Positions 1-52,981 of a stretch of DNA of 52,981 bases are shown one piece after another. Source of the DNA: a bacterium DOLZORAL124_64_63 (GTDB taxonomy: Bacteria; Krumholzibacteriota; Krumholzibacteriia; LZORAL124-64-63); NCBI GenBank assembly GCA_002747875.1, contig PDQT01000295.1, forward strand, positions 1 to 52,981, read 5' to 3'. Position numbers and translations under genes: made by a program. Under the pieces are notes generated by a model. It saw only the letters and a list, made by a program, of their open reading frames with translations. It did no database searches and was not told the DNA's origin. The stretch's first letter is position 1. Each line of letters starts with the position of its first letter.

Positions 1-1200
1 ACCCTCCTTGGGCGTTCCCACCTGAACGGTTCCCTCCTTGGCGTCATCCTCCTGCACCTTCAGATCATCCGCTTCCCCTTCCAGGCGCGCGCGATCCACG
101 TAACAGCCCAGCACCCGCAGGCTGCGCGCGCTCTGGCGCACGGAAGCGATGGCCTCCTTCAGGGCGAGGTCCTCCGCGTTGCCGTCCAGCTCCAGATAAA
201 AGCGCACCTGGTCCAGGCCCTCGCCCGGGCGGCTTTCCATTTTGGCGATGTTGATGCCGCCGTTGCCGAAGGCGGTGACGATTTCCGCCAGCGCCCCGGC
301 GGTGTTGGGCAAATTCACCGTCATGCTGATCTTGGCGGGCAGATGCCTATCCACCGAGACCGCCTGGTTGGCGATGACGGCAAAGCGGGTGGTGTCCTGG
401 CCGGCGGCGGTGATGTTCTCGCGCAGGATCACCAGATCGCACAGCTCGGCGGCGTGACGGCTGGCGATGGCGGCCTGGCTCTTGAGGCCCTCTTCCTTGA
501 CCTTGGTGGCGGCCTCGGCGCTGTCCTGGTGGCTGGCGGTGCGCACCCCGTCCAGGGTGCTCAGGAAAGAGCGGCACTGCTTCAGAACCACGGGATGGCT
601 GTAGACCACCTCCAGGTCTTCCAGCGTGGCGCCGGGCAGGGCGACCAGGCACAGGTCGATGGGTATGATCTCTTCGCCCACGATGCTGCACGGGCTCTTG
701 GCCACCAGATCGATGACCTCGTGGAAGCTGCCGGCCAGGGAATTTTCCAGGGGCAGGATGGCGTAGGTCGCCTGGCCGTTGACCACGGCGTCCAGGGCGT
801 CCTGGTAGGTGGGGCTGCCGGCCATGCGGAAATCGGCATGGCGCAGGGAAAAATACTTGCGGGCGGCCAACCAGCTGAAAGCGCCGCGCGCTCCCTGGTA
901 CCGGACCACCGGGGAAGCGGTCGCCAAGGGAGCCAGAATGCTCTCCTGGGTGTTGCGACCGTAACGGATGATCTGGCGGAAAATCTGGGCCACGAAATGC
1001 TGGCTCAGTTCGCGCTCCTCGCTCTTGGCCAGGATGCGGGTCAGCAGCTCGCGCTCGCGCTGGACGTCCAGGACGGGGCGACCGACGGCGGCCTTGGCCT
1101 CGCCGATCTCGCGAACCACCGCGATACGCTCGGCCAGGGTGTCCAGCAGGCGGGCATCCAGTTCATCCAGTCTCGTGCGGGCGTCTTCGATGTGGCTCAT
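1..1200 (-). CDS. pheA: bifunctional chorismate mutase / prephenate dehydratase (P-protein); C-terminal end runs off the window
   Basis: Absent from the ORF track because there is no stop in the window. My minus-strand translation from the ATG at 1198-1200 reads MSHIEDARTRLDELDARLLDTLAERIAVVREIGEAKAAVGRPVLDVQRERELL (chorismate mutase helices). It continues with YAILPLENSLAGSFHEVIDL and TRFAVIAN (prephenate dehydratase motifs) and NIAKMESRPGEG (ACT domain). The frame stays open to position 1. Confidence 0.85.
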   Translation of the reverse strand, partial: MSHIEDARTRLDELDARLLDTLAERIAVVREIGEAKAAVGRPVLDVQRERELLTRILAKSEERELSQHFVAQIFRQIIRYGRNTQESILAPLATASPVVRYQGARGAFSWLAARKYFSLRHADFRMAGSPTYQDALDAVVNGQATYAILPLENSLAGSFHEVIDLVAKSPCSIVGEEIIPIDLCLVALPGATLEDLEVVYSHPVVLKQCRSFLSTLDGVRTASHQDSAEAATKVKEEGLKSQAAIASRHAAELCDLVILRENITAAGQDTTRFAVIANQAVSVDRHLPAKISMTVNLPNTAGALAEIVTAFGNGGINIAKMESRPGEGLDQVRFYLELDGNAEDLALKEAIASVRQSARSLRVLGCYVDRARLEGEADDLKVQEDDAKEGTVQVGTPKEG

Positions 1201-1224
1201 GGTTGTCCTTGTGGGGTTCAGGTT

Positions 1225-1270
1225 GGCTTGGTTTGGTTTGGCTTGGTTTGGTTTGGCTTGGTTTGGTTGG
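1225..1270. repeat. 15-bp tandem repeat GGCTTGGTTTGGTTT, about 3 copies plus a degenerate tail, just upstream of the pheA start
   Basis: Read directly: ggcttggtttggttt ggcttggtttggttt ggcttggtttggtt ggtttgcttgg. On the pheA-sense strand this is a CA-rich AAACCAAACCAAGCC array ending about 25 nt before the ATG. Confidence 0.9.
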
Positions 1271-1639
1271 TTTGCTTGGACTGTTCGGCTTCTGTTCTCT
1301 TTCGGCCGGGGCGGTGTAGACTCAAGTTTATAGGTGCCGTGAATCAGTCGGCTCCGCTGCCGGCCATGGGAGACTGGGCAAAAAAAGCCAACCTCCTGGA
1401 ATGGGAATAGGGTCGGGTCCGTGAGGATTCGCCCTAAAAAGCAGGAGGCTGACTATGAACATTCTGGCATTGATCTGGGGGCCAAGGCAAGCGTTGTCTG
1501 CTGAGGTGGCCTAGCGGCAATAGGATCAAAGATTTTTTGGGGGATGCGGATCGGGGGGGTCTGCTAAGAATTTTTTGGGCCACGATTGCTGGGGGTTCTG
1601 GGGCTGTTGTGATCTCATGAGGGTCATAGGGGCTATGCT

Positions 1640-2890
1640 GGGGGGACCGGGGGTTTGGGATCTTCAGAGGGTGGATTTTTTGCGTTATCGGATACCCGCC
1701 GGCGGGTAGTTTTGGGTGGGAGGGGAGCTATTGTGTGGGTTTGGGGTGGAAAATAATTGGTTTCCGGGCAATATTTTACTGGCTCTTTTTGGTTTTGTTT
1801 TGTATATTAGGTTTATCACTCCTCCCGCCCACTTTATGCCAGAGATTGCCGAGGTCTGCCATGAGTATTATTGCTGTTGATTCTTTCGTTTCTGATCAGT
1901 CTGCTGCTGAGGTTAGCGCTTGTTTGAAGAAGGCCGTGCGGGCCATGGACCAGGCGCGGCATTGTGCGGTTTTGTGGTTCAAGGAGATAGTGGAGAGGGA
2001 GCTTTATAAGGAACTGGGGTATGGCTCCGTTTATCAGTATGCCGCCGTGGAGTTGGAGTTCTCCAAGACGCGGACGGGGGATTTTCTGCATCTGGCGCGG
2101 AAGCTGGAAAAGCTGCCCCGGTTGAAGAAGGAGATGGAGGAAGGGAAGATCGGCTACACCAAGGCGCGGGAGATCGTGAAGGTGGCTGATGAGGAGAATG
2201 AGGATCGTTGGCTGAATGCAGCCAAGAAGAAGAGCCGTCAGGAACTGCGCGAAACGGTGAAACGAGCGAAGCAGCGGGCCAGGCGGGAACGGGTAAAGAA
2301 TCCGGCCCAAGCCGAATTGTTGGCCGGGCCCCATCCCACCGGAGCGCTCCCCGTGGCCCTCACCCACAAGGTCACCTTCGAATTGACCAGCGAGCAGTTG
2401 GCCCATTTCGAGGCGCTGGTCGAGACCATCGGAAAGCAGAGTGGCGCAGTGGCCGGTTCAAACCGGGCGATCATGCTTCTGGAGGCCATGGCCTCGCTGG
2501 CGGGACGGGCTGATTCAAAAGGCGTGGCTAACCCCAAAGAACCCCACACCCAGATCCACGTCCATCACTGCCCCGGGTGCGAGAAATCCCACATCACCAC
2601 CAGCCGCGGCGAAACCGAACTCACTCCTGCGGAATACGAGAAACTAGCCTGCGACGCCCGCGTCGCCACCGACGACGGTCCCAACAAATCCGCCATCCCG
2701 CCCAGTACCCGCCGGCGGGTACTAGCCCGCGACCAACACCGCTGCCAAGCCCCCGGTTGCCCGCACACCCGCTTCCTGGAAATCCACCACATCATCCCCC
2801 GCCATCAAGGCGGCACCAACGCCGAAGAAAACCTCACGACCCTCTGCAGCGCCTGCCACCAACGGGCCCACGACAAACAAAAACCTGCCC
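1640..2890. repeat. left arm of an approximately 1.25-kb inverted repeat (HNH gene plus about 200 bp of its upstream region); partner at 26091-27340
   Basis: The proteins at 1861-2934 (+) and 26013-27119 (-) are near-identical over about 340 aa. I aligned the upstream non-coding DNA by eye (cccgccggcgggtagttttgggtggg ... ttttactggc.ctttttggttttgttttgtatatt ... atcactcctcccgcccac). Similarity decays outside about 1640 and is lost after aaacc(t/c)gccc near 2890. Boundaries are approximate. Confidence 0.8.
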
Positions 2891-2934
2891 AAGACGAAAA
2901 ACGCCCGGCGGCCCCAAGCCCCAAAGAGCGTTAA
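1861..2934 (+). CDS. HNH endonuclease-domain protein (DUF222/13E12-like architecture), copy 1
   Basis: The C-terminus carries CQAPGCPHTRFLEIHHIIPRHQGGTNAEENLTTLCSACHQRAH (HNH/zinc-finger signature). I chose the ATG at 1861 (MSIIAVDSF...) because the paralog starts at the equivalent Met; the track ORF starts at a GTG at 1735. Confidence 0.8.
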   Translation: MSIIAVDSFVSDQSAAEVSACLKKAVRAMDQARHCAVLWFKEIVERELYKELGYGSVYQYAAVELEFSKTRTGDFLHLARKLEKLPRLKKEMEEGKIGYTKAREIVKVADEENEDRWLNAAKKKSRQELRETVKRAKQRARRERVKNPAQAELLAGPHPTGALPVALTHKVTFELTSEQLAHFEALVETIGKQSGAVAGSNRAIMLLEAMASLAGRADSKGVANPKEPHTQIHVHHCPGCEKSHITTSRGETELTPAEYEKLACDARVATDDGPNKSAIPPSTRRRVLARDQHRCQAPGCPHTRFLEIHHIIPRHQGGTNAEENLTTLCSACHQRAHDKQKPAQDEKRPAAPSPKER

Positions 2935-3011
2935 AGAAGCCGAATAGTTCATGAAGGAACCGCCGGAGTTGGTTACAATCGGTCCGGACCAAGCATTCGG
3001 AAAGGACAGGC

Positions 3012-3860
3012 ATGAATGCCCAGACGGTGACCATTGTCGGAGTGAATGGCGGATTCGGTAGCCTTTTTGCTTCCCGTTTGGCCGGGGCCGGCTGGACCTT
3101 GCACGGGGTGGATCGCGCGCCTGCCGCGCGGCATCCGGAATATCTGGCCAGCTACCATCATCTGCGGCCGGAGGGGCCCAATGATATTGCGGCGGCGGCT
3201 TTTGCCGATTCGCGGGTGTGGCTGCTGTGCACGCCGGAGCGGGGCACCTTTTCCTGGACCGAGCGCCTGCTGCCGGGCATGGCGGAGGGGCGACTGTGCC
3301 TGGATATCCTTTCGGTCAAAGAACCCATCGTCGAGCATGTGGGCCGGATGGGCTTTGCCGGGGAGTACCTCAGTCTGCACCCGATGTTCGCGCCCGGGGT
3401 GGGGTTTGCGGATCAGGCGGTGGCCGTGGTCCCGGTGCGGGAAGGACCCGTGGCCGCGGAGTTCTGTGGATTGCTGGCGGATTGGGGCGCGCGGCTGGTG
3501 AGGCTGGATGCTGAAAACCACGACCGGGCCACGGCCATCCTGCAGGCGGGGGTGCATGCCGCTCTGCTGGCCTTGGCTCGCGCCACCCACGCGGCCACCC
3601 ACGCGGCCACCCGCGACACCACCCACGACACCACCCACGACACCACCGTTAATCGCGATCTGCTGCGAGAACTGGGCACGCCGGTCTCGCGGCCCGTTTT
3701 CGAAGCCATCGACAGGATTTTGCGGGGACAGCCCGAAACCTACCAGGCCATCCAGGATCGGAACCGGTATGCGGAGGGGGTGCGGCGGACCATGGTCCAG
3801 ACCATCGAGGAACTGGTGCAGGGGCAGAATGCGGATCGGCTGTTCCGGCAGCTTCGCTGA
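3012..3860 (+). CDS. tyrA: prephenate dehydrogenase
   Basis: N-terminal Rossmann motif VTIVGVNGGFGSLFA. SLHPMFAPGVG matches the TyrA HPMFGP motif, followed by ENHDRATAILQAGVHA. Contains an in-frame ATHA/TTHD repeat (3582-3647). Confidence 0.7.
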   Translation: MNAQTVTIVGVNGGFGSLFASRLAGAGWTLHGVDRAPAARHPEYLASYHHLRPEGPNDIAAAAFADSRVWLLCTPERGTFSWTERLLPGMAEGRLCLDILSVKEPIVEHVGRMGFAGEYLSLHPMFAPGVGFADQAVAVVPVREGPVAAEFCGLLADWGARLVRLDAENHDRATAILQAGVHAALLALARATHAATHAATRDTTHDTTHDTTVNRDLLRELGTPVSRPVFEAIDRILRGQPETYQAIQDRNRYAEGVRRTMVQTIEELVQGQNADRLFRQLR

Positions 3861-3950
3861 TACAACTTATTTGATTGAATGCGCTTGGGAAATAACGTAG
3901 GATGCGGGCAGGTTGTCTGTTTTATTTTCCCTTCCTTGAAGGAGTTCACA

Positions 3951-5882
3951 ATGCGGTACAAGGATCTTCATCAGCTCTCCGTCGACAATCCCGCTTTTTA
4001 CTGGCGCCGGCGTATGAATTTGATCGACTGGTACGAGGAGCCGAAAAAGGTCCTGACCGAGATGCCCGACGGTTCCGTCCGCTGGTATGCGGGCGGCAAG
4101 CTGAACACCTCTTATCTGGCTCTGGATTACCATGTGGACCACGGGCGTGGCCGGCAGGTGGCCCTTTATTTCGACAGTGCGGCCACCCACACCAAGCGCC
4201 GCTACACCTACCGCGAGCTACGTGATGAGGTGGCCATGTTCGCCGGCGTGCTCAAGGAGCGCGGGGTGCAGAAGGGCGACCGGGTCATCATCTACATGCC
4301 GATGATTCCAGAGGCCGCCATCGCCATGCTGGCCTGCGCGCGGCTGGGGGCCATCCATTCGGTGGTCTTTGGCGGGTTTGCGCCTCACGAACTGGCCGTG
4401 CGCGTGGACGACGCCAAACCCAAGTGCCTGATCACGGCATCCTGCGGCATCGAGTTCAAGAACATCATCAACTACAAGCCTTTGGTGGATGAGGCCCTGG
4501 AGGAGGCGGAGTTCCCGCCGGAAAGCGTGATCGTTTTTCCGCGGCCGCACGCCCAGGCGCACATGGAAGAGGGCCGCGATTACGACTGGCACGAGCTGAT
4601 GCACAAGGCCACGCCCGCCGACCCGGTGCCGGTATCGTCCGAAGATCCTCTCTATATTCTCTACACCAGCGGCACCACGGGCAAACCCAAGGGCGTGGTG
4701 CGGGATAACGGCGGCCATGCCGTCGCTCTGAAGTACAGCATGAAAACGGTGTACAACATCAACCCGGGCGAGGTGTTCTGGGCGGCGTCGGACGTGGGCT
4801 GGGTGGTGGGGCACAGCTACATCGTGTACGGGCCGCTGATCCACGGCTGCACGACGGTGCTCTTCGAGGGCAAGCCGGTGCGCACGCCGGACGCGGGCAC
4901 CTTCTGGCGTGTCATCAGCGACTACAAGGTGAGCGCTTTCTTCACCGCGCCCACGGCCTTCCGCGCCATCAAGAAAGAGGACCCGGATGCTCACCTGCGG
5001 TACCAGTACGACATCAGCAGCCTGCGCACCCTCTACCTGGCGGGCGAGCGTCTGGATCCGCCCACTTTCGATTGGCTGAGCCAGATCCTGGACGTACCCA
5101 TCGTGGATCATTGGTGGCAGACGGAAACGGGCTGGCCCATCGTGGCCAACCCCATGGGCCTGGAGCCGCACCGCGTCAAGAAGGGCAGCGCCAGCTTCCC
5201 CGTGCCGGGCTACAAGGTGGAGATCATCGATGAGGACGCAAGACCGGTGCCGCGTGGCGAGATGGGCAATATCGTCGTCAAGCTGCCCTTGCCTCCGGGC
5301 TGCCTGCCCTCCCTCTGGCATAACGATGAAGGATTCCGGGAAAGCTACCTGGCGCGTTTCCCCGGCTACTACGACACCAGCGATGGGGGCTACATCGACG
5401 AGGACGGCTACGTCTTCATCATGGGCCGCACCGATGACGTGATCAACGTGGCGGGCCATCGCCTGAGCACGGGCGAGATGGAGGAGCTGATCGGCGGGCA
5501 CGAGGCGGTGGCCGAGTGCGCGGTGGTGGGCGTGGACGACCAGTTGAAGGGGCAGCTGCCCATTGGGTTGGTGGTCCTGAAAGACGGGGTGGAGACGGAT
5601 CATGCCGTCCTGGAGAAGGAACTGATTGCGCTGATCCGCAGAGAAGTGGGCGCCGTGGCCAGTTTCAAGAAGGCCATGGTGGTGGCGCGGCTGCCCAAGA
5701 CGCGCTCGGGTAAGATCTTGCGCAAGACCATCCGGCGTCTGGCCTGGGAAGAGCTGATCCTCACGCCGCCGACCATCGAGGATCCGGCCATCATTGCCGA
5801 GATCCGCACCGCCCTGCGTGAGCACCGCGTGGGCCAGTACGCGGACATGGAACTGAAACCGGATGAAGGGGACGGCATTTAG
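3951..5882 (+). CDS. prpE: propionyl-CoA / short-chain acyl-CoA synthetase (AMP-forming, PrpE/Acs family)
   Basis: YTSGTTGKPKGV AMP-binding motif, WQTETGWPI, GRTDDVINVAGHRLSTGEMEE and LPKTRSGKILRKTIR. Collinear by eye with E. coli PrpE as I recall it. A GAAGGAG RBS lies 6-12 nt upstream of the ATG at 3951; the track ORF starts earlier at 3879. Confidence 0.85.
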   Translation: MRYKDLHQLSVDNPAFYWRRRMNLIDWYEEPKKVLTEMPDGSVRWYAGGKLNTSYLALDYHVDHGRGRQVALYFDSAATHTKRRYTYRELRDEVAMFAGVLKERGVQKGDRVIIYMPMIPEAAIAMLACARLGAIHSVVFGGFAPHELAVRVDDAKPKCLITASCGIEFKNIINYKPLVDEALEEAEFPPESVIVFPRPHAQAHMEEGRDYDWHELMHKATPADPVPVSSEDPLYILYTSGTTGKPKGVVRDNGGHAVALKYSMKTVYNINPGEVFWAASDVGWVVGHSYIVYGPLIHGCTTVLFEGKPVRTPDAGTFWRVISDYKVSAFFTAPTAFRAIKKEDPDAHLRYQYDISSLRTLYLAGERLDPPTFDWLSQILDVPIVDHWWQTETGWPIVANPMGLEPHRVKKGSASFPVPGYKVEIIDEDARPVPRGEMGNIVVKLPLPPGCLPSLWHNDEGFRESYLARFPGYYDTSDGGYIDEDGYVFIMGRTDDVINVAGHRLSTGEMEELIGGHEAVAECAVVGVDDQLKGQLPIGLVVLKDGVETDHAVLEKELIALIRREVGAVASFKKAMVVARLPKTRSGKILRKTIRRLAWEELILTPPTIEDPAIIAEIRTALREHRVGQYADMELKPDEGDGI

Positions 5883-5924
5883 AAGAAGCCCGATTAAAAC
5901 CGATTTCACCCGACGGCAAAGGGG

Positions 5925-6455
5925 TCAGGAACCCGAGGCGGAGTCCATTTTCAGGGTTGCCGGGGTCACCCCGCAATCGGGGCAGGCTTCACCGGCCAGG
6001 TAGTTCTCCAGGAACTCGTGGAAGTGCTGCGTGAGCCGGGCGGTGTCCTGGCCGCATTGCATCAGGAACACCAGGTAAGCGTTCAGGCGGGTCAGGGTGT
6101 CCGGCCCCACCACGTGTTCGATTTCACAGGCCTCCTGGTCGGCGGTGGGCGGCGAAACCTTCAGCACATCCACCAAGAACTGCCGCAGGATGCTGAAGCG
6201 TTCCGCCAGTTCTTCCGCCTTGCGCGCGCCCCGCGTGGTCAACCGGACGGGACCGTAGGATTTGTGCAGAAGGTAGCCCTTGGCTTTCAGGGCCCGGATG
6301 GCTTCCGACGCGCTGGGAACCGTCACCTGCATGGATTCGGCAATGTCCTTCATTCGGACCGGGGTCTTTTCGTTGACCTCCGAGCCCTTTCCCGCCAGAT
6401 CGTGGATGGTTTTGAGGTACATTTCCAGTTGCGGCGACAGATCCGTAGCGGCCAT
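5925..6455 (-). CDS. DtxR/MntR-family metal-dependent transcriptional repressor
   Basis: LEMYLKTIHDL ... VRMKDIAESMQVTVPSASEAIRALKAKGYL ... GPVRLTTRGARKAEELAERFSILRQFL is the classic DtxR winged-HTH plus dimerisation pattern. Cys/His-containing C-terminus. Confidence 0.8.
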   Translation of the reverse strand: MAATDLSPQLEMYLKTIHDLAGKGSEVNEKTPVRMKDIAESMQVTVPSASEAIRALKAKGYLLHKSYGPVRLTTRGARKAEELAERFSILRQFLVDVLKVSPPTADQEACEIEHVVGPDTLTRLNAYLVFLMQCGQDTARLTQHFHEFLENYLAGEACPDCGVTPATLKMDSASGS

Positions 6456-6819
6456 GGTCGTTCCTTCAATGCGTTGGAAGATTGCGGGCTATACCGGCGG
6501 CGAATAAAAGAAGAAATCATTCCTTCCTGTTTCGCCGTTCCGCCCAATATTAGTACTTGACCCGGCGAGGGCAATAACATAAATAAGGGATGCCAAACTT
6601 TAATGTTTCCCCTGACGATCCACATGGATGGTTTGCTTCATGGTCTTTGGTATTGCGGATTTGCTGTCGAAACCCTCATCATGCCCTGATGCCGCCCATG
6701 CGGGATCTGATGCCGTTTCGTGGAAAACGCCGACCCCTCGGGCCCATTTTTTTTCCCCTCCCATTAAGACTGGTCTAACAAAAAAAGGAAACACTAATAA
6801 TTCGCGCCCTTGTCGCCGC
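6456..6819. promoter_or_regulatory. divergent intergenic region that must hold the promoters of the DtxR-like gene and the TonB-dependent receptor operon
   Basis: A 364-bp, visibly AT-richer gap between divergent starts (6455 minus, 6820 plus). I could not recognise a convincing operator or riboswitch by eye. Confidence 0.4.
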
Positions 6820-8949
6820 ATGGATCCTGTTCGGCGCGGGGTCGTCGCGGTTCAGAGAAAAGCCGCCATGGCGGTTCTGTTAGGGCTTCTGGTTCTGACG
6901 GGGATGGCGTTGCAGCCTTCTGCCGGCATGGCCGCCACCACGGTGCAGGACTCCTCCCGGGCGACCATGATCGACACTTTGGTCGTTACCGCGGAGCAGG
7001 TGGACCCGTTCCGCAGCAAAACCCGCATCACCAGTGATCGGGACCAGGAGGAGCTGCAACGCTTCATGCCGCTGAATCTGGCGGATGCCTTGGTTTCCAT
7101 TCCCGGTGTCGATGTGCAGAAGACGGGGCCCTGGGCCGCCCGACCCACGGTGCGTGGCCTGTCGGGTAACCGGGTGCTGGTGCTGGTGGACGGGGTGCGG
7201 CTTAATTCCAGCCGGGGGCATGGTGCCCAACCCGGCATCGTGGGCATGGAAGCGGTGGAAAACGTGGAAGTGTCCATGGGCGCGGCCAGCACCGAACACG
7301 GGACCGACGCCATGGGCGGGGTGGTGGATATCGTCACGCGCCGGCCCCTGCTAGCGCCCCTGAACATGGTCGAAGGCACGGTCACGTCCAAGGGCGAAGA
7401 GCCCGGCGGAGCCGTCCTGCTCAGCAGCGTTCTGCGTTACAAGACCCCCCATTTCGGGATCGAGGCCACCGGCGGGCTGTCTCGTCTGAGCGCCCTGGAA
7501 ACGGCCAACGGCAAGGTGGACAACAGCGGCTATCGCCAGGAGAACTACGGGATCCGGGGCGAGGTGGGCTTCGGCGCCATGAACATGGACATCCAGCATA
7601 CCTATGGCGCGGCCAAGGATGTCGGTCTGCCGGCTTTCGCCTCGCCGGCCGGCGGCAGCGCCCTGTATCCCCTGCGGGATCGGCGTCTGACCCGTTACCA
7701 GATCGATGTGCAGGGGGAAGGTTGGCGGCCGTCGTTCTCCTTGATGGGGGCCCATCAGGATTACCTGACGCGCTTCATCGAGACCACCGTCGACAGCACC
7801 TTCCGTCACGACCGTCTTTTCACCATCAACACCAACGTGGACAACCAGGAGATCACCTCCAGCACCAGCACGCTGGAGCCTTCGCTGGTCTTCGAGGGGG
7901 CGGTGCGGGCCCGCATTTTCGGGCAATACCACCACGACGAGACCAAAGGGCCCGGCCACAGCGTGCTGACCCAGAATTTCGTGCGCGCGGGCATTGTCTC
8001 GGTTCAGGAATCCGAAAGCGAGAACGTTCCTCCGTCGTCCCGCAAGGGTTATTCGGGCGGGGTCAGCCTGCTGGTCCCCTGGTCGGTGGCCCAGGTGGAG
8101 GGCGGGATCCGCTACGACAGCTTCCAGACCAAGGCCGATACCACCGCGGTGAGCACCACCCATGTCCAGGACCTGAAAGAACACGCCACCAGTTATTCCC
8201 TGGGCCTGAGCCGGAAATTCACCACGCGGGGCGGCGTGGGCTGGCAGCCCTACCTGTCCTTCAACACCGGGTTCCGCAGCCCCAACCTGGATGAGCGCTA
8301 CTTCAACGGCTTCATCCACGGCGGTCTGTGGGTGTTCGGAAACCAGGACCTGGATCCGGAAATCAGCAGATCCTACGAGGCCGGTTTCCTGGCCACCGAT
8401 CTGTTCGACGGCAAGGTCAAAAGCCTGCGGGCGTCGTTCTATCGCTCCAATGTGGATGATCTGATCACGCTGCGCTACATGGGGCAGCTTTATCTGGTGC
8501 CGCGCTTCCAGTATGTGAACATCAGGAACGCCCGCATCGATGGCATGGAATTGGCGGCCATCCTGAGGTATGGCCCGGCCCGGCTGGACCTAGGGGCCTC
8601 GTTCCCGCACGGCAAGGATCTGGATACGGGAGAACCCATTTCCGATGTGGGGCGCACCAGCCTGAGCGCCAGGATGTCCGTGCCCCTGTCCCGGGGCGGC
8701 CTGCGGCCCACCCTTTCTTTCCGCTTCCGCTGGTTCGACAAGGTGGAGGACATCAACGAGAAGCTGAACACGGACCCGGTCTCCACCGCCTCGGTGGAAC
8801 TGGTGGGCTACTACCGCAGCCTGCGCGGGGCCATCGCCATCAAGAACCTGTTCAACCGTTATTACGCCCAGCAACTGAGCATCATCCCGGAGCCCGGCCG
8901 CACCGTGGCCATCTCCGTGAGATCCGATTTCTACTCGTTCCTTGACTGA
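6820..8949 (+). CDS. TonB-dependent outer-membrane receptor
   Basis: Signal-like MAVLLGLLVLTGMALQPSAGMA. Plug region DTLVVTAE ... LADALVSIPGVDVQKTGPW ... VRGLSGNRVLVLVDGVRLN, followed by a long beta-barrel-type sequence. The start could be 6820 or 6868. Confidence 0.85.
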   Translation: MDPVRRGVVAVQRKAAMAVLLGLLVLTGMALQPSAGMAATTVQDSSRATMIDTLVVTAEQVDPFRSKTRITSDRDQEELQRFMPLNLADALVSIPGVDVQKTGPWAARPTVRGLSGNRVLVLVDGVRLNSSRGHGAQPGIVGMEAVENVEVSMGAASTEHGTDAMGGVVDIVTRRPLLAPLNMVEGTVTSKGEEPGGAVLLSSVLRYKTPHFGIEATGGLSRLSALETANGKVDNSGYRQENYGIRGEVGFGAMNMDIQHTYGAAKDVGLPAFASPAGGSALYPLRDRRLTRYQIDVQGEGWRPSFSLMGAHQDYLTRFIETTVDSTFRHDRLFTINTNVDNQEITSSTSTLEPSLVFEGAVRARIFGQYHHDETKGPGHSVLTQNFVRAGIVSVQESESENVPPSSRKGYSGGVSLLVPWSVAQVEGGIRYDSFQTKADTTAVSTTHVQDLKEHATSYSLGLSRKFTTRGGVGWQPYLSFNTGFRSPNLDERYFNGFIHGGLWVFGNQDLDPEISRSYEAGFLATDLFDGKVKSLRASFYRSNVDDLITLRYMGQLYLVPRFQYVNIRNARIDGMELAAILRYGPARLDLGASFPHGKDLDTGEPISDVGRTSLSARMSVPLSRGGLRPTLSFRFRWFDKVEDINEKLNTDPVSTASVELVGYYRSLRGAIAIKNLFNRYYAQQLSIIPEPGRTVAISVRSDFYSFLD

Positions 8950-8971
8950 CGAGAGACGAAGGAGAACGCCC

Positions 8972-10924
8972 ATGTTTTGTCATATTGATCGCCAATGGTC
9001 GCCGCTGCCGCTGATGGTCGCGGCTCTGGTTATGGTCGGGATCGGCTCGGCCGAGGCCCGTACCCGGCCCAACGTGGAAGGGCGCTTGGTGCAGGACGTG
9101 CTCCACGGTTCCTTCCCCGGCATGGCCGATGTGGCCGTGGACCGGTCAGCGCCCGCCCCTCTGCCGGACGGGGCGCATCTTCTGGGCGAGACCTACTACG
9201 ATCTCCAGGACATGGGTTCGCTGGGCTCGCGGATCGTCTGGGCGCCGGACGGTACCCTCCACGTGGTTTTCATGGAGGATTTCTGTGAAGAAGACCCCGT
9301 CGTGGGTTGCCCCCCGGACCTGAGCCTGCCCAATCCCTACCCCATGCGGGGCATGGCCCTGTACACGCGGGACACGGACGGAGTCTGGAGCGATGCCCGG
9401 CGGGCCGCCGACCCCTCGATCCGGGATTGCTGCGTGACCGAGATCTTCGGGGGCTTCGGCACCCTGGGCCTGACGAACGACGGCCGCGCCATGGTGGCCC
9501 AGCACATGAACGAGGACGGCTGCGACCTGCGCGGCGATCTCTACATCCAGAAAACCCAGGGCAGTACGGAGTTCGACGCTTATCTGGGCGAGATCACCCC
9601 CGACAGCTATCTCTTCCCCCAGGTGACGGCCAACCCGGACGGCTCCTACACCCTGTTCGGTGAGATCGCGGAATACGGCTCCTACAACGAGGTGGATCAC
9701 TTCCGTCTGGCTTATCTACCCGCCGAGGGCGAGGAATTCGTCTGCCCCACCGGCTGGCAGTTCAGCTCCTGGAAGTCCGTGGAGTCCGCGGTGCCGCGCT
9801 CCCTGTTCCAGGACGGCACGCCCGCCTTCCCGTCCATGGCCGGCGCCGAGGACGGCCGGGTCGGTGTGGCCTTCGGCGATTTCGGCGGCAATGTTTTCCT
9901 GCTGGAATCGTCCGACGGCACCTTCGAACCCAACACCCTGACCCTGACGGAAATCACGTCCTACCAGGAGAGCGACATCGTCAGTGGGGACGAGACGTCC
10001 CAGGAATACCGCTCCTACGTCAACTGCGACCTGGCCTACAACGGGAATGAAGCCCACGTGGTCTGGTCCGAGATGCAGGCCCGCAACGAAGGCGGCACCA
10101 TCTACTTCTATGACTACCGCAGCCGGATCATGCACTGGAGCCCGAGCAGCGGGATTTCGGTGGTGCGTCAGGTCCAGCCCGGCGAGGCGGACCAGTTCGC
10201 CAACCTGGATGGGGACCTGCCCGGTCCCATGGCGGGCTTCAACCACATCTCCGTCAGCTGGCCCCAGGTGGGATTCAACGAGTCGGGCACCCAGACCATC
10301 GTGGCCTGGCTGCGCTTCGTGGATGCCGAAGTGGATCCCTCGGCGGACGGGGGTTCGCCGGGCATCGTCACCGGTGTGGGTTACGGGGACATCGTGGGCA
10401 GTGTCTCCAGCGACGGGATGAGTTGGTCGGAACAGCAGAACTTCACCCAGACGCCTACCACGGATGAGCGCTTCTTCTCGCTGGCCGACATCAACCCTGA
10501 AGGCAAGGTCCTGCTGGCCTTCCAGGCTTCGGCCACGGATCAGGCCGGGTGCGCCGCCATCGGCGACCGGGGGGCGACCCCGGGCAACCTGGTGCGGAAC
10601 CTGGCGTTCCTGGAGCGGGATCTGGACAGCTCCGTGGCCGCGGCCCCGGGTATGGCCTTGAACGGACCTCGGCTGGCGGTGTCGCCCAATCCGTCCGGCG
10701 GGTCCATGCGTTTCGCCCTTACGGGGGCGGAGGATCAGACTCTTGGCCATGTCGCCATCTATTCGGTGCGCGGCGTGCTGGTGTCTGAATTCGACCTGAG
10801 AGGAGGATATGCCACCTGGAATATGCTTAATGCTCTCGGAGAACCCGTTCCGGCGGGTGTTTATTTCGCCAAGGTCCGGTCCCCGCAGGGAACCGCGACC
10901 CGAAAAATCGTCGTTGTTCGTTAA
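8972..10924 (+). CDS. secreted hypothetical protein with a T9SS-type (Por / FlgD-Ig-like) C-terminal sorting domain
   Basis: GGAGA RBS before the ATG at 8972 and signal-like LPLMVAALVMVGIGSAEA. The C-terminal approximately 80 aa read LAVSPNPSGGSMRFAL ... VAIYSVRGVLV ... AGVYFAKVRSPQGTATRKIVVVR, typical of T9SS CTDs. The body is unassigned, possibly beta-propeller-like. Confidence 0.65.
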   Translation: MFCHIDRQWSPLPLMVAALVMVGIGSAEARTRPNVEGRLVQDVLHGSFPGMADVAVDRSAPAPLPDGAHLLGETYYDLQDMGSLGSRIVWAPDGTLHVVFMEDFCEEDPVVGCPPDLSLPNPYPMRGMALYTRDTDGVWSDARRAADPSIRDCCVTEIFGGFGTLGLTNDGRAMVAQHMNEDGCDLRGDLYIQKTQGSTEFDAYLGEITPDSYLFPQVTANPDGSYTLFGEIAEYGSYNEVDHFRLAYLPAEGEEFVCPTGWQFSSWKSVESAVPRSLFQDGTPAFPSMAGAEDGRVGVAFGDFGGNVFLLESSDGTFEPNTLTLTEITSYQESDIVSGDETSQEYRSYVNCDLAYNGNEAHVVWSEMQARNEGGTIYFYDYRSRIMHWSPSSGISVVRQVQPGEADQFANLDGDLPGPMAGFNHISVSWPQVGFNESGTQTIVAWLRFVDAEVDPSADGGSPGIVTGVGYGDIVGSVSSDGMSWSEQQNFTQTPTTDERFFSLADINPEGKVLLAFQASATDQAGCAAIGDRGATPGNLVRNLAFLERDLDSSVAAAPGMALNGPRLAVSPNPSGGSMRFALTGAEDQTLGHVAIYSVRGVLVSEFDLRGGYATWNMLNALGEPVPAGVYFAKVRSPQGTATRKIVVVR

Positions 10925-10975
10925 AACGGGTTCGGCCGGAGACCGGCCGTGCCTTTGACCATTGGGAGGTCAACC

Positions 10976-11728
10976 ATGAAATCGCAACTCTCGAAAATTC
11001 TTCTGATCGCCATGCTCACTCTTGGTGTCGCCAGCTACGCTGCCGCTCAAGCCACCATTCAGGAAACCGTTCCCGGTGGGGAATTGGAACTGGAATGGGT
11101 CAGCGGCTTCGGTGTGCCTCTGCTCCTGACCGGGGAAACCCTGGAATCCGGCGATGTCGGCTACGACAACCCCTCCGGCGACCACACCGTTCTCGTGCTG
11201 GAAAACAACCCTCCCATGATGGGCGGGCTGGGCATGGCCATGACCAACCCCGGTGACACCAGCGACTACGTCTGGGAAGGCTGGGTCAACACCGGTGACG
11301 CTTCCACCCGGCGGGGCCTGCTGTTCCGGGGGAACCCCGAGATCCAGTTCACCACGTCCTACCAGTTCGTTCTGGAGCCCGGCCTGCTGCAGCTGAAGTT
11401 CCGCAAGATGACGGGCCATCGTTCCCAGGACATCGTTGCTTGGTACACCTCGGATACCCCCAGCGGCATGCCCGGCGAGAACGAGTGGCATCACCTCAAG
11501 GTCGAGGCTCGCGGCTCCAACTTCCGCTTCTGGTACGACGACTACGAGCTGACCCAGGGCACCCCGGTGGAAGACACCGATCTGCTGTCCGGCTGGGTTG
11601 GCATTCTCAACTTCCGCTATAACTTGGGCGGCGTCCAGGTCCTCTTCGACGACCTGATGATGACCGATCTCGGCGTCGTGGCCACCACGAACGAGTCCTG
11701 GGGCAGCGTCAAGAGCCTGTACCGCTAA
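10976..11728 (+). CDS. secreted LamG/ConA-like (DUF1080-like) protein
   Basis: GGGAGG RBS and signal peptide MKSQLSKILLIAMLTLGVASYAAAQA. ENEWHHLKVEARGSNFRFWYDDYEL resembles the DUF1080/LamG core. Ends in WGSVKSLYR. Confidence 0.5.
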   Translation: MKSQLSKILLIAMLTLGVASYAAAQATIQETVPGGELELEWVSGFGVPLLLTGETLESGDVGYDNPSGDHTVLVLENNPPMMGGLGMAMTNPGDTSDYVWEGWVNTGDASTRRGLLFRGNPEIQFTTSYQFVLEPGLLQLKFRKMTGHRSQDIVAWYTSDTPSGMPGENEWHHLKVEARGSNFRFWYDDYELTQGTPVEDTDLLSGWVGILNFRYNLGGVQVLFDDLMMTDLGVVATTNESWGSVKSLYR

Positions 11729-11828
11729 TTTTCCATACCGGACACGGGGACGGCCCATCAGCGGGCCGTCCCCGGATTCCTTTTCGTCCCCGCCGTCGCG
11801 CGGGGGATGATGGTTCCACGGGAGTACC

Positions 11829-12572
11829 ATGTTTGCTTTGCCGCAGATCCTGTCTAGCGTCGGATCTATTTTTCGTGACCACCCGGCGGGGGTTTTCGCC
11901 CTGGCTCTGGGCGTTCTGGTCCTTTTGCAATCCGCCTTCGCCCTGGGTCGGGCGCGGGTGGTCATCGGTTTGCCCCTGGTCTGGGGGTTGCTGGTCCTGG
12001 CGGGATTCCTGCTGAACCCCTTCGCGGACGCCACCACCTTGCCGGATCTGCAGGCCAAGCTGATGAGTTTCGAGACCCTGACCATGATCTGCGTGTGGCA
12101 GTTGGTGCTGGCCTGCCTGAGCCTGTGGCTGGGTTTGAATTTGACCGGGCCGGGGGCGGGCAAGCGCTCTCTGGGCCTCTTTGTCGTCCACGTGATACCC
12201 GCTCCCCTGATCCTGGTGGCGATGCTGCTGGTGGAACAGTCCATGCTGACAGGATCGGTGGGGGCGGATCCGGAAATGGTCGGTTTCCAGGTGGGGTTCT
12301 TCACCGGAACGCTGCTGCTGTTGCTGACCCTGCCGGCGCTGCGCTGGCGGCGCGTCGCCAATTTCATCCCGCATAGCTTGCTTTCGGTGACTCTTGCCCT
12401 GGCGTGCATGCTGGTGCCCGGCTTGCAGGATCCCGCGCCGGCCACTCAGGCGGCCACCGATTTCGACACCTTGATCCCGTTGGGGATGGTGCTCCTGGGA
12501 GCCGCCCTGGTGGGGGCTCTGGGCTGGTGGCGCGCGCCGCGCACCCTTATCGATTCCCACGAAAAACTCTGA
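11829..12572 (+). CDS. polytopic integral membrane protein, unassigned
   Basis: About six hydrophobic segments, e.g. GVFALALGVLVLLQSAFALG, VIGLPLVWGLLVLAGFLL and VIPAPLILVAMLLV. Its stop is 14 nt before the next gene start, in the same operon. Confidence 0.55.
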   Translation: MFALPQILSSVGSIFRDHPAGVFALALGVLVLLQSAFALGRARVVIGLPLVWGLLVLAGFLLNPFADATTLPDLQAKLMSFETLTMICVWQLVLACLSLWLGLNLTGPGAGKRSLGLFVVHVIPAPLILVAMLLVEQSMLTGSVGADPEMVGFQVGFFTGTLLLLLTLPALRWRRVANFIPHSLLSVTLALACMLVPGLQDPAPATQAATDFDTLIPLGMVLLGAALVGALGWWRAPRTLIDSHEKL

Positions 12573-12586
12573 GGAGGATGTCCACC

Positions 12587-13258
12587 ATGGGCACTTTAAG
12601 CCATATATTTTCCATCATTTCCACCAGTCTGATGATCCCGGTGATGCTGGGGCTGCTCATCTGCCTGCTGCGCGCCATGATCGTGGCGGGCCAGACCCTG
12701 CGGGAACACATGGTGCGCCGCGGAACCGAAGAGGCCCTGGCGGAGTATTCCACCGCTTTGGAAACAGAAGACGCCGCGCTGCCCGAGCTGAAAGGGCAAG
12801 GACTGGTGACCGCCACCCTGCGGAGCCTTGCGGACCTGACCTCCCGGGACGAGGTCCTGGTGGAGCAGCGTCTGCAGAAGACGGAACTGGTCTGGCAGAG
12901 CGAACTGGAGAAGTTGCGGGTGCTGATGCGCTTCGGTCCTGCTCTGGGGCTGATGGGCACCCTGATTCCCCTGGGCCCGGCCCTGGTGGGGCTGGCCGCG
13001 GGCAACCTGGAAATGATGTCCAGCAATCTGGTCATCGCCTTCGCCACCACGGTGGTGGGGCTGCTGATCTCCACGCTGTCGCTGGGCCTGCTGAGCCTGA
13101 AGAAGGCCTGGTACCAGAAAGATTCCCTGCTGATCAGTTTCGCGGCCACCCGGCTGGCGGAGCGTCAGGCCGCCGGGCTGCGGGCGGTTCAGGACAAAGG
13201 GCTTTTGGCGGCCGCGGCTTCCGCCGGCGGTGCCTGCACCCAGGGGGATGACTCATGA
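12587..13258 (+). CDS. MotA/TolQ/ExbB-family proton-channel protein
   Basis: RFGPALGLMGTLIPLGPALVGLAAGN ... NLVIAFATTVVGLLIS matches the ExbB/TolQ signature (LGLLGT ... AL.TT..GL). GGAGG RBS 8 nt upstream of the ATG at 12587. Confidence 0.75.
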   Translation: MGTLSHIFSIISTSLMIPVMLGLLICLLRAMIVAGQTLREHMVRRGTEEALAEYSTALETEDAALPELKGQGLVTATLRSLADLTSRDEVLVEQRLQKTELVWQSELEKLRVLMRFGPALGLMGTLIPLGPALVGLAAGNLEMMSSNLVIAFATTVVGLLISTLSLGLLSLKKAWYQKDSLLISFAATRLAERQAAGLRAVQDKGLLAAAASAGGACTQGDDS

Positions 13259-13608
13259 GCTTCCAGCCCGGTCTGCGCCGCATGCGCTCCGCGCAGCTTT
13301 TCGATGAGGGCGAAGAGAGCGATCCCTTGGCCGGCTTGGCCAACCTCTTCGACCTGGCCATGGTCTTTGCCGTGGCCCTGATGGTGGCTCTGGTTTCCTT
13401 CCTGCGGGTTCCGGCCCTGTTGCAGGACAAGGACTATACGGTGATCACGAATCCCGGCCAGGAAGACATGGAGATCGTCGTCAAAGAAGGTCAGGAGATC
13501 AAACACTACGAGGCCACCTCCGAGACCGGAGTAGGCCAGGGCGAACTGTTGGGGCAAGCCTACCGCTTGCCCGATGGTCGCGTCGTTTACGTTCCCTCAG
13601 AGGAGTAA
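13255..13608 (+). CDS. small single-TM protein, ExbD/TolR-like topology (resembles the DUF2149 family)
   Basis: ATGA start/stop overlap with the ExbB-like gene. DPLAGLANLFDLAMVFAVALMVALV is followed by a soluble domain. This family co-occurs with CobN-like and ExbB-like genes in hmu-type loci, as I recall. Confidence 0.55.
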   Translation: MSFQPGLRRMRSAQLFDEGEESDPLAGLANLFDLAMVFAVALMVALVSFLRVPALLQDKDYTVITNPGQEDMEIVVKEGQEIKHYEATSETGVGQGELLGQAYRLPDGRVVYVPSEE

Positions 13609-13615
13609 TCCCATA

Positions 13616-16600
13616 ATGTCCGCTGGTACCCGGAAATTGACCGCTGTTCTCGCTGTGTTGGCCCTTTGCGTGGTGGCCGGCTTGTTGATTTACAACACCA
13701 CTCTGCGCAAGGTCCGTCTGGCCTTCGTCGGTTTTCCCGACACGCAATGGGCCAACTTCGAAGAGGTGGGGCTGGACACGCCCTACTCCCTGCACAAGCT
13801 GGATCGGGAAGATCTGGGCGACCTGCGGCTGGAGAAATACCACGCCACCCTGATCTGGGGCATGGGCTTCAACCCGGATCCTTACCAGAAGGCCAATCTG
13901 GAACGGTCGATGCGCAAGGGAGCCAACCTGGTGATGGTCATGGCCACCAGCAAGGACGTCCTGGATATGGCCAACACCGGGCAGGAACGCCAGGACATGG
14001 TGGCGGAGTATCTGAAGCACGGGGGCCACGACAACCTGCACGCCATGATGGATTACCTGGCCCATGAGTTGGCCGGGCGCCGCGCCAAGCCCGCCCCGGT
14101 GGTGGAAAAACCGGAGTCGGGTTTCTTCCATCTGGGGGATGCCATGTTCGCTTCCCTGGAAGAGTATGAAGCCTATCTGGATGAAATCAGGCCGAACCTG
14201 CGGGCGGATGCGCCCAAGCTGGCCCTCGTGGGGGCGTTCGTGAACCCGGGCAACCGTTTCGAGCGGGTGCACGCGGACCGGCTGATCCAGGAATTCGAGA
14301 AACGCGGCGTGCGGGTGTATCCCGTCTTCGGCTTCCGGGAGTCGCCGGAGCTGCTCAAGGAGGCCAACCCGGACCTGGCCCTGGTCATGCCCCATGGCCG
14401 CCTGGCGGAGAACAACCAGGTGCCCGAGATGCTGGCGGAAATGAACATTCCCTGCATCGGCGCGTTGAGCCTGCTGGCGGACCGGGAAACCTGGCTGGGC
14501 GATCCCCAAGGTCTGGCCGGCGGTTTCCTGAGCCAGTCCATCACCATGCCGGAGCTGGACGGGGTCATCGAGCCGGTGGTCATCGCCTCGCGGGATATGA
14601 ACGAGCGCGGCTTGCAGGTGCCCACGGTGATCGAAGACCGGCTGGAGCGCCTGACGGCCCGCACCATGAACTGGCTGGAACTGCGCCACAAGCCCAACGC
14701 GGAAAAGAAAGTGGTCATCGTCTACTACAAATCCCCGGGCATGGCGGCGGTGGCCGCGGCGGGGCTGGAGACGGCGCCTTCGCTGTGGAATCTGCTGAAG
14801 CATCTGCAGGATGAGGGCTATGACCTGGGCGGGCAGCTGCCCGCAGACGCGGACGCCCTGTATGACCTGATTCAGACCCGGGGCAAGACCCTGGGCCAGT
14901 GGGCCATCGGCGCCTTCGAGACCTTCCTGGAGGAAGCGGATCCGGAGCTGATTCCCGCCCAGACCTACGCGCGCTGGTTCCAGGACGCGTTGTCCCCGGC
15001 CCGTCAGAAGGAAACCCTCGATCTGTGGGGCGCCATTCCCGGCGACCGCATGGTCACCACGGTGGACGAGGAACCCTACCTGGTGGTCAGCCGCATCCAG
15101 CTGGGCAACGTGGTGATCATGCCGCAGCCCACCGTCGGAACGGGCGATGACGACGAAGACGAAATCGCCACCATCCACGGCACGGACCAGGCTGCGCCCC
15201 ATTTCTACCTGGGGGCCTACCTCTGGGCGCGGAACGGTTTCGGGGCCGACGCCATCGTCCACTTCGGGACCCACGGTTCCCTGGAATTCACCTACGGCAA
15301 AAGCGCCTGCATGAGCCGGGACTGCTGGCCGGATATCCTGATTGGCGATGTGCCCCACATCTACCCCTACATCATCAACAACGTGGGTGAGGCGCTGGTG
15401 GCCAAGCGGCGCTCTTACGGCGTGACGGTGTCGCACCTGACGCCCCCCTTCACGGAGTCCGGCATTTACGGGGATCTGGTGATGCTCCAGGAGAAGCTGC
15501 ACACCTTCAACACGGAAACCGATCCCATGCTCAAGCTGGAGACCCGGCGCACGCTGAGCCGTCTCGTGCACGAGTACGACATGGCCCGCGATCTGAACCT
15601 GCCGCCGGAGGCGGGCACGGATCGGCTGCTGACGGACGACGAGCTGAGTAGGCTGACCAACCTGATCCACGAGCTGGAAGCCGCCACCATCACCGATGGT
15701 CTGCATGTGCTGGGGCGGCCTTTCACCGAGGAGCAGATCCTGTCCACGGTGACCCTCATGTTGGGGGAACCGGGTTATAAGAGGCTGCGGGCGGTCACGG
15801 GTCGTCCCGATGATCCCGCGGTGCAGGATGGGGCGCGGGACCTGGCCCGGAGCCTGGTCACCGGAGTGCTGGCGGGAGACATCCAGGCGGAGCAGTTCTT
15901 CTCCGCCGATGAGCTGGCCGTCCTGCGGGATCCCCACTGGGGAGAGGACCCGAACCGCGCCGCCCAATTGGCCGCTTTGAAGGCCGAGGCCAAGGAGGCG
16001 GGTCTGCCGCACGACGTTCTCTGTGGTTGCCCCGGCTGCATCGGTTGGGTGGCGTCCCATGAGGAACTGGCGCAGCGCATCATCGCCGCCTCGGAAGAGG
16101 GGACGGCGGAGGTCGCGGAGGCGGACGATCATGGGGATGGACATGAGCACGGGCACGCCGCTGAGCAGGTGACCTTGGAGTCTTTGAAGGCCGAAGCCAA
16201 GGAGGCGGGTCTGCCGCACGATGTTCGCTGTGGCTGTTCTCGCTGTGCCGGTTGGGTGGCTACGCACAAGGAACTGGCCACTCGCATCACCGAGGCCACG
16301 AACCATAAGGCCGCGGCTGCTCACGGGCAGGGCCATGGGCAGCAGCAGGTTGCCGAGCACGTGTCTTTGGAATCTTTGAAGGCCGAGGCGAAGGCCTCCG
16401 GCCTGCCGCATGACGTTCTCTGTGGCTGTTCTGACTGTATTGACTGGGTGGCTACGCATAGGGATCAGGCTGCCCGTATCATCGCGGCCACGAATCGGAA
16501 GGCCGCGGAAGATCTCGGGCAGGTCCATGAACAGCAGCAGGTTGCCGAGCACGTGTCTTTGGAATCTTTGAAGGCCGAAGCGAAAGCCGCGGGCTTGCCG

Positions 16601-18574
16601 CACGATGTTCTCTGTGGCTGTCCTCGCTGTGTCGGCTGGGTGGCTGCGCATAAGGAGTTGGCGACCCGCATCACCGAGGCCACGAACCGAAAAACCGTGG
16701 AGGTTGCAGCCGCGGACGATCATTCGCATGGGCCGTCAGGTCATAGTCATAATGGACCGTCGGGCAAACCGGTGGTCAAATCGTCGAGCAAGCCGTCGAG
16801 CAAACCGTCGGGCAAGCCGATTGATGTGGACCATTTCTGGGGTAGCTCGGCCCAGGACCGGCCCCAAATTCCCGAAGATCGCGCGGTGCGGCTGGGTTTT
16901 CTGCAGGTGCTGGATGATATCCAGAATTACGCCCAGGGGCTGAGGGAATCTCCTCGCCGGGAGTTGGAGGGCGTGACCCGGGCTTTGAGCGGCGGTTACA
17001 TCCAGCCGTCGTCCGGAGGCGATGCCCTGTTCAACCCGGCTGCCGTGCCCACGGGCCGCAATCTTTACTCCATCAACGCGGAAAAGACCCCCACCGAGGA
17101 AGCCTGGCGGGTGGGCAAGATGCTGGCGGATCAGGTCCTGGCGGACCACCGCGCCCGCACCGGGAATTGGCCGCGGCAGGCGGCGTTCTCCCTCTGGGGC
17201 GGCGAGTTCATCCGGAGCAAGGGTTCCACCATGGCGCAGGTCATGTACCTGATGGGGGTGCGCCCGCTGCGCAATTCCCGGGGCACCGTCTACGATGTGG
17301 AGCTGATCCCCTCGGAAGAGCTGGGTCGTCCCCGCATCGATGTCCTGGTCCAGACCTCGGGTCAGTTCCGGGACGCCGGAGCCAGCCGCATCACCTTGCT
17401 GGACAAGGCGGTGCAGATGGTGGCCGCGTTGCCGGATGAAGAGTATCCCAACTACGTCCGGGACGGCGTGGCCGCCACGGAAATGGCGCTCAAGGAAAAC
17501 GGCATGGCCCCGCAGCGCGCCCGGGAACTGGCCACGGCCCGCATCTTCGGTTCGGCCGCCAACCAGAGCTACGGCGCCAACATCATGCGCATGGTGGAGT
17601 CGGGCGACACCTGGGAGGATTCCGCCGAGGTGGCCGAGCGCTACCTCCAGAACATGGGCGGAATTTACCGCGATGCCGACAACTGGGGCACCTATGAAGA
17701 GGGCGTCTTCGCCGCGGCCATGCAGGGCACGGAGCTGGTCATCCAGCCGCGGTCGTCCAACACCTGGGGCCCCCTCAGCCTGGACCATGTGTACGAGTTC
17801 ATGGGCGGCCTGACCGCCAGCATCCGGCACACCACCGGGAATGACCCCACGGGCTATTTCAGCGACCGGCGCGCCCGGGGACAGGCCAAGGCCACCAACG
17901 CCGTGCAGGCCATCCGCGAAGAGGCCCGCACCAAACTCTGGAACCCCCGTTATCTGGAAGGTTTGCAGGGCGAAGGCGCGGCGGCCGCCGCCGGTTTGAC
18001 CGAATCGGTGCGCAACATGTACGGCTGGAACGTGATGCAGCCCTCGGCCATCGACGAGACCATGTGGGACGAAACCTACGAGGTGATGGTGGAGGACAAG
18101 CACGGCCTGAACCTGCAGGAGTTCTTCGAGGAAGTGAACCCGTACGCCTTGCAGGATATGTCGGCGGTCATGCTGGAAACGGCCCGCAAGGGGATGTGGT
18201 CCCCGGATCCCGAGGTGCTGCAGAACCTGGCGGAACTGCATGCTGATCTGGTGGCCCGCTACGGCGCGGCCTGCTCTCGTGAGACCTGCAACAACGCGAA
18301 GCTGCGGGAATTCCTGAATGCTCAGCTCACGGCTCCGGGCAGCACGGTGCCCGACGCGCTGATCCAGGACTACGCGGCTAACCTGTCGGCGGTTCTGGAA
18401 TCTTCCCAGCCCTTGCCCAATATCGAAGGGCTCGAGCTGGAAGAGAGGATCGAGACGGTGGAAGAGGAGGTCCTGGCGGCCAGCCCTCTGCAGAATGTGA
18501 TGCTGGCGGGGGCCGTGGTGATGATGGCTCTGGTTTCTCTGTTCTGGGGGGCGCGGGGGCAGAAGCAGGAATAG
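13616..18574 (+). CDS. CobN/ChlH-family (class I chelatase large subunit; HmuS-like) protein, membrane-anchored, with a repeat insertion
   Basis: CobN hallmarks: IVHFGTHGSLEFTYGK ... DVPHIYPYIINNVGEALVAKRRSYGVTVSHLTPP, and LSGGYIQPSSGGDALFNPAAVPTGRNLYS ... LGRPRIDVLVQTSGQFRD. N-terminal TM LTAVLAVLALCVVAGLLIY and C-terminal TM VMLAGAVVMMALVSLFWG. Confidence 0.85.
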   Translation: MSAGTRKLTAVLAVLALCVVAGLLIYNTTLRKVRLAFVGFPDTQWANFEEVGLDTPYSLHKLDREDLGDLRLEKYHATLIWGMGFNPDPYQKANLERSMRKGANLVMVMATSKDVLDMANTGQERQDMVAEYLKHGGHDNLHAMMDYLAHELAGRRAKPAPVVEKPESGFFHLGDAMFASLEEYEAYLDEIRPNLRADAPKLALVGAFVNPGNRFERVHADRLIQEFEKRGVRVYPVFGFRESPELLKEANPDLALVMPHGRLAENNQVPEMLAEMNIPCIGALSLLADRETWLGDPQGLAGGFLSQSITMPELDGVIEPVVIASRDMNERGLQVPTVIEDRLERLTARTMNWLELRHKPNAEKKVVIVYYKSPGMAAVAAAGLETAPSLWNLLKHLQDEGYDLGGQLPADADALYDLIQTRGKTLGQWAIGAFETFLEEADPELIPAQTYARWFQDALSPARQKETLDLWGAIPGDRMVTTVDEEPYLVVSRIQLGNVVIMPQPTVGTGDDDEDEIATIHGTDQAAPHFYLGAYLWARNGFGADAIVHFGTHGSLEFTYGKSACMSRDCWPDILIGDVPHIYPYIINNVGEALVAKRRSYGVTVSHLTPPFTESGIYGDLVMLQEKLHTFNTETDPMLKLETRRTLSRLVHEYDMARDLNLPPEAGTDRLLTDDELSRLTNLIHELEAATITDGLHVLGRPFTEEQILSTVTLMLGEPGYKRLRAVTGRPDDPAVQDGARDLARSLVTGVLAGDIQAEQFFSADELAVLRDPHWGEDPNRAAQLAALKAEAKEAGLPHDVLCGCPGCIGWVASHEELAQRIIAASEEGTAEVAEADDHGDGHEHGHAAEQVTLESLKAEAKEAGLPHDVRCGCSRCAGWVATHKELATRITEATNHKAAAAHGQGHGQQQVAEHVSLESLKAEAKASGLPHDVLCGCSDCIDWVATHRDQAARIIAATNRKAAEDLGQVHEQQQVAEHVSLESLKAEAKAAGLPHDVLCGCPRCVGWVAAHKELATRITEATNRKTVEVAAADDHSHGPSGHSHNGPSGKPVVKSSSKPSSKPSGKPIDVDHFWGSSAQDRPQIPEDRAVRLGFLQVLDDIQNYAQGLRESPRRELEGVTRALSGGYIQPSSGGDALFNPAAVPTGRNLYSINAEKTPTEEAWRVGKMLADQVLADHRARTGNWPRQAAFSLWGGEFIRSKGSTMAQVMYLMGVRPLRNSRGTVYDVELIPSEELGRPRIDVLVQTSGQFRDAGASRITLLDKAVQMVAALPDEEYPNYVRDGVAATEMALKENGMAPQRARELATARIFGSAANQSYGANIMRMVESGDTWEDSAEVAERYLQNMGGIYRDADNWGTYEEGVFAAAMQGTELVIQPRSSNTWGPLSLDHVYEFMGGLTASIRHTTGNDPTGYFSDRRARGQAKATNAVQAIREEARTKLWNPRYLEGLQGEGAAAAAGLTESVRNMYGWNVMQPSAIDETMWDETYEVMVEDKHGLNLQEFFEEVNPYALQDMSAVMLETARKGMWSPDPEVLQNLAELHADLVARYGAACSRETCNNAKLREFLNAQLTAPGSTVPDALIQDYAANLSAVLESSQPLPNIEGLELEERIETVEEEVLAASPLQNVMLAGAVVMMALVSLFWGARGQKQE
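15974..16760 (+). repeat. four in-frame tandem repeats (207, 192, 192 nt spacing) encoding Cys/His-rich modules inside the CobN-like CDS
   Basis: The anchor tctttgaaggcc recurs at 15974 (gctttga), 16181, 16373 and 16565. The modules read L(K)AEAK(E/A)(A/S)GLPHDV(L/R)CGC(P/S)xC(I/A/V)xWVAxH(E/K/R)(E/D)(L/Q)AxRI. They are separated by His-rich linkers (DDHGDGHEHGH, HGQGHGQQQ, DDHSHGPSGHSH). Confidence 0.9.
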
Positions 18575-18598
18575 GAATAGGAAGAGGATGAGTTTTGG

Positions 18599-18632
18599 GC
18601 TGGCGGGTCGGGGGGCCCGCCGGCTTTGTTTT
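18599..18632 (+). terminator. rho-independent terminator candidate after the CobN-like gene
   Basis: GC-rich hairpin gctggcggg-tcgggggg-cccgccggc with one mismatch, followed by TTTGTTTT, 25 nt after the stop. Confidence 0.6.
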
Positions 18633-18966
18633 AGGGGGTGATTTGTCACCCTGAATCTGTGCTGCAACCTGATTTGGGACTCGAAATCAGGATGGGGGTC
18701 GTTGCATCGTAGCATCGGAAGGCACTGCTATTTGAGCGTTGAGGCAATTGTTTTGCATGGTTTCTGTATTTTTATAATTAACAGGGCTTTACAGATGTCT
18801 TGGCTGAAAAATCAGAAAACTCCCCCAAAACTTTTCCATGTATGTCCGTTAATCCGCATTAATAATTAAAAGAACAAGATAGGCCGCAAGGCAACCCAGA
18901 CACAGGGGGGATTGATGTTTGGGGTTCTAAGGGGATACAGCAGGCCATATAGAGAAAGATGGCGGG

Positions 18967-19383
18967 GTGACAGCGTGGTACTTCGATCTGGAGGAACCCA
19001 TCTCTGCTATCGAGATGACCCCTGGTTCGGCTGACAATCACAATTTCGGATTGGCGTTTGATAATTTTTCGCCTTCTTCGATTCCTTTTTATCCCATTTG
19101 CCATGCCGGTGGGCCTTATGAAATTGAAATCGGGGTGCCGGTACAGTTTTCAGGAGAGGATTCCATGGACCCAGATGGGGTCATTGTCTCCTATGCTTGG
19201 ACTTTCGGCGACGGTACGACGTCCTCTGAGGTATCGCCTGTTCATGTATTTCAGGAGCCGGGCGATTTTTCCGTGGAGCTTTGTGTGACGGACAATGATG
19301 GCAATGAAACCTGTTGCCAGAGTGATCTTGTGGTGCCGGCTCAGGAGGCCAGTTGGGATGGGATAAAAGCTTATTATCGGTGA
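18967..19383 (+). CDS. PKD-domain ORF, possibly a 5'-truncated remnant
   Basis: VQFSGEDSMDPDGVIVSYAWTFGDGTTSSEVSPVHVFQEPGDFSVELCVTDNDGNE is a canonical PKD repeat. GTG start, no signal peptide, markedly lower GC and different third-position usage than its neighbours. Ends in WDGIKAYYR. Confidence 0.5.
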   Translation: MTAWYFDLEEPISAIEMTPGSADNHNFGLAFDNFSPSSIPFYPICHAGGPYEIEIGVPVQFSGEDSMDPDGVIVSYAWTFGDGTTSSEVSPVHVFQEPGDFSVELCVTDNDGNETCCQSDLVVPAQEASWDGIKAYYR

Positions 19384-19403
19384 CATCTCTCCTCCTTTGG
19401 GAT

Positions 19404-19445
19404 CAAAGGGCCGGGTCCTCATTGCGGGCTTGGCCCTTTGTTTTG
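19404..19445 (+). terminator. hairpin plus T-run after the PKD ORF
   Basis: caaagggcc (19404-19412) pairs with ggccctttg (19432-19440), followed by tttt. Confidence 0.5.
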
Positions 19446-19577
19446 GGCGGGTTGAAACGGAAGGTGAAAATAGTGTAGACAAAGCGAAAGACCTGTGGTT
19501 TGCTGGCCTTTCGAAAAGTAGCCTCCAGAGAACAGCCATCACCGTCAGCAGCCGTGGCTCAAGGCCCCACCCCCAAA

Positions 19578-20117
19578 ATGATCCCAGAAAAACAAGCCCC
19601 CAATTTCTCCAACCTGGCAGAGCAGGAAGATTTCCCCGCCCTATACACCGAGCTGCGCACCCTGGCCGGCCGCTACATGAGCCGGGAACGCGCCGACCAC
19701 ACCCTGCAGCCCACCGCCCTGGTCCACGAACTTTTCCTGCGCCTGGAGGGCAGCGCGGGGCTAACCCTCAAAGGCCGGGCCCATTTCATGGTGGTCGCGG
19801 CCCGCACCATGCGCCGCATCCTCATCGACCATGCCCGCGCCCATGCGGCCAAGAAGCGGAAAAACCAGGGGAAAGTCAGTTGGCTGGAGCTGCAGGATTT
19901 TACGGTCATCGATTCCCCGGGTCGGTTTCTGGATCTGGAGAAATGCTTGAATAGGCTGTCCCAAGTCGACGCCCGCGCTGCCGCCATCATGGAATTGCGT
20001 TTCTTCGGAGATCTGGATGTGGGTGAAATCGCGAAAGCGTTCAACATTTCGGAACGTCTGGTCCGGCAGGAAATCGTTCATTCCCGGGCGTGGCTGCTGA
20101 GCCAGATGGGATCCTAG
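19578..20117 (+). CDS. ECF-type RNA polymerase sigma factor (kinase-associated 'HTLQPTALVHE' subgroup)
   Basis: YTELRTLAGRYMSRERADHTLQPTALVHELFLRL is the hallmark of the ECF sigma group usually paired with Ser/Thr kinases. The C-terminal region-4 HTH reads DVGEIAKAFNISERLVRQEI. Start set at MIPEKQ; uncertain. Confidence 0.75.
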   Translation: MIPEKQAPNFSNLAEQEDFPALYTELRTLAGRYMSRERADHTLQPTALVHELFLRLEGSAGLTLKGRAHFMVVAARTMRRILIDHARAHAAKKRKNQGKVSWLELQDFTVIDSPGRFLDLEKCLNRLSQVDARAAAIMELRFFGDLDVGEIAKAFNISERLVRQEIVHSRAWLLSQMGS

Positions 20118-20144
20118 CCTTTCTCCGGCCGGCCCCTTTCAAGA

Positions 20145-22646
20145 TTAACCCCCTTGCAGAGCCAAGCGCAATTCCTGCCGCCTCTCCCGCAGGATACGAA
20201 ACAATCGCCGATCATCTTCCCGCAGATTCCCCGCCAGCACCTGCTTGATCTGGTCCAGCACCTTGCGGGATCGCTCATCCGCTCCAGCGGCGCGCGTCCT
20301 CCTGACGGCCAGTCTGGCCTCGGTCGGCAACCTTCTTTTGGCCTCGAAAACAAAATCCGCGCGGGGACAGATTTCCGCGGCTCGGTCCAGCGCTTCCGCG
20401 GCCTGATCCAGCCAGGCGGCCGTTCCGTCCTGGTCGAACCTGGTCAGGAAAAGCTCGGCCAGTTCCTGATGCAACCGGCTGCCGGCAAACGGGCTGGGGC
20501 CGGTCTGGTTTTCCGCGCTCAGTTTCTGAAGAGCCCGAATATCCCGTTCCAGATCCTCCTGATGCAGCCCCATTTCTCGGCCACGCCGATGGGCCCGCGC
20601 CAACAGGACCCGGCTGTTCAAGAATCCCCACCGCAACCCGGCCTCCTCCTGAACGGAACAGGCCCGGTTGAATAACTCGTACGCTTGGTTCAGCGCCGCC
20701 GGATCCTCTCCCATTTCCGCCACCAGCAGTTGCGCCTGCCCCCAGCCTCGCAAAAGGGAACCATAGGCGTCCGGAACCAGTCGAATGTTCCCGATACTGT
20801 CACTGCGGGCGAACCAAACCAGTGAGGATCGCACCATTTCCAGGCTGTCCGCCGCCGCGCCCCAGAGGGAGCGGTACCTTCCGTTGTCGTTGTAGGCCAG
20901 GCACATGTTGAGACGTTGGTTGTGCGCGTCCGGCCGATAGGAAATGGCCGTGGAATCGGCCCAAATCTGGGCCAGGGCGCTTTGCATATACATCTGGGCC
21001 ACCCGGTAGTTGGACCGGGGGGTCACGAAATTGGCCAGGGCCGCCGCCGCCAGGGCCCGCCCGCCATAGGCCTGGCTGCGGGCCTGGAGAGCAATGCGCG
21101 CGGTGATGACCGATGTGGAATCCAGAGCCGCGAAGGACGCATCATCGAAGGGCACGTCTCCGCACGTCTTGAAGAAGCGGTTGGCGGCTTTGTAGCGGGC
21201 GGGATCGAACTCCAGGCCGCCCAGGAAGTACTGAGCTTCTCCCATGCGCCAGCGCGCGTACCGGTTCAGGGCGTTGTGCTCGGGAAGATCAGGCTGCTGC
21301 CGCAGCAGGTCCAGGGCTTGGGACAGGCTGTCGACGGCAGCCAGGTATCCCTCATGGCCGCGCGGCGCGATGTGCAGGTTGTTGTCGGCGCTGTCCAGCA
21401 AGGCATAGATAGAGTGACGGTGATCGGAGGCGGCCGCCGGCTCTCCCGTGAGATAGGAGACGAAGAACCAGCCCAGCAGCCCCAGAAGCAGCATACCCAC
21501 GGCCCGCAGAGGCGTTCGGGGCACTCCTGTCCGCAATTTCCCGAGGAGGCGCGAGGCCGGTCCGGGCACATCGACGTGGAGTTTGTTCCCGACCGGCAAG
21601 GCTTCCAGATCTTCCGCCAGGGTCTGCGCGTCGGCGTACCTTTGCTGCGGATCCGGGGCCAGGCAATGGGCCACCACGGCATCCACCGCGGGCCCCAGAT
21701 CGGCCTTTTGGCGGGATGGGGGCGTGGGCTTGGCGGCGATCACCGCCAGCAAAGCCTGATGCAGGGGAAATTCCGGCACCGGGTAAGGAAACTCTCCGGC
21801 CAAAACGGTGTGGATGATCAGCCCCAGCGCGTAGATATCGCTGGCGAAAGTGGCCTCCGCGCCCTGCGCCATTTCCGGGCTCATGTACTTGACGGTCCCG
21901 ATCAGATGGGAGCTGTCAACCGTCAGGGTCGGCAGCGTCTCGGAAGGGTTGATCAGCCGGGAAATACCGAAATCCAGCACACGAGGACGGGCGTCCTCAT
22001 CAACCAGGATATTGCTGGGCTTCAGGTCTCGGTGGACGATGCCCCGCTCATGGGCATGGGCCACCGCCCGGCTGATTGCGGCTAGAATCTTCAGGCGATC
22101 CTGCAGCTGGAAAGGCGTCTTGGCGCAGTATTGATCAAGGGAGCAGCCCCGCACATGCTCCATGGCCAGGTAGGCGACATCGCCCCCCTCCGCCTCTTCC
22201 ACTCCGGCTTCATAAAGACGCACGATACCGGGATGATCCAGCTGCCCGATTATGGTCGCCTCACGCTGGAATCGCTGGTGTAGACCGGTCCCCATGGCGC
22301 CGGCGTGGATCACTTTGAGGGCGACCTCGCGGTTGTTGTGGGGGTCCTGGGCCAGAAAGACCGTGCCCATGCCCCCGCCACCCAGGCGTTCGAGAATCTG
22401 AAAGGAACCCACGGCGGTGGGCAGGGGCGGCTCCGGTCCGGCCGAGGCGGATGTTGCCGTGTCCGTGAAGTCTTCTTCGGCACGCCACAACGCGCGCACT
22501 TGGTCCTGGAGAGAGGGGTTCCCCGCCGCGGCCGCCGCCAGGAATTGTTCCCGTTCTGCGGGCTCTATTTCCAGAGAGGCCAGGAAAATCTTTTTGGCCC
22601 GACGGTAAAGCTCATTGGGGTTGTTTCCTTTAGGGTCGGCTCCCAT
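20145..22646 (-). CDS. Ser/Thr protein kinase with one TM segment and a large C-terminal helical-repeat (TPR-like) domain
   Basis: GGGGMGTVFLA ... ALKV, HRDLKPSNILV, DFGISR and GTVKYMSPE. The N-terminal LYRRAKKIFLASLEIEPAEREQFL module is typical of ECF-sigma-partner kinases. TM segment AVGMLLLGLLGWFFVSYL. Confidence 0.85.
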   Translation of the reverse strand: MGADPKGNNPNELYRRAKKIFLASLEIEPAEREQFLAAAAAGNPSLQDQVRALWRAEEDFTDTATSASAGPEPPLPTAVGSFQILERLGGGGMGTVFLAQDPHNNREVALKVIHAGAMGTGLHQRFQREATIIGQLDHPGIVRLYEAGVEEAEGGDVAYLAMEHVRGCSLDQYCAKTPFQLQDRLKILAAISRAVAHAHERGIVHRDLKPSNILVDEDARPRVLDFGISRLINPSETLPTLTVDSSHLIGTVKYMSPEMAQGAEATFASDIYALGLIIHTVLAGEFPYPVPEFPLHQALLAVIAAKPTPPSRQKADLGPAVDAVVAHCLAPDPQQRYADAQTLAEDLEALPVGNKLHVDVPGPASRLLGKLRTGVPRTPLRAVGMLLLGLLGWFFVSYLTGEPAAASDHRHSIYALLDSADNNLHIAPRGHEGYLAAVDSLSQALDLLRQQPDLPEHNALNRYARWRMGEAQYFLGGLEFDPARYKAANRFFKTCGDVPFDDASFAALDSTSVITARIALQARSQAYGGRALAAAALANFVTPRSNYRVAQMYMQSALAQIWADSTAISYRPDAHNQRLNMCLAYNDNGRYRSLWGAAADSLEMVRSSLVWFARSDSIGNIRLVPDAYGSLLRGWGQAQLLVAEMGEDPAALNQAYELFNRACSVQEEAGLRWGFLNSRVLLARAHRRGREMGLHQEDLERDIRALQKLSAENQTGPSPFAGSRLHQELAELFLTRFDQDGTAAWLDQAAEALDRAAEICPRADFVFEAKRRLPTEARLAVRRTRAAGADERSRKVLDQIKQVLAGNLREDDRRLFRILRERRQELRLALQGG

Positions 22647-22725
22647 TTACCCTCTCCATAGGCGCTAACATCATGCTGTCAAGTATGATATCGGATAGGT
22701 CGCGGGTTGTCCATCTCCATGGCCA

Positions 22726-25700
22726 TCATCCCTGAAACGCCTCCCTAAACCGGGCCAGCACGGGCACCGCGTCCATGGCCGGCAAATCCCCCACCACGCA
22801 AAGCCTGGCCCGCGCCCGGCTGAGGGCCACGTTCACGCGCCGGGCGTCGCGGTAGACGCGCGGCGTGTGCCCGGTATGAGAATCCAGGCAAAGGGACAGG
22901 AAAATGAGATCCCGCTCATCTCCCTGGAAACGGTCCACCGAGTTGATGACCATCTCCCAGAAATCCCCGTCACCGTATTCTGCCAGCATTTCTTCCGCCT
23001 GCCGCCGCAGCAACGCCACCTGCCGCCGATAGGGGGCGATGATACCGATACGCGGCCGGCCCACCGCATCCCGCGCTTCCAGCCCCGCCTCTAGGGCCGT
23101 CTTCAGCGTCTCGACGATGGTCTCGGCTTCCTGCGGAAACACCCGCGCCTGCCGCGCTCCGTCCCCGAGGGGGCAGTGTACCAGGGAAACCGTCGCGGCG
23201 TCTTCTTCGCCCGGCAGGACATGCTCGGCGCAGGAGGGGGCGCTGGTCAGCTTGCCGTCATAGAACTCCCGGCTGATGAACGTCCCCAGGTCCGGCGGCA
23301 TGCGGTGCTGCACGCCCAGGCTCACCAGCAGATCCGGTCGATCCGGCAGGGACATGGCCAGGCTCTCGAACAGGGTGCGCTGCAGGACCTGGGCGTCATC
23401 GGCCAGAATCACCGGGGGCAGCTGCTGGTGGTCTCCCACCAGAATCCAGCGCGGCGCCAGGCGCAGCACGCCCACCATGGCCGGGGTGATGATTTGCGCC
23501 GCCTCGTCCACCACCGCCACATCGAAGGGGAAGCCGCCGGTGGCACCGGAGCGGCCCAGATTGTCGTAGGCGCCGGAGATCCACGTCTGCACCGTGCCCA
23601 CATAGATGGCGGGTTCGGCCAGCAGGTCCTGCACGTCCCGGGCGTGGTCGCCGACCTCTCGCACCACGTCCGGCCCGCGGGCGCCTTCGGCCGGCAGGGG
23701 ACGGTTTCTCTGCAGGATGCTGTCCAGGCAGCGGTCCGCAAAGCGGGCGCTGGTGGCGTCCACGCGGCCCAGCTTGCGCACCGGCACCTCCGCTGCCGGA
23801 TCATGCAGCTTGGCCATGACCTCTTCGGCGGCGCGATGGGTGTAGGTGGCCACCAGCACGCGCTTGCCGGCGTTGGCCAGCTCGCGCACCATGCAGGCCA
23901 AGGTCAGGGTTTTGCCGGTGCCGGGCGGTCCCTGCACCAGCAGAAGTTTTTCCAGGCCGCGGGCCAGGGCCACGGCCCGCTTCTGATCCGGCAGAAGCGC
24001 CGGACCCGCTGGTTGGCCATCGCTTCCAGCCACCTGGGTGTTGGCCGGCCACCGGGGGTCCTGGCCTCGCAGGTGCCGGCGCACCGGGGCCAGGCTCTCG
24101 TGCACCACGGCATCCCGCGACCAGAGCTGATACAGCGCCGCGAAGTTGCGCGCGAAGGCCGTCTCAGGCGAATTGGCGTCCAGATAACAGGGCTGGAACC
24201 AGGGCTCGCGCACGCCCTTGGGCAGCCGTACCGCCGCCCCTTCCTTGTCGATGGACGCCACCCAGACCTCCAGCACCGAGTGTCCCAGCACCCCGGCCTC
24301 ATCGCTCAGCAGGCAGGGTTCGCCCTCGCGGATTTCGGTGGTGTTGCCGGCGGGGAAGCTCAGCCGGAGGATGCGCCTTTGCGGGTCCAGGCCCACGGTG
24401 CGCACGGATACGCAGCGGCCGTCGGCCACCCGCTTTTCCAGGGGATCCAGGAGGGTGCGCCCGTGCTCGCAGCGCAGGGTGCGGAATTCGTGCAGCAGGG
24501 CCTGGTTGAAGTTTCGGAAAAGATCCCGGTCCCGGTCCGTGAAACTGTCGCGCGCCAGATCCTGGGCCAGGGATGGCGCCGCCGTCGGGCCCCCGTCCAG
24601 GCCGATGTGGTGCAGATCCAGACACGTTTCCGCCTTCTTCAGGCGCACGCAGGCCCGGCACTTGTTGTCGTTGGTGTTGAAATCCAGGGTGCCGGTGATG
24701 TCGATGCGCACCAGATCGTTGCGCAGGTTCACGTGTTCCAGGACTTCCCGGGCCCCGAAGGAGACGTTCTTCAACGTGGCGCGCGGGGGCAGGGCCGCGG
24801 CTCTGTCGCGCAGCCGCGCCGCGCCGTCGCCGGTGTACAGGACGCCGGGCGGGTCCAGCCGCGTGAAGCCCGCGCGCAGCAACAGCAGCTGGTAGGCGGC
24901 CACCTGGTAGGCGTGCCCCCGGTTGGCCTTTTGCCCCCAGGATTTGCCCGTTTTCAATTCCAGGGCTTGCCAGCGGCCGTTCTTCTTGCGGACCAGGGCG
25001 TCGATCTTGCCCTTCAGGCCCAGTTCCGGGTCCAGGAAGAAGCGCTCGGCGAAAACCTCCTCGATCTCCTGGTTCTGGTGCAGCCAATTCACGCTCCGAA
25101 ACAGGGTGTTCAGGTGGTGTCGAGAATCCTGGAAGACGGCATGCGGATCCGTTCCGGCCATCACCATCTGGGGCACCTGTCTGTGCAGGCTGCGGCCGAA
25201 GTGCCGCATCAGGGAGGCGCGGTCCTGGGGCTCTTGCAAGAGGGGCTCGAAGACTTCGTGCACCAGGTTGCCCCGGATCTGCGCCGGATGCAGATCCGGC
25301 ACCGAGTAGCGATCCATCAGATAGTTGCGCGGGCAGAAATCGAAGTGGGTCAGGGCCGAGACGTTGACCATGTAGCTGGGCAGCAGGGAAAGGAAGGTGG
25401 GCAGGCTGCCGGGATGCTGGGCGGGGCGCAAGGTGGCGCCTTTTGCGCTGGTGCTTTCCATGGTGGCGCCTTCCACGCTGGCACTTTTTACACTGGCGCC
25501 TTCCACCCTGGCGCCGTGCAGGGTGGCCTCCAGTTCCTCTTGCCGCACTTCCCGGGCCCAATGGGCCAGAATGTCCGCGGCGGCCTGCACGGTGCTTTCG
25601 TGGCCCTTGCCCAGGACCAATTCCGTGGCGTGCTCCGTTTGGTCGTCGCGGAAGCGCAACAGTAGCGCTCCCCGGGCGGGATCGGCTTCCTGCACGATCA

Positions 25701-25824
25701 CACGCACCACCGGCAGGGGGCTGTCGGGTTGGGGAGTCAGCCATGAGGAGCTAGGCACGGGGGAATCTCCGGAGGAAAAGGCCAAGGACGGTCGCCGGCA
25801 AATCTGCGGCGGTTGGGGGGCCAC
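22726..25824 (-). CDS. PD-(D/E)XK Fe-S (Cas4/AddB/Dna2-like) nuclease fused to a DNA2/NAM7(Upf1)-type SF1 helicase
   Basis: Nuclease: FCPRNY ... GKIDALV ... ALELKTGK ... YQVAAYQLL, plus the Cys cluster CRACVRLKKAETC. Helicase: VQGPPGTGKT, VVDEAAQ, LVGDHQQLPP, SVDRFQGDERDLIFLS and NVALSRAR. The track start is a GTG at 25824; the true start is uncertain. Confidence 0.8.
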   Translation of the reverse strand: MAPQPPQICRRPSLAFSSGDSPVPSSSWLTPQPDSPLPVVRVIVQEADPARGALLLRFRDDQTEHATELVLGKGHESTVQAAADILAHWAREVRQEELEATLHGARVEGASVKSASVEGATMESTSAKGATLRPAQHPGSLPTFLSLLPSYMVNVSALTHFDFCPRNYLMDRYSVPDLHPAQIRGNLVHEVFEPLLQEPQDRASLMRHFGRSLHRQVPQMVMAGTDPHAVFQDSRHHLNTLFRSVNWLHQNQEIEEVFAERFFLDPELGLKGKIDALVRKKNGRWQALELKTGKSWGQKANRGHAYQVAAYQLLLLRAGFTRLDPPGVLYTGDGAARLRDRAAALPPRATLKNVSFGAREVLEHVNLRNDLVRIDITGTLDFNTNDNKCRACVRLKKAETCLDLHHIGLDGGPTAAPSLAQDLARDSFTDRDRDLFRNFNQALLHEFRTLRCEHGRTLLDPLEKRVADGRCVSVRTVGLDPQRRILRLSFPAGNTTEIREGEPCLLSDEAGVLGHSVLEVWVASIDKEGAAVRLPKGVREPWFQPCYLDANSPETAFARNFAALYQLWSRDAVVHESLAPVRRHLRGQDPRWPANTQVAGSDGQPAGPALLPDQKRAVALARGLEKLLLVQGPPGTGKTLTLACMVRELANAGKRVLVATYTHRAAEEVMAKLHDPAAEVPVRKLGRVDATSARFADRCLDSILQRNRPLPAEGARGPDVVREVGDHARDVQDLLAEPAIYVGTVQTWISGAYDNLGRSGATGGFPFDVAVVDEAAQIITPAMVGVLRLAPRWILVGDHQQLPPVILADDAQVLQRTLFESLAMSLPDRPDLLVSLGVQHRMPPDLGTFISREFYDGKLTSAPSCAEHVLPGEEDAATVSLVHCPLGDGARQARVFPQEAETIVETLKTALEAGLEARDAVGRPRIGIIAPYRRQVALLRRQAEEMLAEYGDGDFWEMVINSVDRFQGDERDLIFLSLCLDSHTGHTPRVYRDARRVNVALSRARARLCVVGDLPAMDAVPVLARFREAFQG

Positions 25825-26012
25825 GTCAATGGGCCATTTTCATGGGGGCAAGGCGCGCGAACCAGACGCGCGAACAAGGCGCGCGGTTGTCCGGCAATTG
25901 ACGAAATCATGGCCGATGATTTCAAGATGATCTTTAGCCCGGATCGTTCATGAACAGACTACTGCGGTTGGCAGAATCCAACCTCGTGACGGATCTGCGT
26001 GAATACTCCGGG

Positions 26013-27119
26013 TCAACGGCCTTTCTGGGTCAACGGTCCTTTGGGGGCAACTCCCTTGGGTCTTACGTCCGTCTGGTGGTTTTTGCCGCGGGCGGGTTTC
26101 TGTTTGTCGTGGGCCCGTTGGTGGCAGGCGCTGCAGAGGGTGGTGAGGTTTTCTTCGGCGTTGGTGCCGCCTTGGCTGCGGGGCGTGATGTGGTGGATTT
26201 CCAAGAATCGGGTGTGCGGGCAACCGGGGGCTTGGCAGCGGTGTTGGTCGCGGGCTAGTACCCGCCGGCGGGTACTGGGCGGGATGGCGGATTTGTTGGG
26301 GCCGTCGCCGGTGGCGATGCGGGCGTCGCAGGCCAGTTTCTCGTATTCCGCAGGGGTGAGTTCGGTTTCACCGCGGCTGGTGGTGATATGGGATTTCTCG
26401 CACTCGGGGCAGTGATGGACGTGGATCTGGGTGTGGGGTTCTTTGGGGTTAGCCACGCTTCCGGAATCAGCCCGGCCTGCCAACGAGGCCATGGCCTCCA
26501 GAAGCATGATCGCCCGGTTTGAACCGGCCGCCGCGCCGCCCTGCTTCCCGATGGCCTCGACCAGCGCTTCGAAATGAGCCAACTGCTCGCTGGTCAGTTC
26601 GAAGGTGACCTTGTGGGTGAGGGCCACGGGGAGCGCTCCGGAGGGATGGGGGTTGGCCAATAATTCGCCTTGGGCTGGATTCTTTGCCCGCTCCCGTCTG
26701 GCCCGCTGCTTGGCCCGCTTCACCGTTTCGCGCAGTTCCTGGCGGCTCTTCTTCTTGGCCTCATTCAGCCAACGATTCTCGTTTTTCTCATCAGCCACCT
26801 TCACGATCTCCCGCGCCTTGGTGTAGCCGATCTTCCCCTCTTCCATCTCCTTCTTCAACCGGGGCAGCTTTTCCAGCTTCCGAGCCAGATGCAAAAAATC
26901 CCCCGTCCGCGTCTTGGAGAACTCCAACTCCACCGCTGCATACTGATAAACGGAGCCATACCCCAGTTTCTTATAAAGCTCCCTCTCGACAACCTCCTTG
27001 AACCACAAAACAGCACAATGCCGCGCCTGGTCCATGGCCCGTACGGCCTTCTTCAAACAAGCGCTAACCTCGGCGGCAGATTGATCAGGAACAAAAGAAT
27101 CAACAGCAATAATACTCAT
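26013..27119 (-). CDS. HNH endonuclease-domain protein, copy 2 (inverted paralog of 1861-2934)
   Basis: MSIIAVDSFVPDQSAAEVSACLKK ... CQAPGCPHTRFLEIHHITPRSQGGTNAEENLTTLCSACHQRAH. Collinear with copy 1 except for scattered substitutions and a different C-terminal tail after HDKQKPA. Confidence 0.8.
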   Translation of the reverse strand: MSIIAVDSFVPDQSAAEVSACLKKAVRAMDQARHCAVLWFKEVVERELYKKLGYGSVYQYAAVELEFSKTRTGDFLHLARKLEKLPRLKKEMEEGKIGYTKAREIVKVADEKNENRWLNEAKKKSRQELRETVKRAKQRARRERAKNPAQGELLANPHPSGALPVALTHKVTFELTSEQLAHFEALVEAIGKQGGAAAGSNRAIMLLEAMASLAGRADSGSVANPKEPHTQIHVHHCPECEKSHITTSRGETELTPAEYEKLACDARIATGDGPNKSAIPPSTRRRVLARDQHRCQAPGCPHTRFLEIHHITPRSQGGTNAEENLTTLCSACHQRAHDKQKPARGKNHQTDVRPKGVAPKGPLTQKGR

Positions 27120-27340
27120 GGCGAGCCTCAGCAATCTCTAGCATAAGTGGGCGGGAGGAGTGATAAAACCAATATACAAAACAAAACCAAAAAGCGCCAG
27201 TAAAATATTGCCCAAAAACCAATTATTCCCAACCCCAAACCCACAAATCAGCCACCACCCCACCCAAAACTACCCGCCGGCGGGCACCCGATGCCACAAA
27301 AAAACCGCCAATACCCACTCTGACTTCAACAAAGCCCCCG
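26091..27340. repeat. right arm of the approximately 1.25-kb inverted repeat (partner 1640-2890)
   Basis: See the left arm. The reverse complement of 27120-27290 aligns by eye with 1693-1860. Boundaries are approximate. Confidence 0.8.
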
Positions 27341-27618
27341 CAGCCTCCTCCCCCGGATACCCTCCATAAAACCGTAGCATCCACAAAAGAACTCCGACAA
27401 TTTTCTAAAACCAACCCATGTCGCTCCTTCATGAATAACCTGGGTTAGAGTCCAAGATCTGTGTAAGGCCGCTTCGCTGTACGGCACAACGCGCGAAACA
27501 ACCCCCAAGCGGAATGTCTCGCCAGCAGACATGTCGATAGCGGTTGCCACCAGCGGCCCCGGGCTCCATATTCGTCATGAATCAAAGTCTTCTCCAGCGG
27601 AACGAAGGGACATCCTCC

Positions 27619-28290
27619 ATGGAAATCGATATGAATCTTCTGCACCGTCTTTTCCGGGCCCACCCCTGGCATGGCGTCAGCATCGGCGAGGATGCTCCCG
27701 AGATGGTCAGCGCCTACATCGAGATCGTCCCGTCGGACACGGTAAAGTACGAGTTGGACAAGGCTTCCGGCTATCTGAAAATCGATCGTCCCCAGCAGTT
27801 TTCCAACGTGTACCCCACGCTGTACGGGCTGATCCCGCAGACTTACTGCGGCCCGCGCAGCGCCCAGTTCTGCATGGAAAAGACCAGCCGCACCGGCATC
27901 GTCGGTGATGCCGATCCCCTGGATATCTGCGTCCTGGCCGAGAAAACCATCAGCCACGGCGATATTTTCATTCCTGTACGGCCCATTGGCGGCCTGCGCA
28001 TGCTGGACGGCAACGAGGCCGACGACAAGATTATCGCCGTCTATCACGGCGATGCCATCTACGGGCACATGAAAGATATTTACGAATGCCCGCCGGCCAT
28101 GATCGACCGCCTCAAGCACTACTTCCTGACCTACAAGGACGCCCCGGGCAAGCGCGGCCGCCGCAACACCGAAATCACCCACGTCTACGGCCGCGAAGAG
28201 GCCCAGGACGTGATCGAATTCTGCCAACAGGACTACGCGGAGAAATACGGCGATCTGCAAGATCTGTTCGAAGGGTTGCGGGAGCGATAG
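27619..28290 (+). CDS. ppa: inorganic pyrophosphatase (family I)
   Basis: VSAYIEIVPSDTVKYELDK, GDADPLDICVL, RMLDGNEADDKIIAV and LKHYFLTYK fit soluble family I PPase motifs. Start ambiguous (27577, 27619 or 27631); 27619 has a GAAGGGA RBS-like element. Confidence 0.8.
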   Translation: MEIDMNLLHRLFRAHPWHGVSIGEDAPEMVSAYIEIVPSDTVKYELDKASGYLKIDRPQQFSNVYPTLYGLIPQTYCGPRSAQFCMEKTSRTGIVGDADPLDICVLAEKTISHGDIFIPVRPIGGLRMLDGNEADDKIIAVYHGDAIYGHMKDIYECPPAMIDRLKHYFLTYKDAPGKRGRRNTEITHVYGREEAQDVIEFCQQDYAEKYGDLQDLFEGLRER

Positions 28291-28411
28291 CCGTTTTTCC
28301 ACGATTTTTCAGGGCCCTCGGCGCTTCTTGGCGGGGGCCTTTTCCGTGCCCGGAACACTCCTTGCTCGACTTCCCGAAAAATTCCACCCCAGCCAACCGG
28401 GAGCGAGGTTC

Positions 28412-30304
28412 ATGAGCGCCGCCAAGACCGCCCTGTCCATCATCATCACCAGCCATAATCAGCTGAAAAATTTGAAATTGACCCTTCTGGCCCTGCTGGA
28501 CCAGAAACCCCGGGTCCCCACCGAGATCCTGGTGGCCGACTGCGGATCCACCGATGGCACCGGCCAGTTCCTGGAGCCCCTGGTGGAAAAAGGGACCATC
28601 CGGGTTCTGGCCTACGGCGCGGAGCGGGGCCGCACGGCGGCGCGCAACAAGGCCGCGGCGGAGGCCGGCGGACGGCACCTGATGTTCCTGGATCCGGGCA
28701 TCCTGGTGGGACCGGGCTGGTGGGAGCCCCTGTTCCGGGTGCTGGAAAAAGATCCTCAGGTGGCGGCGGTCTCGGGCAGGATCCTGCTACCGGACGGGAC
28801 CCTGGACCACGCCGGTCTTTCCCTGTTGCATCACGAGGCCCGCGCCGACGCGCGGCCCTGCCTGGGGTCCCGCACCGTGCACGCCGGCCGGCCCGGCGAC
28901 CATGCTCCGGCCGTCCAGTCCTTGCAGGGGCGCGCGGCCGCGGGCGAGGCGCTCATGACCCGCGCCACGGCCTTCTTCTCCGTGGGGGGCTTTTCCGCGC
29001 GGCTGGGGCGTGGGCACGGGGCCCGCAAGCCCGACTTCGCGGGCGATCCCTGCGGTGTGGATTTGGGCCTGCGCTACAGCCGGCGTGGCTGGAGCTGCGT
29101 CTACCAGCCGGACAGCATCATGACCCGGCTGCGTGGGCCGGGCACCGACAGCCAGGATTTCGAGCGGGACATGAGCACCCTGAGCCGCACTTGGCTGGAC
29201 CGCGTCCAGGCCGATTTCCGTATCACCGCCCAGGGCACGGTCACGCCCCTCAGCCCCGGCGGGGTGCGGGCCTATGTGGAGCCGATGCTGAATCTCGATG
29301 GAGCTCCGGCGCGTGGCCTGGTCGGCCGTGGCGGGCCCCGCACCCGGCCGGCGGCCAGCATCATTCTCGACGCGGGGGACGATCCGCGGAACATCCGGAA
29401 CGCCGTGGAAAACATCCTGGCCGGCACCCTGACCCACGCGGAACTGATTCTGCTGGATTCCGGGACGGACCCGGACTTGCCCGCCTACCTGAACGCGGTA
29501 GCGCCCCGGCGTTTGACCTGCCGCCTGCTACCGGCCGGGATCGGGGAGAACGGGAGCGAACGCTTGAACCAGGCCGAACGTCTGAACCGGGCCGAACGCC
29601 TGAACCAGGCCCTGGCCGTGGCCGAAGGCCGCCATCTGGTGCTGATGGATGGGCGCGCGCGGGTGGCCACCGGTTGGCTGGAGGCTCTGGTGGGGGTGGC
29701 CGAGATGAACCCCGAGGCGGGGCTGGTGGGTCCCGTGACCAATGGCCTGGAAGGCATGCAGCAGATCGGAGTAGCGGGCCTCGGCACCCAGGATAGGGGC
29801 CACGGGAATGGTGATGTCCAACCGGACGATGATCTGGAGACCATCGCCCTGCGCCAGATGTTGAACCACTCCGGCGACCACGTGCGCACCCTGCGCCTGG
29901 GTGGTTTCTGCCTGCTGATCAAGCGCGAGGTGCTGGTCCGCCTGGGCGGTCTGGATCGGCGTTTCGACGGCGGCCTCTATGAGTTCAACGACTACTGCCT
30001 ACGGGCCCAGATGGCCGGTTACCAGTGTCTTATCGCTCGTGGATGTTATGTGCATCAGGAGGGGCAGGCGCCGGCTCTTCCGGCCGGGCAGGAGCGTCTT
30101 CTGCAGCAGGAAACCCAGTGGGCGATTTTCAAACGCAAGTGGGGCATCCCCCTGAGCACACGTCTGGATGCGCGTCTGGATCTGGGCGCGGTGCTACGGG
30201 GCGGCTTCGACCCGCGCAAGCATTTCGAGACTTTGGCGGCGGCCTCGCGAACGATCAAGGAAGAGCGTTCCGCGCGGCGAGAGGCTGTGCAGGTCTCTAG
30301 TTGA
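28412..30304 (+). CDS. glycosyltransferase family 2 protein with two GT-A-like domains
   Basis: First domain LSIIITSHNQLKNLKLTLLALLDQ ... EILVADCGSTDGT ... LMFLDPG. Second domain ASIILDAGDD ... LILLDSGTD ... LVLMDGR ... GGFCLLIKREV. Contains an ERLNQA x3 repeat (29558-29611). Confidence 0.7.
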   Translation: MSAAKTALSIIITSHNQLKNLKLTLLALLDQKPRVPTEILVADCGSTDGTGQFLEPLVEKGTIRVLAYGAERGRTAARNKAAAEAGGRHLMFLDPGILVGPGWWEPLFRVLEKDPQVAAVSGRILLPDGTLDHAGLSLLHHEARADARPCLGSRTVHAGRPGDHAPAVQSLQGRAAAGEALMTRATAFFSVGGFSARLGRGHGARKPDFAGDPCGVDLGLRYSRRGWSCVYQPDSIMTRLRGPGTDSQDFERDMSTLSRTWLDRVQADFRITAQGTVTPLSPGGVRAYVEPMLNLDGAPARGLVGRGGPRTRPAASIILDAGDDPRNIRNAVENILAGTLTHAELILLDSGTDPDLPAYLNAVAPRRLTCRLLPAGIGENGSERLNQAERLNRAERLNQALAVAEGRHLVLMDGRARVATGWLEALVGVAEMNPEAGLVGPVTNGLEGMQQIGVAGLGTQDRGHGNGDVQPDDDLETIALRQMLNHSGDHVRTLRLGGFCLLIKREVLVRLGGLDRRFDGGLYEFNDYCLRAQMAGYQCLIARGCYVHQEGQAPALPAGQERLLQQETQWAIFKRKWGIPLSTRLDARLDLGAVLRGGFDPRKHFETLAAASRTIKEERSARREAVQVSS

Positions 30305-31583
30305 TGTATCCCAGAGATCGCAGCTGCTTGCGGATCTCCTCGTTCACGCTTTCATCCACCTGGACGCCGGGACCGGCCGCCGGGCGCAGGGGCATGTAGG
30401 TGGGCACGCGGTGGTCTTCCAGACGGGCCACCCGCTTGCGGCCTTCCGGAGTCAGGGCCTGGTCCAGGATGAGCCCCGGCATATCCTCGGCCGGCGGCAT
30501 GCCCAGCAAAGCCAGCAGGGTGGGGCAGATGTCCAGCAGTTCCAGCTGAGAGAAGCGGGCTCCGGCCTCGTACATGGGGCTGCGCACCAGGAAAATACCC
30601 CATTCACTGTGCTCGGCGGTGCCCTTGTCGCCGGTTTTGCGGGGGCCGTAGAAGCCGTGGTCGCTCACCACCACGGCCTGCCGGTCGGCGGGGAACCAGC
30701 TGAGGACCTCGCCCAGCACCGTGTCGGACCAATCGTAATACCGCTTCACGACCTGGCTGAAAGCGTCCAGCGCATCGGGCTTGGGATGGTAGGTCCCCTG
30801 TTCCGGGGTCAGGTACTTGTAGAAGTAGTGGCTGATCATGTCGGGACCGCGCAGGTAGAAGAAGAACAGATCGTAGGCATCGCCTCGGGCCAGTTCGCGG
30901 TTGATGTTCAGGTAGGTCAGGTCGGCCGCGAAAACCGATGCCAGCTTGTCCACCTCATGGGGATACTTCTCGCGGGCCATGGCCAGCTGTTGGGCGGGAA
31001 TGAACATGGCCAGCTGCTCGTCCGTCACCTCTTCGGCATCCACCCGTAGGCGCATGACCATTTCACTCAGGGAGTCGGGATAGCAGAGGCCTTCAAGGGG
31101 CTTTTGCCGGCCCTTGCTGTAGGGAACGTAGTCGCTGACCATGACTCCCGCGATGGGACGCGCAGGGTAGGTGGTCCACATGCCCACCAACGCGGTGCTG
31201 CGCTGAGCGGCACCCAGAATATCCCACAGGGCCGGTGCGTACCAGGCGCTGCTCGTCACCGGCTTGGCGTCTTGGCCCTTGACGAAATGGTGGATGCCGT
31301 GCACCGCCGGCTGCACCCCGGTGCAGATGCTGGCCCAGAGCACGGGCGACTTTTCCAGGGGGAAGAAGGTGCGCATGCGCCCGCTGGCGGAATTCTTACG
31401 GAAAGCCGCCAGATGGGGCAAACGGCCTTCCTTGAGCATGGGATCCAGCAGTCGCCAATCGGCGGAATCGATGCCGATGACCAGCAGTTTTTCCGCCGCC
31501 GCTGGCGCGTTCTTGTCTCCGGTGCCGCAGCCCGCGGCCACCAGCACCACGGTCATGAGACTCAGCCACCATATCTTTTTCAT
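30297..31583 (-). CDS. alkaline-phosphatase-superfamily (type I phosphodiesterase / nucleotide pyrophosphatase-like) lipoprotein
   Basis: Lipobox LVAAGCG. LLVIGIDSADWRLLDPMLKEGRLPHLAAF ... SPVLWASICTG ... HGI ... VVSDHGF is the AP/NPP metal-site pattern. Ends in EEIRKQLRSLGYIN. Confidence 0.7.
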   Translation of the reverse strand: MKKIWWLSLMTVVLVAAGCGTGDKNAPAAAEKLLVIGIDSADWRLLDPMLKEGRLPHLAAFRKNSASGRMRTFFPLEKSPVLWASICTGVQPAVHGIHHFVKGQDAKPVTSSAWYAPALWDILGAAQRSTALVGMWTTYPARPIAGVMVSDYVPYSKGRQKPLEGLCYPDSLSEMVMRLRVDAEEVTDEQLAMFIPAQQLAMAREKYPHEVDKLASVFAADLTYLNINRELARGDAYDLFFFYLRGPDMISHYFYKYLTPEQGTYHPKPDALDAFSQVVKRYYDWSDTVLGEVLSWFPADRQAVVVSDHGFYGPRKTGDKGTAEHSEWGIFLVRSPMYEAGARFSQLELLDICPTLLALLGMPPAEDMPGLILDQALTPEGRKRVARLEDHRVPTYMPLRPAAGPGVQVDESVNEEIRKQLRSLGYIN

Positions 31584-31596
31584 CGGACAACCTTCT

Positions 31597-32430
31597 TCAG
31601 AGGGAGACGCGCAATGGTTTTTTGAGCCCCAGGCCCGCCAGCAAAGACAAGATCATGAAGGCCGGCAACCATGGCAACGGTAAACCCAGGTAACGGGTAT
31701 GGCGCTTGGGCCACTGGACCGAAATCCCGTCCAGACCATGGGCTTCCCTGATCACCAGACTGCCGGGATAAAGCAGACTTTTCCAGGCCGAATTTTCCGT
31801 GCGGCGGTGCAGCAGGGGTAAGCCCCCGGCAGCTTCCAGGGTGAACCGCCCGGCCCCCTGGCCGGCCCGCCGGAACGCCAGCTCATGCCGTCCGGGCTCC
31901 AACACCTGCAGGCGCCAGGATACGGTGCCGGTGTGCTGATTGCGCACCGGCCCGGCGGTCACTTCCAGACCGGCGGGGATGCCCACCTCAACCGTGCTTA
32001 CCTGATTCCGATACGCGTCGGCCAAGTACACCGTCAGCACCGTCTCTTCTCCTTTCTGCAAGGGGCGCTGGGCGAAGCGTCCCTCGATCTGGCCAAGGGT
32101 CAGGATCATCGGTGGGATCATGACCAGCAGGGCGGGTAGGGTCAGGGACAGATAACGCAGATTGGCCAGAGCCAGGCGACCCTGGATGCGCGCCAGCACC
32201 CTCAGGTGATCTTGGTACAGGCCCATCTCGTAGATGTGGCCGATTAACCGGTCGCGGGTGGCGTTCAGCATGGTCTGGGGCGTGGCCCATTTGAAAAGTT
32301 GCAGGGCCCAGGCCGCGGTGATGACGCAGACGACGACCATGGCCAGCCAGGGAAGGGGCGTGAAGGGGGCGAGCAGGAGATCGAAGAGCATGCTCACGAC
32401 CCCGGTTATGCGTTGCACCAAAGGCATCAC
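31597..32430 (-). CDS. membrane protein, unassigned (N- and C-terminal TM segments flanking a beta-rich domain)
   Basis: TM segments WLAMVVVCVITAAWALQLF, LSLTLPALLVMIPPMILTL and LPWLPAFMILSLLAGLGL. Its start overlaps the stop of the upstream small gene. Confidence 0.55.
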   Translation of the reverse strand: MMPLVQRITGVVSMLFDLLLAPFTPLPWLAMVVVCVITAAWALQLFKWATPQTMLNATRDRLIGHIYEMGLYQDHLRVLARIQGRLALANLRYLSLTLPALLVMIPPMILTLGQIEGRFAQRPLQKGEETVLTVYLADAYRNQVSTVEVGIPAGLEVTAGPVRNQHTGTVSWRLQVLEPGRHELAFRRAGQGAGRFTLEAAGGLPLLHRRTENSAWKSLLYPGSLVIREAHGLDGISVQWPKRHTRYLGLPLPWLPAFMILSLLAGLGLKKPLRVSL

Positions 32431-32624
32431 GAGATGTAGCCCAGCCCCTGCATGCGCTTTCTGATCTCTTCCTCGCTGTCGCCGCCTTCTTCGAACTTGG
32501 CCACTTCACGTTCCAGGACGTGCTGCACGAACTCCTCGGCCGAGCTGTAGCCGGCGATGGTGGCGTATTTCTTGATCTTCTCGTGAAGATCCTTGTCCAG
32601 CTTGATTTTGTTGCCGCCGAACAT
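32427..32624 (-). CDS. 65-aa ribbon-helix-helix-like protein
   Basis: This is the C-terminal part of track ORF 32427-33425. MFGGNKIKLDKDLHEKIKKYATIAGYSSAEEFVQHVLEREV fits a beta-alpha-alpha (CopG/Arc-like) pattern. Its ATG overlaps the TGA of the upstream AP-family gene by one base. Tail EEIRKRMQGLGYIS. Confidence 0.5.
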   Translation of the reverse strand: MFGGNKIKLDKDLHEKIKKYATIAGYSSAEEFVQHVLEREVAKFEEGGDSEEEIRKRMQGLGYIS

Positions 32625-34600
32625 CAGCGGTCTCCTTTCTTTCCGGTTTCCGCGGTGAACAGGTTGCCGCCCACCATCTCGGCGGGGGGCTCCAGCCCGA
32701 ACAGGGTCAAGATGGTCGGGGCCATGTCCACCAGGGCGGGGTCTTTCTTCAGGATGGGCCGGTTGGCTGCGATGATGCCGGGCACCTCGTCGGCGGCGAT
32801 GCAGTGGTCGCCGCTCCATTTCAGCATATTGTCGCTGAACACGGTGGGCGGAATTCGGCCCAGGGCCGACTCGTTGCTGCCGCGCCAGCCACGGTAATAT
32901 CCTACCACGATATCCGGTCCGGCGTTGCGCAGGGGGCCGTGGTAAACATCCCCAGCCAGGTCGGCCACCTTGATGGCCCGCTCGTTGCCGGCGGGATCCA
33001 CGACGGCCTCCAACTCGGCCTTCAGTTGCCTCAGCAGGGCCTCGTGCCGGTCGGCCGGGACAATGCCCCCGCTTTCGCGCCCCTCCAGGTTCACGTAAAG
33101 CCCGTTGATGCCCAGGGCGTAGGCGCGGGTCCGGCTCCAGTCCACCCCCTGCAGCATCTCCACATCCTCCGGGTCGACGTCGTCCTGCAGCACGAGGTAG
33201 CCGTTCTGCAGCAACCATGTGTTCAGGTGGAAGGCGCGGTTCCAGGCGGCGAACCCGTGGTCGCTCATGAGGATGAAGGTGGTCTCGTCGTCCACGCACC
33301 GCAGGGCCCGGCCCAGGGCCTGGTCCAGGGCCTGGTATAGTCGGGCGATGCGGTCGGCGTGCACGGGGTCGGCATCGCCGTGGGTGGGGCTGCTTGCATC
33401 CATGTTGCGCCAGATCATGTGGCATGTCTGGTCGGGCTCGTTGAAGTAGAAGAAGAGGAAGCCCTCGTCCAGCTGGGCAAAGCGTTGCAGCTCCGTCTCC
33501 AGTTGCTCCAGGCGTTCGTCCAGCACCAGACCGCTCTGCTGCACGAAGCCGTCATCGCTCAGGAAACCGTTCTCCAGGGCGCTGGTGTCGTCGGGCAAGC
33601 CTTGGGTGTAGAAGGGCCCCGTTGTTTCGACGATCCGGCGGCTGTAGTCTTCGGGGTTGGAGATGGGCATGACCGGGTTGGCCGGGTCGATCTGCACCGG
33701 CGTGGCGTAGAGGCGGAAAGCGGGTTCGGTTGCCAGGAGGCAGAAGCGCACCGTGCCGCTGACCGATTGCACCCAGGGGATCATTGTGAACCGGACGGTC
33801 ACCCACGGGCTCCACTGGCCCACATCCAGAACCAATTCGGTGTCCCCCACCTTCAGCCAAGCGCTACCGTTGTCCCGGTCCACCTTACCTTCTATCTGCA
33901 CCCGGGTGACGGGGTCTCCTGCACGGTAGGTGTTGCGCGGGCCTTCCAAGTCGGCCTGGAAGAGGCCCTCATCCAGCCAGATGCTGACCACGCGGCCGCC
34001 GCCCAGGTCGCGGTCCAGGGGCGGGTCGTCGGTGATCAGGGTGCTGATGCCGTAGTTGCCCGTGATATCCGGCGTGCCCATGCCCGAGAGGCTGCGCGCT
34101 TCATCCCCGACGGGGGGAAAGTTGGCCGGCACCCGGAAAATCGTCGTGTCGATGCCGTGCCGGGTCAGGATTTCCCAGAAGGGGGTGCCTTGGCGGAGAT
34201 TGTGGATGTCGGCCGACTCGCGGGGGATCTTCCAGGACCCGAACCGCCAGAAGCGCTCGGCTGTTTTGGCCTCGCTGGTGCTGCTGGTCGGCAGCATGGT
34301 GACGGGATCGCGATGGATGAAGTCGAAGATGCCGTGGCCGCCGGCGTCGCGTCCGGTGATGAAGTTGCTCCAGGCCACCGGTGACTGGGGCGGGATGGCC
34401 GTGGCCAATTCCTCGAGTTGGCCGCCCTCGGCCAGAAAGCGGTCTAGGTTGGGCATCAGGCCCTGGGACCGGAAGCGCTGGGTGAGAATGGGATCCATGC
34501 CGTCCAGCCCCATGACCAGGACCTTGGTGCCGCCCAAGATGGTGCCGGGGGCCATGAGAACCGTCAGCCAGCACAACAACGGCAAGAAACGTCGGGTCAT
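32624..34600 (-). CDS. alkaline-phosphatase-superfamily protein (NPP/phosphodiesterase-like), secreted
   Basis: Signal-like MTRRFLPLLCWLTVLMAPG. VLVMGLDGMDPILTQRF ... MPNLDRF ... IPPQSPVAWSNFITGRDAGGHGIFDF ... ILMSDHGF. Paralogous to 34597-36753. Confidence 0.7.
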   Translation of the reverse strand: MTRRFLPLLCWLTVLMAPGTILGGTKVLVMGLDGMDPILTQRFRSQGLMPNLDRFLAEGGQLEELATAIPPQSPVAWSNFITGRDAGGHGIFDFIHRDPVTMLPTSSTSEAKTAERFWRFGSWKIPRESADIHNLRQGTPFWEILTRHGIDTTIFRVPANFPPVGDEARSLSGMGTPDITGNYGISTLITDDPPLDRDLGGGRVVSIWLDEGLFQADLEGPRNTYRAGDPVTRVQIEGKVDRDNGSAWLKVGDTELVLDVGQWSPWVTVRFTMIPWVQSVSGTVRFCLLATEPAFRLYATPVQIDPANPVMPISNPEDYSRRIVETTGPFYTQGLPDDTSALENGFLSDDGFVQQSGLVLDERLEQLETELQRFAQLDEGFLFFYFNEPDQTCHMIWRNMDASSPTHGDADPVHADRIARLYQALDQALGRALRCVDDETTFILMSDHGFAAWNRAFHLNTWLLQNGYLVLQDDVDPEDVEMLQGVDWSRTRAYALGINGLYVNLEGRESGGIVPADRHEALLRQLKAELEAVVDPAGNERAIKVADLAGDVYHGPLRNAGPDIVVGYYRGWRGSNESALGRIPPTVFSDNMLKWSGDHCIAADEVPGIIAANRPILKKDPALVDMAPTILTLFGLEPPAEMVGGNLFTAETGKKGDR

Positions 34601-36753
34601 GGGTTCACCTCGGATTCGGCAAAGACGCTGCGTCCGGTCATGTGGCCGGGAGCGTCCAGCCCCAGCAGGTCCAGCACCGTGGGCGCCATGTCCACCAGGG
34701 CGGGCTTAGGGTTGCGGAAGGGCCGCGTGCTGAAGATGACCCCGGGAACGGCCCGCGGGTCCATGCAGTGGTCGCCGCTCCAGCTGCGGGTGTTGTCGCT
34801 GATGACGTGGCGGCCCACCGCCCCCACGGCGGCGTCCCAATCGGCGCGATAGCCGGGTTTGTAGCCCACGATGGCATCCGGGCCGTTGGTCCGGTAGGGC
34901 CCATGATAAATTTCTCGCCCGGTCCAAACCTCGGTGATGGCTGTTTCTCCACGTTCGGTGTCGGGCAGGCCACGCAGCTTGGCGTTGATTTCGGCCAGCA
35001 GGGCGTCGGCCTCGGTGGGGTCTACGCACCCCTCGCGTTCACGGCCCTTGAGGTTCAGGTAGTAACCGGCCAGGCCGCTGGTATAGGCGCGGGTACGTTG
35101 CCAGTCGATATCGCCGACCTCGTGGCGCTCGCCCTCGCCGATGGGGGGGAGAGGGCTTTGGGTCGGATCGTTCTCGGTCGGATCGCTCTTGAGGAAGAGA
35201 TACCCGTTGTCCCGGAACCAGGTATTCAGGTTCACCCCGCGTCGGAATGTCTTGAAGCCGTGGTCGCTGATCACCAGGAGGGCGTCGCGGGGGCCCAGCT
35301 TGTCCAGGGTCTGGCCCACCAAGGTGTCGGCGCGCCGGTACAGATCGTCGATGGCCTCCTTGTGCTGCTCGGTGTCCTTGCCCGCGTTGGCTGGGTGGTC
35401 GGGATCGAGATAGCGGAAGAACATGTGCTGGATGCGGTCGGTGGCGTCGAAGACCACCGAGACCACGCCGTCGGGTTGCCGGTCCAGGGCATGGAAGAAC
35501 TGCCTCTTGCGCTCTTCGTGGATGGCGTAGGCCTGGTCCAGGAAGGCCTGCTCGTCGATGACCCGCTCGTTCAGGGCCCAGGTGTCTTCGGCCAGGCCCA
35601 GGGTGGCGTAGCGGCCGTGCAGGCGCGACAGGGCCATGGCCAGGTGCGGCGGATTGCTGATGGGCATGGCCGGATGGCGCGGGTCGATGTTCACGGGAGT
35701 CACGTAGAAGCTGAAGTCCGGCTCGAGGCTGGTGATCCGCACCTTGACGATGCCGTGAGCCGTACCGCCGCCGCCTTTGAAGACCAAGGGGATCCAGTCC
35801 GAATACTCGTTCTCCCCTATGGTCACCGTCTCCGGGCCCACGGTGAAGGCGGCCCGGCGCGCCTCCCTGTCGACCTTGGCCGTGATGGGCAGAGTCATGC
35901 GGCCGCCGCCGGGCAGGTCCGGTCCGGTGAGCACGCTGGTGTAGACACCGGAAGCCTGCTCGGCCAGTTCCAGACGCACGCCGCCGGTGGTGCGGCCCGC
36001 GATTTTCCGGCCGCGGGCCTGGGCGCTGGTGTAGTGGCTGAAGGTGCCCTGGGTGCCGCGCAGATCGGGCACGCACATGGCCGACAGCTGCTTGCCGCCG
36101 AACCTGTCGGGCGGGAAGGTGATGGGGACGCGCAGGATGCTGCTGGCGACGCCCGCCTCGGCGCAGGTTTTCCAGAAGGGCTTGCTGCGGCGCAGCAGTT
36201 CGAAACGCGGCCCCCCGCCGGGCAGGGCAAGGGGGCCCAGCTTGCGGACGGGGCGTCGGTGCAGCCGTGTCGACGACAGGATGGGCAGGTGGGTGACCAA
36301 GTCTCGGCTTAGGAAGTCGAAGATATTGTGCCCCGAGGGGTCGACCCCGGTGGCGAAGGTGCTCCAGCCCACCGGCGACATGGCGGGGTAGGTGCTGATC
36401 AGGGGGCGGAAGGTGCCTTCATCCCGGATGCGGGCTAGGTTGGGCAGTTGACCGGCGTCCAGCAGGCGTTTGCTGATGACCGGATCGAACCCGTCCAGGC
36501 CCAGAACCACCACCCGCTTGGCCACCGCCTGATGGGGCGCGCCTCGCCCGCGCTTGCTTTTCCTGCGTCGGCCCTTTCTGCGTCGGCTTTGGCCCCGCAG
36601 GTTGCGGATCAGCACTCGCGCTGGCCAAGCCAGTACCGCGACCACGGCCAGCAGCATACCCGCCAGCGCGAACAGGAAGCTACCGCCCAGGGCGAATCCG
36701 GCACCGGGGCCGATGTAGGCCGTGATGGGGGTGATGCCGGGTAGCCAGGGCAT
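34597..36753 (-). CDS. alkaline-phosphatase-superfamily protein (NPP/phosphodiesterase-like), N-terminally membrane anchored
   Basis: TM segment FLFALAGMLLAVVAVLAW followed by a basic linker. VVVLGLDGFDPVISKRL ... LPNLARI ... YPAMSPVGWSTFATGVDPSGHNIFDF ... LVISDHGF. 4-nt overlap with the downstream paralog. Confidence 0.7.
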   Translation of the reverse strand: MPWLPGITPITAYIGPGAGFALGGSFLFALAGMLLAVVAVLAWPARVLIRNLRGQSRRRKGRRRKSKRGRGAPHQAVAKRVVVLGLDGFDPVISKRLLDAGQLPNLARIRDEGTFRPLISTYPAMSPVGWSTFATGVDPSGHNIFDFLSRDLVTHLPILSSTRLHRRPVRKLGPLALPGGGPRFELLRRSKPFWKTCAEAGVASSILRVPITFPPDRFGGKQLSAMCVPDLRGTQGTFSHYTSAQARGRKIAGRTTGGVRLELAEQASGVYTSVLTGPDLPGGGRMTLPITAKVDREARRAAFTVGPETVTIGENEYSDWIPLVFKGGGGTAHGIVKVRITSLEPDFSFYVTPVNIDPRHPAMPISNPPHLAMALSRLHGRYATLGLAEDTWALNERVIDEQAFLDQAYAIHEERKRQFFHALDRQPDGVVSVVFDATDRIQHMFFRYLDPDHPANAGKDTEQHKEAIDDLYRRADTLVGQTLDKLGPRDALLVISDHGFKTFRRGVNLNTWFRDNGYLFLKSDPTENDPTQSPLPPIGEGERHEVGDIDWQRTRAYTSGLAGYYLNLKGREREGCVDPTEADALLAEINAKLRGLPDTERGETAITEVWTGREIYHGPYRTNGPDAIVGYKPGYRADWDAAVGAVGRHVISDNTRSWSGDHCMDPRAVPGVIFSTRPFRNPKPALVDMAPTVLDLLGLDAPGHMTGRSVFAESEVNP

Positions 36754-36977
36754 GAGTCTTCACGATCCGGGGTTGGGGTTTGGGGATTCCTGGATATGCC
36801 GATTGAGGGACGCATCCGTCAGCGGTAGATGGCCTTGATCCCGCTCCTGCTTGACGGCTCCGTGGGGACGACGGGCCGCAGCAACGAACCGCAAACCACA
36901 TTGCTCTCGCTGCCGGTCACGCAAAAGGGCACCGCATATTCGCCATCCTCAGCATAAGTCAGCCCAATCAGCCCCCT

Positions 36978-37157
36978 CAGCCTAATCGTCCCAATCGTCC
37001 CGTAGTCGCCATCAATCCCACAGCCTGCGCCGTTTCCTTGATAACCTCCGGCCTGTTCATCTCCGCGATGACCAGCACCACGCCCCCGCTGGCCACCAGA
37101 AAAACCAGCAACACCACGATCCAGATCCACGGTCTGTCATATAACCACTTGCCCATG
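36978..37157 (-). CDS. possible 59-aa single-TM protein directly after ccoG; may continue by frameshift into ORF 36819-37130
   Basis: Below the track's apparent length cutoff. My translation: MGKWLYDRPWIWIVVLLVFLVASGGVVLVIAEMNRPEVIKETAQAVGLMATTGRLGRLG*. The ATG lies 1 nt after the ccoG stop (TAAACATG). Confidence 0.35.
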
Positions 37158-37158
37158 T

Positions 37159-38595
37159 TTACGGCCCCCGGAAGCGTACCTTCGATTTCTGCACCACGCC
37201 GGTCGCCGAATCGGTGAACGCGAAGTGGAAGTCTTCGGGCAGAGAGTAATTGCTCTTGGGCATCATCGCAAACAGGGTCAACTGCTGGTCGCCCAGGGGC
37301 GGCAGCTCGATGCGCGGCTGCGGGATGATGTAGTCCACACCGTCGTAGCCGGCCAGAGCGTCGTCCGCGGGGGCGATGAAGTAGACCTGCGTTTCGTCCG
37401 TCTTGTTTTGCAGGTGCATGGTGTAGAGGTTGCGGATCTGCCCCCCGTCAATGGTGTAGGGCATGCCCTGGCTGCGCATGATGGTGATGTGGAAGTTCTC
37501 CCGCGCGGAGGTGCGCTGGATGAACAGGGCCCCCAGAGCCAGCATCACGAAGCCGTAAATCCAGAAACGGGGGCGGAAGTGACGGGTCTTACCCGTCTCG
37601 AAACCGCGCGAGCTGTCGAAGCGGACCAGACCCGTGGGCTTGCCGATCTTCTTCATGATGTCGTTGCAGGCGTCGATGCAGTTGGTGCAGCCGATGCACT
37701 CCAGCTGCAGGCCGTTGCGAATGTCGATGCCGGTGGGGCAGACGTCCACGCAGCGCCGGCAGTCGATGCAGTCGCCGCCCTTGTTCACGCCCTTTTCGCG
37801 GGGCTCACCCCGTTTCTCGTCATAGCCGATGATGATGGTGTCGTAATCCACCAGCGTGGACTGCAGTCGGCCGTAGGGGCAGATGATCAGGCAGGTCTGC
37901 TCCCGGAACCAGCTGTAATCGAAGTAGAGCATGCCGGTCCAGAAAAGGCTCCAGATCAGGGCCGTGGTGTGGCCGGGGAAGAGGGGCACCAGTTGCCACA
38001 GTTCCCGCACCGGGATGAAGTAGGCCATGAAGGCCACGGTAAAGAACCAGCAGAAGACAATGAACAGCGTGTGCTTGATGATCTTCCGCACCACCATATC
38101 GGCGCCGCCCTTCTTGTTGCGGCGGATACGGGTGCTGCGGCTGCCCTCGACCATGCGTTCGATGGGACGGAAAACGCCCTCCATGAAAAGGGTTTGGGGG
38201 CAGAGAAAGCCGCACCAGATACGCCCGAAAAGGGAGGTGGTCACGAAGATGGACAGCCCGACCCCGATGAGCAGGAAGAAGACCAAGTGGAAGTCCTGGT
38301 TGGTGTAGGTGCCGCCGAACAGGTACGCGCTGCGTCCGGGGATGTCCACCAGAACGATGGGCTTACCGTCGATATGGATCCATGGTAAAGCCAGGAAAAG
38401 GAGCAGCAGAAGACTGTGGATGGTGGTGCGCAGACGGTGCCAGCGGCCCTTCACATCCGCCACATGCAGGAAGTTGCGTGAGCCGTCGGCATTGATGCTG
38501 TACACGGTGTTCAGGTCGGGCGCGCGTTTCTTGCTGCGCGCCGGTCGGCGTTTCTTTTCCGTTTCCTTTTCCTGTTCGCGGTTTTCGGTCATCAT
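37159..38595 (-). CDS. ccoG: cbb3 oxidase accessory protein CcoG/FixG (polyferredoxin-like, membrane)
   Basis: CGFLCPQ and two 4Fe-4S motifs, CIDCRRCVDVCP and CIGCTNCIDACN. Multiple TM segments; typical length and context. Confidence 0.85.
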   Translation of the reverse strand: MMTENREQEKETEKKRRPARSKKRAPDLNTVYSINADGSRNFLHVADVKGRWHRLRTTIHSLLLLLFLALPWIHIDGKPIVLVDIPGRSAYLFGGTYTNQDFHLVFFLLIGVGLSIFVTTSLFGRIWCGFLCPQTLFMEGVFRPIERMVEGSRSTRIRRNKKGGADMVVRKIIKHTLFIVFCWFFTVAFMAYFIPVRELWQLVPLFPGHTTALIWSLFWTGMLYFDYSWFREQTCLIICPYGRLQSTLVDYDTIIIGYDEKRGEPREKGVNKGGDCIDCRRCVDVCPTGIDIRNGLQLECIGCTNCIDACNDIMKKIGKPTGLVRFDSSRGFETGKTRHFRPRFWIYGFVMLALGALFIQRTSARENFHITIMRSQGMPYTIDGGQIRNLYTMHLQNKTDETQVYFIAPADDALAGYDGVDYIIPQPRIELPPLGDQQLTLFAMMPKSNYSLPEDFHFAFTDSATGVVQKSKVRFRGP

Positions 38596-38643
38596 CCGTT
38601 CCTTTCATCGGCCGCGGTCAAATTCAGGGTCAATTCGTATGAT

Positions 38644-38686
38644 TTAAAAAGGCCAAAAGGGCGGCCGCTGTTGCGCGGCCGCCCTT
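38644..38686 (-). terminator. rho-independent terminator after ccoP
   Basis: Perfect 12-bp stem aagggcggccgc / gcggccgccctt (38657-38686). On the minus strand it is followed by TTTTGGCCTTTTTAAA. Sits 27 nt after the ccoP stop. Confidence 0.75.
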
Positions 38687-38712
38687 CCCGTTCCTTGCGG
38701 AGGTGTTTACGC

Positions 38713-39309
38713 CTACTCCCAGGTGCACGGCTCGCCTTCCGGGGCCTTGCCCGCGACGTTCGTGTTCCGGAGGGTCATGACGTAGGCCACCACGGTCTGC
38801 ACGCCGGCGGGGCCCAGCTGGTTGCCCCAGGCGGGCATGCCCTTGGCCGCGACACCGGTGGTGACGGTCTCGTGCAGATTCATGGGTTCGCATCCGTGGA
38901 TCCAGACGCCGTCCGTCAGGTTCGGTCCAACCGATCCCTGACCCTTGTCCAGATGGCAGGCCACGCAGAACTTCACGAAGGTCTCCCGGCCCTCCTGCAC
39001 TTTGGCGGGCATGTCCACCAAGGCCATGAGGGTTTCGTTGGTCACGGGATTGTCCTTCATGCGTTCGAACATGGCCTCGTCGGCGCGGGCCATTTCCGCC
39101 TCGAAGTTGGCGTGCGAAAGATTGCGGATTTCCAGCGTGTGGAAAACGATCCAGTAGAACAGGGCGAAAACCATGCTGCCCCACATGATCCACATCCACC
39201 AGTTCGGCAATCGGTTGTCAAACTCCTGGATGCCGTCGTATTCGTGCTCCATGATGGTATCGGCCCGGTAATCGGCCCGGTTATCACGGCTTTTGTGCTG
39301 CTCACTCAT
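38713..39309 (-). CDS. ccoP: cbb3-type cytochrome c oxidase subunit III-like, monoheme
   Basis: EHEYDGIQEFDNRLPNWWMWIMW is the conserved CcoP N-terminus. A single heme-c site, CVACH, and GMPAWG. Confidence 0.8.
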   Translation of the reverse strand: MSEQHKSRDNRADYRADTIMEHEYDGIQEFDNRLPNWWMWIMWGSMVFALFYWIVFHTLEIRNLSHANFEAEMARADEAMFERMKDNPVTNETLMALVDMPAKVQEGRETFVKFCVACHLDKGQGSVGPNLTDGVWIHGCEPMNLHETVTTGVAAKGMPAWGNQLGPAGVQTVVAYVMTLRNTNVAGKAPEGEPCTWE

Positions 39310-39511
39310 TATCCTGAGCCCTCCCTTCAACGTGGCCGTCGAATTCGTTTTCGTTGTCCAGCGGCATGGCCGCGATTTCGTCGACTTTGTCCTTGCTCTT
39401 CAGCCCGATGAACACGTAGCCGAGGACGCCAAAGAAAATCGCGATGAAGATCACCAGTCCCACCAAGGGCCAGATCAGAAGATCGCTTTTGGCGTAGAAC
39501 TCCTGAAACAT
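39302..39511 (-). CDS. ccoQ: CcoQ/FixQ-like small membrane subunit
   Basis: 69 aa with one TM (LLIWPLVGLVIFIAIFFGVLGYVFI), positioned between ccoNO and ccoP. Overlaps the ccoP start by 8 nt. Confidence 0.6.
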   Translation of the reverse strand: MFQEFYAKSDLLIWPLVGLVIFIAIFFGVLGYVFIGLKSKDKVDEIAAMPLDNENEFDGHVEGRAQDNE

Positions 39512-39520
39512 TATTTCCCC

Positions 39521-41890
39521 TTACTGGGCAGCCACTTCAGGGGCCAGGGGCTGAGGCCCGCGACCCAGTCGCTGCAGATAGGCGATCACGGCGGCCATCT
39601 TGCTGTCAGGCGCCACGTTCACGTCGTTGTTGGCCAGGTAGTCGGAAATCATCTTACCCTGGCTTTCAAACCGCTGGGTGGCCAGATCGAAATCTTCCTG
39701 GGTGTACGGGACACCCAGCTTGGCCAGGGTCTTCATCCGGGTCAGAGTGACCTGCGGATCCACCGTCTGAGTCTTGAAGTGCGTGTAGCCGGGCATGTTG
39801 GACGCGGGCGACGTGCTGCGCGGGTCCATCAGGTGCAGGTAGTGCCACAGGTTGTCGTACTTGCCGCCGACGCGGGCCAGGTCCAGGCCGGTGCGCTTGC
39901 TGCCCCACTGGAAGGGATGATCGTAGATCGATTCCTCCAGGCGGCTGTAATCGCCGTAGCGCAGGACTTCGTGCCGGAAGGGCCGGATCATCTGGGTGTG
40001 GCAGAGATAGCAGCCTTCGGACACGTACACGTCGCGTCCGGCCAGCTCCAGGGGGCTGTAGGGCTTCTGCAGCCACTTGGCGGTCTCCGCCAGGGCGGGG
40101 TTCTCGGCAATCATCTCGTCGGTGATTTCCGTGGGCACCTTCTCGCTGACGATCACGGTGGGGATGATTTCCACGGCGCCACCGATGAGGATGGCCAGCA
40201 GGGACAGGACGGTGAAGAGCAGGGCATGGCGCTCCACCAGTCCGTACCACTGGCCCCACTTGTGCTGGCTGGTGCCGTAGCTGATGATCGCGGCGATGAA
40301 GAGCACCAGCAGCGCGGCCAGGTAGATGGGGCTGACCATGTCGCCGGCCAGACCGAAGAGCAGGGCCAGGACCATGATGCCGACGATGAACATCATGGGC
40401 ATGCTGAACAGCAGGGCCCAGCCGCTGACGTTGTCACCGGCGGGGCGCCGGGCGGGCACCTGCACGCTGACGGTCTTGGGGCTGCCCTGCTTGGCGGTCA
40501 TGATCATGTTCACGACGCAGAACAGGGAACTCACGGCGTACAGGACGCCACCGAAGAGACGGGTCTGGTACATGGCCCGGCTGTTGGTCAGGCCTTCGAT
40601 GAAGTCGGGGTACTTGAGGAAGCCTTCGGCGTCCAGGGCGCGCCAGAACAGGCCCTGGCTGACGCCGCTGACCCACATGGAGACCACGTACATCAGGATG
40701 GCGATGGTGCCGACCCAGAAGTGGGCCTCGGCCAGGCGGGTGCTCCACAGCTTGGTGCCGTACAGCCGCGGCCACATCCAGTAAAGGATACCGAAGGTCA
40801 TGAAGCCGTTCCAGCCCAGGGCGCCGCCGTGCACGTGACCGATGATCCAGTCCGTGTAGTGGCCCAGGGCGCTGACGCTCTTGATGCTCAGCAGGGGGCC
40901 TTCGAAGGTGCTCATGCCGTAGAAGGTCACCGCCACGACGAAGAACTTGATGACGGGGTCGGTGCGCAGCTTGTCCCAGGCGCCGCGCAGGGTCAGCAGA
41001 CCGTTGAGCATGCCGCCCCAGCTGGGGGCCCACAGCATGACCGAGAAGATCATGCCCAGGGTCTGGGCCCAGTCGGGCAGGGCCGTGTACAGCAGGTGGT
41101 GGGGTCCGGCCCAGATGTACAGGAAGATCAGGGACCAGAAGTGGACCACCGACAGGCGGTACGAGTAGACGGGGCGCTCGGCCGCCTTGACCATGAAGTA
41201 GTACATCAGGCCCAGCGGCGGCGTGGTCAGGAAGAAGGCCACCGCGTTGTGCCCGTACCACCATTGCACCAACGCGTCCTGTACACCGCCGAATATCGGG
41301 TAGCTGTGCGTCAGGCTGGTGGGGATCTGCAGGTTGTTCACGATGTACAGCACCGCGATGGTCACGATGGTGCTGATGTAGAACCAGATGGCCACGTACA
41401 TGTTCTTTTCATTACGGATGGCCAGGGTCCAGAAGAAGTTGATGGCGAAGATCACCCAGACGATGACGACCAGTACGTCGATGGGCCAGATCAGCTCCGC
41501 GTATTCCTTGCTTTGGGTCAGTCCCAGGGGGTAGGTGACGGCGGCGGCCACGATGACCAACTGCCAGCCCCAGAAATTGGCCCAACTAAGGAAATCGTTG
41601 GCCATGCGTACCTTGAGCAGGCGCTGTGTCGAGTAATAGATACCTGCGAACATGCCGTTGCCCACGAAGGCGAAGATGGCGGCGTTGGTATGGAGCTGAC
41701 GGAGTCGCCCGAAGCTCAGCCATTCCAACCCGAAATTGGCCTGCCAGAACGACAGCTGAGCGGCGACGAGGACACCGACCAGCAAGGCGACCACGCCCCA
41801 GACGATGGTGATGACCGAAAAGGCGCGTACGATAGAGTCGTCATACACTACCGTCTTCATTTGGGTGTTCGTTGCTTCCATGTGGAGCAC
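39521..41890 (-). CDS. ccoNO: fused cbb3-type cytochrome c oxidase subunits I + II (CcoN-CcoO)
   Basis: A heme-copper oxidase core with 12+ TM segments (HFWSLIFLYIWAGPHH, HYTDWIIGHVHGGALGWNG), then a CcoO part with the heme-c site CYLCHTQMIRPF and DLARVGGKY. Confidence 0.85.
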   Translation of the reverse strand: MLHMEATNTQMKTVVYDDSIVRAFSVITIVWGVVALLVGVLVAAQLSFWQANFGLEWLSFGRLRQLHTNAAIFAFVGNGMFAGIYYSTQRLLKVRMANDFLSWANFWGWQLVIVAAAVTYPLGLTQSKEYAELIWPIDVLVVIVWVIFAINFFWTLAIRNEKNMYVAIWFYISTIVTIAVLYIVNNLQIPTSLTHSYPIFGGVQDALVQWWYGHNAVAFFLTTPPLGLMYYFMVKAAERPVYSYRLSVVHFWSLIFLYIWAGPHHLLYTALPDWAQTLGMIFSVMLWAPSWGGMLNGLLTLRGAWDKLRTDPVIKFFVVAVTFYGMSTFEGPLLSIKSVSALGHYTDWIIGHVHGGALGWNGFMTFGILYWMWPRLYGTKLWSTRLAEAHFWVGTIAILMYVVSMWVSGVSQGLFWRALDAEGFLKYPDFIEGLTNSRAMYQTRLFGGVLYAVSSLFCVVNMIMTAKQGSPKTVSVQVPARRPAGDNVSGWALLFSMPMMFIVGIMVLALLFGLAGDMVSPIYLAALLVLFIAAIISYGTSQHKWGQWYGLVERHALLFTVLSLLAILIGGAVEIIPTVIVSEKVPTEITDEMIAENPALAETAKWLQKPYSPLELAGRDVYVSEGCYLCHTQMIRPFRHEVLRYGDYSRLEESIYDHPFQWGSKRTGLDLARVGGKYDNLWHYLHLMDPRSTSPASNMPGYTHFKTQTVDPQVTLTRMKTLAKLGVPYTQEDFDLATQRFESQGKMISDYLANNDVNVAPDSKMAAVIAYLQRLGRGPQPLAPEVAAQ

Positions 41891-41963
41891 CTTCCTCCTT
41901 TACAACTTTTTTTCCCGACTACCCGTCAAGGACAAAACACGCGAACAGGCCCCAAAATAGGAC

Positions 41964-42185
41964 CTATTCGACGGATTGCCCCTGAGCATTAGAACCTATT
42001 TTGTCCGAATTGTCATCCTTCTTTTTGGTCTCTTGCTGTTCCTCTCCCGTGTCGTCCTCCAAAGGTAAAAGGCTCAAGCGTTCCCCGTGTTCGAAGTCGC
42101 CGTCGAACAGTCGGGTGAAGAAGAAAACCAGCCCCGCGACGACCAGGGTCAGACTGATGAAAACCAGGGCGATGATCACATCCAT
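41964..42185 (-). CDS. ccoS: cbb3 oxidase maturation protein CcoS/FixS
   Basis: MDVIIALVFISLTLVVAGLVFFFTRLFDGDFEHGE matches the CcoS pattern of one TM followed by an acidic tail. Overlaps the ccoI stop by 10 nt. Confidence 0.7.
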   Translation of the reverse strand: MDVIIALVFISLTLVVAGLVFFFTRLFDGDFEHGERLSLLPLEDDTGEEQQETKKKDDNSDKIGSNAQGQSVE

Positions 42186-44641
42186 GACAACCTCCGCGGG
42201 GCCAGGCGCACGGCCGTGAGGGAAACCACGGACACCGAACTCAGCGGCATCAGGATGGCGGCGATCACAGGGGTCACCAGGCCGAATAAACACAAGGTCA
42301 CAGCCAGTACATTATATAAGATGGCCAGCACCAGATTGTCGCGCACGACACGGCGCAGATGCCGGGCCGCCCGCAGAGAGCGCCGGATGGCGGCGATACC
42401 GTCACCCATGAAGTAGAAATCGGCCTTGCCGGGCAGAACCGGACGATCCACCGCGGGGGTGGCGGCGCAGAGGGCCGCCTCGAAGCTGGGGCTATCGTTC
42501 AGCCCGTCTCCCACCATCAGGGTGTCCCCTTGGTCCAGGGAGCGGACCATGCGGGCTTTCTGCTGGGGGTCCAGGCCCCCAACGGCCCGGTCCGGGGGCA
42601 GGCCCAGGTCCTGGGCGGCGGCATCCACCTTGGCCTGGGTGTCGCCGCTCAGCAGGTGAATCTCGTAGCCGTCTTTTTGCAGGGCGCGCAGCTCGCCGGC
42701 GGCGTCGGCCTTCAGGTCCTCGCCCATGCCGAAGGTGGCGATGACCTGGCCGTCACGGGTGAAAGCCGTCTGCCGGCGGTCGTCGCCGGGGCCGGATACC
42801 TGGCCGCCCGAAGCGAAATCTGCCTTTCCCAGCCGCCAGACGCCGTCGGGCAGGGGCAGCTCCAGGCCGGCGCCGGGGATCTCGCTCAGGTCCTCGTTCA
42901 GGATGTCGGGCAGGTCGTCATCGTCCCGCCGCGGCATCTTTTCCAGGGCGGCGGCCAGACACTGGCTGACGGGATGGTTGCTACGTAGCGTCATGTGCCG
43001 CAGAACGGCGGCCTGATGTCCCGTCAGGCCGGCCAGGGCGCCGTGGCTGTCGGCATCCAGGGCCAGCCGGTCCATGGTCAGGGTGCCGGTCTTGTCCAGC
43101 AGGATCGTGCGCACGGACAAAGCCTTTTCCAGGAAACTGCTCTTGCGCAGGAAGACGCCGCCGCGGCGCAGGGCAAAGTGTACCAACTCCTCGGCCAAGG
43201 GCGTGGCCAGGCCCAGGGCGCAGGGACAGGTCACCACCAGGATGCTGACGGTTACCTTCAGGGCCATGTTGAGGTCACGGCCCGCCCACAGCCCGAAGCC
43301 CAGGGCGGCGCAGGCCAGCACCAGGGTGACATAACCGCTGCTGATCTTGTGCCACCAGCGGGGCCGGAATTCCTCGTCGCTGGTGGTGGTGCCGCCACGC
43401 AGCAGGTCCTGCAGATGGCTGTCCGCGAAATCCTCGATGGCGGTGACGCTGAAACCATGCCGGGTGCTGTTGAAGGCACCGGCGGGCACGGTGTCGCCGG
43501 GGGCGAAGCTGACCAGGTCCGACTCCCCGGTGATCCAGTCCAGGGCTACCTGCGTGCCGCGGCGCATGAGCACGCCCCGGACCGGCAGCAGGTCGCCGGG
43601 GGCGATCCACAGTTCGTCGTTCTTGAGGATCTCGGTGGCGGACACGGCATCGGGCTCGCCCGCCCGCAGGCGCTTGACGGTCAGGTTCTCGGCGCCGCTG
43701 CTGTCCAGCAGGGCGTTGCGGTTGCGCTCCAGGATATGTTCCTGGGCCCAGCGCCCCACCAGCATCAGGGCGATGAAGATGGTCAGGCTGTCGAAATAGG
43801 CGTCTTCCGGCCCGTGGGTCACGAAACCCCACACGCTGCCCGCGTAGGCCAGGGTCATGCCCAGGCTGATGGGCAGGTCCAGGTGCGCCACCCGGCGCTT
43901 GAGGCCCGCCAGGGCCCCCTTGTAGAACACCCCGCCGCCGGCGATGATGCTGACGGTGGCCAGCAGCAGGCTCAGCCAGCCGAAGAAGCCGTACAGATTG
44001 CTCTCCTCCGGGGCCAGCCCGAAGTAGTAGCAAAGGCTGAACATCATCACGTTCATGGCCATGCTGATGCTGATGGCCATGCGCATGAGCAGCCCGCGCG
44101 CGTGCTTGCGCGTCCCCTTGCGGCTGGGCCCCAGGCGGTAGCCGAATTTCTCAACCTCGGCCAGGAAATCCTTCAGATCCCCCTTTTCCGCGTCCCAGCT
44201 CAGATCCACCGTGCCCAGGGTGGGGTTCAGGCGTAGGGCGATGCCGGCGGGCCGTCGCTTGAACAGCTCCTCGATGAGCCACACGCAGGCGGCGCAGTGC
44301 ACGCCCTGGATATCCAGCCGCAGGTGCAGGATGCCGGGGACGGCGGTGGGGGAGGCGGCCTGTTCGGCCAGGAGGCGGTCCAGCCAGTTGAAGCTGTCGG
44401 CGCGCAGATGGGCCGCGGGGGCCACCGAATCGGGCTTCAGGTCGTAGTAGCGCTCCAGGTTTTCCTCGTGGATCATCCGGTACACGCTCAGGCAGCCGCG
44501 GCAGCAGAAAGGACCTTCGTCCCGGTTCCAGAACCGGCCCAAAGGGTTCCCGCAATGCACGCAAACGCCACGTTCAGCGGCGTCATGCCAAGCGGTTGGC
44601 CATTCAGGGGAGAATCGGCCGTCCAGGGTGCTCGAGGACAT
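42176..44641 (-). CDS. ccoI: heavy-metal (copper) translocating P1B-type ATPase CcoI/FixI
   Basis: N-terminal CVHCGNPL ... FCCRGCLSVY metal-binding module, CPCALGLATP, DKTGTLT and GDGLNDSP. Confidence 0.85.
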   Translation of the reverse strand: MSSSTLDGRFSPEWPTAWHDAAERGVCVHCGNPLGRFWNRDEGPFCCRGCLSVYRMIHEENLERYYDLKPDSVAPAAHLRADSFNWLDRLLAEQAASPTAVPGILHLRLDIQGVHCAACVWLIEELFKRRPAGIALRLNPTLGTVDLSWDAEKGDLKDFLAEVEKFGYRLGPSRKGTRKHARGLLMRMAISISMAMNVMMFSLCYYFGLAPEESNLYGFFGWLSLLLATVSIIAGGGVFYKGALAGLKRRVAHLDLPISLGMTLAYAGSVWGFVTHGPEDAYFDSLTIFIALMLVGRWAQEHILERNRNALLDSSGAENLTVKRLRAGEPDAVSATEILKNDELWIAPGDLLPVRGVLMRRGTQVALDWITGESDLVSFAPGDTVPAGAFNSTRHGFSVTAIEDFADSHLQDLLRGGTTTSDEEFRPRWWHKISSGYVTLVLACAALGFGLWAGRDLNMALKVTVSILVVTCPCALGLATPLAEELVHFALRRGGVFLRKSSFLEKALSVRTILLDKTGTLTMDRLALDADSHGALAGLTGHQAAVLRHMTLRSNHPVSQCLAAALEKMPRRDDDDLPDILNEDLSEIPGAGLELPLPDGVWRLGKADFASGGQVSGPGDDRRQTAFTRDGQVIATFGMGEDLKADAAGELRALQKDGYEIHLLSGDTQAKVDAAAQDLGLPPDRAVGGLDPQQKARMVRSLDQGDTLMVGDGLNDSPSFEAALCAATPAVDRPVLPGKADFYFMGDGIAAIRRSLRAARHLRRVVRDNLVLAILYNVLAVTLCLFGLVTPVIAAILMPLSSVSVVSLTAVRLAPRRLSWM

Positions 44642-45051
44642 GCGATCTTTCCAGCCGCAGGGATCATGTCCGGGCCTGGGTCCGGCGGGACATCATGCGT
44701 GTGACTGAGTTAGGGAGGCGGACCTGCCACGCGCCGAACGGGCCCTTGAGCGGCGCGCGTGGACATGGGGTGTCCAACAGGAAAAATACTAGACCATAAA
44801 ACTCCGGAAGTCAAATTCCACGCGCGCGAGCAAATCGCAAAAGCTCCTGAAAATAAAAGGTTTAGTACTAAAATAGTCTTGTTTTGGGGACGCGGCTCCG
44901 CCGGAGATCGTCCAGGGCGGTCAGGGCCTTGCCGCGCTCCTCTTGGTTTTGGGGAAATTCGGGATTCCGGTAGGCTGGAAGAAAGGCAGGGTGTATCTTG
45001 CCGGGACGGCAGAATGGATCCATCCCCAGCCAAGGACATGACCTCATTACC

Positions 45052-46149
45052 ATGAAAAAAATACCCCAGCGGCTTCTGGCCGTTCTTGCTCTTCTGATCC
45101 TGGCCGGGAATCTCCGGGCCGCCGAACCGGACCGGGTACCCTGGTTGGAGGATGTGCCGTTTCCAGAGGTCGTCAGCCGGGCGCGCACGGAGCCGGCACG
45201 TCCCATCCTCATCGACTTCTACGCCCGGTGGTGCAAGCCGTGCAAGCTGCTGGACGTGATGGTCTACAACGAAGAAGAGGTCATCACCGAGTTGCGGGAC
45301 GTGCTGACCTTCAAGGTGGATATCGACAAACCCGAGTACGCCGATCTGAAGCGGAAATTCCATATCACCGTTCTGCCCACTTTGGTTTGGCTGGACGAGC
45401 ACGGGCGGGAGTTGGACCGTTTCACCGGCTACCAGAACAAGGACGAGTTCCTGGCCCTGGTGCGCTCCATCCGCCAGGACGGCGATATCCTGCATCAGCT
45501 AAGCGCTCGCCAGGCCCAGCGCCCCGAGGACCCCGGGTTGCTTTTCGAACTGGCGCGTCGCCACGCCGAGCGCGGGGATACGGTCCGGGCCCAGGTCCTG
45601 TACCGCCGGCTGATGGGGCTGCGTTTCCGGGGTGATAGCAAGGTGGTCACCGACGGCATGCTGGGGCTGGCCGCCATGGAGGAAAAGGCGGGCCGGCACG
45701 AGCAGGCCCGCGGTCTGGCCCGGCGGGCGGCGGCCATGTATTCGGCACCGGACAGCACGGCTCGGGCGGCTCTCATGGCGGTGGCGGAATTCCAGTACAG
45801 CCTGCGCGATACCGGGGGCGTGCTGGGTACGTACCGTGCCCTCATCGATCTGGACGAGACGGATCCCATGGCGCTGGCCGGCTACATGCGCGCCGCCACC
45901 CTGGCGGGCCGTGACCTGGAGCAGGCCACGCGCTACGGGCTGCGGGCCTCGGTGTACAGCAACCAAGACGCGCGGGTGATGGCGGACCTGGCCCGTTGTT
46001 ACGCGCGGCGAGATCTGTACCACAAGGCCCGGCGCTGGATGGACAAGGCCCTGCAGAAGGACCCGGACAACAGGGTGTACCAGGCGGAACGGGATGGCTT
46101 TGTGCGGGAGCTCGAGCAGCGGCCCTGGCAGAATCGGGGGCGTCGTTGA
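45052..46149 (+). CDS. secreted thioredoxin-fold protein (WCKPC) with a C-terminal TPR-like region
   Basis: Signal peptide MKKIPQRLLAVLALLILAGNLRA. ILIDFYARWCKPCKLLD active site, followed by helical repeats. Divergent from ccoI. Confidence 0.75.
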   Translation: MKKIPQRLLAVLALLILAGNLRAAEPDRVPWLEDVPFPEVVSRARTEPARPILIDFYARWCKPCKLLDVMVYNEEEVITELRDVLTFKVDIDKPEYADLKRKFHITVLPTLVWLDEHGRELDRFTGYQNKDEFLALVRSIRQDGDILHQLSARQAQRPEDPGLLFELARRHAERGDTVRAQVLYRRLMGLRFRGDSKVVTDGMLGLAAMEEKAGRHEQARGLARRAAAMYSAPDSTARAALMAVAEFQYSLRDTGGVLGTYRALIDLDETDPMALAGYMRAATLAGRDLEQATRYGLRASVYSNQDARVMADLARCYARRDLYHKARRWMDKALQKDPDNRVYQAERDGFVRELEQRPWQNRGRR

Positions 46150-46202
46150 CCGCTATGGGGCGGGCAACGGAAATGGCGCGTAAAATAGTCGCGTAAAATA
46201 AA

Positions 46203-46232
46203 GGGCCGGCCATCGTATAACGTGGCCGGCCC
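46203..46232. terminator. strong hairpin between convergent transcription units, possibly bidirectional
   Basis: gggccggcca-tcgtataacg-tggccggccc. An A-rich tract precedes it on the plus strand, which is a T-tract after it on the minus strand. No T-run follows on the plus strand. Confidence 0.45.
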
Positions 46233-46500
46233 AACGATCTGCCGGTGGGGGATTGGAGGGAGATACCGACAGGTCGCAAGTTGTGAGAGTTTCGGATCCG
46301 ATATGCTTCATCTCCGAGAGATGCTTCATCTCCGATCACTCATTGACTACATGATAAACAAAGTTATCGACAGAAACAACGCTTTTATTTCTGTTTTTTC
46401 GAAAAAAAGGCCCTTTGTTTTTGCCTAAAAGAATTTATAAATGCTTTTTGGTTTTAAAAAATCATCACAAAATAGGGATAATTGCAAATCGGCTCTGGAT

Positions 46501-46541
46501 GGCGGCCCGCGGGAAGGAGGTGCCCCTTCCCGCGGGCCGCC
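46501..46541 (-). terminator. 17-bp perfect hairpin immediately after the RND gene stop
   Basis: ggcggcccgcgggaagg-aggtgcc-ccttcccgcgggccgcc, 5 nt from the stop at 46547. The downstream U-tract on the minus strand is imperfect. Confidence 0.55.
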
Positions 46542-46546
46542 GGGAA

Positions 46547-49500
46547 TCAGCGCTTGTAAAGGTAGTAGGCCAGGGGGATGACCACGACCGTCAGGATGGT
46601 CGAGAGCAACGAGCCCATCATCAGGCTGATGGCCAGGCCCTGGAAAATGGGATCGAAGACCATCACGAAAGATCCCGTCACCACCGTGCCGGCGGTCAGG
46701 GCGATGGGCAGGAAGCGCACGGCCCCCGCCTCGATGACCGCATCCTGCAGATTCAAGCCGTCCTTGAGGCGCGCCTCGATGAAATCGATGAGCAGGACAC
46801 TGTTGCGGACCATGATACCCGCCAGGGCGATCACCCCGATCATGGACGTGGCCGTGAAGAAGGCTCCGAACATGAGGTGGCCGGGAATGATGCCGACCAG
46901 GGTCAGCGGTATGGGAATCATCATCAGCAGGGGCACCGTGAAGTTCTGGAACATGCCCACGATGAGCAGGTAGATGATCACCAGCACCACCGCGAAGCTG
47001 ATTCCCAGATCGCGGAACACCTCGTAGGTGATGTGCCACTCGCCGTCCCACTTCATGGCGTAGCGTTCTTCGGTCAGCGGCTGGGTGGTGGACATCTGCT
47101 GAATTTCCGTGCCGTCGGGCATGGTCAGTTCGGCGATCTTCTTCTTCATGTCCAGGATGGCGTAGACCGGGCTTTCCAGTTCGCCCGCCACGTCGGCCGT
47201 CACGTAGATCACCGATTTCAGATTGCGGCGGTGTCGGCTCTTGTGGTTCACGCCCTCTTCCACCTTGACCACATCGCTCAGGGGGATCAGGGACCCGGCG
47301 CGGCTGTAGATGTACAGGTCGCGGAGGCTCTCGGTGCTGCTGCGGTCGGCAATGGGCAGGCGCACGTTGATGGGCACCTGCTCGGCCGCCCTGTCCGTGT
47401 GGATGAAGCCGCCGTCGTGGCCGTTCAGGGCCACGCCCAGGGTCATGCTGACCTGCTGGGTGCTGACGCCGCGCACGGCCGCGCGATCGGTATCCACCAC
47501 GAAGTTGTAGCGCGTCATGTCATCCTCGACGTACCAGTCGATATCCACCACGCCGGGCGTGTTCTCGAAAACTTCCTTGATCTTGCGGGCGGCCTCGACG
47601 CGGCCTTCGAAGGTGGGGCCGTAGACCTCGGCCACCATGGTGCTCAGCACGGGCGGTCCGGGCGGTACCTCCACCACCTTGATGGCGGCGCCGTATTTGT
47701 CGCCCAGCTCCTTGATGGGGCCGCGCACGCGCTTGGCCAGGGCGTGGCTCTGGTCGTCGCGCTTGTCCTTGTCCACCAGGTTGACCTGAATGTCGGCCAC
47801 GTTGGGGCCCTGGCGCATCATGTAGTGGCGCACCAGCCCGCTGAAGTTCACGGGCGCGGCGGTGCCGGCGTAAATCTGGTAGTCCGTCACCTCGGGCTGG
47901 GTGCTGAGATAGTTGCCGATCTCGCGGGCCAGCTGGGTGGTGGTCTCCAGGGTCGTGCCTTCGGGGGTGTCGATGATGACCTGGAATTCGCTCTTGTTGT
48001 CGAAGGGCAGCATCTTGACCTGCACCGTGCGCGTGACGAACAGGAAGGTGGAGGCCACCGTCAGCAGGGCCACCACCAGCAGGGCCAGGATGCCCTTGGC
48101 GGGGGTTTCCACCAGGGGCCGCACCAGCCGGTTGTAGGTCTTGTAGATGGGGGTTTCGTGCAGCTTGTAACCGTCCACCCCGGTGCCGCCCATGCTGCCT
48201 TCTCCGTCCACGTCCTCACGGAAGTGCTGCTGGGGCTTGAGCAGGCGGATGGCCAGCCAGGGGCTGATGGTCAACGCCACCAGCAGGCTGAAGACCATGG
48301 CCAGGGACGCGCCGATGGGCATGGGCGCCATGTAGGGGCCCATGAGGCCGCGCACGAAGGCCATCGGCATCATCGAGGCGATGACCGTCAGGGTGGCCAG
48401 GATGGTGGGGTTGCCCACCTCCAGGATCGCTTCCAGGGCTGTTTTGAGAGTCTTGTTGCCCTTCATCTGGAAATGCCGGTGCATGTTCTCCACCACGATG
48501 ATGGTGGCGTCTATCACGATACCCGTCACCAGGATCAGGGCGAAAAGGGTCACGCGGTTCAGCGTGTAGCCCATGATGTAGTAGATGAACAGCGTCAGGC
48601 TGAAGGTGGTGGGGATGGACAGGAAGATGATGGTGGCCCCGCGCCAGCCCATGGCCAGGAAGACCACGACCACGGCCAGGAAAATGGCCAGGCCCAGGTT
48701 GGAGATCAGGTTCTGCGCCTTGTCCTTGGCCGTGGCGCCGTAGTTGCGGGTGACGGTCACGTTCACGTCGCCCGGGATCAGGGTGCCCTGGACCCGTTCC
48801 ACCTTGTCCAGCACGGCCTGGGACACGCGGGTGGCGTCGCTGCCGATGCGCTTGGCGATGGACAGGGTCACCGAGGGATACTCCTGGCCCACGCCGAACT
48901 CATCGCCGATACCCTTCTGCACGCCGGCCGGGCCGACACCCATGAAGGTGTAGCTGTCGATGTCGTCGGGGCCGTCGGTGATGGTGGCCACGTCCATCAG
49001 GCGCACGGGGCGCTCCATGAAGCTGCCGACCACAAGGTTGGCCACGTCCGTGGCCGAGCGCAGGAAGGCGCCCGTCTCCACGGTGAACTCCTGGTTGCCC
49101 GCCGCGAAGCCGCCGCTGGGCAGGCTCTGGTTCTGCATCTCCAGAGCGGGGATGATGCTCAAGGTGGTCAGGTTGAACGCCGCCATGCGCTGGGGATCCA
49201 ACTCCACGCGCACGCTGCGCGGCCGGCCGCCCATGACCTCGACCACGGACACGTCGGTGATGCCGGCCACCTCTTTCTTGACCTCGGCGGCCAGCTGGCG
49301 CAGGTCGTACCCTTCGTAGTCATCGCTCCAGAGGGTGAGGGTCATCATCGGCACGTCGTCGATGCTGCGCACCTTGATCAGGGGCGGGGTGATGCCCTGG
49401 GGCCAGATGTCCGCGTTGCCGAACATCTTGTTGTTCATGCGGGTGATGGCCTCTTCCATGTCCGTGCCCACCAGGAAGCGGGCCGTGCTGATGGCGAAGC

Positions 49501-49795
49501 TGGGGAAGCTGGAGCTGTAGACGTACTCCATGTCCTCGATTTCCCACATCTTCTGTTCCATGGGCCGGGTCACCAGGTTCTCCACCTCTTCGGGCGTGGC
49601 GCCGGGCAACATCACCATCACGTCGATCATGGGGACCACGATCTGGGGCTCTTCTTCGCGCGGCGTCAGGCTCAGGGCGAACAGGCCCAGCAGCAGGGTC
49701 GCGATGATGAGCAGCGGCGTGATCTTGGAGTTGATGAAGACCTGGGCCAGCCCGGTGGCTCCGCCGTAGCGGGGAATGTCGTTGCGATCGGCCAT
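46547..49795 (-). CDS. RND efflux transporter permease (AcrB/CzcA superfamily)
   Basis: 1082 aa with a 12-TM RND layout. FINSKITPLLIIATLLLGLFAL, TLFALILVTGIVIDATIIVVEN and VLLIDFIEARLKDG. Confidence 0.85.
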   Translation of the reverse strand: MADRNDIPRYGGATGLAQVFINSKITPLLIIATLLLGLFALSLTPREEEPQIVVPMIDVMVMLPGATPEEVENLVTRPMEQKMWEIEDMEYVYSSSFPSFAISTARFLVGTDMEEAITRMNNKMFGNADIWPQGITPPLIKVRSIDDVPMMTLTLWSDDYEGYDLRQLAAEVKKEVAGITDVSVVEVMGGRPRSVRVELDPQRMAAFNLTTLSIIPALEMQNQSLPSGGFAAGNQEFTVETGAFLRSATDVANLVVGSFMERPVRLMDVATITDGPDDIDSYTFMGVGPAGVQKGIGDEFGVGQEYPSVTLSIAKRIGSDATRVSQAVLDKVERVQGTLIPGDVNVTVTRNYGATAKDKAQNLISNLGLAIFLAVVVVFLAMGWRGATIIFLSIPTTFSLTLFIYYIMGYTLNRVTLFALILVTGIVIDATIIVVENMHRHFQMKGNKTLKTALEAILEVGNPTILATLTVIASMMPMAFVRGLMGPYMAPMPIGASLAMVFSLLVALTISPWLAIRLLKPQQHFREDVDGEGSMGGTGVDGYKLHETPIYKTYNRLVRPLVETPAKGILALLVVALLTVASTFLFVTRTVQVKMLPFDNKSEFQVIIDTPEGTTLETTTQLAREIGNYLSTQPEVTDYQIYAGTAAPVNFSGLVRHYMMRQGPNVADIQVNLVDKDKRDDQSHALAKRVRGPIKELGDKYGAAIKVVEVPPGPPVLSTMVAEVYGPTFEGRVEAARKIKEVFENTPGVVDIDWYVEDDMTRYNFVVDTDRAAVRGVSTQQVSMTLGVALNGHDGGFIHTDRAAEQVPINVRLPIADRSSTESLRDLYIYSRAGSLIPLSDVVKVEEGVNHKSRHRRNLKSVIYVTADVAGELESPVYAILDMKKKIAELTMPDGTEIQQMSTTQPLTEERYAMKWDGEWHITYEVFRDLGISFAVVLVIIYLLIVGMFQNFTVPLLMMIPIPLTLVGIIPGHLMFGAFFTATSMIGVIALAGIMVRNSVLLIDFIEARLKDGLNLQDAVIEAGAVRFLPIALTAGTVVTGSFVMVFDPIFQGLAISLMMGSLLSTILTVVVIPLAYYLYKR

Positions 49796-50875
49796 TTACC
49801 TCACCGCCTTGTCGCCCTCGGCCAGGGGGGCCTCCGAGGTGAGAACCAGGGTCTCGTCACCCTGCAGGCCGGAAAGGACTTCCACGCGATCGTCCAGCTC
49901 ATGGCCCGGACGGATCCAGCGCAGGTGCACGATGTCGTGGCTGTCCACGGTCCACACGCCCGTCAGCTGGCCGCGCTGGACGAGGGCCGCGCGCGGGACG
50001 GTGATGGCTTCGCGGGTGCCCACGGGCACGGTGACGCGGGCGAACATGCCGCTCTTGAGCCGGCCGTCGGTGTTGGGGATGAAGGCCTCGATGTCGTAGG
50101 TCCGGCTGCCGGGGTTGGCGGACTGGATCACGCGGTCCAGGGGCACGCGGAAGGTGGCGCCGTCCAGGCTGGTGATCTGCACCTGCACCATGTCGCCGGC
50201 TTGGACCCGGGAGATGTCCTTCTCGCCCAGATAGGCCACGACCTTCATGCGGCCGGCATCCTCCAGGGTGATCAGGGGCATGCCGGGGTTGGCCATGTCG
50301 CCCTCTTCAACCATCTTGCGGGCCACGACGCCGCTGACCGGGGCCACGATGTCCAGATAGCTGAGGTGCACGTTCACTTCGCGCAGGCCGGCCTCGGCCA
50401 TCTTTACGCCGGCGGCGGCGCGGTCGCGGCCGGTCAGCACGTCGTCCAGCTGCTGCTTGGAGACGCTTTTCTCCGCGTAAAGGCGCTGGAAGCGCTCGGC
50501 CATGCGCTCGGCGTTGGCCAAGACGGCCTTGGCCTCGACGATGCCCGCCTCGGCCTGGGCCTTCTTGGCCTTCAGGTCGCTGGCGTCGATGCTCAGCAGG
50601 GGGTCGCCCTTCTGCACGGCCTGCCCCTCGGTTACGGAGATCTTGCGCACCCAGCCCATCATGCGGGTGGAGACCATGACGCTTTTGTCGGCCTCCAGGC
50701 CGCCGGTCGCCTGGACGGTGCGGGGCACGCTCTCCAGTCGGGCGACGGTGGTCCGCACCTTCACGTCCCGGGGCTGGGCCTGGTTGGTTTCGGAAGTGGA
50801 GCCGCCGCAGCCGGCCAGCAGGGCCAACAGGGCCACGGCCGGCAGCAGGGTCTTGACAAGTTTCTTGAAAGCCAT
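49796..50875 (-). CDS. RND periplasmic adaptor (membrane fusion protein), lipoprotein
   Basis: Lipobox LLAGCGG. Coiled-coil hairpin region and the VSGVVARKMVEEGDM lipoyl-like motif. Its stop abuts the RND start. Confidence 0.8.
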   Translation of the reverse strand: MAFKKLVKTLLPAVALLALLAGCGGSTSETNQAQPRDVKVRTTVARLESVPRTVQATGGLEADKSVMVSTRMMGWVRKISVTEGQAVQKGDPLLSIDASDLKAKKAQAEAGIVEAKAVLANAERMAERFQRLYAEKSVSKQQLDDVLTGRDRAAAGVKMAEAGLREVNVHLSYLDIVAPVSGVVARKMVEEGDMANPGMPLITLEDAGRMKVVAYLGEKDISRVQAGDMVQVQITSLDGATFRVPLDRVIQSANPGSRTYDIEAFIPNTDGRLKSGMFARVTVPVGTREAITVPRAALVQRGQLTGVWTVDSHDIVHLRWIRPGHELDDRVEVLSGLQGDETLVLTSEAPLAEGDKAVR

Positions 50876-50892
50876 GACTGGCGTCCTCCTGA

Positions 50893-52981
50893 TCACTGAC
50901 CCGGCTGGGTCGGGTTATCGGCTTGAGTGGTGACGGCGACGATGGGCGCGCCGTTGAATTCCAGGTCGGCCAGGCCCACGCGGAAATCGTGCAGGGCCTG
51001 AACCAGGTTGCCTTCGGCCTGGGTGGCGTAGGCCTGGGTGTCCAGCAGGTCCACCATGCCGGCCAGGCCTTCACGGTACTGGTTGGTCACGATCTTCAGA
51101 CCGGCGCGCGCGGCCTGCACGGCCTCGCGGGCCACCAGGACCTTCTCGTGGGCGGCCTGCAGGTTCAGCCAGGCGTCGGTGGCCTGGACACGGGCCTGGC
51201 GGGTTTCGAAATCCGCCATGTAGCGGGCGGCGCGGCTCTGGGCCTTGGCCTTCTTCAGCTCGCCCAGGTTCTGCACCCCGAAGCCCATTGTCGCGTAGAC
51301 GCCCAGGGTCCAGCTGTCGGCGTTGGTGCCGAAGGGGCTGTCCAGGTCGTACCAGTCTTTCTGCAGGCTCAGGTTCAGGTGGGGCAGCATGCCGCCGCGG
51401 GCCACGCCCACCATCTTGCCGGCGGCCTCGGCCTCGTGCCGGCGGGCCAGGATGTCGCTGCGCCGGGTCACGGCGGTGACGTCGAAGAAAGCGGGCATCT
51501 CCACCGGGATGGAGAGGGCGGCGGCGGCTTCGTCGAAGTCGCTGGCCAGGGGCAGGGGCGTGTCGATGGCCGTCAGCAGTTTGATGTTCTCGCCGGCCAC
51601 CCGGACCATGTTCTTCACCTCGATCAATTTCTGCTGCAAGGTGCTGAGATAGACCCGGGCCTGGAGCAGATCCGCCTCGGTGGCCATTTCGTTTTCCACC
51701 AGGGAGCGGGCCTGCCGCACGTGCCCTTCGGCGGACCTGACGGCCGCTTCCATCACCCGGGTGTAGGCGGTGGCCAGGGTCAGGCCTTCGTAGGCCTGGA
51801 TGGCGTGGAAGCGGATGGTCTCCGTGGCGCGGGCGTGCTTGTAGCCGGCGGCCTCATGGGCGGCGTTGGCGGCCTGCTTGCCCAGCCAGGCGTCGGTGGC
51901 CTGGACACGGGCCTGGCGGGTTTCGAAATCCGCCATGTAGCGGGCGGCGCGGCTCTGGGCCTTGGCCTTCTTCAGCTCGCCCAGGTTCTGCACCCCGAAG
52001 CCCATTGTCGCGTAGACGCCCAGGGTCCAGCTGTCGGCGTTGGTGCCGAAGGGGCTGTCCAGGTCGTACCAGTCTTTCTGCAGGCTCAGGTTCAGGTGGG
52101 GCAGCATGCCGCCGCGGGCCACGCCCACCATCTTGCCGGCGGCCTCGGCCTCGTGCCGGCGGGCCAGGATGTCGCTGCGCCGGGTCACGGCGGTGACGTC
52201 GAAGAAAGCGGGCATCTCCACCGGGATGGAGAGGGCGGCGGCGGCTTCGTCGAAGTCGCTGGCCAGGGGCAGGGGCGTGTCGATGGCCGTCAGCAGTTTG
52301 ATGTTCTCGCCGGCCACCCGGACCATGTTCTTCACCTCGATCAATTTCTGCTGCAAGGTGCTGAGATAGACCCGGGCCTGGAGCAGATCCGCCTCGGTGG
52401 CCATTTCGTTTTCCACCAGGGAGCGGGCCTGCCGCACGTGCCCTTCGGCGGACCTGACGGCCGCTTCCATCACCCGGGTGTAGGCGGTGGCCAGGGTCAG
52501 GCCTTCGTAGGCCTGGATGGCGTGGAAGCGGATGGTCTCCGTGGCGCGGGCGTGCTTGTAGCCGGCGGCCTCATGGGCGGCGTTGGCGGCCTGCTTGCCG
52601 TAAAAACCCATGCCGCCGTTGAAAATGGGCTGCAGCAACTGGATACGGGTGATGAAGTTGTTGGTCTCGCCCGGGTCGTTGATGTTGGCGGGAATCCATT
52701 GGATACCCGACGGCCCCAGGCCCATGCCGAAGTCCAGCGGTGTCACGCCCCGGTTCTGCAGCTTGAAACCGAAGCTGGAGAGGGCGTCGTCCGAGCGCAT
52801 GAAGTACTCGCCCAACTGCAACTGGGGCAAGAAACCGCGCCAGGCGCCCAGGGCGTCGGCGGCGGCCGCATCCTTCATGGCGCCACTGGCGGCCAGCATC
52901 TCGTTGTGGGCCAAGGCCGCGGCGATGACCTTCTGACGGTCCACCACCACCTGCCCATCCCGGATGGTGCCGAGGCGTTCT
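50893..52981 (-). CDS. TolC-family outer-membrane efflux protein; N-terminus off the window; carries a 717-bp internal duplication
   Basis: LAHNEMLAASGAMKDAAAADALGAWRGFLPQLQL, QAYEGLTLATAYTRV, EADLLQARVYL and YREGLAGMVDLLDTQ are TolC/OprM-type patterns. The frame stays open upstream of the track's GTG at 52950 to the window end. Confidence 0.8.
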   Translation of the reverse strand, partial: ERLGTIRDGQVVVDRQKVIAAALAHNEMLAASGAMKDAAAADALGAWRGFLPQLQLGEYFMRSDDALSSFGFKLQNRGVTPLDFGMGLGPSGIQWIPANINDPGETNNFITRIQLLQPIFNGGMGFYGKQAANAAHEAAGYKHARATETIRFHAIQAYEGLTLATAYTRVMEAAVRSAEGHVRQARSLVENEMATEADLLQARVYLSTLQQKLIEVKNMVRVAGENIKLLTAIDTPLPLASDFDEAAAALSIPVEMPAFFDVTAVTRRSDILARRHEAEAAGKMVGVARGGMLPHLNLSLQKDWYDLDSPFGTNADSWTLGVYATMGFGVQNLGELKKAKAQSRAARYMADFETRQARVQATDAWLGKQAANAAHEAAGYKHARATETIRFHAIQAYEGLTLATAYTRVMEAAVRSAEGHVRQARSLVENEMATEADLLQARVYLSTLQQKLIEVKNMVRVAGENIKLLTAIDTPLPLASDFDEAAAALSIPVEMPAFFDVTAVTRRSDILARRHEAEAAGKMVGVARGGMLPHLNLSLQKDWYDLDSPFGTNADSWTLGVYATMGFGVQNLGELKKAKAQSRAARYMADFETRQARVQATDAWLNLQAAHEKVLVAREAVQAARAGLKIVTNQYREGLAGMVDLLDTQAYATQAEGNLVQALHDFRVGLADLEFNGAPIVAVTTQADNPTQPGQ
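51166..52599. repeat. perfect tandem direct duplication, 2 x 717 bp (51166-51882 and 51883-52599), in frame within tolC
   Basis: Track ORFs 51288-51479 / 52005-52196 and 51323-51652 / 52040-52369 are identical pairs offset by 717. The TolC translation repeats a 239-aa block exactly. I located the junction by comparing flanks (aggtt|cagccagg versus cttgcc|cagccagg; cttgcc|gtaaaa). Confidence 0.9.

Follow-up and report, generated by a model that had tools for sequence, protein, structure and literature searches.

The locus described here raises two questions: what kind of enzyme carries four cysteine- and histidine-rich repeats in its middle, and what the repeats do there. It lies in a stretch of 52,981 nucleotides (hereafter, the window, meaning the whole stretch of DNA analyzed) that comes from a dolphin-mouth MAG, a host-associated niche in which heme is a plausible iron source. 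A sequence-only reading of the window had taken the host protein for a CobN/HmuS-like chelatase and the repeats for a possible metal- or cluster-binding array.

The host protein, deposited as GenBank PID78890.1 ('hypothetical protein CSB20_12785', bacterium DOLZORAL124_64_63), shares with CobN and ChlH (BchH) the PF02514 CobN/Mg-chelatase fold, matched over residues 145–1548 (E = 1.1e-299), and body motifs including HFGTHGSLEF and GGYxxPxxGGD. CobN and ChlH are soluble and work with AAA+ partners, whereas the window protein has two transmembrane anchors, and they score far below HmuS: the top solved relative is HmuS of B. thetaiotaomicron (9d26; E = 3e-287, 959 bits), with ChlH at ~410 and CobN at 392 bits, and every score of the host protein against the NCBIfam CobN/BchH equivalog models is under its cut-off. 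HmuS of B. thetaiotaomicron (PDB 9d26/9p4s; Nath et al., EMBO J 2025, PMC12583661) was established in 2025 as the enzyme with which anaerobes take iron from heme, and the same study describes CobN and ChlH as lacking both the domain IV insertion and the Met/His ligands of heme site 1. With this enzyme the host protein shares its superfamily, the site-1 Met/His ligands (M79/G80, here M97/G98; H254-G-R, here H274-G-R) and the catalytic His/acid dyads (H538/E577, here H567/E606; D1208/H1209, here D1404/H1405); among 122 homologs, the site-1 columns hold Met in 95 and His in 105. HmuS homologs at E ≤ 1e-50 number more than 572. Transmembrane anchors, which are part of the published HmuS domain scheme (PMC12583661), are shared as well, and the C-terminal anchor of the host protein aligns with the hydrophobic C-terminal segment of 9d26. 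Judged by bit scores and by these conserved ligands and dyads, the protein is best read as a HmuS-type heme dechelatase, which would remove iron, rather than as a chelatase of the CobN/ChlH kind, and the identity first given to it has to be revised.

Identity to six Bacteroidota HmuS homologs, a set that does not contain the B. thetaiotaomicron sequence itself, is 37–39% over ~1340 aligned columns, below the level of the conservative HmuS set of the published study, which is defined by at least 50% identity to B. thetaiotaomicron HmuS (PMC12583661). Because of this identity, and because no HmuY homolog was found, we infer the heme substrate from the conserved residues and the type of receptor; the host protein would convert heme to protoporphyrin IX and Fe(II). 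It would be tethered in the inner membrane by one transmembrane helix at each end, with most of the protein probably facing the periplasm.

As in B. thetaiotaomicron, the gene stands in an operon with a TonB-dependent receptor, an ExbB-like protein and a DUF2149 protein (Table 1). Its seven genes would form a heme-uptake operon consisting of the receptor, two secreted or surface proteins, a membrane protein, the ExbB-like and DUF2149 proteins and, at the end, the dechelatase. Set beside hmuYRSTUV, the operon offers a TonB receptor of heme type, one protein each of the ExbB-like and DUF2149 kinds and a membrane protein that is unassigned, but the gene order differs, with the dechelatase last, and none of the operon proteins matches the HmuY family; two other secreted proteins are there instead. 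The top NCBIfam family of the receptor is that of heme/hemoglobin receptors, yet its score is under the family cut-off (200 vs 317 bits). One of the secreted proteins, the T9SS-sorted protein of 660 aa, may be a surface or secreted partner, and the 247-aa membrane protein occupies the place expected for a HmuT-like component. The real start of the ExbB-like channel is probably the Met at ~nt 12578; the homolog in L013 has 203 aa. The DUF2149 gene lies immediately 5' of the dechelatase gene and overlaps it, an adjacency also seen in L001, L003 and L013–L015, and the whole operon is syntenic in the last three, which are independent assemblies of the closest relative, P0007.

Table 1 Features of the dechelatase locus, in window positions (nt).
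Feature	Position	Strand	Basis
TonB-dependent receptor, HmuR-like	6628..8949	+	plug and barrel domains; TIGR01785 E 7e-59, 200 bits, cut-off 317
660-aa protein with T9SS type A C-terminal sorting domain	8942..10924	+	TIGR04183, 32.8 bits, cut-off 23; syntenic in L013–L015
259-aa secreted protein; weak laminin-G / 3-keto-disaccharide-hydrolase-like fold match only	10949..11728	+	
247-aa multi-pass membrane protein, no family match	11829..12572	+	syntenic in L013–L015
MotA/TolQ/ExbB-family channel, HmuU-like	12404..13258	+	PF01618 E 6e-8
DUF2149 protein, HmuV-like, ExbD-type partner	13255..13608	+	PF09919 E 3e-30
HmuS-family (CobN superfamily) membrane-anchored heme dechelatase homolog, 1666 aa	13574..18574	+	single ORF on translation
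N-terminal transmembrane anchor (aa 19–44)	13628..13705	+	Kyte-Doolittle 19-residue window, max 2.71
Whole variable insertion, domain IV (aa 790–1082)	15941..16819	+	MRI position; boundaries by pairwise comparison with P0007
Module 1 (aa 797–843): helix, GLPHDVLCGC loop, helix from CPGC, helix (predicted)	15962..16102	+	alignments and AlphaFold2
Linker 1, His/Asp/Gly-rich (TAEVAEADDHGDGHEHGHAAEQ)	16103..16168	+	
Module 2 (aa 866–912)	16169..16309	+	motif, alignment, codon analysis
Linker 2 (AAAAHGQGHGQQQVAEH)	16310..16360	+	
Module 3 (aa 930–976)	16361..16501	+	motif, alignment; pLDDT ~90 in two-module AlphaFold2 model
Linker 3 (AAEDLGQVHEQQQVAEH), predicted flexible	16502..16552	+	two-module AlphaFold2 model
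Module 4 (aa 994–1040)	16553..16693	+	motif, alignment, two-module AlphaFold2 model
Terminal His-rich tract (DDHSHGPSGHSHNGPSG) and SKP low-complexity tail (SSKPSSKPSGKP)	16694..16819	+	TRF
C-terminal transmembrane anchor (aa 1639–1660), then short basic tail GARGQKQE	18488..18553	+	Kyte-Doolittle max 2.18

On first reading the repeats had been placed after the conserved N-terminal/central part of a CobN-superfamily protein and before its conserved C-terminal half, and the flanking motifs HFGTHGSLEF, AKRRSYG, GGYIQPSSGGD and PTGRN are all found in the translation. Four in-frame repeats at spacings of 69, 64 and 64 aa were borne out on the translation of 13574–18574 (+): LPHDV recurs at aa 811, 880, 944 and 1008 (nt 16004, 16211, 16403 and 16595), and each copy follows LPHDVxCGCxxCxxWVAxH...AxRIxxA(T/S). 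Across the six frames of the window, C.C..C..W occurs only in these four places. Modules of ~45 residues alternate with linkers of ~17–22 residues rich in His, Gln, Asp and Gly; the linker segments DDHGDGHEHGH and HGQGHGQQQ, the terminal tract DDHSHGPSGHSHNGPSG and the tail SSKPSSKPSGKP were all found as first read. TRF reported a 192-nt period at 16163–16688 (2.7 copies, 80% matches, score 716) and, in the SKP tail, a 12-nt period at 16782–16819 (3.2 copies).

In a MAFFT alignment of 122 sequences, both occupancy and identity drop sharply over the stretch from query aa ~785 to ~1100. Query residue 1077 is the counterpart of HmuS residue 881. The long variable insertion of B. thetaiotaomicron HmuS, called the methionine-rich insertion (MRI), lies at the same point of domain IV (HmuS residues 780–898), where it is disordered and sits over the head/neck heme site, to which it may feed heme (PMC12583661). 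This insertion, a defining trait of the family, is invisible in the cryo-EM maps. Of the novelty attributed to the window insertion, the content stands, and the site was already described for a characterized HmuS. The window insertion measures ~293 aa, against 120 aa in B. thetaiotaomicron and a mean of 82 aa, and differs from the MRI in having no Met and four modules, predicted to be folded, with His-rich linkers. Between aa 785 and 1099 (315 residues) there are 0 Met, 12 Cys and 24 His, so that the methionine-richness of HmuS-type insertions is not found; the same stretch holds 12 of the 18 Cys of the host protein, and its His content is 7.6% compared with 1.9% elsewhere.

AlphaFold2 modeled a single module with high confidence (pLDDT 95.8) as three helices (residues 2–11, 23–31 and 33–45) with a loop at residues 12–22, without any metal present. 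In a two-module model, each module reached ~90 pLDDT, linker residues 60–67 fell below 50, and pTM was 0.45; the models thus predict an array of independently folded three-helix beads on flexible linkers. The pattern AKxxGLxHxVxCGCxxCxxWV is invariant in all nine copies compared, eight of them aligned from five proteins and one contributed by a sixth (L010). Its invariant His and three Cys (H-x3-C-x-C-x2-C) are located on the loop and the first turn of helix 2, where His16, Cys20, Cys22 and Cys25 would make up a putative four-ligand metal site. The earlier count of three Cys plus His per module holds for the first His and the three Cys; the His of WVAxH is Asn in every single-copy relative.

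The module had not been recognized on first reading, and searches of Pfam, NCBIfam and PDB also ended without an annotated match. No Pfam family, zf-HC2/ZAS and HMA included, exceeded its curated cut-off (GYF_2, 23.8 vs 25.8 bits; Zn-ribbon_GIR1, 16 vs 26 bits), and the GYF_2 match to the insertion (E = 3.8e-5) is the sum of four weak repeats, none of which passes alone. NCBIfam gave chance-level matches under the cut-offs, and the top Foldseek matches were not significant in PDB (TAZ2, E = 5.3, TM 0.32) or in BFVD (E = 2.2). A PDB profile search with the module returned chance matches only; a RecA match at E = 9e-5 is an artefact in which one 16-residue similarity (AWLKDNPETAKEIEK) was counted six times, because the RecA chains are concatenated fusions and each stretch by itself scores E = 50–80. 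The module is a previously undescribed mini-domain without a Pfam, NCBIfam or PDB counterpart. It resembles TAZ domains (CBP/p300) and ZAS anti-sigma domains in being a small all-helical unit with one His and three Cys at helix-loop junctions, but the spacing differs (H-x3-C-x-C-x2-C, against H-x3-C-x2-C in ZAS), and TAZ and ZAS domains are cytoplasmic or nuclear whereas the window module is probably periplasmic.

Run against 1.84 billion proteins, a profile built from only the four window copies picked up two independent proteins with this module (E = 6e-7 and 8e-6). Both are HmuS homologs that carry it in the same position, and their recovery argues that the module is not a product of chance. 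Searches of billions of sequences found it in five other proteins only, again all HmuS homologs and at the same site. There are four copies in the window and one each in P0008, P0010, P0002 and L010; the contig of L002 begins at the module, so its insertion is not fully covered by the copy count. Homolog alignment thus bears out the idea that the insertion module is lineage-specific and varies in copy number (4, 1 or 0). The module is absent from P0007, which at 77% identity is the closest relative and shares the operon; the insertion of P0007 is only a GHSHGPDGHSH... tract homologous to the terminal His tract of the window, and P0009, a member of the clade, has next to no insertion. Given these two proteins, the array is dispensable for the core reaction. 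In every relative that carries the module a His tract follows it. Four of these tracts are long, and the 259-aa insertion of P0010, for instance, contains 39 His; this constant association argues for reading the entire region as an arm that binds ligands.

A word-index homolog search with the whole insertion gave no match, its 8000 candidates probably being taken up by low-complexity words, and one with an eight-module profile gave only a 71-aa fragment (P0001). The exhaustive search also brought up P0003–P0005, which are repetitive and unrelated. A metagenome scan by peptide pattern found no match, and a scan with the degenerate DNA pattern H-x-V-x-CGC-xx-C-xx-WV found nine loci, of which one is real (L010) and eight are chance matches with in-frame stops. 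Looking through the literature for variants of HmuS, whether His-rich or planctomycete, brought up no relevant report.

The insertion site is hypervariable across homologs (0 to 315 residues) and contains simple repeats, and four copies are known from one genome only, as might be expected of a non-functional low-complexity expansion or an assembly artefact. We regard this as hardly credible. DNA identity between units is 61–77% and dS is 0.45–1.2, which speaks against the recent unit expansion initially suggested, and at this saturating dS the dN/dS ratio is 0.13–0.34 in module cores, compared with 0.6–3 in linker codons, where constraint is relaxed. The module copies are old and their cores are under purifying selection. 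The 47-nt identical tract of units 3 and 4 (QQQVAEHVSLESLKAE) is better explained by gene conversion; no longer exact word is common to units, so that units of this divergence are individually assemblable and an assembly artefact is not likely. The database entry P0006 has an identical four-copy array, although it may not be independent of the window, and the invariance of the His and three Cys in six proteins and the confident fold also argue against meaningless sequence.

Chemically, the array is best read as a metal- or ligand-binding arm. An Fe-S cluster in the module is unlikely, since the segment would be of the Sec type and face the periplasm, and each 45-aa module offers one His and three Cys. 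The CxxCH motif of c-type cytochromes is absent from the modules, where the last Cys of CxCxxC(I/A/V) is never followed by His, and from the other operon proteins. Disulfides or redox chemistry would be an alternative use for three periplasmic Cys per module. In all copies CPxC or CSxC stands at the N-terminus of helix 2, and HmuS requires electrons for the reduction of ferric heme; a redox relay, with C-P-x-C as a thiol-disulfide center helping to supply these electrons, is nevertheless very improbable. Thiol-disulfide couples are two-electron donors and ill-suited to one-electron heme reduction, the predicted fold is all-helical and not thioredoxin-like, and the module is dispensable in close relatives; the third Cys and the His, both invariant, suit a four-ligand metal site better.

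We lean, with some reserve, towards a HmuS-type dechelatase whose array serves as a metal-stabilized, multivalent capture arm for heme or iron, its metal binding, ligand and hand-off role being putative. The four repeats would be this lineage's version of the exposed, hypervariable domain IV insertion represented by the MRI in Bacteroides HmuS, in which a Met-rich thread has been swapped for beads on a string, namely four folded ~45-residue modules with a His-rich tract at the end. Each module would be held by one tetrahedral metal ion on its His-Cys3 ligands, most simply Zn(II) or Fe(II). As a multivalent soft-ligand tether, the arm would catch incoming heme, through axial His/Cys ligation, or released Fe(II) near the enzyme and pass it to the head/neck site or on to an Fe(II) importer, and going from one to four modules would provide more capacity or reach.

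A variant that takes up the metal hand-off or storage arm of the first reading, in which the arm binds no heme and its sites act as an acceptor or buffer for divalent metal, holding the Fe(II) released by dechelation for an inner-membrane importer, strikes us as unlikely. His and Cys are good ligands for Fe(II) and Zn(II), the array offers four sets of one His and three Cys with 24 His in all, and the His tracts of relatives look like metal-binding tails (HGDHDHRDHEHGDH...). Met, however, binds free Fe(II) poorly, and Bacteroidota homologs, like the characterized HmuS, have Met-rich sequence at this site, as do 34 of 121 aligned homologs overall; if the Met-rich and Cys/His arms should prove functionally equivalent, iron storage is therefore less likely than heme capture. 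A metal egress path toward FeoB has been postulated, but the MRI lies over the head/neck heme site, ~30 Å from the catalytic cleft (PMC12583661), and neither feoB nor another metal importer was identified in the operon of the window.

The modules might instead be structural zinc knuckles, that is, rigid spacers or docking units that hand on no small ligand, with the T9SS-sorted 660-aa protein, the receptor or another HmuS as candidate partner. A confident and compact fold, the conservation of non-ligand residues (AK..GL, WV) as in folded interaction modules, and a copy number as variable as that of other tandem adaptor domains would all fit such a role, which we nonetheless consider distinctly unlikely: the operon of P0007 retains all of these partners without the module. 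Moreover, modules always occur with His-rich tracts, at a site otherwise filled by Met- or His-rich low complexity, a pattern that speaks for a chemical role and not for the binding of one particular protein.

Returning to the capture arm, its nearest analogs are the His-rich loop of ZnuA and the Met/His motifs of CusF, PcoC and CopC, flexible, exposed soft-ligand segments thought to raise the local ligand concentration at a transport or processing protein. The window arm is likewise flexible and rich in soft ligands, a likeness by analogy only, with no sequence relationship, but it adds folded Cys3His modules, and its likely cargo is heme or heme iron. Only tentatively do we suggest that the His-Cys3 unit represents a new mini-domain, one that folds on its own and binds heme or iron, and that it took the place of the disordered Met-rich insertion in a single small lineage before rising to four copies.

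With no counterpart, and with six proteins among the billions searched, the module adds one small entry to the list of metal-binding motifs and does not amount to a new system. What it contributes to the HmuS family is a view of one site that differs in its soft-ligand content, from Met-rich threads through His-rich tracts to one to four folded His-Cys3 modules. Because the site carries such chemically different soft ligands, the insertion appears to be a ligand-handling arm rather than a spacer. If the tentative reading of the unit as a heme- or iron-binding mini-domain is true, the domain IV insertion of heme dechelatases would be a general, chemically interchangeable ligand relay, built from Met, His or Cys/His, and the array would be its first structured and experimentally tractable form, the confident and compact fold of the module making such an arm testable.

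A single long open reading frame (1666 aa) encodes the repeat-bearing protein, deposited as GenBank PID78890.1 (MAG of bacterium DOLZORAL124_64_63) and annotated as a hypothetical protein, and its translation bears out the four in-frame Cys/His repeats, 69, 64 and 64 aa apart, that had been noticed in the sequence-only reading, along with the His-rich linkers and SSKP tail. In all four copies LPHDV is followed by xCGCxxCxxWVAxH and then by a helix-like AxRIxxA(T/S), and the six frames of the window hold no C.C..C..W motif beyond these four. A second database entry for the protein (P0006, 1652 aa) begins 14 codons downstream, at 13616 (MSAGTRKL), which leaves the start codon uncertain; the N-terminal transmembrane helix lies after either start. 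The SSKPSSKPSGKP tract that ends the insertion is likely prone to slippage, and its length could differ among strains.

Features of the dechelatase gene, its repeats and their neighbourhood (window coordinates unless a locus is named)
Feature	Position	Strand	Detail
Dechelatase gene	13574-18574	+	last gene of the cluster
LPHDV repeats	aa 811, 880, 944, 1008	+	spacing 69, 64, 64 aa
192-nt period tandem repeat	16163-16688		Tandem Repeats Finder, score 716
Longest exact word shared by units 3 and 4	16340-16386 and 16532-16578		47 nt; remainder ~77% identical
12-nt period tandem repeat	16782-16819		3.2 copies, encodes SSKPSSKPSGKP; C-terminal end of insertion; Tandem Repeats Finder
Cluster upstream of dechelatase gene	6628-13608; L013 3124-10008		gene-for-gene match
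TonB-dependent receptor	in cluster	+	best family heme/hemoglobin receptors TIGR01785, below cut-off
660-aa protein	in cluster	+	T9SS sorting domain
259-aa secreted protein	in cluster	+	
247-aa membrane protein	in cluster	+	
ExbB-family channel	in cluster	+	
DUF2149 protein	in cluster	+	
Small PKD-domain ORF	18967-19383		downstream of operon
ECF sigma factor	19500-20117		PF07638 type; downstream of operon
833-aa ORF	20145-22646	opposite	Ser/Thr protein kinase-like, by eye only
Genes upstream of P0010 gene	L001		DUF1559/N-methyl pilin-like, PQQ beta-propeller with EF-hand, ExbB, DUF2149, 521-aa unknown protein

Pfam assigned the whole body of the protein to CobN/Mg-chelatase (E = 1e-299). None of the NCBIfam CobN or BchH equivalogs reached its cut-off, and among all solved structures the strongest match was the heme dechelatase HmuS of Bacteroides thetaiotaomicron (PDB 9d26; E = 3e-287), with 959 bits versus ~410 for ChlH and 392 for CobN. 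The residues described as family-specific or catalytic in HmuS are all found (HmuS numbering; PMC12583661): Met-79/Gly-80 and His-254-Gly-Arg provide the axial ligation of the head/neck heme, and the dechelation site is made up of His-538/Glu-577 and Asp-1208/His-1209. One hydrophobic helix lies at each terminus (aa 19-44 and 1639-1660), as in HmuS. Measured against the conservative definition of HmuS (PMC12583661), the protein differs in having no Met-rich insertion and in being 37–39% identical to Bacteroidota HmuS, below the 50% called for. Among named homologs, the nearest come from planctomycetes (Pirellulales, Gimesia and others; 49–59% local BLASTP identity). By most of these comparisons the window protein is an HmuS-family dechelatase and would work like one.

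In a MAFFT alignment of the query with 121 homologs, column occupancy and identity were high up to query residue ~784 and again from ~1100, collapsing between these anchors; family members have anywhere from 0 to 315 residues in this segment, which is Met-rich in Bacteroidota. This is where domain IV of B. thetaiotaomicron HmuS carries a methionine-rich insertion (the MRI, which spans residues 780-898 and has 21 Met) that is disordered in the cryo-EM map, occurs in all 680 operonic HmuS sequences examined by its authors and in no CobN or ChlH, and is placed by them above the head/neck heme site, to which they suggest it may feed heme (PMC12583661). HmuS residue 881 aligns with query residue 1077, and by this alignment the array occupies an already known insertion site; the Cys/His modules seen as an insertion in the chelatase are real, and their position is that of the MRI. 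Unlike the MRI, the window insertion has no Met and is rich in Cys (12 of the protein's 18) and His (7.6% versus 1.9% elsewhere). Other HmuS insertions (among P0030-P0052 and P0071-P0119) contain short recurrent motifs within low-complexity sequence: GGHPxWIPK in 15 proteins, mostly Bacteroidota, and DGxSGAT in 13, mostly Planctomycetota, which may represent conserved points of contact or ligand binding inside the 'disordered' insertion.

The module itself matched no Pfam or NCBIfam family above threshold, and so far as these profiles reach it is outside every curated domain family tested. An exhaustive search of 1.84 billion representative proteins with a profile of the four copies returned two true matches, P0002 and P0001 (on the 1.5-kb contig L002, where it begins the C-terminal half of an HmuS); three further matches were unrelated repetitive proteins. 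A full-length protein search added P0008 and P0010, and L010 came from scanning metagenome contigs with a degenerate DNA pattern. Every one of the six module-bearing proteins is an HmuS homolog, and the module's site is the same in all. Copy number varies: the window protein alone has four, and each of the four relatives whose insertion could be read fully has one, behind which runs a long His tract (P0010, for instance, has 39 His in an insertion of 259 aa). The L002 sequence opens with the module, and its His tract is shorter; within this tract an in-frame stop (L002 1-300, JGI contig Ga0374082_1585704; DAHH*HEDSHG) led the gene caller to divide the fragment between a 424-aa gene and a 71-aa product called 'ABC transporter substrate-binding protein'. 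The stop marks a pseudogene or is a sequencing error.

Three proteins of the same clade in a rough neighbour-joining tree have no module: P0007 carries a His tract only (GHSHGPDGHSH...), homologous to the query's terminal DDHSHGPSGHSH, P0012 has 26 residues at the site, and P0009 essentially lacks an insertion. The simplest history, which we infer from this crude tree, is a clade ancestor with one module and a His tract; some lines would then have undergone loss, and the line of the window protein an expansion to four.

That expansion does not look recent. Units of the window are 61–77% identical in DNA, and Nei-Gojobori estimates on the 41-codon core gave dS of 0.45–1.2 and dN/dS of 0.13–0.34 (0.6–3 in linker codons), which argues for old duplications with every core under purifying selection. 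The sharing of QQQVAEHVSLESLKAE by units 3 and 4, first taken as a sign of recent expansion, is real and falls within their 47-nt identical stretch, but local gene conversion seems to explain it better. Since diverged units can be assembled individually, an assembly artefact is unlikely, and we give very little weight to the array being artefact or junk. Across nine copies from six proteins the pattern AKxxGLxHxVxCGCxxCxxWV is invariant; the second His (WVAxH) occurs in the window copies only and is Asn in the others.

Modelling of single and paired modules gave a confident fold. The AlphaFold2 model of one module (eight-sequence alignment; mean pLDDT 95.8) comprises three helices, at 2-11, 23-31 (starting at CPGC) and 33-45, with an extended loop (GLPHDVLCGC, 12-22) between the first two. 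The loop then carries His16, Cys20 and Cys22, and Cys25 sits in the opening turn of helix 2, a predicted arrangement typical of metal knuckles. That the modules are purely structural or docking zinc knuckles is a reading we consider rather improbable, and a thiol-disulfide relay through CPxC for heme reduction seems highly improbable. Units 3-4 modelled together gave the same fold twice (pLDDT ~90) with a linker below 50 and pTM 0.45, pointing to beads that are independent of one another on a flexible string. Foldseek found no significant match in PDB (best TAZ2, E = 5.3) or BFVD, and a PDB profile search with the module gave chance matches only, among them RecA, whose score was inflated by concatenated fusion chains.

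The dechelatase gene closes a compact same-strand cluster whose seven genes keep their order around P0007, the closest homolog (77% identical), in three independent assemblies from three sequencing runs (L013, L014 and L015); ExbB/DUF2149 adjacency recurs in more distant relatives. P0007 shares this operon yet carries no module, which shows the array to be an accessory outside the catalytic core. No HmuY is recognisable in the operon, and neither the T9SS-sorted 660-aa protein nor the 259-aa protein matched a heme-binding family; these two occupy the place expected for such a hemophore. As listed, the ExbB-family ORF has a GTG start and overlaps the preceding gene by ~170 nt (12404-12580); a Met at ~12578 or ~12587 is the likelier start, since the product then comes close to the 203-aa homolog in L013. 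Downstream, the PKD-domain ORF, ECF sigma factor and kinase-like ORF (18967-22646) could form a regulatory unit. In L001, from a Pirellulaceae MAG with the single-module P0010, the upstream genes (1347-7660) are unlike those of the window, and the 7.7 kb upstream contain no TonB-dependent receptor.

Most of the protein probably lies on the periplasmic side, judging from its two terminal transmembrane helices, its short basic ends and the HmuS model as published. Each module would bind one metal through His-Cys3, and above the head/neck heme site the whole arm may serve as a multivalent tether of soft ligands. Family members fill this site with Met-rich, His-rich or Cys/His sequence. Heme iron classically takes Met, His or Cys as an axial ligand, whereas free Fe(II) is poorly bound by Met; on these grounds we favour an arm that captures and presents heme, or as a second choice released Fe(II), over pure iron storage. 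An Fe(II)/metal buffer, for which His-Cys3 sites could also serve, seems unlikely.

The enzyme type and its variable site are known, and what is new is the tandem array of a folded Cys3His module not described before. Nothing established would be overturned by this finding, which bears directly on the role of the HmuS insertion and offers the array as a tractable object for testing it.
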